Below, in pieces: positions 1 to 49,941 of a DNA stretch of 49,941 nt (positions are counted from its first letter, which is position 1; each line of letters begins with the position of its first letter). This DNA comes from Synechococcus sp. (GTDB lineage Bacteria > Cyanobacteriota > Cyanobacteriia > Thermostichales > PCC-7336), in assembly GCA_051439605.1 (NCBI GenBank), contig JBFRWN010000128.1, positions 1 through 49,941 of the forward strand, read 5' to 3'. The translations under genes were made by a program, and so were the position numbers. The notes beneath the pieces were generated by a model. The model did not search any database and was not told the origin of the DNA. It was given only the letters and a program-made list of their open reading frames with translations.

Positions 1-1
1 C

Positions 2-2299
2 TTAGGCTTTCAGATTTTTCAGATCGAGCCGAACTAGTTTTCCAGTTAACTCATTTCGAGCTTTGTCGACGATCCAAAAAACAGGAGAGAAGAATATCTT
101 AATCAACAACAACAGCGATCGTTGCTCGGTTGGAACTAAGATATCCTTCCACTGCCCTGGCTGACAGAACAAGAATTCTACCAACGATCTAAATTCGGTA
201 GGGTTGAGGCGATGGAACCTCAACCTCACAATTGCAGAGCTCCCTTGCCATTGAACGGAAATAACTTCACTGGTCAACCAGACAGAAGTATTTGGGATGC
301 GAAATTCAGCAGTGGTATTGTCTTCAATCCAATCTTGTAGGTGTAATTCTGCTCCCGCTTCAGATACTTTGCAGGATGTGGACTCAAACATGCGATTCTG
401 CGTCCGAATCTGAATGGGAATATCCTTTTCAAACCACTCGTTCAGTGTTGGTTTCGGAACATCCCTCATTAGATAGAGCGCGATGGTCAGTACAAATACG
501 TTGTAAGCACACCACACCCAAACACCTTTCATTCCTTCAATAAAGTTAGAATCGGCTTGCATATTACTGAGGAAGTAAGTTCCTCCATAAGCCACGCTCA
601 AGCTGACAATCAACGCCGCTGCAGACATCAACCACAGCACCACAAGGGGCCAGGCTATCTCCCAATTGTAAATATGGCGATCGCGGGAAATCCCTTTGGG
701 GGTGACTCTAAACTTGGCCGAAAAGGGTTTGAAAAGGGTTTGCAATAACAGTGCGGATACAGGGATGCACTGGACAATTTCGTAAATGTCCGAGAGCAAT
801 GCCGAGCGACTGCGTTCGTTTAACCAAGAGAAGGCAAACAGATTAAGCAAGTAAAACGGTAGAAAGAAGTAGAGTCCATCTTGCACAGTGCTTCGCATTG
901 GAACGATGCCAAATGCAACGTAGAGCAATGGGAGCAGCAAAAAGAAAATTCGACAGGGAGTAAAGAACCACTGACTAATTCCTTCTAGGTGGGCCAACCG
1001 CTGAAATAGGTTGAAGCCCGGCAAAGTAAGGGGATTGTAACGAATGAAAAAGGCCTGGATCGTTCCCCGAGCCCATCGTTGCCGCTGGAGAATATGCCCT
1101 GTCATATTTTCAGCACAAAGCCCTGCACTCAAGACTTCATCAAGAAAGATGGTTTGATGGCCTTTCGCAAACAAATGAATGCCCGTGAAATAGTCTTCAC
1201 TGAGCGACTCAGTCACGAATCCATCGGTGTCTTCCAGAGCAGTCCGGCGTACTACAAAAGAGGTGCCGTAGCAGATAGCCGTTCCGTTGGTATCCCGTAG
1301 CCGTTGGTAATAGCGGGAAAAGATTTCAATTTCGGGAGGGAGTACCCTAGCCAAACCTAAGTTTCGGGCGACAGGATCGGGATTGTAGAAACTTTGCTGG
1401 GTCTGCACCAGACCGGTAGTAGGCTCTTGGAAAAATCCTACGGTTCGGGTCAGGAAGTTCGTTGTAGGGACAAAATCGGCATCGAACACCGCAATCAACT
1501 CGCCGTTGGTTTGCCCCAATGCATAGTTGATGTTCCCGGCTTTAGCGTGGATGTTACTGGGTCGGGCAATGTAGTTACAACCCAATTGTTGCGCTAACTG
1601 GCGAATTTCGGGCCGTTTACCATCATCTAACAGATATATCTGTTTGCGGGGATAATCCAAAGCTTGGCAACCAATCACCGTCCGGCGCAGAATCGCTGCT
1701 GGTTCGTTGTAGCTGGGAATCAAGATGTCAACGGTGGGCATATACCTTCCAGACAGTACGTCCTCAGACATCCGATCTGCTTCGGACTTTCTGGATTTGA
1801 CTCGGAACAATAGAACCAGCCGTATCAAAGCGCTAAAGGCTAGTGCCATCTCTACGGCGTACATCAGCAAACAAAAGGTGCCATCAATTGGGTTGGAAAA
1901 ATTGAGGCTGGAGAGCGAGCGCCACAATACATAGCGCAAAACTGCTACCACCAGGAGTCCGGCAATCAGATTACGCGACCATCGCTGGGGGCGAGGGGAT
2001 ACGAGCATAACCAGCTGAGCGGTTCCCACAAATAAAATCAGCGGCAACCAGCTTGCTAGGCCGTATTGCTGAGGGGAGCGAATCCAGAGAGGAGGATTTA
2101 ACTGAAGGGCATCCAGACTGGCAAAGAACTGCGTGACCGTTGGTTCCCCTAGCAACCAGGAGATGGCGATAGTCGCCCCTAGAAGAACGGCACCGCAGAC
2201 AACCGCAGTCGCCCGGTGCAATCGAATCGAAGGCAGTTGCGACCATCGTAAACGTATGGATGCGGAGTATTGCCGTTTGTCAGGTGTATATCTCTGCAT
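2..2299 (-). CDS. bcsA: Cellulose synthase catalytic subunit (GT2, BcsA/XcsA-like) with degenerate C-terminal PilZ domain
   Basis: DDG, HAKAGN, FDADFVP, QTQQSFYNPD, SED, QRQRW (QxxRW) and FRVTPK motifs; multiple TM helices. ORF is open to 2434 (TTG); ATG at 2299 with upstream AGGAG is preferred. Confidence 0.9.
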   Translation of the reverse strand: MQRYTPDKRQYSASIRLRWSQLPSIRLHRATAVVCGAVLLGATIAISWLLGEPTVTQFFASLDALQLNPPLWIRSPQQYGLASWLPLILFVGTAQLVMLVSPRPQRWSRNLIAGLLVVAVLRYVLWRSLSSLNFSNPIDGTFCLLMYAVEMALAFSALIRLVLLFRVKSRKSEADRMSEDVLSGRYMPTVDILIPSYNEPAAILRRTVIGCQALDYPRKQIYLLDDGKRPEIRQLAQQLGCNYIARPSNIHAKAGNINYALGQTNGELIAVFDADFVPTTNFLTRTVGFFQEPTTGLVQTQQSFYNPDPVARNLGLARVLPPEIEIFSRYYQRLRDTNGTAICYGTSFVVRRTALEDTDGFVTESLSEDYFTGIHLFAKGHQTIFLDEVLSAGLCAENMTGHILQRQRWARGTIQAFFIRYNPLTLPGFNLFQRLAHLEGISQWFFTPCRIFFLLLPLLYVAFGIVPMRSTVQDGLYFFLPFYLLNLFAFSWLNERSRSALLSDIYEIVQCIPVSALLLQTLFKPFSAKFRVTPKGISRDRHIYNWEIAWPLVVLWLMSAAALIVSLSVAYGGTYFLSNMQADSNFIEGMKGVWVWCAYNVFVLTIALYLMRDVPKPTLNEWFEKDIPIQIRTQNRMFESTSCKVSEAGAELHLQDWIEDNTTAEFRIPNTSVWLTSEVISVQWQGSSAIVRLRFHRLNPTEFRSLVEFLFCQPGQWKDILVPTEQRSLLLLIKIFFSPVFWIVDKARNELTGKLVRLDLKNLKA
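677..684. repeat. HIP1 octamer GCGATCGC (one example of many across the window)
   Basis: Further copies at 5014, 14319 and many other positions; hallmark of many cyanobacteria. Confidence 0.9.
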
Positions 2300-3438
2300 G
2301 GATGGGGAGAAACTCCTGTGAATGGGAGCAAGACAGAAAGCAAATCCTGCTTGCGAATCGTTACGACCAATGAACCCGAGTTGCTGGTTTACAAAACCAA
2401 TGACTGGACTACCTATGCCTGAAAAGTAGTGCAATGCCCTTGAGTGCTTAGCGAAAATGGAACGACTATCTCGCTCAACCGAGCTGGCTCAACAGCAGTT
2501 GCTCAAAAGCGAACAAAAAATGAACTCCCTGGAACGCGGGCTGTTCAACCCAAAGATCGTAAGAACATGTTTCTAAACGTTAATGACTCTAGTTTTTTTG
2601 AAAAGTTCCGTAAAGTGACACGCAATTTAATCCGCCAAGAATGTATGGGAATTTGCTTTCTCAAAGTCCGAAGTTTTTTTTGAGCGAGACTCTTCAATTA
2701 AGTAGATATACTGGGATCAAGCGTTAACAAAGGGAGGCTAAAAATGCAATATCCTGCCAACTCAATGTAGTCACTGTTACTTCAGATCTTTGAGCAGCAG
2801 AATTAAGTGCTAAATTTTACGAGATCCAGCCCAAAGAGCTCTATATTTGCCACAATCCTGTACAGTTTTACTCTAAGAATAACCGAGCCTATCCTAGTAA
2901 CAATTTCAAGACCCTGGATGCTGGCGGACAAGCCAATTTGTCTGTACCAGCCATTAGGTTTTCTGCTAGCCCCGAATATGTAAACAACCTCGCAGAGATA
3001 AGACCCAATCCTATCTGGCCTAATATGCATACCGTTGCTTGCCGTCAGCCTTTCCCTCCATCCACGTGGCAAATTCCGCTGGGAATCAAGCTGTGTCAGT
3101 TCTGAAGATGCGGTTGACCTTCCTGAAGGAAAACTGCACAATCCAACAGTTGCCTGACAAGCGAATCCCCTCTGCATGAGATTGGAGCATTCAATAGAGA
3201 TGGCTTAAAAGGTATCAGTGAACGTTTTCCAGCAATTATGGCAACAGTAACTCTAACTCCCATTACTGATGCATAAATGCTTGCGCATGAATGTTGGTGA
3301 GCTTTCGGCTGACTACAGTGGACAGGGAATACAAGTTCTCAAGACACTGATATTCTTGCTTATCCCAATCCCACACTTGACTGATGCACGACCTCTAAGA
3401 CAATCAGGTTAGTCGACGCGCATCCAGAGGCCACAGTC

Positions 3439-4467
3439 CTAATTCACAAGATAGCTATCAAGAGTGCAGCGACTATTTTTCATCGATCGAAGTTTGCGCA
3501 GCGCTTCTTTTTCAATTTGGCGAATGCGCTCACGGGTTAGGTCAAAATATTCACCCACCTCCCGCAGTGTCTTCCCCTTACTTCCATCAAAGCCGTAGCG
3601 CAAGTGCAATACATCCCGCTCCATTGGTTTCAGAATATCCATGGCATTTTGAACGTCCGTCTGCATGGAGTTAGCTACAATTTCCTGGAAAGGGCGATCT
3701 GAGTTGGTGTCCTCTAAGAGATCCCCCAGACGGGTTTCCCCTTCCGGACCCACCATCACATCGAGAGAAATGGGCAGGGCGGCAGATTCTTGAATTGTGC
3801 GCAGCTTCTTTAACTTTACACCCATCACTTCCGCCAATTCTTCATCGCTGGGGCGGCGTCCCTTTTCCTTGGTTAGGTCACGAATGGTGCGCTTGAGGTG
3901 ACGAACTTTATCCACCATATGGACTGGTAAACGAATGGTACGTGCCTGGTTCGCAATACAGCGGGTGACTCCCTGGCGAATCCACCAGTGGGCGTAAGTA
4001 CTAAAGCGATAACCCCGTTCAGCGTCAAATCTTTCGGTGGCTCGAATCAAGCCAATGTTCCCCTCTTGAATCAAATCAAGGAAGGGGACTCCTCGATTGA
4101 CGTATTTTTTGGCTACGCTGACTACCAAACGCAAATTGGAGTTGATCAACTTTTGCTGGGCGCGCTTACCGCAACGTTCTAGCGATCGCAACTCTAATTC
4201 GCCGATCCCCATACGTTCAGCCACTTCAATATCTGTAGGGGTAGAATTTCGATCTTCAGCCATGGCCTCACGCATCTCTCTGACCTCGACTAATTTGCGC
4301 ACGGCGCGAGAAAGGTGGATTTCGTCAGAATGGTCGATTCGATCCACACGACCAATTTCGTTCAGATATAAATCTACGGCATCATCCACGCTGCCAAAAC
4401 TTTTAGGGGATGGAGCTAATGAGCTTGCCTGTTGGTCGCCAGCCATAGGTGATGTTATTACAGACAT
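3439..4467 (-). CDS. Group-2 sigma-70 RNA polymerase sigma factor (SigC/SigE-like)
   Basis: Region 1.2 [51 protein letters not shown], region 4 TRERIRQIE; no region 1.1. Confidence 0.92.
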
Positions 4468-4737
4468 ACATAAAATTTTTATCTCACGCCCCCAGTTTAG
4501 TTAGCGGGCACTGGAGGTAGTAATCGATAATCGATCCTCGAACATTGGGAACCTCTATGGTTTGGGTAGATAGATGCCAAGGATCGACAGAGGAGCATGC
4601 ATTTCTTGAACCGCTGAATCGTTTTTTAACAGCAGCTGTAGGCATACAAAAAGAGGTGAAAGCCTAGATGGGCTGTTTTGGGTAAAACAGAGCAACGGTT
4701 CGAGATAGTATTTGTATAGGCAACGTCGAACGCCCCA

Positions 4738-5079
4738 TTGGACAGGATCGAAAATCGTAAATCCTTCTATGGTGTAGGACCTTCGAGAGTGGCTCCTTTG
4801 AATCAACCAAAGTATCCTGAATGGGTCTATCGAGACGGTAAGACCCGCCCCGCCAACATTATTGGATCCAGAATGCGCTGGATGAGGGAAAAACTTAAGT
4901 TAACCCAGGACGAGCTTGCGGGAAGACTCGCTCGATACGGCGTGAGTTTGGACTATGTCAAAGTTGGGCAAATTGAAAACGGCAAACGTCGCGTAATCGA
5001 TTGGGAACTCGTGGCGATCGCTAAAGCATTGGGGGTTTCGATTACCTGGCTGATTAGCGGTGATGAGGAGGCTTGGTAG
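4738..5079 (+). CDS. XRE-family HTH transcriptional regulator
   Basis: IGSRMRWMREKLKLTQDELA...IENGKRR...IAKALGVS HTH_3 pattern; start codon uncertain. Confidence 0.85.
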   Translation: MDRIENRKSFYGVGPSRVAPLNQPKYPEWVYRDGKTRPANIIGSRMRWMREKLKLTQDELAGRLARYGVSLDYVKVGQIENGKRRVIDWELVAIAKALGVSITWLISGDEEAW

Positions 5080-5117
5080 GGAAGCAATTCCACAACAAAC
5101 CAATCCCAACAGCCTGC

Positions 5118-5591
5118 CTAGTTCAGGCCACCCATTCCCACCATCGACATCCTGCGCAATACCTTTAGATCCTCACTATCCAGTTCCACCGGTTCACCAC
5201 TGCGAATCAGTTCTGCAAAATCTTCATTCGGCACCATCATGCAAATGGCGTACAGTCGTTCAGAGGTCACATTTTCCAAGATGTGTTCCCCTGTTGCAGG
5301 CACTAGCAGCGTATCGCCTGCATGCAAATCGACTACCTTACCATCACAATAAGCTCGCCCCTGCCCCTGCAAAATGAAAAACATTTCCACTGCGTACTGA
5401 TGGCGATTGGCAGGAGTTCGCCCATAGGGATCGTAGATTTCAAGACAGCAGGTAAACGAAACACCATCGCGGATCGGGTCGAAAATAATCGCCAATCGGT
5501 TAGTGTCGTCAGGGCTGATGCGATAGACCTGATAGTCTTGAGGCTGTTTCAGGCTAGGAATCGAACAGGAATGGGGTAACACAACAAACAA
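5118..5591 (-). CDS. Cupin domain protein
   Basis: TPANRHQYAVEMFFILQGQG ... GDTLLVPATGEH cupin motifs; starts 2 nt after the upstream hydrolase stop. Confidence 0.85.
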   Translation of the reverse strand: MFVVLPHSCSIPSLKQPQDYQVYRISPDDTNRLAIIFDPIRDGVSFTCCLEIYDPYGRTPANRHQYAVEMFFILQGQGRAYCDGKVVDLHAGDTLLVPATGEHILENVTSERLYAICMMVPNEDFAELIRSGEPVELDSEDLKVLRRMSMVGMGGLN

Positions 5592-5593
5592 CC

Positions 5594-6400
5594 TCAGGAT
5601 GACGAGCGTTCGGGAGGGCGGGACAATAGGGCGTCAAGTAGCTGGGATGAAGTGCTTAAAAATCCAAAACATTGATTGACATTATAGAAAGTCGCCTCTA
5701 AGCAATAGGTGGGGGAAGTGGTGGCCGTGCAGTCTTTGAGGAGTAAGCAGTCGTACCCCAAAAAATTGGCATCCTGCAGAGACACCATCACGCATTGATC
5801 GGCATTGACCCCCGCAAAAAACAGGGTGGAACGCCCAAGATTTCGCAAAATACTATCTAAAGGCGTATCCCAAAATCCACTCATGCGGTACTTATCAACG
5901 TGAATATCGGATGGGTCAAATGGCTGCAGTTCATCCACAACAGCAGCAGCCCAACTGTTGGCTTCTAACACTGGGGCACCATTTGTGGGTAAAGGATCCC
6001 CCAACCCAACTCCGTTGCCAGTGGGGTTATAAACATGTTGAGTGGCGGCACTAATATTCAGGAGGTCTGGACGATTGCCCCAATTGAGCCAAACAACGGG
6101 CACCCCTATTTGTCGCAGGTGAGGTAGCAAGGTTTGCAGCGGCGCGATCGGCGCGCGTGCTGGCATGACATCAACGCCGATGTGGGCGAGCCAACCATCC
6201 GGGTGGCAAAAGTCATTTTGCATATCCACAACAATCAGGGCGGATTTCGCCAAGTCTAAACGAATCTGCTTGCTGTCGGTTGTTAGGGTGATGGGTTGGC
6301 TAGGTAAGGGAGGACGAGTGATATCTGCGCTATCTCCATCCACCGACCAGGCATTGGGAGGGCAACCCAAAGAATGCTTTTGAGTTGGAGGTTGCATCAC
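5594..6400 (-). CDS. Cysteine hydrolase (isochorismatase/RutB-like amidase family)
   Basis: VVDMQNDF, KYRMSGFW, GVNADQCV give the Asp-Lys-Cys triad. Confidence 0.88.
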   Translation of the reverse strand: MMQPPTQKHSLGCPPNAWSVDGDSADITRPPLPSQPITLTTDSKQIRLDLAKSALIVVDMQNDFCHPDGWLAHIGVDVMPARAPIAPLQTLLPHLRQIGVPVVWLNWGNRPDLLNISAATQHVYNPTGNGVGLGDPLPTNGAPVLEANSWAAAVVDELQPFDPSDIHVDKYRMSGFWDTPLDSILRNLGRSTLFFAGVNADQCVMVSLQDANFLGYDCLLLKDCTATTSPTYCLEATFYNVNQCFGFLSTSSQLLDALLSRPPERSSS

Positions 6401-6704
6401 TCTTTCTCAAGTAACAAGTGCGGCACAGCGAAAGCGGACTCCCCGATCGCAATCTCTTGCGCATCAGAAATTATCGGCAATCAGTTTATCTAGGCTGCAG
6501 TGATATTCTGACTCCTTCTCGCTTAATGGGGACAAATTATTACTGCCTTTTAAGATTGCCACCAGCGGGTTGGTATAGCTGGGATTTATTGCTACAGGTG
6601 GTTGCCATAATTAGTTTCTGGTACTGGGATGCCATACCCTATTTTGCAAGCATCGCCTTGCTGCGCGATCGCAACTTTAGTTTTGTCTAGTTAGTCAGAA
6701 AACA

Positions 6705-6734
6705 GAAAAAACCTGAAGAGAGAGTGTCTTCAGG
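6705..6734 (-). terminator. Rho-independent terminator after operon copy 1
   Basis: Minus strand CCTGAAGA-cactctc-TCTTCAGG followed by TTTTTTCTGTTTT, about 80 nt after the TPR stop. Confidence 0.75.
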
Positions 6735-6814
6735 CCACATTCTGATAAACTGCACCTAACAATCTAAAGTGAGCAATCACTGCCATTATTAGATATTTGA
6801 AGGCACCTATAAGG

Positions 6815-7612
6815 CTACGAGAAGAGTCCTTCCATCACTGCTACTCTTTCAGGCTCACTCTTTTCTCCAAAATTCTCGGGTCTCTGTTCTTCTCCCATAT
6901 CATGCATATTTTGAGAAAGTTCTTTTGCTTTAGTGTAATACTCAATATTTCCACGTTCAAAGAATACTTTAGCAGCATCGCGCAGGTCGTCTACGGCAGC
7001 TTGTTTGTCACCCAAATCTAGATTTGCAATGCCGCGATTATAGTAGGCTTGAGCATTTCGGGGATCTTGAGTAACGGCTTCGCTATAATCCTGAACCGCT
7101 TCTCGCAAATCTCCTAGATGATGATGGCCAACTCCCCGAGTATAATAAGCATTTGTCAAAGAGGATCCGTTCAAAATTTGCTGGGTACAATTTTGCACGG
7201 TCCGCAAATACTTCGTGCTCGATCGTAAGTCGTCAATTTGACTGTCGTATTGTTCTAGTTCAAGGGCAACTCGCTTCGCTTCTGCATCCTGCTTGTGCAG
7301 TACGTTAGAGATTGCTTGACTTTGATTCTGTATCAGCTCCTCTTTTTGCGATGCGATTGTTGACTTGATGTTATCCACTTCGCAGGAAATCTGCTGCGAA
7401 ATTTGTCGACGATGACATACGCTTAACAGGGCAGTTGCAGAGAGGGGAATAGTCGCCAGCGCCACCTGCTGGAATACAATCGTAGCTAGCGACCCCCCAA
7501 AAGAAAGGACGACCGCACCATATTCCGCCGCACGAACCCAATTCTCTTGAAACCTGAATGGAGAATCAGTTTTTGGACTCTTTATGCGGGGCTTGATTTC
7601 TGGTTGAGACAT
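6815..7612 (-). CDS. Membrane-anchored TPR protein (Slr0151-like), copy 1
   Basis: N-terminal hydrophobic hairpin, Q/E-rich coiled coil, TPRs (AYYTRG..., AYYNRG...); paralogue of 12377..13192. Confidence 0.85.
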   Translation of the reverse strand: MSQPEIKPRIKSPKTDSPFRFQENWVRAAEYGAVVLSFGGSLATIVFQQVALATIPLSATALLSVCHRRQISQQISCEVDNIKSTIASQKEELIQNQSQAISNVLHKQDAEAKRVALELEQYDSQIDDLRSSTKYLRTVQNCTQQILNGSSLTNAYYTRGVGHHHLGDLREAVQDYSEAVTQDPRNAQAYYNRGIANLDLGDKQAAVDDLRDAAKVFFERGNIEYYTKAKELSQNMHDMGEEQRPENFGEKSEPERVAVMEGLFS

Positions 7613-7738
7613 GATAGGAAAACTCCAACTAATCGAAACAAATAACTAAAAAAAGAAAAACGTCGAGGAATACAACCACTAGCAAGACTTTATGAAATCG
7701 TTAGCCTTACTCTCTAGATCTCGTTCCTCTGACACGAA

Positions 7739-8218
7739 TCAAGAGCCTAAGATGGATTGATTTAGAGCAAGGATGGGCCGAACGTGAGGATGCTCTTCAG
7801 GATCTAGCTTCTCAAGAATTACATCAGTCTTAATCTGATGACTCACTCCAGTTAATTGTTTGCATTTTTGGGGCTTAGAGGACTGAATAATCGTGCGAGT
7901 CCACAGTAGTATCGACTGCTTTAAACGCTCTAGGTCGCCAGACAAAACAGTTGCAGCCGTATACCTTAAACTAATGTCTTGGTCTCGGCTAAACTTATCT
8001 TTGAAATTTTGGCCATTTTCAACAAAGTACTCTCTGTCGATATTCAAAATCTGCTGCTCGGTCTCTAGAGCGATAACTCCGCGTTGGTCGCGAAGCTTTC
8101 TATAAGCACTGACGCGCGTTTCGGATGAAGCAATATAGTCTCGGATAAAGCTGAGCTCTTCCTGATTGGCAAATCGTCCATCAGCCTGAAGTGTCAGCTG
8201 AGAAAGCTGATTGAGCAT
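7739..8218 (-). CDS. Allophycocyanin/phycobiliprotein-like globin-fold protein (Slr0149-like), copy 1
   Basis: ADGRFANQEEL N-terminus and RD...LRY...LSGD pattern; ATG at 8218 aligns with the paralogue start MLNQLSQL. Confidence 0.8.
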   Translation of the reverse strand: MLNQLSQLTLQADGRFANQEELSFIRDYIASSETRVSAYRKLRDQRGVIALETEQQILNIDREYFVENGQNFKDKFSRDQDISLRYTAATVLSGDLERLKQSILLWTRTIIQSSKPQKCKQLTGVSHQIKTDVILEKLDPEEHPHVRPILALNQSILGS

Positions 8219-8307
8219 TGGTTTTCTCCAAATCCATCTTGATTTTGAACGTTCAGCATAGTCAGGGAACGTTCTCGCTCCCTCCACTAAAGGCAGTAGC
8301 GTAAGGG

Positions 8308-8841
8308 CTACTCGACCCTGTCTGTATTGGCCAGTAATCGACCAATTTCTAACTGGGCAGTCTGCAATTCTTTGGCGACAGTGCGGGTGATCAGCTTGTA
8401 CTCTTCCACCATTACCTTTCCGGATAGAGGATGGAGAATATCTTCCTGGGCCCTTCGACCCACCAACTGCTCCACGTCGTCACTCTGGCTGAGATACATC
8501 CCCTCGGGAACTTCCACCTCAACCTCATTTCCAAGCACCCTTGCTTGACAAGATAGGCGAGAATTTTCGCCACACTGGGGCAACATCGACAGGGTACGCC
8601 TTTCGCGCCCCTGCACCGGACTCAAATTTTCGCCCCCTGCATTGACGTGAACGTGACAAGTAGCGCACATGCCGCGACCACCACATTCCTGCAGAATATT
8701 GAGCTTTTGAGCCAGTAATGCGGACAGCAGAGTTTCGTTGACAGGAATGGAAACCTGGGCGTTAACGGGTTCTATAAAGATGTTCGCCAAGGTAGCCTGA
8801 ACGGAGTTCTCTTGAAGAGGTTGTTGCAAGTCAACAGCCAT
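8308..8841 (-). CDS. 2Fe-2S ferredoxin with C-terminal extension (Slr0148-like), copy 1
   Basis: CGGRGMCATCH...RLSCQ adrenodoxin-type cysteine motif. Confidence 0.9.
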   Translation of the reverse strand: MAVDLQQPLQENSVQATLANIFIEPVNAQVSIPVNETLLSALLAQKLNILQECGGRGMCATCHVHVNAGGENLSPVQGRERRTLSMLPQCGENSRLSCQARVLGNEVEVEVPEGMYLSQSDDVEQLVGRRAQEDILHPLSGKVMVEEYKLITRTVAKELQTAQLEIGRLLANTDRVE

Positions 8842-8844
8842 GGG

Positions 8845-9522
8845 TTATTCCTCCTCGCCTGTAGTGAACAGACGACTGACGATTTCAGCGTGGGACTCTC
8901 CTGCTCTTACAGCGGCCTCCGCGACTTCGAGGCGAAGTTCGTTACCTACCAGATAGGTGTTGCAAGGACTCCCCATCGATTCGCAGGTGGTTTGCACGCA
9001 ATGGAGGGATTCGCCACTGAGTTGAGTAAAAAATGCACTAAAAAATCCCGCTTCCACTGAGCAACTAGGGCGATCGCGACGGACACTCGCTTGAGCAAAA
9101 GAGGATTGCCAAGTGCGAATCACCATCAATCCCTGCTCTCGATACTGGGAATCTAGTTCCACCTTTCCCCACCCATGGGCCTTCCAACAATGCTTCCAGG
9201 ACTGGAGAAAGTTGACCATCTCAAGTTCAGCCAAGGACTTTCCGTGGTATTCCCCCATTTCTCTGGCAAACCTGCGAAAGAAGTTCTTCCCCCACCAGCG
9301 GCCGCAGCTCCACAGCACCTGTTGAGAGGCCTCCCCCAATTCCTCTTCAATGCCATCCACAATTCCCTGCAGACACAAATCCGATAGAGCTAGCAGGCGA
9401 TCGCCCGAGCGGGTTGCGATTGTACCTGCTTCAAAATCCCCGCTGGCATAGGAATCCATCGAGTAATAGTTACTAGGAATTGCCGGTTTTTCGAGGAGAG
9501 TATTGACGTCAATAATTGCCAT
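8845..9522 (-). CDS. V4R-domain protein (Slr0147-like), copy 1
   Basis: HGWG, PSCSVEAGFFSAFF, CVQTTCESMGSPC V4R signature. Confidence 0.85.
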   Translation of the reverse strand: MAIIDVNTLLEKPAIPSNYYSMDSYASGDFEAGTIATRSGDRLLALSDLCLQGIVDGIEEELGEASQQVLWSCGRWWGKNFFRRFAREMGEYHGKSLAELEMVNFLQSWKHCWKAHGWGKVELDSQYREQGLMVIRTWQSSFAQASVRRDRPSCSVEAGFFSAFFTQLSGESLHCVQTTCESMGSPCNTYLVGNELRLEVAEAAVRAGESHAEIVSRLFTTGEEE

Positions 9523-9620
9523 TCTTTACACCTATCAAGGATTAGAACCAAATGTGTTGATAATTTTGTCAACCTGAAAGTCTCGACTAGTTACCTGAAA
9601 ATCAACGGTCTATTCATCCT

Positions 9621-10118
9621 TTAAGAGATGCTATTGACCTCTAAATGAGCAGATTCAAGTAGTAGTTGTCTAGCCTGTGCAAGATAAGGGGCCATCAACT
9701 TGATATCACTGCCTGACATATACTTCTTGAACCGGCGTCGAAGCATTTGGTCGAGACTATTTTCAATCTCTCTAAGCTCGTGAGCAGCCACTACTTCCGT
9801 CATCCACTCCAATAGGCGATAGCGCAGGAAATCAGGATCTTCAAGTAGCATGGCCATTGAGCAATAGCGCAGGACAAGAATCCAATGCTGTAAAGCTAAT
9901 TGCAGACGGCTTGGTGATTCTTTGGGATAGCGATCGTGTAACTCAATCGCCAGCCGTTGAAAAATTTTCGCTTCGTTTTCCCTCAACAGTTCGTAGAGGT
10001 CTAATCGAGACTCAAGACTCACAATAGAGCGCTCGAATTGTTCCAGATCTTCATCATTGAGATAACGATTTTCGGCTGTATAGAATAGCCTGCTGAGTGG
10101 ATCGATCATTTGGTTCAC
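9621..10118 (-). CDS. Phycobiliprotein-like globin-fold protein (Slr0146-like), copy 1
   Basis: AENRYLNDEDL N-terminus, VLRYCSMAMLLED; paralogue of 15244..15735. Confidence 0.78.
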   Translation of the reverse strand: MNQMIDPLSRLFYTAENRYLNDEDLEQFERSIVSLESRLDLYELLRENEAKIFQRLAIELHDRYPKESPSRLQLALQHWILVLRYCSMAMLLEDPDFLRYRLLEWMTEVVAAHELREIENSLDQMLRRRFKKYMSGSDIKLMAPYLAQARQLLLESAHLEVNSIS

Positions 10119-10171
10119 CTTACATTTACCGGAACAAAGTAGATATAAATATGCTGAAACTCTTTTAGGGA

Positions 10172-10474
10172 TTATGTAGAGTATTTTGTACTTGATTGCC
10201 GTCCAAACTCGTGGAAAAATCTGCCCACAGGCAGTGTCATTGGATTGGCAATTGGAAGATCTTTAGAGTCTCTAGCGAGATAGTTATCTACAAACTTCTT
10301 CTGTTTTACTTGCCAGTCAATATCGTGGAAGAATTGATCTAAAGAAGCACATCTCCAGTCATCATTTCTTTCCTCCAGCACAATATTTGACTGCAGAGAT
10401 AGCCGATCGCCATCCCAGGAAATATCTCCAAAAAAGCTACGAACGCTAGTCCGATAGGAAATTGCTACCCCCAT
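10172..10474 (-). CDS. Small hypothetical protein with three [VL]xxFF repeats (Slr0145-like position), copy 1
   Basis: ATG overlaps the upstream V4R stop (TAATG at 10476-10472); the paralogue at 15802..16104 conserves the repeats. Confidence 0.75.
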   Translation of the reverse strand: MGVAISYRTSVRSFFGDISWDGDRLSLQSNIVLEERNDDWRCASLDQFFHDIDWQVKQKKFVDNYLARDSKDLPIANPMTLPVGRFFHEFGRQSSTKYST

Positions 10475-11202
10475 TATCCCAAGCACTCCCCAGCAATCAG
10501 ACGTTTTTCAATATCTTTCGCCGTTGCCCCTTCTTCTAACCAAAAGCTAGCTGCATCTACACGATCCCGCTTGCCTAATAAAAACTTGCAGAAGGTCGAT
10601 CCCATCGAATAGCACTGTAACTCCACACAACCCAGTTTCTGATTGTTGAAGTTGCTAAAGAATCCTGCAAACAATCCAGCATAAATATGGCAAACGGGTT
10701 TACCAACGTTGCCCAGGGTACGAGCGACAGCAGAGTCGTAGATATTAATGGTCAAAAAGCCATTGTCACGATCTTCTAGATCGATATCCCAATTGCCCCA
10801 CCCTTGGGCAGTAAATGGCCACCACCAGGATTCCAGTACCAAGCCCAAATTCGTGGTGAGCAAGCTGCTCTTATATTCTTCTTCGTACCAACCCTTGAAA
10901 AACTTGGCATCTTTTTGCCCCCAGGATTTGCCAATGTTGTACATTACAACGCTGGAGGCATTGCCTACTTCTTCGTCTAGGCCATTAATTAAGCCGATAA
11001 TGAAATCTTCGCTGACGAAGATATTGCGAGATTTATTCCAGTCGGTAAAGGTGCCGATCTCGCGGTTGAGCTGGAAATAATCCTCAAAGCGATAGTGGGC
11101 ATGGAGCTGAGGATACAGCTCGCGTAAGGGGCGACCGGCCTTGCTGCCCGTTCGGCCGTCCTCCTCTGAAGTCGTATCGATAAAACCAGCAGTTGAGAGC
11201 AT
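10474..11202 (-). CDS. V4R-domain protein (Slr0144-like), copy 1
   Basis: WWWPFTAQGWG, PVCHIYAGLFAGFF, CVELQCYSMGSTFC; ATG at 11202 preferred over GTG at 11250. Confidence 0.88.
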   Translation of the reverse strand: MLSTAGFIDTTSEEDGRTGSKAGRPLRELYPQLHAHYRFEDYFQLNREIGTFTDWNKSRNIFVSEDFIIGLINGLDEEVGNASSVVMYNIGKSWGQKDAKFFKGWYEEEYKSSLLTTNLGLVLESWWWPFTAQGWGNWDIDLEDRDNGFLTINIYDSAVARTLGNVGKPVCHIYAGLFAGFFSNFNNQKLGCVELQCYSMGSTFCKFLLGKRDRVDAASFWLEEGATAKDIEKRLIAGECLG

Positions 11203-11404
11203 CGTCAGTGTCCTTCCCAGCGTAAAACTAGGGTCATGCAAATAGGGCACGGGATAGATCTGCTGGGTTCAACCCAACGACCTGATTCCCAGTTATCACC
11301 TAGGGAAATGCAGCGCCCACTTCAGCAGTTCGCCGAATGGCTTCTGTCCCAGAAACAACCGTCCCCCCTTTGACAAGCGGGATTGCCCCGCCCTGTCCAC
11401 ATTG

Positions 11405-11417
11405 ATTGGATACCCAG
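11405..11417 (-). promoter_or_regulatory. Conserved upstream element CTGGGTATCCAAT (possible SigF/SigB-type GGGTAT promoter element), copy 1
   Basis: Identical 13-mer at 17040-17052; about 205 nt upstream of the first start codon in both operon copies. Confidence 0.5.
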
Positions 11418-12376
11418 ACTTAGTAGTCTCGCTGGCCGCATTTACACGTACGCATTACCTTGCATTCTGCACACTTAACTGGCATTGATTTTGCAGAGAC
11501 AGCAAGATTTCCCACATCAAATTACAGATAAACTCGACAATTAATACATACTTGGAAGATTCGTAACGGATTTTCGAGTACAGACTTTCAGGGAGCCAGC
11601 TGAAGTTAAAAATCATTAAGCTTGTTGTCAAAAATTTTAGAGAAGAGAAGCTCAAACCCAATTGCAGCGTGAAGTTAAGCTGGTTTCTGGAAAGAATATA
11701 TATAGAGCAACCCCCACAGGCAAAACGCTGTGGGGTAAACGACGACCCTTTCTTTATTTACAAAACTTGACCGGAGGAGGTTGAGAAAAGATGGTTCCGG
11801 AAAATAGATAGGAACAACTGTATTTAGAGCTAGCAATGATGCTACTTTTATGTATCAGTAATCCCCACAGTAATAGCTGAAATATTTTGAGTATTACTTG
11901 AGGAATCTACTCCCATATCCTCCACGCATGAGAGCCGATTGCAATTCTTAGGGAGTCCAAGTTCGACTACGACATTGGGGAACATCCATCGCATCACTTC
12001 AAACTCATCCCGCTTAGCGCTATAAGCTTAGGCGACTCAACTATTTCAGGAAATATTCTTACAAATCCTGGTGATTTGACTTAAGAATATAAAAAAAACT
12101 TCAAATGCCTGTCAGGTTGAGGTTTGCTTCAATAATTGAGCGATTCATGGAGTGGAGTGATTCATGCTGTTGCAGCGATCGCATTCTATTGATGAACGCT
12201 ACGAACAGGGCTCGCTTACCAGCAAATTAAGCAGTTGATTACATCTTGAGGGCCACCGGCTGATAACACTGTAAGACGATAGCAACTGCTAATCTGCCTG
12301 GGTTGCCGTCGGCTAGGGCTATGCCTGAGCTACCCCAACTGAAATGGTTACTGATTTCGGGTCCATACAGCACACT

Positions 12377-13192
12377 CTAAGTAAACAGACCCTCCATAAC
12401 CACCAACTCGGGAGACTGGATGTCGTCATCGAAGCTTTCTGGGCTTTGCTGCTGCTCCAGTTGGTGCAAGTTGCTCGACAGTTCTTTTGCCTTGCTGTAA
12501 GACTCGATATTCCCCTCCTCAAAGAAGACCTTGGCTGCATTGCGCATATCCTCAACTGCTTCCTGCTTGTTGCCTAATTTTGCGTTTGCTTTACCACGGT
12601 TAAAGTAAGCTTTTGCATTTTTTGGATCTCGGGCGATCGCTTCGCTGTAATCCAGAATCGCTTCTTCCAAATCTCCCAGCCGATGGTGACCCATAGCTCT
12701 TAAGTAATAGGACGAGGAGGTGGGAGGATCGTTCAAAATTTGTTGCGTGCAATTTTGTACTGTCCTGAGGTTGAGAGCCACAGACTGCAAATTATTGAGT
12801 TGCTTGTCTGATTCTTGCACTTGTGATGCTATGGCAGCCATTTGTCGATCTTGCTTGCTCTGGAATTGCTCAAGCAGCTTCGTTTGCATCGAAATTATGG
12901 CCTCCTGGCTTTCAATTCTCTGCGTTTGGCTATCAAGTTGTTGCTTGCGATGGCAAAGACTAAGGGTTGCAGTAACCGACAGCGGAATTGCAGCCAGAGC
13001 AACCTGCTGCATCAATGCCGCGGCAATAGAGCCACCAAATGAAGCGACGATCGCCGCCCACTCAGCCGCTGCCAACCTGCTTTGCTTTTTACTTGAAGGA
13101 TGAGCCTGAGAATATGTTCCTAAAGTCTCAGAAGTTTTTAGATTTTCAGGAATGTCTAGATCTTTGGGAGACATAGCGTTCTGTTCTGACAT
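12377..13192 (-). CDS. Membrane-anchored TPR protein (Slr0151-like), copy 2
   Basis: Same architecture as 6815..7612; shares LRTVQNCTQQILN and the C-terminal VMEGLF. Confidence 0.85.
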   Translation of the reverse strand: MSEQNAMSPKDLDIPENLKTSETLGTYSQAHPSSKKQSRLAAAEWAAIVASFGGSIAAALMQQVALAAIPLSVTATLSLCHRKQQLDSQTQRIESQEAIISMQTKLLEQFQSKQDRQMAAIASQVQESDKQLNNLQSVALNLRTVQNCTQQILNDPPTSSSYYLRAMGHHRLGDLEEAILDYSEAIARDPKNAKAYFNRGKANAKLGNKQEAVEDMRNAAKVFFEEGNIESYSKAKELSSNLHQLEQQQSPESFDDDIQSPELVVMEGLFT

Positions 13193-13387
13193 GAATAAGA
13201 CTCCGAATGTTTGTGGCGTTAATCGTGGATGCTGGCTAGTGGAGAGCAGGTCTAAGTAAATGTGTTTTGACTATTTAGGCAAAAGATACGAGTGTAATTC
13301 TATCGATATCAATCCAGCATCATTTGACAAGAATACATACATCAATCTAAGAAAAGATAATATCTCCAGTTGACAATCTTAGAGTTA

Positions 13388-13867
13388 CTAGTTTGCGATA
13401 ATAGCTCGGTATAAATCAATTGTTGGTTTGACGTATTGTTGCTCATTAACTTCGAGATACTTACAAATAACGGCAAACTTCTCCTGATAGGACAAATCAG
13501 TCAACTTCCTGCATTTACTGGGTTTAGTCTTACTAATAATGGTGCGATACCACGATAGTAGTGATTGTTTGAGCCGTTCTAGATCGCCAGAAAGTACTGT
13601 AGCAGCAGTATATTTCAAGCTAATCCCTTGGTCGCGATGAAATACCATCTTGAAATCTTTGCCTTCACCAATGAAAATTTCTGGATCTATTTCCAACAAA
13701 CGTTGCTCCAGTTCAAAGGCAATATCAGAACGAAACTCCCTTAGCTTTTTATAAGCTTTCGTACGCATCTTTGCAGAGGCAATATAGTCTTGCAAAAATG
13801 ACAACTCCTCATCGGTGGCATATCGCCCGTCACAATCAACTGTGAGCTGTGATAATTGGTTGAGCAT
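13388..13867 (-). CDS. Allophycocyanin/phycobiliprotein-like protein (Slr0149-like), copy 2
   Basis: CDGRYATDEEL; ISLKYTAATVLSGDLERLKQS is almost identical to copy 1. Confidence 0.8.
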   Translation of the reverse strand: MLNQLSQLTVDCDGRYATDEELSFLQDYIASAKMRTKAYKKLREFRSDIAFELEQRLLEIDPEIFIGEGKDFKMVFHRDQGISLKYTAATVLSGDLERLKQSLLSWYRTIISKTKPSKCRKLTDLSYQEKFAVICKYLEVNEQQYVKPTIDLYRAIIAN

Positions 13868-13952
13868 CGTGTATTACTCCAAATCTTAGTAGTGCATTCA
13901 GGATTGATGGCTGATAAAACTCTTAACGCGAACCGTGACCTTGGGTTGGTAA

Positions 13953-14471
13953 TTAGACGCTATCGGTATTGGTTAAAAGGCGTGAAATTTCTAGCTGGGC
14001 TGCTTTCAATTCCTGGGCTACAGTGCGGGTAATGAGTTTGTACTCTTCCACCATCAACTTGCCGGACAGGGGATGAAGGATGTCTTCCTGAGCTCGCCGA
14101 CCAATGAGCTGTTCGATATCGTCCTTTGTGCTGAGGTACATCCCTTCGGGAACCTCAACCTCAATGTCTCCCCCCAGAACCCTGGCCTGACAAGAGAGTC
14201 GAGAATTCTCGCCACATTGGGGCAGCATCGATAAGGTTCGTCTCTCCCGCCCTGCTATCGGAGAGAGGTTCTCAGCCCCTTTATTAACGTGCACATGGCA
14301 GGTTGCGCACATTCCGCGGCGATCGCATTCCTGTAAGATATTGAGTCTTTGGGAGAGTAACGCAGTCAACAACGGTTCATTTTCTTGGACGGACACACGG
14401 GCGTTAACCGGTTCGATTTTGACAGTAGCCATGGTTTTCTTAGATTGGCTGACTTGGCTCTCGGTCATCAT
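13953..14471 (-). CDS. 2Fe-2S ferredoxin with C-terminal extension (Slr0148-like), copy 2
   Basis: CDRRGMCATCH...RLSCQ; all four ligand Cys present. Confidence 0.88.
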   Translation of the reverse strand: MMTESQVSQSKKTMATVKIEPVNARVSVQENEPLLTALLSQRLNILQECDRRGMCATCHVHVNKGAENLSPIAGRERRTLSMLPQCGENSRLSCQARVLGGDIEVEVPEGMYLSTKDDIEQLIGRRAQEDILHPLSGKLMVEEYKLITRTVAQELKAAQLEISRLLTNTDSV

Positions 14472-14477
14472 GTTCTA

Positions 14478-15149
14478 TTACTCCTCTGCTAGATTTGGAC
14501 ATAGACGAAGCAGGATTGTGGTGTGAGATTCTCCTTCTCTCACCCCAGCATCAGCGGGCTTGAGGCGGTCTTCGTTGCCCACAATAAATGTGTTAAACGG
14601 AACCCCCATCGATTCACAAGTGGTTTGGACGCAGTGCAGCGCTTCCCCACTTAGCTGAGTAAAGAAGGCGCTCAAAAATCCCGATTCCACAGCACAGTTG
14701 GGTCGGTCGTGGTTGCGGGCAGCCCGCGCAAAGGAGGAGTTACTTGTGCGTACGACGATGAACCCCTGGTCTCGATACTGCATATCCAGTTCGAGGCTGC
14801 CCCAGCCGTGTGTCTTCCAACATTGCTTCAGGGATTGCAAGAATTCCACCATCTCCAGTTCGATGAATGGCTTCTGGTGGTAGGAACTCAAGCCCTGAGA
14901 AAATCTGCGGAAAAAATTTCTCCCCCACCATTGACCGCAACTAAATAAAACTTGGTGGGACGCTTCCCCCAATTCCTCTTCTATACCCGCATATATCCCC
15001 TGTAGAAAGTTGTCGGGCAAGGATAACAATCTGGATCCAGCGCGGTCTTCTAACAAACCGGCCTCGAAGTCTCCTTTCACGTAAGCATCTGTCGCAAAGT
15101 AATTACTTGGAATACTCGCTTCGCTAAGTAAGTTGCTGATATCAAGCAC
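14478..15149 (-). CDS. V4R-domain protein (Slr0147-like), copy 2
   Basis: HGWG, PNCAVESGFLSAFF, CVQTTCESMG; GTG start. Confidence 0.85.
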   Translation of the reverse strand: MLDISNLLSEASIPSNYFATDAYVKGDFEAGLLEDRAGSRLLSLPDNFLQGIYAGIEEELGEASHQVLFSCGQWWGRNFFRRFSQGLSSYHQKPFIELEMVEFLQSLKQCWKTHGWGSLELDMQYRDQGFIVVRTSNSSFARAARNHDRPNCAVESGFLSAFFTQLSGEALHCVQTTCESMGVPFNTFIVGNEDRLKPADAGVREGESHTTILLRLCPNLAEE

Positions 15150-15243
15150 AATCGTTAAAACCTTTTAGTGGGTGGACTGAGGGAATACGCTTGGGGGACG
15201 CTAGCCACAAAAACATTGGCGGGTGAGTCTACTGCGGTAAGTA

Positions 15244-15735
15244 CTACTTAAACTGGAAGGCGAAGTTTGAGTCTGCGGCTTCAAGGAGTGTTTCTTTCGC
15301 CAACATCAGATAGGGATTTAGCAGTTCTATTTCTTCGCTAGATAGAAATTTCTTGAGTCGCCGCTTTAGCAGTTGAAAGAGAGAGCCTTCAACATCTTGT
15401 AGGTTGTGGGCCACAATCACTTCTGGCAACCATTCCAACAGGCGATATTTGAGAAAGTCAGGGCTATCGATCAGCATGGCCATCGAGCAGTAGCGCAACA
15501 CCAGAATCCAGTGTTTCAGAGCCTGCTGCAGGCGCTGCGGAGATTCTTTGGGATATTCTTCTCGCAGGCTCAGGGCAACACGCTGAAATATTTTTTCCTC
15601 GCTTTCTCGCAGTTGTCTGTAGAGATTGAGGCGAGTTTCTAAGTTTTCGACAGAGGTCTCAAAGAAATCTAGATCGCTGTCTTTAAGATAGTTGTCCTGG
15701 GCTGCGTGAAACAGGATGTTTAATTGATCGAGCAT
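15244..15735 (-). CDS. Phycobiliprotein-like globin-fold protein (Slr0146-like), copy 2
   Basis: AQDNYLKDSDL, HWILVLRYCSMAML. Confidence 0.78.
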   Translation of the reverse strand: MLDQLNILFHAAQDNYLKDSDLDFFETSVENLETRLNLYRQLRESEEKIFQRVALSLREEYPKESPQRLQQALKHWILVLRYCSMAMLIDSPDFLKYRLLEWLPEVIVAHNLQDVEGSLFQLLKRRLKKFLSSEEIELLNPYLMLAKETLLEAADSNFAFQFK

Positions 15736-15801
15736 GAATCAACCTTGAAAAACTTCGGGTAAAACCCAGCGCACTGGGTCAACAGGTAACAATGAGAGCT
15801 A

Positions 15802-16104
15802 TCAACTGACTTTTCTTGGGGATGCGAGTTGGCCAAACTCTCGGAAGAAATGACCCACAGGCATTGCCATAGGGTGAATTACAACAATGGAGGTATGAGT
15901 GGAGGCAAAGGTCTCGCGTCTTCGAGTCCAATCCATATCCCCAAAAAAACTCTCGATTGAAGTACAACGCCAGTTAGCTGCATCTACCGACCCATCGGCT
16001 TGAGCAACTGAATCCGTTGAAGACTTCGAGGTGATTCCTGACCAGGTAATGTCATTAAAAAAGCTAGTGACAGTCATGCAGTAGGGGGAAAGCAATGCGG
16101 TCAT
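15802..16104 (-). CDS. Small hypothetical protein with three [VI]xxFF repeats, copy 2
   Basis: ATGA overlap with the upstream V4R stop; repeats TVTSFFNDITW, SIESFFGDMDW, PVGHFFREFG. Confidence 0.75.
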   Translation of the reverse strand: MTALLSPYCMTVTSFFNDITWSGITSKSSTDSVAQADGSVDAANWRCTSIESFFGDMDWTRRRETFASTHTSIVVIHPMAMPVGHFFREFGQLASPRKVS

Positions 16105-16832
16105 CCTAGATACTCCCCATTGATCAAGCGCTTCTGAACGTCTTTCGCAGTGGCTCCTTCTTCAAGCCAGAAATTGGCGGCATCCACCCGATCTTGTTTG
16201 CCCAGGAGGAATTTGCAGTAGGTGGAACCCATGGCGTAACACTGCATCTCTACGCAACCCAGATCTTTATTGCTGAAATTGCTGAAAAATCCTGCAAACA
16301 GACCTGCATATATATGGCAGACTGGCTTACCGACGTTACCGAGGGTACGGGCTACTGCGGAATCAAAAATATTGAGGAAGATGAAACCGTTTTTCTGATC
16401 TTGCAAGTCAACATCCCAATTTCCCCACCCCTGCGCGGTAAAAGGCCACCACCAGGATTCCAGCACTAAAGCTAAATCGGTGGTAAGCATGTTGGTTTCG
16501 TACTCTTCTTCGTACCAGTTCTTGAAGAAGTCAGCATCCTGCTTTCCCCAAGCTTTGCCGATGTTGTAGAGAACAATATTGGATGCACTACCGACTTCTG
16601 CATCCAGCCCTTGCATGAGACCAATGATGAAATCTTCGCTAACAAGGATGTTGCGGGATTGGTTCCAGTCGGTCAGGGTTCCCTTTTGGCGATCGAAGTG
16701 GAAAAAGTCTTCGAATCGATAGTGTGCGTGAAGCTTGGGAAAGAGATCGCGCAGACTTTTACCAGAATTTTGCCTCAATTTATCAAATGTGGTTTTGGAG
16801 GCTGTATCAGTCTTTCTAGGTGTTGCAACCAT
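16101..16832 (-). CDS. V4R-domain protein (Slr0144-like), copy 2
   Basis: Core highly similar to 10474..11202; GAGG RBS upstream of ATG. Confidence 0.88.
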   Translation of the reverse strand: MVATPRKTDTASKTTFDKLRQNSGKSLRDLFPKLHAHYRFEDFFHFDRQKGTLTDWNQSRNILVSEDFIIGLMQGLDAEVGSASNIVLYNIGKAWGKQDADFFKNWYEEEYETNMLTTDLALVLESWWWPFTAQGWGNWDVDLQDQKNGFIFLNIFDSAVARTLGNVGKPVCHIYAGLFAGFFSNFSNKDLGCVEMQCYAMGSTYCKFLLGKQDRVDAANFWLEEGATAKDVQKRLINGEYLG

Positions 16833-17039
16833 TATTTCCTCTTTGGATAAAATCCTAGAAGTATCAGCAGTGAAGTAGTTTTACAAGACGAACTACTCCG
16901 TAAGGCCGATATTTCTGGCTCGTGGGGTGTTTTTTTTTAATTAACCAATAGGTACCCCGTCAACGACCCAGAAAGGTTGCAGACAAGGCATCAGATGGAA
17001 GAACAAATGCGCTGACAACCAGATGGGCCACGCATAGTA

Positions 17040-17073
17040 ATTGGATACCCAGGTCCCCAAGGGATAGATCTGC
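17040..17073 (-). promoter_or_regulatory. Conserved upstream elements GCAGATCTATCCC and CTGGGTATCCAAT, copy 2
   Basis: Both 13-mers also occur upstream of copy 1 (11251-11263 and 11405-11417). Confidence 0.5.
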
Positions 17074-18164
17074 GTATTTCTTCTAACGTTGAAAGATATC
17101 AGTATATTTTTTAACAAATAGTAATATGTTCTTGAGTACCGTTATCCCCCCGATCTCGGTCTAGCTAGTCTTAAAATTTTCCAGATCCAATCTGAGTCTT
17201 TGTGTCAATGAAAGAGCGCAAACCCTTTATAGGTAAATCTTTCAATGCCCAATCTCGTTCAGATTATGGGTTAGATAAGAAGAATCAACGAAGAATCTTC
17301 AAAGCTTAACTGTCGCTACGTTGCTACGAGAAAGCATCAGTGTTTTGCCTCAGCGATTCCGCAATACTACCGACAAATAAACTTATATGAAGCCGAAATA
17401 TTAAGCAAAGCTTACACTGCGGCTTTTCTTTTTGCCTTTACCAGCAATCCTCTTCAGGCAATGTGCTGAGCTTTGCAGTCGGCAGCTTCACGGTTATTTA
17501 CTACCCCCTCAGGGCAACCTTAGATAGTTAAAGTTTTGCAAAGATAATACATATAATGTTAATACTCCTGGTATAATTTCATTATTTTCTTAAAAAAACC
17601 ATCTTTTTTGCATTAGTATTAAAGTCTCTTTGATTCGTTTTTTGCCAAAATGAACGCCTCCGACACATGCACCGGAGGCTAATTGCTCGTAAATTCAAGC
17701 TTTGCGAATTAGCGGGGCCTAAGGGCTTATGAAACGCTTTCTCAAAAACTACGAGGTACTGTTTTTGGGTATAGAACTGACATCCAGAGAAATCTTTCCT
17801 GCGGATACAGTCTCCGACATTTGATGTCTGAATGAGTGTGCTATGCCTAGCCTTGGATTGGGGCGGCTAAACTGTCACAAGCGACTGGACGCTCGGCATG
17901 GCTCGTGGAGGCTATCAGCAAGAGGGACCTGTCTCTAATGCCAATCCTTGGATGCCAATAACCTTCAGATATAAAGGTTCTGTACCCCAAAGGATTGATA
18001 TTCAAAGGACGACTCCCCACAATTGAGTACTGCATCAGATGCATTATGCATTGGGTCCGAGATAACATCACGTTGGCTAGGTCACTCCAAGCCCTTGGTG
18101 GGATTGAACCAGCGTTGTGGCAACCTCATAGACGCTCTGGTCGAGGTCATCAACTGAACGACTT

Positions 18165-18302
18165 ACCGTTAGTTCGATAGGGTCTTCTAATTGCGAGACT
18201 GTCCTGAGAAAGCGATGAAGAAACCGGTTTTTGAACTCTCTTGCTTCCCTCCCCCAATGTGGGAGAAGAGGGGCTGGGGGTGAAGGCTATCGAACTCAGG
18301 TT
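18165..18302. repeat. MITE-like / dispersed cyanobacterial repeat
   Basis: 10-bp inverted repeat AGTTCGATAG (18171-18180) / CTATCGAACT (18287-18296) encloses a CCCTCCCCCAA..GGGAGAAGAGGGGCTGGGGGTGA C/G-rich hairpin of the kind seen in cyanobacterial small dispersed repeats. Confidence 0.55.
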
Positions 18303-18382
18303 GAGTTACAGCACCAGAGATGAAATCTTGAAATGTCGTCTAACTGTACGTCTAGCTATAGGGCTGTTATCGCAAGCGCGAA

Positions 18383-18985
18383 TCAATCAGAGTTTTCGGC
18401 CGGGGCCAGTTTCGACATCTGCCACCCTAACGTGGTAAATCGCTCTGCAGCATCCTCCAGTTCAACCGGAACTACAGCTGATAAAATGTCCTCTGGCATG
18501 ACCATGACCCGCAGAGCCGCCAGGGGCACCTGTAAAAATAAATTCGCCCCCAAAAATCCGATCGCCGCGATCGCAATGCGGCTCAACCCTGCGCCAGGAG
18601 CTATACGTACAGGCGACCAAGCCTCCACCAGAGGGGCAAGGTGGTATGCATCAATCAGAAAGCAAAACAGGAGAACGGCGATCGCCACAGACAAAAAACG
18701 CTGCTCCTTGGCCTGGAATGCCCCCAAGATTTGCCGCCGCTGTTTGTCTAGACAATCGGTGGGAACCGCCATAAACAAAAGGCTAAAGATATTGAAAGGC
18801 CGCCACAGCTGCATCGCCAACACCGGACCAATTCCCAAAAGCGCGATCGCGATTAACTCCAAACCAGCAGGCAAAAACGGTTCGCCACTGGCTAAGCCCA
18901 ACAGACATACTCCCATCCACAGCGGGAACACCAACATCCCTGCAACGTGAATCCATAGATAGGGTTCGAACCAGCTTTTAGGCAC
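18383..18985 (-). CDS. Conserved cyanobacterial membrane protein ('low-complexity tail membrane protein' family)
   Basis: EPYLWIHVAG, MQLWRPFNIFSLL, NLFLQVP motifs; about 4 TM helices. Confidence 0.7.
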   Translation of the reverse strand: MPKSWFEPYLWIHVAGMLVFPLWMGVCLLGLASGEPFLPAGLELIAIALLGIGPVLAMQLWRPFNIFSLLFMAVPTDCLDKQRRQILGAFQAKEQRFLSVAIAVLLFCFLIDAYHLAPLVEAWSPVRIAPGAGLSRIAIAAIGFLGANLFLQVPLAALRVMVMPEDILSAVVPVELEDAAERFTTLGWQMSKLAPAENSD

Positions 18986-19038
18986 CTTGACGTCTCTCGC
19001 TCTCGCTACTGCTGTCCCCTTAGACCGCGGGCCAACAA

Positions 19039-19233
19039 TTAAGGGCGTTTGGCGGATTTATCAACCACCTTCAGATCGCGCACGTTGAACGTGACAATCT
19101 TTTCCCAGTTTCCGCCACCAAAGATGACAGCAGCCTTACCGTCCACCACCCGCTGAACCTGTCCTTGAAAGCGGTAATAGGTGTCGTTCTCGTTAGTGAC
19201 TGTGACAGGTTGTCCGGGTAGAAGCAGGCTCAT
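19039..19233 (-). CDS. ndhS: NDH-1 complex subunit NdhS
   Basis: [39 protein letters not shown] matches NdhS. Confidence 0.92.
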
Positions 19234-19583
19234 GCCAATTCCTCTAGGTTTGTCAGTACTCTACGTCATTATCGATCCGCCAAGGAAGTAATGGCATTCT
19301 CCTCAGGGAGACTTTAAATCTCCCAAATTCCCCCCTAAGGTTGAACGGCGCAGGTTACAAAGCACTGCCTTCGCTTATCAGATCGCTGATAACTCAGAGT
19401 TCTTAATGATTCAGCCAACTAGCTGTTACAGCCAACACTGCAACACTCCTTAACCTATAGGCTAGTATGCTTACCGTTGTCTTGTGGCATCCCTTGAATG
19501 CCTGAGGGTTGGTACTGGCTCGGCGTCATCTTGCTCGGAGACTAGTACTCAATTATGTTGCAGTTGTTTTTGCTGAAGGATTA

Positions 19584-19841
19584 ATGGCCCGTTTGCCCCA
19601 AACTACTGCCCATGTTCGTATTACAAGGTATTGCTGGAATGAAGGGGCGATCGAGGGTGAGGTGCACGCCAAGGAATGGGTGTGGGAATTTTCTTGGAGC
19701 TTTAAGCAAGGGGAACTGCAGGTAGAGCCTTCTCTAGGAAGGGCATTGATTCGAGAACCTTTGAGCCGCTTTTTAGAACAGTGGGATTACAACCTAGAAG
19801 CGGGGAGCAACTATTCGTTTACCATTCGCAGCGAACTATAG
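19584..19841 (+). CDS. DUF3146-family cyanobacterial protein
   Basis: LPQTTAHVRIT...GEV.A..W.W.F.W.F..GEL.VEPSLGRALIREPL.RFLE..DY.LE.G..Y.F. Confidence 0.8.
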   Translation: MARLPQTTAHVRITRYCWNEGAIEGEVHAKEWVWEFSWSFKQGELQVEPSLGRALIREPLSRFLEQWDYNLEAGSNYSFTIRSEL

Positions 19842-20114
19842 CTGTGGACATTCACTGATCAATCGTTTTCTATGGGCATTGGTTTGCCGGGCAATTGGCC
19901 AACGAGTCCGCCATTCTAGAAAACATCTGTAAAATAAGTAACTTCTCATCTCGATCTTGTACCCCTCTTAGCTTGCATAGAGAAGCTTATAGGTGAGCTG
20001 GCTGCCAGCTGAGCAGAGAATGCTTAAAAAATGTCAGCATGGAGTTGCGTGACAATTTGGAAGCCAATGCAGATTCACCGTTTCACTCAAATGCTTGCAC
20101 GGACAGGCTCTTTT

Positions 20115-20744
20115 ATGACTTCAAGAACGCTATGGGCTGGAATAATTGCTAGCTGCTTACTGATCGGCTCCTCTTTGACACCAGTCTATGGGGCAGAAGA
20201 AGATTTATCCTTTGCCACCTTCGCAGGCGGATGTTTCTGGTGCATGGAACATCCCTTTGATGAATTGGACGGAGTGGTGGATACCACCGTTGGATTTTCT
20301 GGCGGTACAGTTGCTAATCCCTCCTATAAACAGGTGTCTGCGGGCAAAACCGGTCATGCCGAAGTGGTTCAGGTGACCTACGATCCGCAGCTAATTAGCT
20401 ACGAGCAACTGCTAGAGGTGTATTGGGTGAATGTTGACCCTTTGGATTCTGAGGGGCAGTTTTGCGATAAAGGTAATCAATATCGGAGCGCAATTTTTGC
20501 TCACGATGAGGAGCAGCTAGAAGCTGCGGAGGCCTCAAAGGAGGTCGTGTCTGAGCTTTTGAAGGACCCCATAGCCACGGAAATTACCGTTGCTAGTGAG
20601 TTTTATCCGGCTGAGGATTATCACCAAGACTATTCCGATCGCAACCCACTGCGCTACCGAGCCTATCGGTTTGGGTGCGGCCGCGATCGCCGGTTAGACG
20701 AAGTTTGGGGGAATGCCGAAGCCCTTGACTTATCGGCGGAATAG
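20115..20744 (+). CDS. msrA: Peptide-methionine (S)-S-oxide reductase with N-terminal signal peptide
   Basis: FAGGCFWC, GHAEVVQV, FYPAEDYHQDY; hydrophobic leader. ORF is open from 20031. Confidence 0.93.
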   Translation: MTSRTLWAGIIASCLLIGSSLTPVYGAEEDLSFATFAGGCFWCMEHPFDELDGVVDTTVGFSGGTVANPSYKQVSAGKTGHAEVVQVTYDPQLISYEQLLEVYWVNVDPLDSEGQFCDKGNQYRSAIFAHDEEQLEAAEASKEVVSELLKDPIATEITVASEFYPAEDYHQDYSDRNPLRYRAYRFGCGRDRRLDEVWGNAEALDLSAE

Positions 20745-20848
20745 CTTCCCCTGAAATCTCGCGTGTGCGGTTCTCAAACCCTGCGCTTTTCTCCCAATTT
20801 TCTCTAGCCTATTCTCTTCGAGCCCCGAACGATCTCAAGGAAATTGTC

Positions 20849-21340
20849 ATGAACCGTCGCCAATTGATCCAATCCGGTTTAGCCCTCAGCGTGGGACTGC
20901 TTGCCAGCCAACTTGGCAATAGCCGCGTCCGAGCGGCTTCTGATGAACTGTATGAAATTATGAAAACAGAGGCGGAGTGGCGAGACCTTCTCACCCCCCT
21001 TCAATACGCAGTTCTGCGTGAAGAAAAAACCGAGCGCCCCTTCGACAATGCTTACTTTGACAATAAAGCAGCAGGAATTTATCGATGCGCAGGGTGCGGT
21101 AACGAGCTTTTTTCTTCCAGCACAAAGTTTGTCAGCGGCACCGGCTGGCCCAGCTTCTGGGAACCCATTGCGCCTGAAGCCGTGGGCACCAGAACCGACT
21201 GGAAACTGCTTTACCCCAGAACGGAAGTCCATTGCGCCCGCTGTGGCGGTCACCTGGGACATGTCTTTAAAGATGGACCCCAACCTACCGGTCTACGATA
21301 CTGCATGAACTCGGCAGCCTTAAGTTTTGTAGCAGCTTAG
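20849..21340 (+). CDS. msrB: Peptide-methionine (R)-S-oxide reductase with Tat signal
   Basis: CAGC, SGTGWPSF, CARCGGHLGHVF, RYCMNS; leader MNRRQLI. Confidence 0.93.
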   Translation: MNRRQLIQSGLALSVGLLASQLGNSRVRAASDELYEIMKTEAEWRDLLTPLQYAVLREEKTERPFDNAYFDNKAAGIYRCAGCGNELFSSSTKFVSGTGWPSFWEPIAPEAVGTRTDWKLLYPRTEVHCARCGGHLGHVFKDGPQPTGLRYCMNSAALSFVAA

Positions 21341-21505
21341 TTAAACCAGCCTCTAAAGATCTGAGTCCTTCTCCTGATTACGATATTGGTGTTGACATCT
21401 CTGTGTGGGCAGCAATATGCCGGTTCGGAGAGGGTTCTGCATAGTTGAGATATCCATAGCCTCTTGAAGATATTTCTTGATACGGGCCACTCCTCATTTT
21501 CGAGG

Positions 21506-21534
21506 TGAACCTTTTTCCAGCAGTCACGGTCTGA
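21506..21534 (+). promoter_or_regulatory. ECF (RpoE/AlgU-type) promoter, probably autoregulatory
   Basis: GAACCT-N16-GTCTGA immediately upstream of the ECF sigma gene. Confidence 0.65.
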
Positions 21535-21555
21535 ATAACTGGATCTAGAGTTCGG

Positions 21556-22128
21556 ATGCCACGTCAGGTGAGTGACTTGTCCCCCCATTCAGATGCTCAG
21601 TTGGTGCAGGCTTGCCTATTGGGCAACACCCAAAGTTTTGGAGTGCTTTACGATCGCTACCAGCAACCGGTTCGATCGACCCTGTTTCAGCTTTGTGGTT
21701 CAGAGCAACTGGATGACCTGACTCAGGACGTGTTTTTGCGAGCCTGGAAAGGCTTGAAAGGCTTCCGCAGTCAGGCCAAGTTCTCTACCTGGCTGTACCG
21801 AATTGCCTGGAATGTAGCCTCCGATCGCCGCAAGGTACTCGCCAAACAGCGGGAGCAGCAGCAAAAGCTGGTGCGGGATGTGGCCTTAGGGGACTGTCCC
21901 CAGCAACCTGGATTGCAGTCACTGCATCACCAGCAGCTAGTCCAACAGGGATTAGGGCAGTTGAGTTTGGGGCAGCGAAGCGTTCTGGTTCTACACGACC
22001 TGAAAGATCTGCCCCAAAAAGAAGTGGCACAGATTCTAGATATCCCGGTGGGCACCGTCAAGTCTCGATTGCACAACGCCCGCGCCACCCTAAAACGCTA
22101 TCTCACTAGCCAAGGAATCGAGCTATGA
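21556..22128 (+). CDS. ECF sigma-70 factor (RpoE-like)
   Basis: DDLTQDVFLRAWK, FSTWLYRIA, EVAQILDIPVGTVKSRL. Confidence 0.92.
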   Translation: MPRQVSDLSPHSDAQLVQACLLGNTQSFGVLYDRYQQPVRSTLFQLCGSEQLDDLTQDVFLRAWKGLKGFRSQAKFSTWLYRIAWNVASDRRKVLAKQREQQQKLVRDVALGDCPQQPGLQSLHHQQLVQQGLGQLSLGQRSVLVLHDLKDLPQKEVAQILDIPVGTVKSRLHNARATLKRYLTSQGIEL

Positions 22129-22508
22129 ACCATCCCCCCGATCGCGATCGTTCGCTAGCGAACTTCCTGCGAGACAACGCTCCCGAACCGCCTCCAGCAG
22201 ATCCTGCTCTGCGCAGTCAAATTCTGGCTGAGATCGAGCAACAGCTGCTGGAAGACGATAATCCCCAAGTTGAGGCACGGAGCAGGCCGTTGGGCCGGAA
22301 AACACTGTGGTGGCTACTCCCTCCGGCCGTGGCTGCAGCAGCATTGGCCAGCTGGCTCTGGCCCCGTCCTGTTTCCCTCACCGTTGCTAATAGGGCGGAG
22401 CTGGAAGAGTATCTGGTCTCCAGTTGGATTTCCACCACCACGATTACCACCGACCCTTTAGACGACTGGCTGGAGGAGGGTGAACCGGATGACTTCGATT
22501 TACTCTAG
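22125..22508 (+). CDS. Putative single-TM anti-sigma factor
   Basis: ATGA overlap with the ECF sigma stop; one central TM helix. Confidence 0.65.
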   Translation: MNHPPDRDRSLANFLRDNAPEPPPADPALRSQILAEIEQQLLEDDNPQVEARSRPLGRKTLWWLLPPAVAAAALASWLWPRPVSLTVANRAELEEYLVSSWISTTTITTDPLDDWLEEGEPDDFDLL

Positions 22509-22542
22509 TCCATCGCATTTGTCCTAGAATCTGAATAATCCC

Positions 22543-23142
22543 ATGCTTTATCACCGCAGCTATCGCTACAGACAACACCTCTTTGTACCTGCAGTCGTCC
22601 TGGCTCTGGCCTTAACTCTGCCAGCCTCCTTCGTTGCCCATGCCCAGTCCGAGATACCCCCCTCTTCCGATCGCGCACCAGACGCTATCTCTCCAGCCCC
22701 CGTCGAAACCCAGCCCGGAGCTCGATCGCTGGATTTGCTAGAAGAGTTGGGGCTGAGTGACGAACAACTATTGGAAATCATGTCTCTGCGCAGAGAGGCT
22801 AGGGCCAACCGGCGGGGAAAACGGGAGGCATTGCGCCAGGCTCAACAGCAGCTAGAACAACTCTTGGCGGGGACGGCCTCTGCCGAAGAGGTGCGATCGC
22901 AATTCGAGCAGGTACAGGAACTGCGCCAACAAATCGCCACAGAACAGTTTGAGAATTTGATGGCGATTCGCGAGGTGCTGGAACCCGAGCAACGCAGCTT
23001 GCTGCAAGAGAGGATGGGTCACCGTCGCAATCGCTGGCGTAGCGGCAGAGGGAGATGGTACAGAGACAGATGGAATCAACGGGGTTTACGCGATCGCCAA
23101 GGGGATAACGGGCCCAGCGAACCAGGTCTTGTAGACGAGTAG
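22543..23142 (+). CDS. Spy/CpxP-family periplasmic chaperone
   Basis: Signal peptide (AHA), LGLSDEQ and VLEPEQR LTxxQ-like motifs, helical Q/R-rich body. Confidence 0.8.
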   Translation: MLYHRSYRYRQHLFVPAVVLALALTLPASFVAHAQSEIPPSSDRAPDAISPAPVETQPGARSLDLLEELGLSDEQLLEIMSLRREARANRRGKREALRQAQQQLEQLLAGTASAEEVRSQFEQVQELRQQIATEQFENLMAIREVLEPEQRSLLQERMGHRRNRWRSGRGRWYRDRWNQRGLRDRQGDNGPSEPGLVDE

Positions 23143-23214
23143 CGAGACTTTGGAACAGCAGCGGTTTACAACTCCCAAGCCGCTCCAAGCTAAAGCGATT
23201 GATACACTTGACAG

Positions 23215-23667
23215 CTACGACTCGCCCTCCGGCCGATACAGCACCACATTCTCCTGTTCGTTGGCATCGTTGCGGGACACAATCGCCTTGGCCGCTTCCG
23301 TCTCGCTGAGATTAAACGGCTGGTGGGGAACGCCAGCAGGAATAAACAGAAAATCGCCTGTCTGGTTCACCTGCGATCGCCGCAAACCTTCTCCGTAAAA
23401 GGTTTTAACGGTGCCATCCAGAATATAAATAGCCGTTTCGTAGTCGCGGTGGAAGTGAGGTTCTGCTGAGCCTCCGGGGGGAATCACCACTAAGTTCATC
23501 GATATGCCCGTCGACCCAGCAGTATCGGCAGAAATGCCCACGAAGTAGGGCAGCTGTTGCCGAGTCAACGTTTCCGAATCAGGGCGCACTGTCGTGATGT
23601 CGGCCTCGAAATCGGGCTGTGCGAAGGTTTCATCTTGAGGTCTGGGAGACCGATCGCCACTCATCAT
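23215..23667 (-). CDS. RmlC-like cupin protein
   Basis: PHFHRDYETAIY...GDFLFIPAGVPHQP. Confidence 0.85.
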   Translation of the reverse strand: MMSGDRSPRPQDETFAQPDFEADITTVRPDSETLTRQQLPYFVGISADTAGSTGISMNLVVIPPGGSAEPHFHRDYETAIYILDGTVKTFYGEGLRRSQVNQTGDFLFIPAGVPHQPFNLSETEAAKAIVSRNDANEQENVVLYRPEGES

Positions 23668-24698
23668 CCACTCCCCTGAATCGAAAGCGCATTTGCCTGC
23701 TTCACTAACAAGAGAGCACTCGCTACAGGCGTTTTCCCTATGATATCCACCTCGACAGCAGGAGTATCCCGGCGCTCTAGATCGTAGGTATAGGTCTTGT
23801 CGTAATAGGGCAAAATCGCGTCGATCGCCGGCAAGACTTCCCCCTGCTCCAGGTGGGCGATCGCGGTTTGGGTGCGCTGCCCCCCCAAACGCTTGCGAAT
23901 CCGTTGGGTGGCGGCAATCAACCCTTCAATATCTGACTCTCCGTACATTTCAGAGATGGTTTCAATCCGCTCCTGCCGCGATCTGCGTACCCGAATAACA
24001 GGAGCCGCCTCCATCTGTGCAAACACGGCGGCGGGGATGCGACAGCTTCCCACCGCCCGACTTTCTGCTTCTAGCCAAACACGGCGGCGGGGATCCAGCT
24101 GATGCCATTCCATCGCCAACTTGTTTTCAAACTGCTCGGTGGAGGGCTGATCGGGTAACCCCAATGCTCCGTAGCTGCTGCCTCGATGATTGGCCAACCC
24201 CTCCAAGTCAATAATTTGTTCTCCCAACCGTTCCAACGCCTGCAAAATATAGGTTTTTCCCGAGCCCGTCATCCCCCCCAGCAATATCACCGGTCGGGGG
24301 AGCTGCAGCTGTTGCAAACACCAGCCGCGAAACGCTTTGTATCCCCCTTCTAGTAGGGAAACTTTCAGACCCGCCGTTTGCAGCAGCCAACCCATCGAGG
24401 CACTGCGCATCCCCCCTCGCCAGCAATGCAACCGCACCTGGCGATCTCCCGCGAGTCGTTTGGCCCGCTTAACAAATGACGCACATTTAGGGCCAACTAT
24501 CTCAAAACCCAGCTCCACCGCCTGCTCCCGTCCCTCGTGCTTGTAGCAGGTGCCAACCTCCGCCCGTTCCTCATCGCTAAACAGCGGAAAGTTCATCGCA
24601 CCAGGGATATGAGCCCGTGCAAATTCCCCTGGACTGCGAACATCCAAAATAGGGCCGGGGACAGCCAAAAAATCAGAGATGGATAAGGGGGACAGCAC
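23664..24698 (-). CDS. mnmH: tRNA 2-selenouridine(34) synthase
   Basis: Rhodanese DVRSPGEF/HCWRGGMRS, P-loop GMTGSGKT, LANHRGSSYG, EAESRAVG. Confidence 0.92.
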   Translation of the reverse strand: MLSPLSISDFLAVPGPILDVRSPGEFARAHIPGAMNFPLFSDEERAEVGTCYKHEGREQAVELGFEIVGPKCASFVKRAKRLAGDRQVRLHCWRGGMRSASMGWLLQTAGLKVSLLEGGYKAFRGWCLQQLQLPRPVILLGGMTGSGKTYILQALERLGEQIIDLEGLANHRGSSYGALGLPDQPSTEQFENKLAMEWHQLDPRRRVWLEAESRAVGSCRIPAAVFAQMEAAPVIRVRRSRQERIETISEMYGESDIEGLIAATQRIRKRLGGQRTQTAIAHLEQGEVLPAIDAILPYYDKTYTYDLERRDTPAVEVDIIGKTPVASALLLVKQANALSIQGSG

Positions 24699-24978
24699 GG
24701 TTCGATGTGTGTGGTAATGACCTCCAACTCAACCCAATTATCGAGTCAACGAAGACCGGATGCTCGGATATAGAAGAGGAAGTTTACCATTGTATCTTTC
24801 CGGGTTGTCAGGCTTTTTTCGACAATTGGCCTCTAACTGAAATGACTGAGATGGATACTGCGATCTACGAACTACCTTCAGCGGTAGAACAATTTAAAAC
24901 ATTAAGTATGTTCGTGAATAACACAAATCTGCAGCTTGGATGTACTAATATTCTTTAAATCATTGCTGGCTATTGGGT

Positions 24979-25584
24979 ATGAATCAAAAAATTGGAGAAA
25001 CCCTAGTAGCCGCAGGATTGCTTTCTGAAGCGCAAATCCAGGTAGCCCTAGCCGATCGAGAGTTTTATCAGGGGCAATATCGCACCGGAGATGTCTTAGC
25101 GATGCGGGGGTGGGTGAAAGACACAACTGTGGACTTTTTTGTCGATCTTTTTCCCCAGTTGCTCGACAGCCCCAGGCTGAAAATTGGAGAATATTTGACC
25201 CTGGCAAACATATTGACTGTCACTCAGGTGGAAGAGTTGCTAATCGAGCAACGTCAGTGCGGCGTTCGTCTGGGGGCACTGGCAGTGATGCGGGGATGGC
25301 TCAAGCAAAAAACGTTAGATTTTTTCCTGGAGCACCTCTTTCACGCCCAAAAACAACAATCGGACTTGGGGATGCGGGTCAAGTTAACGAACGATCGATT
25401 GGCTGGGCCAGCAACCGCTTCTCAAGAACAATCAAACACGATCGAACTTTGCGGTAGCGTTTATAACCTAGATGAGATGGACAAGGTAGATGACACAGAT
25501 GACATAGAAGAACTCATCGACCTAGACGATATGGAAGACGAACCGGATCCCGAACTTCAGGAAGACCCCTGGGTTTTTGGCTGA
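24979..25584 (+). CDS. Stand-alone MshEN-repeat protein with acidic tail (putative c-di-GMP receptor)
   Basis: KIGETLVAAGLL..QI..AL, RTGDVLAMRGW, KIGEYL, RLGALAVMRGW; paralogue at 43765..44430. Confidence 0.7.
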   Translation: MNQKIGETLVAAGLLSEAQIQVALADREFYQGQYRTGDVLAMRGWVKDTTVDFFVDLFPQLLDSPRLKIGEYLTLANILTVTQVEELLIEQRQCGVRLGALAVMRGWLKQKTLDFFLEHLFHAQKQQSDLGMRVKLTNDRLAGPATASQEQSNTIELCGSVYNLDEMDKVDDTDDIEELIDLDDMEDEPDPELQEDPWVFG

Positions 25585-25597
25585 GTTGATGAATCTG

Positions 25598-26026
25598 TTA
25601 GCTTGAACTGTTCGATTGCCGCTGAATCCCTTTCCAGTATCGAGCGGCCATGACGCAGTTGATGCCCGTAATTGCCCCTAAACTATCGGCTAACAGATCC
25701 CACACATCGCCGTGCCGGCCCGCAATCCAGAGTTTCTGCTCCACCTCAATGCCGGCACCAAAGGCAATCGCCGCCACCAGCACCCATAGATTGGCCTTGG
25801 GGGACTTAAACTTCAGCATCCAGAGGGCAGCGACCCCTGAAAACATCCCAAAGTGGGCCACCTTATCGGCGGACAACAGGGATTTGCCCTGGCCTCCCCC
25901 TTCGGCCATGGACCGCAGCATCAGCCTTACGGCATCGTAAAGAGGTTCGACAGCATCACCGGGCAAAGAGCATAACACCAGAGTAAGCAGGGTGGCAGAA
26001 ATTGCCATGACAGTGAGGGGTTTCAT
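25598..26026 (-). CDS. VanZ-family membrane protein
   Basis: DKVAHFGMF, GIEVEQ..I.GR.GD.WDLLAD.LG. Confidence 0.85.
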   Translation of the reverse strand: MKPLTVMAISATLLTLVLCSLPGDAVEPLYDAVRLMLRSMAEGGGQGKSLLSADKVAHFGMFSGVAALWMLKFKSPKANLWVLVAAIAFGAGIEVEQKLWIAGRHGDVWDLLADSLGAITGINCVMAARYWKGIQRQSNSSS

Positions 26027-26215
26027 GGGTAGAAGAAAGTGGTCCAGGTCACACTATACGGGAATCAATCTCGCCGACATAGCAAAATTCAATACCAACT
26101 GGCCCGATCCCTCCCATGTGTGAGATAGCTCTCCGCCCCCCCCGATTGGTTGGTAGGCTGCGGTGTTGAAAGCTCCCTCACCAGTTCCCCCTTCTGAAAA
26201 CTGTCACGCTGCAAC

Positions 26216-29044
26216 TTAAAAGCTACCTTGCAGGGCATCAACACAGCGCTCGCACAGTTCGGGATGCTCGGAGCATGCTCCCACTTGGGTGGAGTAGTTC
26301 CAACAGCGGACGCATTTGGATCCGTCAGCCTTCTGCACTTCCACCTTTATTCCTTTGCCATCCTGGGTCAGCTCTACCTGCGAGGTAATGAACAAGTAGC
26401 GTAGGAATTCTGCGCGATCGCTCAGCAGCTCGTGCAAATGGGCATCCCCAACAGAAAGCAGCACCTTTGCCTCTGCAGCTGCCCCAATTAGCTTGTTACT
26501 GCGGGCGGTCTCCAACGATTTATTCACTTCATCCCGCACCTGGCGCAGCAGCACCCAATCTTCTGCCAAATCTGGATGATTCCATTGCTCTGGCAGGTAT
26601 AACCAACCGGACTGGAACACGGATTTAGATTCCACTTCGTAAGGAAGGTGACTCCAGATATCCTCCGCCATGTGGGATAGCACCGGGGCGATCGCCTTGG
26701 TTAGATTTTCTAGAATCAGGGCCAGTACAGTCTGACACTGGCGGCGGCGAGCCACGCCAGGGGAGCTGATGTAGAGGCGGTCCTTGGCGATATCCAGGTA
26801 GAAGTTTGAGAGATCGACGACGCAGAAGTTCTGCACCGCTTGGAAGAAGCGGAAGAACTGGTAGGTTTCAAATGCATCGGTGATTTCTAAGCACACCTCG
26901 CGATGGCGGTGCAGCATGTAGCGATCGAGTTCCGAGAGGTCTTCGTACGCCACCGCATCTGTAGCCGGGTTGAAATCGTACAGATTGCTGAGCAGGAAGC
27001 GGGCGGTGTTGCGCACCTTGCGGTACACGTCTGACATTTGGCTGATGATGGTTTTTCCGATGGGCACATCGCCGCTGTAATCGACGCTGGATACCCACAG
27101 CCGCAGCACGTCCGCGCCGTAAGCAGGCTCTTTCTTCTGGTTCTTCCCCCCTTCGATAATCACCATCGGATCGACCACGTTGCCGAGAGACTTACTCATT
27201 TTTTGTCCCTTCTCATCCAGCACAAAGCCGTGGGTCAACACAGACTTGTAGGGGGCACAGTCATTGACAGCCACAGAGGTGAGCAAGCTGGACTGGAACC
27301 AGCCGCGATGCTGGTCGGATCCTTCTAGGTACAAATCGACGGGATATCCCAAGTTGTCCCGCTGTTTGGCCACCGCCGCCCAAGAGGACCCGGAGTCAAA
27401 CCACACGTCCATGGTGTCCGTCCCTTTGACGTAGGTGTGACCGTTGTTGCGATATTTCACAGGCAGCAGATCTTCCACCGGTAGCTTCCACCAGGCATCT
27501 GACCCCTGCTCTCCGAAGGTATCGCGAATGTGGGCAATGGTGTCCTCGTTCAGCAGCTCTTCGCCAGTCTCTTTGTCGTAGAACACGGGAATCGGTACCC
27601 CCCAAGCCCGCTGGCGGGAGATGCACCAGTCGGAGCGATCGCTCACCATTGGGGTAATGCGGTTTTCGCCGACGGCAGGCACCCATTTCACCTCTTTTAT
27701 CGCCTTCAGGGCCGCATCCCGGAATCCTTCCACCGAGGCAAACCACTGGGTGGTAGCCCGGAAAATGGTGGGTTGCTTGGTACGCCAGTCGTAGGGGTAC
27801 TTGTGGACGTAGGGTTCCTCTTTCATCAGGGCACCCACCTCGGTAAGGGCGTCGATCGCCGCCTGGTTGCCGCTGGTGGCCTTGTCTTTGGAGAGCACGT
27901 CCAGACCCACAAACCGCTCTCCCGCTTCCTCCGTAAATTTTCCCTGCGCATCAACGGGTGACAGAATATCGAGGCCGTATTTCTTGCCGGTATTAAAGTC
28001 GTCTTGACCGTGGCCGGGGGCGGTATGAACGATGCCGGTACCCGATTCCGTAGTGACGTAATCACCCAGCACGCAGAGGCTGGGGCGATCGTAGAGAGGA
28101 TGCTTGCCCGAGCTGCGCTCGATGACGCTGCCGGGGAAGGTGGTTTTCACGATCAGGGACTCACCAAAGGTGGCTTCCATGCTGTCCTTTAGATCGGCCG
28201 CAATGATGATATGGCCGAAGCTAGCGGATTCCACCACGGCATAGGTCAGCTTGGGGTTAAAGCAGAGGGCCAAGTTGGCGGGGATGGTCCAGGGGGTTGT
28301 GGTCCAGATGGCAACTCGCAAGTCGGGCATGAATTCCCCCAGATAGGCCTCCGCTTCGGGAGTCAACTCCTGAAGGGGGAAGGCGACATAGATGCTGCGG
28401 GAGGTGTGCCCTTCGGGGTATTCCAGTTCTGCCTCGGCTAGTGCGGTTTGGGAACTGGGACTCCAGTGCACGGACTTGAGGCCGCGGTAAATATATCCAT
28501 TCAGGGCCATCTTGCCGAACACTTCGATCTGGGCGGCTTCGTATTCCGGCTGCAGGGTCATGTAGGGATGTTCCCAGTCTCCCCACACCCCCAGACGCTT
28601 GAAGCCTTTCATTTGGCGGGTGATGGCCTTTTGGGCAAAGTCCCGCGCCTTGTATCGCAGCTTGATAGGCGTCAGCGTATCTCGTTGTTCCGGCTGCATG
28701 CTTTGCAGCACCTTCAGTTCGATGGGCAAGCCGTGGCAATCCCAACCGGGTACGTAGCGCACTTTGCGCCCTTGCAGCATTTGGTATTTGTTGATCACAT
28801 CCTTCAAGATTTTGTTCAGGGTGTGACCCATGTGGATATCGCCGTTGGCGTAGGGGGGGCCATCGTGAAGGATGAAGGGCTCACCGGGGTTTTCGGTCGA
28901 AAGCGTTTCGTAAATCTTGTCCTCTGCCCAACTCTTTTGAATTTGAGGCTCTTTTTGAGCCGCATTAGCCCGCATGGAAAATTGCGTCTGAGGCAGGTTG
29001 AGGGTGCTTTTGTAATCAACAGCAGTGGAGTTAGCTTCGCTCAC
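26216..29044 (-). CDS. ileS: Isoleucine--tRNA ligase
   Basis: HDGPPYANGDIHMGH, GWDCHGLPIE, WTTTPWT, DWCISRQR, KMSKS, C-terminal CxxC...CxxC zinc finger. Confidence 0.98.
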   Translation of the reverse strand: MSEANSTAVDYKSTLNLPQTQFSMRANAAQKEPQIQKSWAEDKIYETLSTENPGEPFILHDGPPYANGDIHMGHTLNKILKDVINKYQMLQGRKVRYVPGWDCHGLPIELKVLQSMQPEQRDTLTPIKLRYKARDFAQKAITRQMKGFKRLGVWGDWEHPYMTLQPEYEAAQIEVFGKMALNGYIYRGLKSVHWSPSSQTALAEAELEYPEGHTSRSIYVAFPLQELTPEAEAYLGEFMPDLRVAIWTTTPWTIPANLALCFNPKLTYAVVESASFGHIIIAADLKDSMEATFGESLIVKTTFPGSVIERSSGKHPLYDRPSLCVLGDYVTTESGTGIVHTAPGHGQDDFNTGKKYGLDILSPVDAQGKFTEEAGERFVGLDVLSKDKATSGNQAAIDALTEVGALMKEEPYVHKYPYDWRTKQPTIFRATTQWFASVEGFRDAALKAIKEVKWVPAVGENRITPMVSDRSDWCISRQRAWGVPIPVFYDKETGEELLNEDTIAHIRDTFGEQGSDAWWKLPVEDLLPVKYRNNGHTYVKGTDTMDVWFDSGSSWAAVAKQRDNLGYPVDLYLEGSDQHRGWFQSSLLTSVAVNDCAPYKSVLTHGFVLDEKGQKMSKSLGNVVDPMVIIEGGKNQKKEPAYGADVLRLWVSSVDYSGDVPIGKTIISQMSDVYRKVRNTARFLLSNLYDFNPATDAVAYEDLSELDRYMLHRHREVCLEITDAFETYQFFRFFQAVQNFCVVDLSNFYLDIAKDRLYISSPGVARRRQCQTVLALILENLTKAIAPVLSHMAEDIWSHLPYEVESKSVFQSGWLYLPEQWNHPDLAEDWVLLRQVRDEVNKSLETARSNKLIGAAAEAKVLLSVGDAHLHELLSDRAEFLRYLFITSQVELTQDGKGIKVEVQKADGSKCVRCWNYSTQVGACSEHPELCERCVDALQGSF

Positions 29045-29336
29045 GGGGTTTTCAAACTTAACGGCCGAATCGTCCCCATTGTAAAAACCTATGGGCTTGT
29101 CAGCGATGTTGATTGTGAATGAATCAGATGCATCTTACTAATTGAGGGAAACGTGAAAGAGTCAGATCCTAATGAATTGCAGACATTCATGACTTGCGAG
29201 CGGGTGCTTTTGAATCGGGGTTGATACCCTAGCCTTAGGACCTGCACATCTGCTTGCGTTACCCAGCAAGCCATTGTACAGATTGACTCCCACTCCGCGA
29301 GGTCCTCCAGCGTCTAGCTCGTTCTCTCAATCAGCC

Positions 29337-30305
29337 ATGACTAAATCAACTAAGCCTCAGAAAAAGGATCGCGATCGCACCCTACCCCACCTTGAAGTGC
29401 TGCCCACCCCGAAAAAATCGGGCAAATCCAAAAAGAATCGGGGCAAGAAAAAGCTGAAAAAATCTCAGCAGAGGAAACTGGCGACTGCGCAGGCAGAGGT
29501 AAACGGCCGCGATATCGGCTTCAAGCCATCGAAGAAGCTATCCAAAAAGGTTTACAACCGAGAACTAAAACGGCTCCAACTGGAATTAGTCAAGCTGCAG
29601 GAATGGGTGATCCAGACAGGACTCAAGGTGGTTGTGATATTTGAAGGACGTGACGCGGCTGGGAAAGGGGGAACGATCAAGCGGATTATGGACTGCCTCA
29701 ACCCCCGGTATTGCAAGGTCGCCGCTCTGGCGAAACCCACCGAGCGAGAGCAAACCCAGTGGTATTTCCAGCGCTACGTGCAACATTTACCTTCCGCCGG
29801 AGAAATCGTGCTGTTCGATCGCAGTTGGTACAACCGGGCAGGAGTGGAACGGGTGATGGGCTTTTGTACGGATCGAGAATATTTCGAATTTTTGCGCTCC
29901 TGTCCCGAATTTGAATGTATGCTGAAACGCTCGGGAATCATCCTGCTCAAATATTGGTTTTCGGTGAGTTCCGAAGAGCAAGAGCGGCGATTTTTGGACC
30001 GCAGCCTCAATCCCTCCAAACGTTGGAAACTCAGCTCAATGGATCTGGAGGCCCGCGCTCGCTGGGTGGAATATTCCAAAGCCAAAGACGACATGTTTGA
30101 AGCGACGGACATCAAGAGATCTCCCTGGTACGTGGTCAATAGCGACGTCAAGAAAAAGGCGCGCCTCAATTGTATTTCCCACTTACTAAGTATGATTCCC
30201 TATCGGGATCTGACGCCGAAGCCCCTCAAGCTTCCCCCCCGCCAAGAAGGGGATTACCTCCGTCCTCCCACTAGCCTGCAAACGTTTGTTCCGGAGATTT
30301 ATTAA
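29337..30305 (+). CDS. ppk2: Polyphosphate kinase 2
   Basis: FEGRDAAGKGG, FDRSWYNRAGVERVMGF; Lys-rich N-terminus. Confidence 0.95.
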   Translation: MTKSTKPQKKDRDRTLPHLEVLPTPKKSGKSKKNRGKKKLKKSQQRKLATAQAEVNGRDIGFKPSKKLSKKVYNRELKRLQLELVKLQEWVIQTGLKVVVIFEGRDAAGKGGTIKRIMDCLNPRYCKVAALAKPTEREQTQWYFQRYVQHLPSAGEIVLFDRSWYNRAGVERVMGFCTDREYFEFLRSCPEFECMLKRSGIILLKYWFSVSSEEQERRFLDRSLNPSKRWKLSSMDLEARARWVEYSKAKDDMFEATDIKRSPWYVVNSDVKKKARLNCISHLLSMIPYRDLTPKPLKLPPRQEGDYLRPPTSLQTFVPEIY

Positions 30306-30385
30306 ATCTGGCATCGGCAAGGGTTGAGGAGTGGGGGATTGGTCGAGCTGTATTTGCGTTAGAAAGGGACAGGGAGATCGCTGTT

Positions 30386-30835
30386 TTAGTTGAGACAGTC
30401 TCTCCAACATGGAGCCTCTTCCATTGGGGTGAGGTCGATTTGAAAGGGCTGAAACAGGGGGTCGGAACTGGCTGGGGAGGGGGTGATGGCGATGGTGGCA
30501 GATTCCATTCCCGAAAGGGTCAGCTCAAATTGGTACAGACTGCCGCTTCCAGGGAGCCGATTGGGATTGGGAATTAGCTTCGGACCTTTCACGGGAAGGG
30601 TTGAACTGGATTTGTCTACCCTCCAGGTGACAGGGTCCCCCGGCAGCTGAATATAGATGGGGGTGTGGCTAGGTACGGATTGGGTAATGTGGTTGTGAAC
30701 TTGGGTGAACACCACTGAAGTTCTATTTTTTTCTGCAGGGGTACTGGGTTTCCAGGCAAATCCCATTAGTAGGACTGACAGGGCGAGGAGAGCAATCGCC
30801 CCTAATCGTTTACCTGTAGCAGTATGGGTCATCAC
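30386..30835 (-). CDS. Hypothetical secreted beta-rich protein
   Basis: Signal peptide-like N-terminus; co-oriented downstream of the multicopper oxidase. Confidence 0.6.
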   Translation of the reverse strand: MMTHTATGKRLGAIALLALSVLLMGFAWKPSTPAEKNRTSVVFTQVHNHITQSVPSHTPIYIQLPGDPVTWRVDKSSSTLPVKGPKLIPNPNRLPGSGSLYQFELTLSGMESATIAITPSPASSDPLFQPFQIDLTPMEEAPCWRDCLN

Positions 30836-30984
30836 GATAGGGATACCTGAGGGTTAGGTCAGAACGAAAGAACGTGTGGGTGAAAAAGTGTTCAATCAAG
30901 AGGTTTTAGGTGCGATGCAAGTGCCCGATCGATCTCGCTTGATTGAGGTTGCGGCGAGACATTTCAGGCTCTGTAGTGTTAGGT

Positions 30985-32550
30985 CTATGCTGTGCTTCCC
31001 AGCATCACGGTGCCCATCATGCCGTTATCTTCGTGGGGCAAAATATGGCAGTGATAAACGGTTTTGCCGGGAATATCCGGTCGGAAATACATGCGGATGG
31101 TGACGCGGCCTTTGGGGGGCATGCGAAAGACATCCCACCAGGCTTTGGGGTTGTAATTCCAGGTGAGATCCCCCGGGGGAATGCCCTGGATGTCCACCAC
31201 TTGAAATGGATTGACGTGGATGTGGAAGGGATGCTGAAACACATCGTGGTTAACGAGCGTCCATTCTTCCACCGTGCCCAGTTCAACCGCTTGATCAATG
31301 CGATTGGGATCGAACGCTTTGTCGTCAATAGTGAAGCGAACGGGTGCACCGGAAATATCCCCAGCAAAATCTAGACGCCTCCGTTTGGCGACGGGTAAGC
31401 GATCGATATTGGGGGGCTTGACCAGTCGGGTAGGTAATTTTCCGTCAACCGTTTGGCCGGAAGAGACCAGTCGTCCTAGCAGACGTTCTGGGCGTGGACC
31501 ACCGGGATGGCCTTGGTCGTAGGCCAAAGCCTTAAAGGCGTAGGTGCCAGCTCGACCTCCTTTCACCAGGAGCTCTGCCCGATTGCCCGCCGATAGCAAA
31601 ATTTCATCCATGGGACGGGGGGTGTCAAATGGGATACCGTCTTGGCCAATTTGGTAGAGGGTGTGCCCCTCCAGCTTGAGACGGAAAAACCGGTGGGGGG
31701 CAGCGGCCAGCACTCGCCACCTCTGGACTTCACCCGGTCGTATGGAGATATCGGGCTGCAGCATGCCGTTGATGGTAAATAGCATGTCGGTGGGAACGGC
31801 GGGAATCGACGTAAAGGGGGAAAACCCAGCATTGGGGACTACCACCGAAGCAGGGACTTCTCCGGCGGGATTCACCCACAGTCCGTTCAGCACCATGATG
31901 CGATCGCGGGCGGCAGCAATCTCCGGGACGTAGTCAATTTCTCCTTCCACAACAATCGCCCCAGTTAGTCCCTGCCAGCTTTGATGAGTGGTGCTGGTGT
32001 GGCGATGGGGGTGATACCAATGCAACCCAGCGGGTTGGTTGTAGGGAATGTTGTATTCGTACTGGTGGCTTTCTCCGGGTTTGAGGGTGAGGAAAACATC
32101 GTCGCCCCCCCCTTGAGGGGATACCTGGAGACCGTGGGTGTGGATGTTGGTTAACAGCAGATCGCTTGGGTCAAAGCTGGGGGGGATGGGTCCATTTTGA
32201 GGAACACCCAGGGGCGTCATGCTATTTTTCAGCTTTAGGCGCAAGCAATCTCCGCCGCGAATTTTCAGGGTAGGACCGGGAAGACATCCATCGTAGGTGG
32301 CCCCAACAATTTGCCGATCGCCGATGCGCGTAAAGGTATTGCGCATATCGAAACTTGTGTCCAATACTCCATCGGAGCTTTGGCGAACGGGGGGGTCAAC
32401 GAATGGCGAGGTAGAGCTAGACACTGTCTTTGATAACGAGCCAGACAGGGGGCTGGCCTTGACTGATGGGAGTGATGCATTTCCCAACGCAACAGCGGCA
32501 GCAAGCAAGCTAGACTGTCGAAGAAACATGCGTCTGTCCATCTGCATCAC
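30985..32550 (-). CDS. Tat-exported multicopper oxidase (laccase/CueO-like)
   Basis: DRRMFL Tat motif; HTHG, WYHPH, HPFHIH, HCHILPHEDNGMM copper ligands. Confidence 0.93.
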   Translation of the reverse strand: MMQMDRRMFLRQSSLLAAAVALGNASLPSVKASPLSGSLSKTVSSSTSPFVDPPVRQSSDGVLDTSFDMRNTFTRIGDRQIVGATYDGCLPGPTLKIRGGDCLRLKLKNSMTPLGVPQNGPIPPSFDPSDLLLTNIHTHGLQVSPQGGGDDVFLTLKPGESHQYEYNIPYNQPAGLHWYHPHRHTSTTHQSWQGLTGAIVVEGEIDYVPEIAAARDRIMVLNGLWVNPAGEVPASVVVPNAGFSPFTSIPAVPTDMLFTINGMLQPDISIRPGEVQRWRVLAAAPHRFFRLKLEGHTLYQIGQDGIPFDTPRPMDEILLSAGNRAELLVKGGRAGTYAFKALAYDQGHPGGPRPERLLGRLVSSGQTVDGKLPTRLVKPPNIDRLPVAKRRRLDFAGDISGAPVRFTIDDKAFDPNRIDQAVELGTVEEWTLVNHDVFQHPFHIHVNPFQVVDIQGIPPGDLTWNYNPKAWWDVFRMPPKGRVTIRMYFRPDIPGKTVYHCHILPHEDNGMMGTVMLGSTA

Positions 32551-32821
32551 TCCCAGATCGGTCTCTCTTTAGTAAGGAATGCCCGCTGACTCGGCGCACA
32601 AAGACGCCGAATTTGTGTAGGGCGACCGTCAAGTCGCTGAGGGCAGCTGAGCAAACTAGGCCTCTGACTGGGCATGAAGCTTGCTGTCCTAACTGAGATA
32701 GCAACAGCTTTAGGATGCGTTATGCTCTGCTGGGCTCCAGAGTCATATAACGAATTCTTTAGGGTGTAGGATTGGCGAGGCTTGATACAGTTATTTCGCT
32801 CTTCTGGCTTTGTGTTCGACT

Positions 32822-33463
32822 ATGTCTGCTGCCGATTCACCCTCAATTGGGACTCTTTCGGGAGGAACTGCCCTCCGGTTGGGGATTATGGCCTCGGGTA
32901 AAGGAAGTAATTTTGTGGCGATCGCCGAGGCTATCCGCAGTGGTCAGTTGGATGCCGAGGTGCAGGTGGTTGTCTATAACAACCCCGGTGCTGGGGTGGT
33001 GGAACGGGCGCAAGAGTTTGATATTCCCACTGTCTTAGTGAATCATCGCGAGTTTGATTGCCGCGAGGACGTCGATCGGCGGGTGGCTCAAGTCTTGAAG
33101 CAGCACAATGTGGATCTGGTCGTGATGGCGGGTTGGATGCGTCGAGTGACGCAGGTGCTGATCGACGCTTTTCCCCAGCGGATGCTTAACATTCATCCCA
33201 GTTTGTTGCCCAGTTTTCCCGGTCTTCATGCGGTGGGCCAAGCCCTGAATTACGGCGTCAAATATTCTGGCTGCACCGTCCATTGGGTGGAATTGGCAGT
33301 GGACAGCGGCCCGATCGTGCATCAGGCGGCAGTACCAGTGATGCCTGATGATACCGAAGAGACTTTACAGGCTCGCATACAGTTAGAAGAGCACCGCATT
33401 TACCCAGAGGCGATCGCCATGGTCGCTCAAGAGATTGGCGCACAGCAAATGAGCTCACTATAA
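32822..33463 (+). CDS. purN: Phosphoribosylglycinamide formyltransferase
   Basis: ASGKGSNF, NIHPSLLPSFPG, GCTVH, DSGPI, EHRIYP. Confidence 0.96.
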   Translation: MSAADSPSIGTLSGGTALRLGIMASGKGSNFVAIAEAIRSGQLDAEVQVVVYNNPGAGVVERAQEFDIPTVLVNHREFDCREDVDRRVAQVLKQHNVDLVVMAGWMRRVTQVLIDAFPQRMLNIHPSLLPSFPGLHAVGQALNYGVKYSGCTVHWVELAVDSGPIVHQAAVPVMPDDTEETLQARIQLEEHRIYPEAIAMVAQEIGAQQMSSL

Positions 33464-33470
33464 ATTCAGC

Positions 33471-33671
33471 TCAAGGGGAATTACAGTACCGGGAAATTGT
33501 GGCTGCAAGCCCGTCTTCACCGGCTATGTATAGTATTGAAAACGCTCCGAACAGAAAGCGTTCTATTCCTCTCCTCCTGACGCCGTTCTCCTTCGGAAGA
33601 AATGTTGCCAGGCTAAACAGCAAAAGCCCCAAGCAGAAATATACCGCTTTCATAAATGGTCTTAAAACCAC
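33471..33671 (-). CDS. Possible small membrane protein
   Basis: 66-aa ORF with two hydrophobic stretches filling the gap; no recognised motif. Confidence 0.3.
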   Translation of the reverse strand: MVLRPFMKAVYFCLGLLLFSLATFLPKENGVRRRGIERFLFGAFSILYIAGEDGLAATISRYCNSP

Positions 33672-33758
33672 ATTTCTATCTTCAGCGATCTCTACGCGAT
33701 TGAGTGATAACTGACAAAAAAGTATAAGGGTCTAATCGGATTCTCAATGGGAACTGCT

Positions 33759-34526
33759 TTACGAAAAAGATTGACGTCTGTAATGTTGCTGTCGATTAAA
33801 AGCTCGTTCGGCTTCGGTTAATACCGGGGACTCGATCGGTGCGCGCATGTCCCATTGCATCTGGGAGAGCAGCATTAAACACCCTCCCATGACTATTCCC
33901 GTGAACAGGAATTGCCAGCTAATAACGCTGGGTAACAAGATTAGCCCTAAAGCATGAATACCTGCGATGCAGAGAAACGATCGCGATTGCATGCCGACCC
34001 CAGTGATGAAATAGCCTAGGGCAACCAATGCCAACCACATGGGGCAGAGATTCATCAGGATATTCCCCCACCCTAAAAAGATGCCGAGGTCCGTCAACAC
34101 CACCCCTGCAACCATCAGCATTCCCCATCCGTAAACCACCCATGAAAGCTGTTCCACTCGAGCCCAAAAGTGGGTCAGGTTTGTCATCACAATCGTGCCA
34201 GCAATTGTCAAAGCGCTCCAAAGATAGGCTTGTAGCGACCAACTGATCGGGAAAAAATGCGCTGCAGCGAAGATAATGAAGGAGATAGCCCCCCAGAGTA
34301 GAAAGGCTTGGTCGATGCGGGTGTAGAAGGCAGAATGAAGATTGAAGGAGCCAACTTGCCAGTGTATTCGAAGCAAGCCGCATACGTCTTGGATATCTAA
34401 TTCCGTTTGTTTAGTGCGAAGGATGGGGCCAGAACCTATACCTAAATTCATGCTTGCCGGACAACTGTTCAGTTTGTTTGCACATCTTAACAAATATTCG
34501 CCATTTGTTTGCTTCTGTGACGGCAA
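33759..34526 (-). CDS. Hypothetical multi-TM membrane protein
   Basis: About 6 TM helices, 255-aa ORF; start uncertain. Confidence 0.7.
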   Translation of the reverse strand: MPSQKQTNGEYLLRCANKLNSCPASMNLGIGSGPILRTKQTELDIQDVCGLLRIHWQVGSFNLHSAFYTRIDQAFLLWGAISFIIFAAAHFFPISWSLQAYLWSALTIAGTIVMTNLTHFWARVEQLSWVVYGWGMLMVAGVVLTDLGIFLGWGNILMNLCPMWLALVALGYFITGVGMQSRSFLCIAGIHALGLILLPSVISWQFLFTGIVMGGCLMLLSQMQWDMRAPIESPVLTEAERAFNRQQHYRRQSFS

Positions 34527-34633
34527 GAGAAACTAAAAAACTCTCATCCAACGGGTGAGAGTCACGAAAAGCAAGCTTTATACCTGCTGATGTTGTTGTA
34601 TCGATAAACTACGCAGCAACGCGCCGCCATTGA

Positions 34634-35443
34634 CTAGTTTGCGCTGTAGAGGTGAACGTCCCGCTGAGGGAAGGGAATACTGATGCCCTCTCGGTCGAAG
34701 CGCTTTTTGAGACGCTCGTGGGTGTCAAAATAAACCCCCCAGTAGTTAGCAACAGTCACGTTGGGACGTACCGCAAAATTAACGCTACTATCACCCAATT
34801 CGAGGATGGCAACTGTCGGAGCCGGATCCTTGAGAATGCGTTCGTCGCTGGCTAACTCGTCTTCGATGATGGATTTAACGCGATCGATGTCAGCTTCGTA
34901 GCCCACCCCGAACACCATATCCAAACGGATGAAAGGCTTAGTGGAATAGTTGACGATGTTATCGCCGCTTATTTTAGCGTTGGGGACAATGGCGAACTTG
35001 TTGTCTGGAGTCACGATGGTAGTGGTGAACAGCTGGATTTCTTCAACAAACCCCGTTACGCCGCCACCCTCAATCAAATCGCCCACCTTAAAGGGGCGGA
35101 AAAATAGCATCATCACACCGGCAGCAAAGTTAGACAAAGATCCTTGCAGGGCTAAGCCGATGGCTAAACCTGCCGCACCAAAAATGGCGACCAAGGAGGC
35201 AGTTTGAACACCTACGCTGCCCAAAGCCGCCATAATGACAACACCACAAACGGCGATGTAAGCCAAGTTGCCGAGGAAACCAATTAGCGTTGCATCGACC
35301 TGCCATTTGACCAATAGTTGCTTGACGATTCGGCGGACAAACTTGGCCCCCCAAAATCCGATCAGCAGAATTAAAATCGCTGCGATAATACCTTGAGCAA
35401 ATTCAACCAGATTTTCCTGTATAAAAGTAATTAATTGATCCAT
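34634..35443 (-). CDS. mscS: Small-conductance mechanosensitive channel
   Basis: GAAGLAIGLALQGSLSNFAAG, RPFKVGD, IPFPQRDV. Confidence 0.93.
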   Translation of the reverse strand: MDQLITFIQENLVEFAQGIIAAILILLIGFWGAKFVRRIVKQLLVKWQVDATLIGFLGNLAYIAVCGVVIMAALGSVGVQTASLVAIFGAAGLAIGLALQGSLSNFAAGVMMLFFRPFKVGDLIEGGGVTGFVEEIQLFTTTIVTPDNKFAIVPNAKISGDNIVNYSTKPFIRLDMVFGVGYEADIDRVKSIIEDELASDERILKDPAPTVAILELGDSSVNFAVRPNVTVANYWGVYFDTHERLKKRFDREGISIPFPQRDVHLYSAN

Positions 35444-35799
35444 GTTTCACTCCCCCGCTTTTTTTACAATTGTAGATTTTTGGCAAAAATAAACACTCCA
35501 GTTTTATGTCTTTCACTTAAGTATGTCAAGCGGGACTAGCGACGGAAGGGATTTGATAAGTCGGTTTCTCCCGCATAAATTCTGTTGATTAATCAAGATT
35601 CCTTGTAACTTGTTTAAGTTTAAGAACCAGCGATTCAGTTGTTGAGACTTTATGGGTTTATGAGCTCGTGGAACCACAAACTGACCACCAGAGGTGTCAA
35701 GCCTAGAAGAAGAGGTTGGGGGTGAGATGCCCGTCTAACAGCAAAAGGGAAAGTTGGTGTAGCCTGTAAGAACAGAAGCTTAGTTAGTGAAAGTAAGAC

Positions 35800-36159
35800 A
35801 TGCTTAGCATTAACCTCTCAGATGCGGCTGTTCGCGAAGTGAAGCGGTTGCGTTCGAAGTATGACAATCCTGAGATGTGCCTGCGTTTGGGCGTAAAGGC
35901 CAGCGGCTGTTCGGGCATGTCCTACACCATGGCGTTTGAATCTGAACCTAAAGATGCTGACGAGCAGTTTGAATTTAACGGTTGCAAGGTCATTGTTGAC
36001 CCCCTCAGCCTCTCCATTATCGATGGCATGACAGTTGATTTTAGCGAAGACCTATTGGGAGGGGGCTTCCGATTTGAGAACCCCAATGCTGTCAACACCT
36101 GCGGCTGCGGTACCTCCTTCACCCCCGGTGAATCCGCCACTACCGCTGCATCTACTTAA
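35800..36159 (+). CDS. iscA: Fe-S cluster assembly accessory protein (HesB/IscA)
   Basis: GCSGMSY, FENPNA..TCGCGTSF. Confidence 0.9.
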   Translation: MLSINLSDAAVREVKRLRSKYDNPEMCLRLGVKASGCSGMSYTMAFESEPKDADEQFEFNGCKVIVDPLSLSIIDGMTVDFSEDLLGGGFRFENPNAVNTCGCGTSFTPGESATTAAST

Positions 36160-36160
36160 C

Positions 36161-36601
36161 CTATACCTCCTCTACTCCACAGTCAGCTGTTGATGCTGTT
36201 TGTGCCTTCCGTGAATCCAGACCTGGCGGTCCTTCCCATCCAAAGACCGCTAGGTCTATTTTGTGAGTTGCAGTGAAGGTAATTCCTTCATCTTGCAAAA
36301 TCTGTTTCTGTAAATCATCACTGCCATAGCGCATCGGCGATTCGGAAATTTCCCCTTTGGCATTGATGACTCGCTGCCAAGGAACATCGGTGTCTTTCTT
36401 AAGTCGAAACAGGGCATAGCCCACCTGTCGGGCATAACCTGGATAACCCGCCCAGCGAGCCACTTGGCCGTAGGTGGCCACTGTCCCGAATGGAATCTGC
36501 CGGACAATGTTGTAAATCTGCTTGTAGAGAGCTTGATTGGCCACTAATTCAGGATGGGGATAGCGACCGTCAAGCCGCTGAGTATGTTTTAGCTGTCCCA
36601 A
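36161..36601 (-). CDS. Alkyltransferase-like protein (ATL/YbaZ, MGMT family)
   Basis: IPFGTVATYGQVA, ARQVG, VPWQRV (Trp in place of the catalytic Cys). Confidence 0.88.
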   Translation of the reverse strand: MGQLKHTQRLDGRYPHPELVANQALYKQIYNIVRQIPFGTVATYGQVARWAGYPGYARQVGYALFRLKKDTDVPWQRVINAKGEISESPMRYGSDDLQKQILQDEGITFTATHKIDLAVFGWEGPPGLDSRKAQTASTADCGVEEV

Positions 36602-36698
36602 TCCATGACTGGGTATAGAGACTTACGTTTTAACTGTAATGCCAAAGACTAAAAAAGGTGAAGGCACAGGTAAATGAGTCCCTTGCAGAAACAATAGC

Positions 36699-38168
36699 CT
36701 AGAACAACTCCGCCCCTTTTAATTTCTCAACATTGTACATCTTGGCATTTTCTCCACAGGTGCGCGGGGTGGGGAAGATTTTGTCAGGATTTGCCAGACC
36801 CTTTGGGTTGAATGCCGACCTCACCCATTGCATGGTGTCGAGGTCTGCGGGGGTAAACATCTCCGGCATGTAGCATCGCTTGTCAGCCCCAATGCCATGC
36901 TCTCCTGAAATGCTGCCCCCCACTGAGACGCATAGCTTAAGGATTTCCCCCCCCAGTGCCTCAACCGCTTCCAGTGCGCCGGGTTCAGAATTGTTGTACA
37001 GGATGAGAGGGTGGAGGTTGCCATCTCCAGCGTGGAAGACGTTTGCTACCGGGTAGCCGTGCTTTTGGCTTAATTCTTCGATACTGTTCAGCACCTGCGG
37101 CAGTTTCGTGCGGGGAATCACACCGTCTTGGACGTAGTAAGCGGGGCTGAGTTTTCCCATGGCGGCAAAGGCCGCCTTGCGTCCCTTCCACAGCCGCAGC
37201 CGTTCTTCGGGGTCGGTAGCAGATGTCACGTTGCGAGCACCATTTTTGCGGCAGATTTCTGCAACGCGATCGCTATTGGCGTCCACTTCGACTTCCAACC
37301 CATCTAGCTCTACCAAAAGGATGGCCGCCGCATCGCGGGGGTAACAGTCGGTTTTTACCACGTCCTCTACAGCGTTAATGCTGAAATTGTCCATCATCTC
37401 CATACCGCCGGGGATAATGCCAGCCCCAATGATGTCAGACACGCTGGCCCCTGCTGCTTCTACGCTCGAGAAATCCGCCAACAGTACCCGAACGGACTCC
37501 GGCTGCTTGAGTATGCGCAGGGTAATTTCGGTGGCAATGCCCAGGGTGCCTTCAGACCCCACAAAGATCCCCGTCAGGTCGTAGCCAGGCATCTCTCCAA
37601 CCGCCCCCCCCGTCTCCACAATCTCCCCTGTGGGCAGCACCAGCTTTAGGCCCAGGACGTGATTGGTGGTGACGCCATATTTGAGGCAATGCACCCCCCC
37701 CGAGTTTTCTGCTACGTTGCCGCCGATGGAACAGATAATCTGGCTGGAAGGGTCTGGGGCGTAATAGAAGCCATCACCGCTGACCGCTTGCGTGACCCAA
37801 TGATTGATTACCCCAGGCTGCACCACTATGCGTTGGTTATCGATGTCAATGCTGAGGATTTGCTGCATGCGGGCGGTGGAGATCAGCACGCTGTCTTCCA
37901 CTGGAAGTGCTCCCCCCGACAGCCCGGTGCCAGAGCCACGGGCCACAAAAGGAACGTTGTGGCGATCGCAGATCTTTACTGTTGCAGCCACTTCTTCTGT
38001 GGTGCGAGGAAACACCACCGCAGCAGGAGGCTGGCGGTAGCTGGTCAGCCCGTCACACTCGTAAACCAGTAATTCTTCTTTGTGCTTCACTACTTGTTGA
38101 GGACTGGTCGCCTGTTCGAGCTGCTGCACGATTGCCGGCCAGTTACAAGTGGGGGTCGCTACAGTCAT
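36699..38168 (-). CDS. glcD: Glycolate oxidase/dehydrogenase subunit D
   Basis: ARGSGTGLSGG, PDPSSQ, NSGGVHCLKYG, HAGDGNLHP, GEHGIG. Confidence 0.93.
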   Translation of the reverse strand: MTVATPTCNWPAIVQQLEQATSPQQVVKHKEELLVYECDGLTSYRQPPAAVVFPRTTEEVAATVKICDRHNVPFVARGSGTGLSGGALPVEDSVLISTARMQQILSIDIDNQRIVVQPGVINHWVTQAVSGDGFYYAPDPSSQIICSIGGNVAENSGGVHCLKYGVTTNHVLGLKLVLPTGEIVETGGAVGEMPGYDLTGIFVGSEGTLGIATEITLRILKQPESVRVLLADFSSVEAAGASVSDIIGAGIIPGGMEMMDNFSINAVEDVVKTDCYPRDAAAILLVELDGLEVEVDANSDRVAEICRKNGARNVTSATDPEERLRLWKGRKAAFAAMGKLSPAYYVQDGVIPRTKLPQVLNSIEELSQKHGYPVANVFHAGDGNLHPLILYNNSEPGALEAVEALGGEILKLCVSVGGSISGEHGIGADKRCYMPEMFTPADLDTMQWVRSAFNPKGLANPDKIFPTPRTCGENAKMYNVEKLKGAELF

Positions 38169-38217
38169 CAGAACAAGGGAGAAAAAGGCTTGTCCTGATG
38201 GTAGCGCAGCGGACTCC

Positions 38218-39327
38218 CTAAGCCGCTAGGGCATCCAACGTTGGATAGTCGGTATAGCCCTCGGCTCCGCCACCATAATAGGTTCCTGGATTGGGAGCAT
38301 TGAGTGGAGCATCTAATTGGAAGCGCTGAGGCAAATCGGGATTGGCGATGAACGATTGACCGTAGGCCACCAGATCCACCTTGCCCGAAGCGATCGCCTC
38401 ATTACCCTTTTGCTTGTCGTAGCCGCCGTTGGTCATCACCAAGCCATTGAAGATATTGCGGTAGCGACCGGCGGGGATAAACTGGCCGCCGTAGCGGATA
38501 TCCGCTGCATCGGATTCTTTAATGTGGAGATAGGCCAGGTTAAATGTGTTGAGAGCGGCGGTGGCGTAGTCGAAGGTGACGATGGGATCGGAGTCGAGGG
38601 CATCGTTGAAGGTGCCGCCGGGGGAAAAGCGCACTCCCACACGATCTCCACCCCACACATCTACCACTGCCTGAGTGACCTGTAGCAGCAATCGGGTGCG
38701 ATTTTCTAAAGAGCCACCATAGCGATCGCTGCGCTTGTTGCTGCCATCCCGCAAAAATTGATCGAGCAGATAGCCATTCGCGCTGTGCACCTCGACACCA
38801 TCGAACCCAGCCGCTGCAGCATTTTCTGCAGCCTTGCGATAATCCCGAACGATCTCTGGAAGCTCGTCTAATTCCAGTGCTCGGGGGACAACAAAATCTT
38901 GCATCCCCTGGTAGGTCATCGCTTGCCCGGTGGAGGGGACGATCGCCGAGGGGGCTACAGGGAGCTGCCCATTGGGTTGCAGCGAAGGATGAGAGATGCG
39001 ACCCACATGCCACAACTGCAGGAAAATATGCCCACCCTGCTCGTGGACGGCATCTGTAACGATCTTCCAGCCATCCACCTGTTCGGCGGAATGGATGCCG
39101 GGAGTTCTGGGGTAACCCACCCCTTGGGGGGAGATTTGCGAGGCTTCCGTGATGATGAGTCCAGCGCTGGCCCGCTGCCGATAGTAGTTTGCATTCAGTG
39201 TGTGGGGAACATTGCCCTCACCGGCGCGATTGCGGGTCAGGGGGGCCATCACCATGCGGTTGGGGAGTTCGTAGGGGCCCAACTGGATAGGGGAGAGAAC
39301 GGGGATTGAGGAATCGGAAATCGTCAT
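38218..39327 (-). CDS. Old yellow enzyme-family alkene reductase (NemA-like)
   Basis: MAPLTRNRA, QLWHVGR, EVHSANGYLLDQFL, ANPDLP, GYTDYP. Confidence 0.93.
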   Translation of the reverse strand: MTISDSSIPVLSPIQLGPYELPNRMVMAPLTRNRAGEGNVPHTLNANYYRQRASAGLIITEASQISPQGVGYPRTPGIHSAEQVDGWKIVTDAVHEQGGHIFLQLWHVGRISHPSLQPNGQLPVAPSAIVPSTGQAMTYQGMQDFVVPRALELDELPEIVRDYRKAAENAAAAGFDGVEVHSANGYLLDQFLRDGSNKRSDRYGGSLENRTRLLLQVTQAVVDVWGGDRVGVRFSPGGTFNDALDSDPIVTFDYATAALNTFNLAYLHIKESDAADIRYGGQFIPAGRYRNIFNGLVMTNGGYDKQKGNEAIASGKVDLVAYGQSFIANPDLPQRFQLDAPLNAPNPGTYYGGGAEGYTDYPTLDALAA

Positions 39328-39542
39328 TGCATCGAGCTCCAAAAGGAATGAGGGGGATCGAACAAAGGGTTGTTACAGGGGCACCCGAAGGGGCACCTGA
39401 ATAGGTACCGAAGCAGTTCGGTCAGTAGCATCTTGGAGGGGGGGAGGAAAGTCTCGGTTGAAGTAAGGAAGAGAGTATGGGGTCGAGATCGCGAACAATA
39501 CTCAGCGTGTATGACCCCAGAGTTGTTGTTGAGGGAAAGTGG

Positions 39543-39887
39543 TTAGGACACCGTGGAGGTGTCGGTATGTGTTGCAAGCTTTTCTGCCAGGGTTGATTTG
39601 GGAACCACCCCTTGGATGCGATCCACCACTTGTCCATCTCGGAACAGAAGTAGGGTTGGAATGCTGCGGATGCCGAACTGCCTTGCGGTATCGGCACTAT
39701 CGTCCACGTTGACCTTGACGATTTTCACCTGACCCTCGAACTCTTCTGCCAGTTCGGTCAGGGCAGGGGCGATCGCTCGGCAGGGGCCGCACCAGGGAGC
39801 CCAAAAGTCCACCAGAACGGGTTCGGTGTTGGTTAGGACCTCTTCGGCAAAGGTTTCGGACGAAATGTTGGTGATGAGATCGGACAT
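39543..39887 (-). CDS. trxA: Thioredoxin
   Basis: DFWAPWCGPC, SIPTL; GGAGG RBS. Confidence 0.93.
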   Translation of the reverse strand: MSDLITNISSETFAEEVLTNTEPVLVDFWAPWCGPCRAIAPALTELAEEFEGQVKIVKVNVDDSADTARQFGIRSIPTLLLFRDGQVVDRIQGVVPKSTLAEKLATHTDTSTVS

Positions 39888-40013
39888 AGCACTGTCCTCC
39901 AAATGGTGAATAGAGTGTCGCTGAAGCGGTGGTAGGGAAGATGCCCTCTTAAAGGTCTTAGCCTGAAACTCAGCAGGAATGGGGGCAACACACGATCTTT
40001 TTTGTAGTGCTAT

Positions 40014-40694
40014 CTAGGCAGAGGGTGGTGTGTGAGGCACTGAATGGGTATTGAGGTGTTTTAGAGTTGCTAGGATATCGACTGGATCTAAGCGTTTGGT
40101 GTAGTCAGCATCGACAAAAGCGTGGGCTACGGTTCCATCAGAATCAATGACGTAGGTGGCAGCGATCGGTAACTCGAAGGTTTTATTCCCGTTATGGGCG
40201 GGTAAATCGATACCAAAACTGGTGTAGATGGAATGCAGCTGTTCTGGCAATCGAAAGACCAGTCCGTAGCTGCGGGCTACCTCGTTATTGACATCGCTCA
40301 ACACCTCAAAGGTGAGTTCGTGTTTCTCAACGGTGGATAAGGAGTTGTCAGGGGTTTGAGGAGAAACGGCCACCAAGGTGGCCCCCGCTGCCACGATTTC
40401 CGGTAGGGCTTGCTGCAGTGCTCGCAGTTCTAGATTGCAGTAGGGGCACCACTGACCGCGATAGAAGCTGAGCACCACAGGCCCTTTGGCCAACAGCTCA
40501 CTTAAGCGCACCTCTGCCCCAGTGGCATTGGGCAGCACAAAATCGGGGGCGGCGTCCCCTAGCAGAATGGCAGAATCCAAAATGCCGGAGGCTGCAAGGT
40601 TTGCAGTAGCAGTGCTCATGGTGTCACGCACCTCTTGAGGTAGCTTTGAGCGACTGTCCGCCTGTTGTTTGGCCAAGATGTCAGTAAGGCTCAC
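40014..40694 (-). CDS. Peroxiredoxin-like (AhpC/TSA) protein
   Basis: FYRGQWCPYCNLEL, LP.AATYVID. Confidence 0.88.
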   Translation of the reverse strand: MSLTDILAKQQADSRSKLPQEVRDTMSTATANLAASGILDSAILLGDAAPDFVLPNATGAEVRLSELLAKGPVVLSFYRGQWCPYCNLELRALQQALPEIVAAGATLVAVSPQTPDNSLSTVEKHELTFEVLSDVNNEVARSYGLVFRLPEQLHSIYTSFGIDLPAHNGNKTFELPIAATYVIDSDGTVAHAFVDADYTKRLDPVDILATLKHLNTHSVPHTPPSA

Positions 40695-41012
40695 AGGAAC
40701 ATCTCCTACTATTCATACAGATTGTGTTCGGACAATTCGACGCAGGCACAGATTGCAACCCAAGGCACTTTAAAGCTGGCAAGGCCTGCATGAAATTGCA
40801 GTTTAAGGGAAATACTTTAATACTTGCTTGAGTATGATAGTAGCAAGCTAGTATTGCTTAGTCAAGCGTTCGTTTAACTACTGAATACTTCTCTAGTCTT
40901 TGCGACTGTTCTCGCAATAGAGAAATTTGCCTGATTCAACTGTTACGATATCGATCGCTTCAGCGACTGAGTTTTTCATGAGAACTCGCTGATGAATTGC
41001 TTCTTAGGTGTT

Positions 41013-41354
41013 ATGACCTCTCAGCCCGACTGTTTGTCCGATATTTCCGCAAACCTCCCTCCCCTTGATGCCGCCCTGTTTGATTCCACAGAGGCACGCG
41101 CTAAGGTGTTTAATGCGTTAGCCGATCCCACCCGCCTCAAGATTGTGGAGGTCTTGCTTGCGGAAAAGGAACTGAGTAGCACCCAGATTGCCAACCAGCT
41201 AGACATCAGCTTGGCGTTGCTTTGCCATCACTCAAAAATTCTGATGGAAGCAGGAATTTTGCAATTGCGCAAGCAAGGGCAGACGAAATTTCGCTCTGTC
41301 AATCGAGAGCTGTTGCAAGCTTGCTTTACTAGCTTGGACCGGCTGGGAGACTAA
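41013..41354 (+). CDS. ArsR/SmtB-family regulator
   Basis: FNALADPTRLKIVEVL, LCHHSKIL.EAG; divergent from the redox cluster. Confidence 0.88.
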   Translation: MTSQPDCLSDISANLPPLDAALFDSTEARAKVFNALADPTRLKIVEVLLAEKELSSTQIANQLDISLALLCHHSKILMEAGILQLRKQGQTKFRSVNRELLQACFTSLDRLGD

Positions 41355-41453
41355 TGCTGCAGAATAACTGGCCTGCCCCTCTAGCTGGCAAGCGCATTGT
41401 ATAGGGGTCCCTATATTCACGGATAGCCAGTGGTGAATGACTGCTGTGAAGCA

Positions 41454-42146
41454 TTAGCAATGACCCTCTCGCAGAGATGCCAAAACATCGTTGTAGCGAT
41501 CGAACTGTTCTAAATCCCAATAAATATTGGCGGCTTGCTGCCAGTCAGTACAGGCCCCCAACTTATCCCGCAAGTGGTTTCTGGCATCTCCTCTTAAGCG
41601 ATAGGCCGCGGCAAACGAAGGGTTAATGGCGATGGCCTGAGTAGCGTCAAACACTGCCTCGTTCTGCAGACCCAGTTGGGAGTGAGACATGCCTCGACCC
41701 ACATAGTTGGCAGCATCCACCAGAGAGGGACCGGAGCTGAGTTCTAGGGCTTGGGTGTAGTCCGAGATGGCCTCGTGGGGACTTTGGGACGTTAAGTGGG
41801 CAGTGCCGCGTAAAGAAAATCCCTGGGGGTTATTGCCATCCAAGGTAATTGCCTGGGTGTAATAGGCGATCGCCCCCTGGATGTCTCCAGCGCTAAATCG
41901 CGAGCGACCGATGTCGAGGAATCGGTCGTAAGCACTTGAAGAGGCAAGTGTTTGACTATCGGTAAGAGGTTCCCGCAGTTGTTGTTCTAATTCTCTACAT
42001 CGAACGCCAAACTCCTCGTCCACTCGACAGACGGTACCTGTGGGAATCTCTGCATGGCTGCGGGAGACCATCAATCCCAGACCTATAGGGATGAATCCAG
42101 CTATTGCAACCGTCGTCCATGCGATCGCACAACTTCGATATCGCAT
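41454..42146 (-). CDS. Secreted/membrane-anchored TPR protein
   Basis: Hydrophobic leader; repeated AI.DYTQA TPR units. Confidence 0.8.
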   Translation of the reverse strand: MRYRSCAIAWTTVAIAGFIPIGLGLMVSRSHAEIPTGTVCRVDEEFGVRCRELEQQLREPLTDSQTLASSSAYDRFLDIGRSRFSAGDIQGAIAYYTQAITLDGNNPQGFSLRGTAHLTSQSPHEAISDYTQALELSSGPSLVDAANYVGRGMSHSQLGLQNEAVFDATQAIAINPSFAAAYRLRGDARNHLRDKLGACTDWQQAANIYWDLEQFDRYNDVLASLREGHC

Positions 42147-42386
42147 GATTATCCTCCGCGCATAGACTTAAGATATCTCTGTTTGTTGAAGATCGAGCAT
42201 ATTTTGTATGAGGATTTAATGATGAATTAACTCAATGCTGATTGAAGCAAATCGAGGGTGTGAATGGTAAAGATCGAGGTTAGCGGTTTTTGCCTGGTTA
42301 ATTTAAATGATGACCGTAGACACTTTACTCAATCACGGTCAAGGGCTTATGAACTGTCTACATTGGCTGGACGACTTATATTGAAA

Positions 42387-43034
42387 TTAGTTATGGGGAT
42401 GGTTGCGAGATTTGGCGCTGGCAACTTCTATGGCAACTGATGAGGAAATTCGAGGGCTGCTAACTTTCCACAACGATTCGCGTCCTTGGCGACCTGCCCG
42501 GCTAAACGACCAGGATTGCCATTGGCAATCTCCCGCCGCTTTAGCTCGCGATAGTAACGTGCTGGGCTTGAGCCCCGTTATCTTGCAAACTTGCCCAGTG
42601 GTCAGCAACCAAAGGCGGGCGGCACAATCATCTAAAAACTCAAATCTCTGTCGCATTTGAGGGATTGACAGCGAGTCCTCAATCTCCTCGTCTGAGGAGT
42701 AAGCTTGGGTAGGAAGGAGGGCGGCATGCGGCGAAATCGATTGCTGGGGAGGAACCTGCAGTTGATTTCCTTGCTGGGGGGACAGGTCTTGATTGGGAAT
42801 AATATCGGGCAGCATTGTGCCCGGGAAGTTGTCAATTCTTCCCCCAGCGATCAGGTGGCGGTGCAGGGCATCTAAGAGGGAAATATCTTTCTCGTCCACT
42901 TGAGCGTGGCGATCGACGGCATCCGCACTAGGGATAATCTGAATATTTAGGGTCTCCAACCAAAGATTCAGCTCTTCTAGATCGATGAGATATCTTTTCT
43001 GCAGTTCCAGCAAAGAATATGGGCTGTTGCTCAT
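42387..43034 (-). CDS. Hypothetical protein, possibly with two HTH-like domains
   Basis: 215-aa ORF; MerR-like N-terminus and WLLTTGQVCKITGL HTH-like C-terminus joined by a P/Q-rich linker. Confidence 0.65.
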   Translation of the reverse strand: MSNSPYSLLELQKRYLIDLEELNLWLETLNIQIIPSADAVDRHAQVDEKDISLLDALHRHLIAGGRIDNFPGTMLPDIIPNQDLSPQQGNQLQVPPQQSISPHAALLPTQAYSSDEEIEDSLSIPQMRQRFEFLDDCAARLWLLTTGQVCKITGLKPSTLLSRAKAAGDCQWQSWSFSRAGRQGRESLWKVSSPRISSSVAIEVASAKSRNHPHN

Positions 43035-43272
43035 GAAATCACCGATAAGATCGCAAGCTACTTCCTTATCATAGGCTTGTCCTTGCTAGGGATTCGGCCC
43101 TCGCAACTAGCGTTCATATACTGTAACGAGAGCGTTTATAAAAAATATCTGTCCCAATATCGAATCGAGACAGACATTCAGCTGAATAAACAAGCTTGCG
43201 ATGGGGGGCTATGGTTTAGCACGAGAATCCCTTGTTGACTGTTAAAAGGACACGTACTTTCGGCAAAACACT

Positions 43273-43539
43273 CTAATGAGCAACACTGATTTGCCTCAGA
43301 GATTCAAGTGTGCGCTTAAATCTTTGGGAATTTTGCTTGGGTCCATTAGCCGTGCGCTGTTTGTTCGCAGCAAGCTTGTGCCCGCGATACTGGGCGTCAG
43401 CGTAAGCAGAGGGAGCAGGTTGACTTAAATCGGTCTCTTCAAACGCATGCCCGCGAAAGTAAGGCTGCGCCTGTGTAGGAAACACGGATTGAGTCAATCC
43501 CTCGAGATCGTAGGATATTCCGCGGTAAAAAGCTTTCAT
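43273..43539 (-). CDS. DUF4278-domain small protein
   Basis: MKAFYRGISY start with three [YF]RG repeats; GGAGG RBS; downstream of a glutamine riboswitch. Confidence 0.82.
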   Translation of the reverse strand: MKAFYRGISYDLEGLTQSVFPTQAQPYFRGHAFEETDLSQPAPSAYADAQYRGHKLAANKQRTANGPKQNSQRFKRTLESLRQISVAH

Positions 43540-43583
43540 GGTTCGCCTCCAAAACGTTGTGTAAGGTTTTCCAACGGACAATG

Positions 43584-43645
43584 AGGCGCGTTCCTTCGGG
43601 AGAAAATCCCTACTTCCGTCTCCTCAGAAGGGGAGATGAACGAAT
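43584..43645 (-). promoter_or_regulatory. Glutamine riboswitch (glnA RNA motif, class I)
   Basis: P1 CGUUC/GAACG, P2 UCUCC/GGAGA, GGA-AGUA...GAA E-loop, P3 GGGA/UCCC, followed by CGCC. Confidence 0.9.
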
Positions 43646-43651
43646 ATTTCT

Positions 43652-43665
43652 GTATTAATTATCAC
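43652..43665 (-). promoter_or_regulatory. Putative NtcA site overlapping the -10/TSS region
   Basis: TGTG-ATAATTAA-TACA (GTG-N8-TAC variant) just 5' of the riboswitch, overlapping a GATAAT -10-like hexamer. Confidence 0.6.
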
Positions 43666-43764
43666 ATTTTTAATATCTTCAGTCAATTGCCCTGGGAATC
43701 AGGGTCAGGGCTGCTGATTTGAGCATCCAGTCCGAGCTATGCAACCTCGATAATTAACAAGCGG

Positions 43765-44430
43765 TTAACTATCATCTGAACTCCAAGGATTGTCATCAAC
43801 ATCTACTACATATAAATCTGTGTCTACATCGCCCTCATCTGTATCAAACTCGTCTAGGATTTCGTAGTCATCACTATCTGTTTCGTATGAATCTAAATTC
43901 CTATACTCTTCACTTTCGATTCCATACGTATCTAAGTTTTCATAAGTATCACTTTCCTCTAACACTTCAATCCCATTTATCGTCATAGTCTCCACACTTT
44001 TTCTTTGAGTATCAGTGACCGATACCTTGATTCCTACTTCAGATTCATGCCTGTGTTCGGGGAAGAAGGTTTCGAGGAAGAAGTCTCTTGTTTGTTGATG
44101 AATCCAACCTCGCATAACCGCAAGGGAGCCAAGACGAACGTTACATTGACGCTGCTCCCTCAGTAGTTCATCCACCTGTTCTTGGGTCAAAAGGTTAGCA
44201 AGCGTGAGATATTCTCCAAATCGCAGCTTGTAAGGTGCTCGGATGAGTTCTGGAAGCCTATCGACAAAAAAGTCGATGGTCTCTTTACAGGTCCATCCTC
44301 GCATTACTAAGATGTCGTCGATTCTATAAATACCTTCGTACAAGCACTCATCTTGAAGTGCAACCTGAACCTGCGCGTCAGAAAGCAAGCCTGCTTTGAC
44401 AAGAAGCTCACCTACTCTTAAGCTGCTCAT
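43765..44430 (-). CDS. Stand-alone MshEN-repeat protein with acidic tail (paralogue of 24979..25584)
   Basis: RVGELLVKAGLLSDAQVQVAL, RFGEYL..LLREQ, RLGSLAVMRGW. Confidence 0.7.
   Translation of the reverse strand: MSSLRVGELLVKAGLLSDAQVQVALQDECLYEGIYRIDDILVMRGWTCKETIDFFVDRLPELIRAPYKLRFGEYLTLANLLTQEQVDELLREQRQCNVRLGSLAVMRGWIHQQTRDFFLETFFPEHRHESEVGIKVSVTDTQRKSVETMTINGIEVLEESDTYENLDTYGIESEEYRNLDSYETDSDDYEILDEFDTDEGDVDTDLYVVDVDDNPWSSDDS
43837..43953. repeat. Three degenerate 39-bp in-frame tandem repeats
   Basis: Units at 43837, 43876 and 43915 each end in TCACT; they encode YENLDTYGIESEE / YRNLDSYETDSDD / YEILDEFDTDEGD. Confidence 0.7.
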
Positions 44431-44670
44431 TCTTTAAAGAATAGGAAACAATATGCGTCCTATAGTATCCGCCTCAAAACAATCTAATCAGTTATTGACT
44501 TCGCAATGAAGTCTGTAGACGCTCGGTATTACTAATTCCTATGGCTGTAAGTTGAACGTGAGGGTTGAGATTACAAAACACTACATCCACTCCCCCTCGA
44601 TTGCGTTTCACCTACCCTGTGGTCATCACCTGCTCGAGATAGACTCCATCGGTCTGAGGAAGTCGAGAAT

Positions 44671-46944
44671 ATGCAAAACCTGTCTAATACCGGTCAAGAA
44701 GAGCATCCCAACAGACGCCCTCCCGAGCAGAAAATGGGGGGCGGTTGGCCTCTTGTGCAGTATTGGGCGGAGGAGACTCTCTCTCCAAAGGGGTTGCAGC
44801 TCTGGAAAACCCTCTTTCATAAGAGTGCCTGTATTTCCTGTGCTTGGGGGACGGGTGGGCAAAAAGGTGGCTTTACCAACGAAGCAGGAGATAGGTTGCA
44901 ACGGTGCATGAAAAGTGTTGAGGCTATTGCTTCCGAATTACAAGCAGGGGTTGAGCGACATTTTTTCGAACGTTACAGTCTCTCGGATCTAACACAACTT
45001 AGTTCGATGGAGGCCAATCGCCTCGGCCGCTTGAGCTTTCCCGTCATCTACCGGGCAGGGCAATCTCATTTCCAAAGGATTGGGTGGGAAGAGATTTACG
45101 ATTTAGCCACATCAGCTTTTCAGCGATTGCCAGAACGGGTTGCGTCTTATAGCTCCGGCAGATCCTCCAACGAGGCAGCTTACCTGTTGCAGCTGATGAT
45201 GAGGGCAATGGGTTCAAATAATTTGGCGGATTGCTCGGATTTGTGTCACGCTCCGTCATCGGTGGGATTAAAAGCGGTCTTTGGTACTGGCACGTCTACG
45301 GTAAGTTTGGAGAGTTTGCGTCAGTCAGATTGCATTGTGTTGGTGGGCTCTAATGCCCCCGCCAATCATCCCCGACTGATGAACGAACTGATTCAATTGC
45401 GCGATCGCGGTGGCAAGGTGATTGTCATCAATCCGGTTCGCGAAGTGGGGTTAGTCAAGTTTGGCTCTCCTGCCTTTCCGCTATCTTCTCTGATACAAGG
45501 ATCGGAAATTGCCTCCCTGTTCCTGCAACCGATTCCCGGCAGCGATCTGGCGATTTTTGTCGGCATTCAAAAGTACTTACTGGAGCAGCAGTTGGTCCGG
45601 GTGGAGTTTTTGCAGGCTCACACGGAAGGTTGGCAGCAGGTATTAGAGCAGGCACGATCGCTGTCATGGCAAGCGATTGTGGAAACCTGTGGACTGTCGC
45701 GGGAGGAAATTGCTGCGACTGCACGGGCGATCTCCGATTCCGAGCGGGTGGTGTTTGCTTGGGCGATGGGCATTACCCAGCAAGCCAACGGTGTGGACAA
45801 CATTTTTGCCATTGCCAATACTGCTTTGATGACGGGCAATGCGGGCAAAGCAGGGGCAGGGTTAATGCCAATTCGGGGTCACTCGAACGTGCAGGGATTT
45901 GGATCCATGGGGGTGACCGCCCGTCTGAAGGCAGAGATTCGCGAAGCCCTTGAAGCCCTACTGGGGCGATCGCTGAAGCGCGAACCGGGATACGACGCGC
46001 GAGCCTTGATCGAAGCCAGCGATCGCGGACAGGTGGATACGCTGTTGTGTTTGGGGGGGAATTTATATGCGGCCAATCCCGACCTGAGGCAGGCGAAACG
46101 GGCCTTGGGCCAGATCGATACGATTTTCTACTTATCCACCAAGCCCAATTTGGGTCACTTCCACGGACTGGCAAAGCGCAATACCATCATTGTTCCGGTG
46201 TACGCACGGTTCGAAAATCCCCACAAAACCACCACCGAGTCAGGTAATAATTTCGTGCGGTTGAATGAGGAGGGGAAAACCCACCTCACAGATGCCGATC
46301 TGATTTCAGAAGTCGAATTTCTGACGGAGTTGGCGCACCGCATTCATGGCGATCGACCGGTCAACTGGCGGCAGTTGAAAAATACCCGTTACGTGCGGCA
46401 ACTGATTGCTCGCACCATTCCCGGCTACGAGCAAATTGGCCAAATTGACCAGACGCGGCAAGAATTTACCATTTCCGGACGGATTTTCACTCAACCGGAA
46501 TTTCCGACACCTTCGGGAAAGGCAAGGATGCAGCTGACCCCTCTGCCAATTCTTAAGCTTCCCCAACCCAAGGAGTTTGGAGTGTCCCCTGAGAGGGGAA
46601 TTGTCGTGGCCCTGATGACCGGCCGCAGCTATTCCCAACACAATACGGTGGTTTACAAATCGGGGGATCGATATCGCGGCATGCCCCACCGCGATTGCAT
46701 TTTAATGAATGCTGATGACATCCAGACTGCGGGGTTTGAAGATCGCCAAACCGTCAGCGTCAGAGGAGATGCCGGTCAATTAGACAACATCGAGATTATT
46801 TGCGGTTCCGTTCGCCAAGGGGCAGCCATGATGTTTTATCCAGAGGCCAACGTGTTGATGAAAGCTCGCATAGAACGGCGATCGGGGACGCCTGCCTACA
46901 AGCGGGTACCGGTGCTGGTATATGATGCAGAATCTGTTGAGTAG
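44671..46944 (+). CDS. FdhF/YdeP-family molybdopterin oxidoreductase
   Basis: CISCAWG, YSSGRSSNEA, NNLADCSDLCH, IRGHSNVQG, GRSYSQHNT, YPEANVL. Confidence 0.9.
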   Translation: MQNLSNTGQEEHPNRRPPEQKMGGGWPLVQYWAEETLSPKGLQLWKTLFHKSACISCAWGTGGQKGGFTNEAGDRLQRCMKSVEAIASELQAGVERHFFERYSLSDLTQLSSMEANRLGRLSFPVIYRAGQSHFQRIGWEEIYDLATSAFQRLPERVASYSSGRSSNEAAYLLQLMMRAMGSNNLADCSDLCHAPSSVGLKAVFGTGTSTVSLESLRQSDCIVLVGSNAPANHPRLMNELIQLRDRGGKVIVINPVREVGLVKFGSPAFPLSSLIQGSEIASLFLQPIPGSDLAIFVGIQKYLLEQQLVRVEFLQAHTEGWQQVLEQARSLSWQAIVETCGLSREEIAATARAISDSERVVFAWAMGITQQANGVDNIFAIANTALMTGNAGKAGAGLMPIRGHSNVQGFGSMGVTARLKAEIREALEALLGRSLKREPGYDARALIEASDRGQVDTLLCLGGNLYAANPDLRQAKRALGQIDTIFYLSTKPNLGHFHGLAKRNTIIVPVYARFENPHKTTTESGNNFVRLNEEGKTHLTDADLISEVEFLTELAHRIHGDRPVNWRQLKNTRYVRQLIARTIPGYEQIGQIDQTRQEFTISGRIFTQPEFPTPSGKARMQLTPLPILKLPQPKEFGVSPERGIVVALMTGRSYSQHNTVVYKSGDRYRGMPHRDCILMNADDIQTAGFEDRQTVSVRGDAGQLDNIEIICGSVRQGAAMMFYPEANVLMKARIERRSGTPAYKRVPVLVYDAESVE

Positions 46945-47176
46945 TTCCTGTCTTAGCGACAATACTGGGCGACTTGTCCTGATGTAGGCAATCAAAGTCC
47001 AACCCGCTGCTGGACTGTCTAAAAACGTAATAAAACATGCCCAGCAAGGGTTATGGCTTTTTGAAAGCGTCAATTTTTCTGCAATTCCTATAGATTCTCC
47101 CAATATTCCCGGTTTCTTCCCTGCAGGTTCTCGAAGGACTGAGATACTAAAGCTATACGAATCTGTTTTGAATGAC

Positions 47177-47216
47177 ACGGGGCTGCGTCTTCAATAAGCC
47201 CCGTCTTTTATTTTTC
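47177..47216 (+). terminator. Rho-independent terminator
   Basis: ACGGGGCT...AGCCCCGT stem followed by CTTTTATTTTTT. Confidence 0.65.
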
Positions 47217-47330
47217 GCACCTGCAGGTTGAACTTCGCAACGCTATGCGTCCCAAATCTGTAGTTAAGATCGAGGTCGTAGACTTTACGTCGTCGAGAAC
47301 TTCGACCGATCGCCTTCACTTACCCTTTTC

Positions 47331-48104
47331 ATGTGTCGTGCCAGTTTCCGGTTTTATGCCGAACTGAATGATTTTTTGCCTCTGGAACAGAGATATGTCA
47401 GCTTCATGCATACCGTTAAGGGACGGTCTTCTATCAAAGATGCTGTGGAATCCCTCGGGGTTCCCCATCCCGAGATCGACTTATTGTTAGTCGATGGAAA
47501 ATCCGTCAATTTTTCCTACCGGCTGAAGCAAGGAGATCGAGTCAGTGTCTACCCCTACTTCTCAAGTCTGGATATTGAGTCTTTCTCAAAAGTTCGCCCC
47601 AAAAGACTCACAAGACTCCGCTTCATTGCAGATGTTCACTTGGGAAAGCTAGTCCGCAGCCTACGCATGCTTGGCTTCGATACCCTTTACAGCAATAGCT
47701 ATACCGATAAGGAGCTCGCTACCCGATCGAGTCAAGAGCATCGTATCCTCTTGACCCGCGATCGGGGATTGCTCAAGCACAGTCAGGTTATATATGGCTA
47801 CTGCCTGCGATCGAGCGATCCACGGAAACAGGTATTAGAGATTCTGCATCGCTATCGCGCCTTCGATTTAATTCAACCGTTACAGCGCTGTTTGCGCTGC
47901 AATTCCCTGACAAAAAGTGTGCCAAAAGCCCTGATATACAAACGTTTGCCACCCTTTGTTCGCGCCCACAACCAGGACTTTTGGCTCTGTCCGGGCTGCG
48001 ATCGCATCTATTGGAAAGGAACGCACTACGAACATATGCTGCAGTTTTGCTCCGAAGTGCTCGAACATCGCACGTCAGTGAAAAAAGACAAAAGACTATG
48101 CTGA
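47331..48104 (+). CDS. Mut7-C RNase (PIN-like) protein with N-terminal ubiquitin-like domain
   Basis: FRFYAELNDFL..SIKDAVESLGVPHPEI; ADVHLGKL..LRMLGFDT, LLTRD, RC.RCN, CPGC.RIYWKGTH. Confidence 0.88.
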   Translation: MCRASFRFYAELNDFLPLEQRYVSFMHTVKGRSSIKDAVESLGVPHPEIDLLLVDGKSVNFSYRLKQGDRVSVYPYFSSLDIESFSKVRPKRLTRLRFIADVHLGKLVRSLRMLGFDTLYSNSYTDKELATRSSQEHRILLTRDRGLLKHSQVIYGYCLRSSDPRKQVLEILHRYRAFDLIQPLQRCLRCNSLTKSVPKALIYKRLPPFVRAHNQDFWLCPGCDRIYWKGTHYEHMLQFCSEVLEHRTSVKKDKRLC

Positions 48105-48258
48105 GTCTTCCTTCTGTAAAGCAATGGAGTTTTTCAGGCCCGATCTCTTACAATTGATAGTGTGCACTGTCGATAAAATTGCATGCAAATTCGGTCGAAA
48201 ATGCACCACTAATTGTAACAAATCATCTCAGTCTGTTTGCCTAAAGAGAAACAGAGTA

Positions 48259-48597
48259 ATGACCGATTTATCTCAACAAACCTGTGTCCCCTGTCACGGA
48301 AATCTCGATCCTCTGACCCCTGCAGAAATTGCCAAACTGCAGCCGGATGTCCCCAAATGGTCGGTGATTCGCGAACAAAACGAAAACCGATTGCAGCGGG
48401 TATTTATTTTCCCGGATTTCAAAACTGCTATGGAGTTCAGCGTCTGTGTGGGGAACGATGCGGAGGATGTGGGTCACCATCCGACCATTCTGACGGAATG
48501 GGGTAAGGTCACCGTTACGTGGTGGACTCACGCCATCGGGGGACTACATAACAATGATTTCATCATGGCAGCGCGGACGGATAAGTTGGCGACATAG
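48259..48597 (+). CDS. phhB: Pterin-4-alpha-carbinolamine dehydratase
   Basis: CVPC, F.DF..A, GHHP, WWTHAIGGLH.NDFIMAA. Confidence 0.9.
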   Translation: MTDLSQQTCVPCHGNLDPLTPAEIAKLQPDVPKWSVIREQNENRLQRVFIFPDFKTAMEFSVCVGNDAEDVGHHPTILTEWGKVTVTWWTHAIGGLHNNDFIMAARTDKLAT

Positions 48598-48711
48598 GCT
48601 GTTGCTGGGAGTTTAGAACCAGCGTAACGAGTTACAGTTGGCGGTTTCAACGAGATACTCCCATCAACTCATCAATCCAACAATCCGGGAGAGGATCGAT
48701 AGCTTGCGGCG

Positions 48712-49938
48712 TTAACGATGTGTTTGAGACTCTCCTAACACCTCTAAAATTATGGCAACAATGCGCTCCGATGCCCCAGGTGTCCCCAATCGCTCTCGCC
48801 CATTGACCACGCAAGCTTCCAGATATGCTTTATCTGAGATGGTCTCCACCAATCGCTGCGCCGCTTGACGAAGGATCTCAGGTGTGGCAGCCTCAGTACC
48901 AATTGTTTGGGCTGACAATCCCAGAAGACGATTTTGGGCTTCTGCAAAAGGATAGGTGAATTGCGGTCCTTCTCCGGCAATTTGAATCACAGGTTTGCCA
49001 ATAGCAACTGCCTGATCTACTGCTAAGCCAGCCATACCCACCACCAAAGTACAGCCACAAACTATATCGTTAAAGGCATCGGCATAGCATCGCACCTCTG
49101 CTTTGGGGCGATCGCCATTTCCTGGCAGACTCAACACCCCACTGTCTACATCCAATTGCCAGCCAGTTGAATGGGCGAGGTCCAGTAAGCAGCCCATTAC
49201 TCCAGGGACTAGGGCTGCGTAGAACTGAATGGTGTCTGGTGACTGTATCTTGACAACTTCTGCTACTAATTGCAGTTGCAGTTTAAAGTTGCGAATGGCT
49301 TCCGGAAGGCGAGACCCCGGTAGCAACGCGATCGCCGGGATGTCTGGCTTTTGCCGAATATCTTTGCCAGTCGGGACAAGATAGTCGAGGGAGGGAATGC
49401 CGCCGAATTTAGCTTTAGTCAATCCCTGTTTTTGAAGACTGACCGCTGTAGGAGGATCGCGGGTAATCACGGCTTGACAGCGATCGCGAGTCAGATAAAA
49501 GCGCAGGAACGGATCGGGCTTTAACTCCCCTTCGTACAGTGCTGACATCGGGGAAATAAAGGAGATGTATTTGTTCTTACTGAAATAGGAAAATGTCTGC
49601 CCAACAACGTCACCCGTGGTAAAGACGAGATCGCAAGTGGGGGCGTATTTGCGAACTGCCATGAGCTGTTGCCAAAGCAGAGAAAGCAGACCCGCCCGAA
49701 TATCTTTCCACAACAGCCAGCGATCGACGTAGGTAAAGCCACCAGAGGGCATAGTTTTCGTCGGGCCAATAATGGGGATACCAAGACGGCGATAGGCGTT
49801 TCCCTCCCCCACAACTGGCATTGCTGCGATGTCGACCGAAGGAAGCGTCTCCTTCAGCTTGCGAATGATGAACGATGAATGGTTATCTTCCCCATGACCG
49901 TTGCTGATAAACAGAATGCGTTTTGACGTGCTGTCCAC
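48712..49938 (-). CDS. Lipid-A-disaccharide synthase-related protein (GT-B fold)
   Basis: FISNGHGED, PSGGF, LLPGSR.PEA..N, GMAG, GKPVIQ..G.GPQF. Confidence 0.85.
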   Translation of the reverse strand: MDSTSKRILFISNGHGEDNHSSFIIRKLKETLPSVDIAAMPVVGEGNAYRRLGIPIIGPTKTMPSGGFTYVDRWLLWKDIRAGLLSLLWQQLMAVRKYAPTCDLVFTTGDVVGQTFSYFSKNKYISFISPMSALYEGELKPDPFLRFYLTRDRCQAVITRDPPTAVSLQKQGLTKAKFGGIPSLDYLVPTGKDIRQKPDIPAIALLPGSRLPEAIRNFKLQLQLVAEVVKIQSPDTIQFYAALVPGVMGCLLDLAHSTGWQLDVDSGVLSLPGNGDRPKAEVRCYADAFNDIVCGCTLVVGMAGLAVDQAVAIGKPVIQIAGEGPQFTYPFAEAQNRLLGLSAQTIGTEAATPEILRQAAQRLVETISDKAYLEACVVNGRERLGTPGASERIVAIILEVLGESQTHR

Positions 49939-49941
49939 AAA

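Follow-up and report, generated by a model that had tools for sequence, protein, structure and literature searches.

The window analyzed here, a stretch of 49,941 nucleotides, contains two intact, collinear seven-gene copies on the minus strand, copy A at 12377-16832 and copy B at 6815-11250, with all 14 open reading frames present, as the original prediction had proposed. The copies are adjacent and lie head to tail, and both are complete and share one architecture, with Pfam domains in the order V4R, no match, Phycobilisome, V4R, Fer2, Phycobilisome, and TPR in each. Gene spacers range from -4 to 195 bases, which is compatible with an operon. Because of the alignment to copy A, the likely starts in copy B were revised to ATG 11202 (V4R-A), 10474 (small protein), 10109 (globin A), and 8218 (globin B), replacing longer GTG frames; the V4R-A start was also preferred because metagenome run X3 has a one-base insertion at 11230. 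A search of the source genome (G000) found no third V4R, globin, small protein, or ferredoxin gene elsewhere.

Both copies are recognizable as the published cyanobacterial slr0144-0149 plus slr0151 (pap/BBAG) operon, based on domain content, gene order, and trees with fetched homologs (the Synechocystis proteins themselves were left out of the alignments). The match to the order of slr0144-slr0151 that had been proposed for this locus holds, as does the absence of the second ferredoxin (slr0150) and the kinase (slr0152) from both copies: each has a single Fer2 domain, and no kinase domain occurs among the scanned proteins of the window. A seven-gene form without fed4 (slr0150), its defining feature, is known as cluster e* (PMC4284462). 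Both copies have the one-strand gene order of cluster e*, lack fed4 and the kinase, carry a Fed5-type ferredoxin, and nest accordingly in trees.

Proteins encoded by the two copies

V4R-A (Slr0144-like) has 243 residues in copy A (16101..16832, minus strand; PF02830) and 242 residues from ATG 11202 in copy B (10474..11202, minus strand; Pfam and alignment), where the longest frame begins at GTG 11250. Its putative Zn ligands, C172, E195, C198, and C206 in copy A, are all invariant in 53/53 sequences and are the same in copy B; we take this Cys/Glu/Cys/Cys set to be the Zn-binding residues of PoxR/MopR/DmpR-type V4R domains. The model of copy A V4R-A (pLDDT 84) has 5frx as its top Foldseek match (E 4e-8, TM 0.54), and the protein sits in a 26-member clade of seven-gene-type clusters (support 100/99). 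V4R-B (Slr0147-like; 223 residues, 14478..15149, PF02830 in copy A; 225 residues, 8845..9522, Pfam in copy B; both minus strand) is about 28% identical to V4R-A, and column counts over 53 rows show its metal site to be degenerate (C, Q, C, N) in both copies. This Cys-less site was rejected as a difference between A and B, being common to the family or genus. Also rejected were BchJ 4-vinyl reductase (19 bits versus a cut-off of 74.3) and MsvR (40 bits versus 220).

Globin A (Slr0146-like; 163 residues, 15244..15735, PF00502 in copy A; 162 residues, 9621..10109, Pfam in copy B; both minus strand) has Ala at the bilin site and no Cys in either copy. Globin B, which is Slr0149-like and of the cyanobacterial BBAG type, has 159 residues in copy A (13388..13867; model and alignment) and 159 from ATG 8218 in copy B (7739..8218; Pfam and alignment), again on the minus strand. 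The copy A model (pLDDT 91) reaches TM 0.80 to allophycocyanin, and alignment puts Phe76 in the column of the allophycocyanin chromophore Cys. Phe replaces this bilin-binding Cys in both copies and in all genus relatives, which makes covalent bilin binding at that site unlikely, and globin B in the source genus also carries a three-residue insertion. Phe76 was likewise discarded as a difference between the copies, since it is common to the family or genus. A change from Cys to an aromatic residue was seen in 33 of 103 sampled globin B sequences. Light-harvesting allophycocyanin was rejected as an identity on the missing chromophore Cys and the ApcA model score (19.7 bits versus a cut-off of 270); the true phycobiliproteins of the genome score 151-203 bits versus 41-47 for the operon globins. 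Because neither globin of either copy has a bilin-binding Cys, the tetrapyrrole handling that had been suggested is weakened for this lineage.

The small Trp/Phe-repeat protein (Slr0145-like), assigned in copy A from its repeats and locus comparison, has 100 residues in each copy (15802..16104 in A; 10172..10474 from ATG 10474 in B, where the longest frame starts at GTG 10486; minus strand) and no Pfam or NCBIfam match. Both copies of it are without the acidic C-terminal Leu-Phe tail that most relatives have. The 2Fe-2S ferredoxin (Slr0148/Fed5-like, adrenodoxin/ISC type) has 172 residues with a C-terminal extension in copy A (13953..14471; PF00111) and 177 in copy B (8308..8841; Pfam), both on the minus strand, and its best PDB matches, ISC ferredoxin 1i7h and putidaredoxin, identify it as adrenodoxin-like (Fed5). 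All four cluster Cys are found in 43/43 homologs. The cluster loop is the usual Gly-Gly in copy B and Asp50-Arg51 in copy A, with Asp50 in 1/43 and Arg51 in 3/43 homologs. Bulky residues in this loop also occur in E. coli ISC ferredoxin. Every metal ligand is identical between the two copies. The last gene encodes a Slr0151-like TPR protein of 271 residues in copy A (12377..13192; TPR_1/TPR_2, two TPRs and an N-terminal hydrophobic stretch) and 265 in copy B (6815..7612; Pfam), both minus strand and both with a C-terminal Leu-Phe tail. N-terminal 19-residue hydropathy maxima of 1.65-1.67 give modest support to a TPR membrane anchor, the membrane tether of the original prediction.

Upstream regions, divergence and origin

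Noncoding regions of 1550 bases (copy A) and 1174 bases (copy B) precede the operons. They had been described as separate and longer than 1 kb, which they are; they give no blastn alignment, but they share two exact 13-base words, one of which contains a conserved 10-base element. On the minus strand this element lies at 17041..17050, 218 bases before the V4R-A start of copy A, and at 11406..11415, 213 bases before ATG 11202 of copy B. The identical word is found at -216 in the congener G001 and -231 in G003, with a related word in G005/G006; it keeps its distance from the start, about 215 bases in copies A and B, in 4/4 genus upstream regions, and a related word does so in 2/2 family regions. 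Exact matches in the genome number 11, and only the two at the operons fall outside long open reading frames. Compared with the motif in PMC2532724, the element resembles a SigF/SigB-type -12 promoter box, which for SigF is of the GGGTA type. By eye, no -32-like word was seen beside it, and the four SigB/F/G-like factors of the genome all score below cut-off. Of 40 first-gene loci, 8 contained a GGGTA(A/T) word in the searched interval, 6 of which belong to this family (shuffle mean 4.1, maximum 10), and the element is not shared throughout the family. A promoter and terminator scan stayed at chance level (12 versus 16.4; 16 versus 11.8), and an Rfam search of 6300-18400 gave no match. Within that scan, a terminator-like hairpin was recorded 3' of the copy B TPR gene (6736-6710). 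The retention of one element upstream of both copies points to shared regulation, while the lack of alignment apart from the two 13-base words means that regulation may differ.

Over 1271 aligned codons, copies A and B share 61.1% amino acid identity, with 68.9/79.2/39.8% identity at codon positions 1/2/3 and 33.6% (109/324) at fourfold sites, in keeping with the earlier observation that silent sites had diverged and protein cores been kept. Identity per gene varies, with V4R-A at 71%, the TPR protein at 51%, and the small protein at 36%. Nei-Gojobori estimates give pS of 0.73-0.86 and dN of 0.19-0.73; dS is undefined for 5/7 genes and is 2.6 and 3.5 in the remaining two, so that no numeric dN/dS is obtainable because silent sites are saturated. 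The contrast of 79% identity at position 2 with 34% at fourfold sites indicates that both copies are still under purifying selection. Among the 40 differences listed, of 178 in other populations, 11/18 changed codons are silent with 0 nonsense changes, and 4/4 indels fall outside open reading frames. The two copies evolve at similar rates (91 versus 106 unique changes, p=0.29). These values agree with an old duplication kept under selection, as had been proposed.

Against the single-copy ortholog in G001, copy A has 64% and copy B 61% identity, compared with 61% between A and B. The A/B split is genus-level, and its age is close to that of the separation from G001. One copy could alternatively be a xenolog from a congener, inserted beside the resident copy and not duplicated in place. 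In the V4R-A tree copy B joins G001/G003 and not copy A (support 99/89), and a weak grouping of the same kind is seen in the trees for globin B, for V4R-B, and for the concatenation. However, an A+B clade is not rejected (AU p=0.11), an ancestral tandem pair collapsed to one copy in G001 would yield the same tree, and GC is 46.6% in both copies and in the G001 operon with no adjacent mobility gene; composition marks neither copy as recently foreign. The trees leave the branching order of A, B, and G001 unsettled (AU p 0.11 and 0.23), and we regard a xenologous origin as possible but doubtful. Such an origin would leave the function much as in the reading given below.

Proposed function and competing explanations

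Our preferred explanation, to which we assign a probability of about 60%, is that these are two paralogous pap/BBAG (cluster e*) copies separated by a genus-level split, both selected, that serve as mainly redundant thylakoid helper modules. It draws on the operon identity, intactness, selection, age, folds, ligand residues, Cys loss, and upstream element from this analysis and takes the photosystem II link from the literature; from these points onward, complex formation, expression, co-regulation, and dosage are inferred. At the thylakoid, each copy would build the same accessory module. Its small-molecule-binding core would consist of the Zn-binding V4R-A and the metal-degenerate V4R-B, both of the phenol-sensor fold, with the ferredoxin coupling this core to redox state or passing electrons. 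The two phycobiliprotein-fold globins would act as partners with no covalent bilin attachment at the usual site, and the TPR protein may connect the module with intermediates of photosystem II assembly and repair. Ligand or redox sensing would fit these folds. One type of promoter probably drives both copies, which would make the pair mainly a dosage or back-up duplicate, although 61% identity makes pure redundancy hard to maintain and some specialization plausible.

A stronger form of specialization, in which the copies differ in ligand, redox potential, or expression condition, is in our view unlikely. It would account for the rare loop residues of the copy A ferredoxin, the low identity of the small and TPR proteins, and the mostly unalignable upstream regions, and it has a parallel in Acaryochloris marina, whose three 'apcA' genes, two of them within such clusters, differ in oxygen response (PMC5295598; PMC6002478). 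Yet all metal ligands and Phe76 are common to both copies, the bulky loop residues have their E. coli counterpart, and the upstream element is the same. The divergence of A from B is like that of each from G001, so nothing beyond age needs explaining. The two functional variants of the original prediction are therefore weakly supported, given these shared features and the similar rates.

It is less likely still that the module of this genus was rebuilt to be bilin-independent (Phe site, globin B insertion, lost small-protein docking tail) and then retained as two complete, insulated complexes of paralogs that are controlled by an alternative sigma factor and whose ferredoxins differ in potential. 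If true, it would offer a natural experiment parting V4R-ferredoxin function from bilin binding, and matched pairs for subunit contacts.

That one copy is silent or decaying is very improbable. The runs listed include no RNA run, the copy B V4R-A branch is longer (0.36 versus 0.13), and the copy B TPR gene has 3 non-silent versus 2 silent among the changes listed; against this, 14 frames are intact despite saturated silent sites, the upstream element is retained, and intact genes closely related to globin B of copy B (88%) and to V4R-B of copy A (91%) occur in other samples.

The host is a marine-sediment cyanobacterium known solely from sediment metagenome runs. Contigs of run X1, which may be the source of the assembly, tile the stretch of the two copies without joints; their depth is 29-36 and they overlap by 30 bases, one piece (11450-14315) crossing the copy junction and the next being 10381-11479. 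Run X2 covers 30/30 bins of the stretch, and run X3, from a separate study, contains both copies with almost no cover at 11514-12014. The window has 0 N bases, and a repeat search found only paralogous coding repeats. A metagenome scan returned one locus (L105, 3.5 kb), too short to reveal a tandem. The even, joint-free cover by public contigs means that this is not an assembly artifact, and a chimera of two related species can be set aside as extremely improbable: the genome is in 143 contigs with 4.12% contamination and no contig on its own reaches from end to end of the stretch, but an X1 piece crosses the junction, X2 covers every bin, X3 contains both copies, and no long identical repeat is common to A and B.

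Relation to known clusters and significance

This window does not settle how the pap/BBAG cluster works biochemically; its value is comparative. With two full copies that are equally selected and 61% identical, it offers ready material for cross-complementation and partner-specificity work in Synechocystis. The frequency with which an aromatic residue replaces the Cys of globin B suggests that the cluster is kept for something other than covalent bilin binding, and the C-terminal Leu-Phe tail that small and TPR proteins have in common is a candidate docking motif that can be tested for the whole family.

The locus had been put forward as the window's best candidate for an uncharacterized system; this does not stand, since the seven-gene form is published and PMC10151467 describes the cluster as "duplicated in others", with full or partial duplications and adjacent genes often absent. 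Extra operon copies were thus known before, and what appears to be new is limited to the side-by-side arrangement and some details specific to the lineage; no tandem pair was found in the openly licensed literature, including the sections of PMC10151467 used here. The same gene order occurs in G001, in family kin, and in 17-19/80 further loci. Copy counts across cyanobacteria showed that multi-copy genomes are common (17/29 order-mates, 7/72 phylum carriers) but tandem in none of those sampled, so that only the layout is unusual. G001 has a single copy and the complete genome of the congener G002 has no operon, which makes not just the second copy but the whole operon dispensable.

The V4R proteins have a fold and, in V4R-A, a Cys/Glu/Cys/Cys pattern in common with the PoxR/MopR/DmpR phenol sensors, but are stand-alone, without an ATPase or DNA-binding domain, and only 17% identical. 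The cyanobacterial BBAG cluster of PMC10151467 matches in its core, an Fe-S protein, one V4R from each of two clades, and a globin, and similarly has no adjoining bilin reductase or heme oxygenase. The CXRD Cys of the bilin-binding proteins BBAG-1 and BBAG-3 is missing from all four globins here; the same paper reports that BBAG-2 binds bilin without CXRD and that photosystem roles may belong to slr0150-slr0152 and not the core genes. Slr0151 binds CP43 and D1, according to work cited in PMC4853703. The Synechocystis PCC 6803 operon slr0144-slr0151 (PMC4853703, PMC4195498) and cluster e* have the same order of V4R, small protein, globin, V4R, ferredoxin, globin, and TPR; the locus here differs in its two full head-to-tail copies, the Phe at the globin B chromophore Cys, and the lost small-protein tail. 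At least two diverged clusters per genome are also found in Acaryochloris marina (PMC4284462, PMC6002478), for which three cluster e* loci are tabulated (PMC4284462), in order-mates, and in genomes of family f20. In those genomes the clusters are dispersed and often partial or differing in architecture, whereas here they are complete, adjacent, and alike.

Structure and maintenance of the two copies

Gene calls and Pfam bear out the original prediction of two complete, intact, and collinear minus-strand operons. Copy A extends from 16832 to 12377 and copy B from 11250 to 6815, and each is an intact run of seven genes whose products match, in order, V4R, no domain, Phycobilisome, V4R, Fer2, Phycobilisome, and TPR. 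Inner ATGs at 11202, 10474, 10109, and 8218 are probably the starts of four copy B genes. No third copy was found in the host genome.

The tandem pair is real, and the assembly artifact that had been considered as an explanation is not seen in the contigs of the sequencing runs. Twelve DNA runs contain the window wholly or partly, all of them marine sediment metagenomes from three studies, and four were examined. Contigs of run X1, a possible source, tile the window at a depth of 29-36 without joints, one piece spanning 11450-14315. Run X2 covers 30/30 bins of the window, and X3, from a different study, has both copies, with 11514-12014 barely covered. Among the 40 of 178 differences that were listed, those within the 14 genes affect 18 codons (11 silent, 7 non-silent, 0 nonsense), and all 4 listed indels fell outside genes. 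At 18267-18305, all four runs have loose contig ends and X2 has a depth jump; this short element is probably a dispersed genomic repeat.

The copies are 36-77% identical gene by gene and 61.1% identical across 1271 codons, with 79% identity at codon position 2 and 109/324 identical fourfold sites. Pairwise dN/dS comparison gave dN values of 0.19-0.73 per gene with silent sites saturated, a combination which argues that both copies have long been under purifying selection and which agrees with the predicted old duplication kept by selection.

A 10-base word is common to the upstream regions of copy A (-218), copy B (-213), and the congeners G001 (-216) and G003 (-231), with a related word upstream in the family kin G005 and G006. 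The copy A and copy B upstream regions are otherwise unalignable, having 2 words of at least 12 bases in common (shuffle mean 0.08; 2/300 shuffles reach 2). Among 11 exact genome matches to the 10-base word, the copy A and copy B sites are the sole 2 outside long ORFs. In sequence it is similar to the SigF -12 and SigB -10 boxes described in PMC2532724; no -32 box is evident, and it is not enriched outside the host family. Four SigB/F/G-like sigma factors occur in the host genome (contigs C44, C90, C114, and C56; 183-200 bits, below the cut-off).

Elsewhere in the window, a glutamine riboswitch (43585-43644) lies directly upstream of a DUF4278 gene (43273-43581, minus strand), and a CyVA-1 RNA match scores above gathering (33560-33639, minus). 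Two stand-alone proteins have paired MshE-related cyclic-di-GMP-binding motifs (24973-25584, plus; 43765-44430, minus), a cellulose-synthase-like gene with a PilZ domain (2-2434) runs off the window start, and tRNA 2-selenouridine synthase MnmH (23664-24698, minus) is above cut-off.

Copy number and origin of the pair

V4R-A is present in 73/401 phylum genomes. Besides the host there are 72 carriers, and 7 of them contain two or three V4R-A genes, which lie on different contigs or more than 500 kb from one another. At the order level it is found in 27/30 genomes, and two copies occur in 17/29 others, either on different contigs or with 270 kb or more between them. None of 60 fetched regions contained a second V4R-A, nor did any of the 80 best among 235 further loci (50 of the 80 span at least 17 kb). 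A few genomes recur in more than one surveyed set, and kin are not independent. These counts indicate that several copies per genome are ordinary, while a complete head-to-tail pair is rare. On the original question of whether tandem pairs are common and already characterized, multi-copy genomes are common and the operon is published, but no other tandem pair appeared among the surveyed loci. The literature searched yielded no report of one, the available parts of PMC13446030 and PMC4195498 being silent on tandem arrangement. Three loci (L062, L069, and L089) are partial second clusters of V4R-A and two Cys-bearing globin B genes, the first cluster in each of these genomes having no globin B. 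Outside the class, three loci of family f36 (L078-L080) have clusters of ferredoxin, V4R-A, globin, and V4R-B; these globins have no Cys, and the residue in or beside the chromophore position is Val or Ser.

G001 has one copy with the same upstream neighbors as copy A, the G003 operon locus breaks off at a contig end, and no operon match was found in the complete genome of the congener G002. Phylogenetic analysis placed copy A, copy B, and G001 in one clade separate from family kin (support 100/100). Fourfold-site identity is 33.6% for A-B, 32.7% for A-G001, and 31.2% for B-G001, an equal saturation akin to that of flanking orthologs (35.1%). The trees tend to put copy A on the earliest branch and to group copy B with G001/G003 (99/89 for V4R-A, weaker in other trees), but an A+B grouping is not rejected (AU p=0.11). 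An ancestral tandem pair later collapsed to one copy in G001 fits this pattern, as does acquisition of one of the copies from a congener. Other samples contain close kin of each copy type, at 88% to the globin B of copy B and 91% to the V4R-B of copy A. The A/B event is distinct from the two-cluster state of order-mates, the V4R-A proteins of which sit in other clades. In the V4R-A tree of L031-L090, seven-gene operons of the host family and of the order-mates G021/G024 fall within a group from distant families (100/99) and apart from the two cluster types that the remaining order-mates carry, perhaps through horizontal acquisition or paralog loss.

Protein features

Fold comparison gives V4R-A the fold of PoxR/MopR sensors. 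Its C172, E195, C198, and C206 are invariant in 53/53 rows, and we take them, from that family, to have a putative zinc role. V4R-B has C, Q, C, and N at the matching positions (paralogs matched by eye) in both copies and most homologs. The ferredoxin is of the adrenodoxin/ISC type, with four Cys in 43/43 and a conserved C-terminal extension.

Globin B is predicted to fold like allophycocyanin (TM 0.80), its CXRD column aligning with the chromophore Cys. That column holds Phe in both copies, G001, and 8/8 database matches. In a set of 103 globin B sequences it is Cys in 69, Trp in 27, Phe in 4, Tyr in 2, and Thr in 1. In globin A, 22/137 sequences have Cys at this site, and copies A and B have Ala (two outlier globins were left out before counting). 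By these counts and the common Phe, Cys loss is recurrent and predates the copy split. Since BBAG-2, in the available part of PMC10151467, binds biliverdin without a CXRD motif, globin B may by analogy bind bilin through another route.

By pattern match, a Leu-Phe-type tail ends 18/22 TPR proteins and, among 51 small proteins found, 40/47 outside the genus, and is absent in 4/4 small proteins of the host genus. A Slr0151 primer quoted in PMC4853703 (partial text), translated by hand, encodes the same tail type. Across L031-L090, an acidic Leu/Met-Phe tail closes the small Trp-repeat and TPR proteins and, in some order-mates, the product of an additional globin-like gene; it is possibly a shared docking motif.

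Proposed role and relation to known operons

In the reading that we favor, at a probability of about 0.6, the two copies are co-regulated and largely redundant, each encoding a V4R-ferredoxin-globin helper module that is tethered to the thylakoid and carries no covalent bilin at the usual site. The V4R proteins, ferredoxin, and globins would form the tethered complex, both copies would be expressed and co-regulated, the pair would act through dosage, and the module would assist photosystem II assembly and repair; the available part of PMC4853703 summarizes a photosystem II link of the operon. That the copies are instead functionally specialized variants of one module seems rather improbable, though the unusual Asp50-Arg51 loop of the copy A ferredoxin points that way, as do Acaryochloris marina paralogs differing in oxygen response (PMC5295598, in part).

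The likening to Synechocystis slr0144-slr0151 was correct, both copies being the slr0144-slr0149 plus slr0151 operon. The description as an uncharacterized system is not supported: the gene set, with fed4 absent, is that of cluster e*, the form without fed4 defined in PMC4284462, which tabulates three copies in A. marina. In PMC10151467 the globins are called cyanobacterial BBAGs and the cluster is traced back to bilin-reductase clusters in other bacteria; the paper also describes loss of the cluster from many genomes and its full or partial duplication in others, with adjacent genes often missing. Duplicates are likewise recorded in PMC6002478 and PMC13174344 (all four sources as available in part). 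The window holds a real new instance of a known operon type, of which the complete head-to-tail layout is the rare part.
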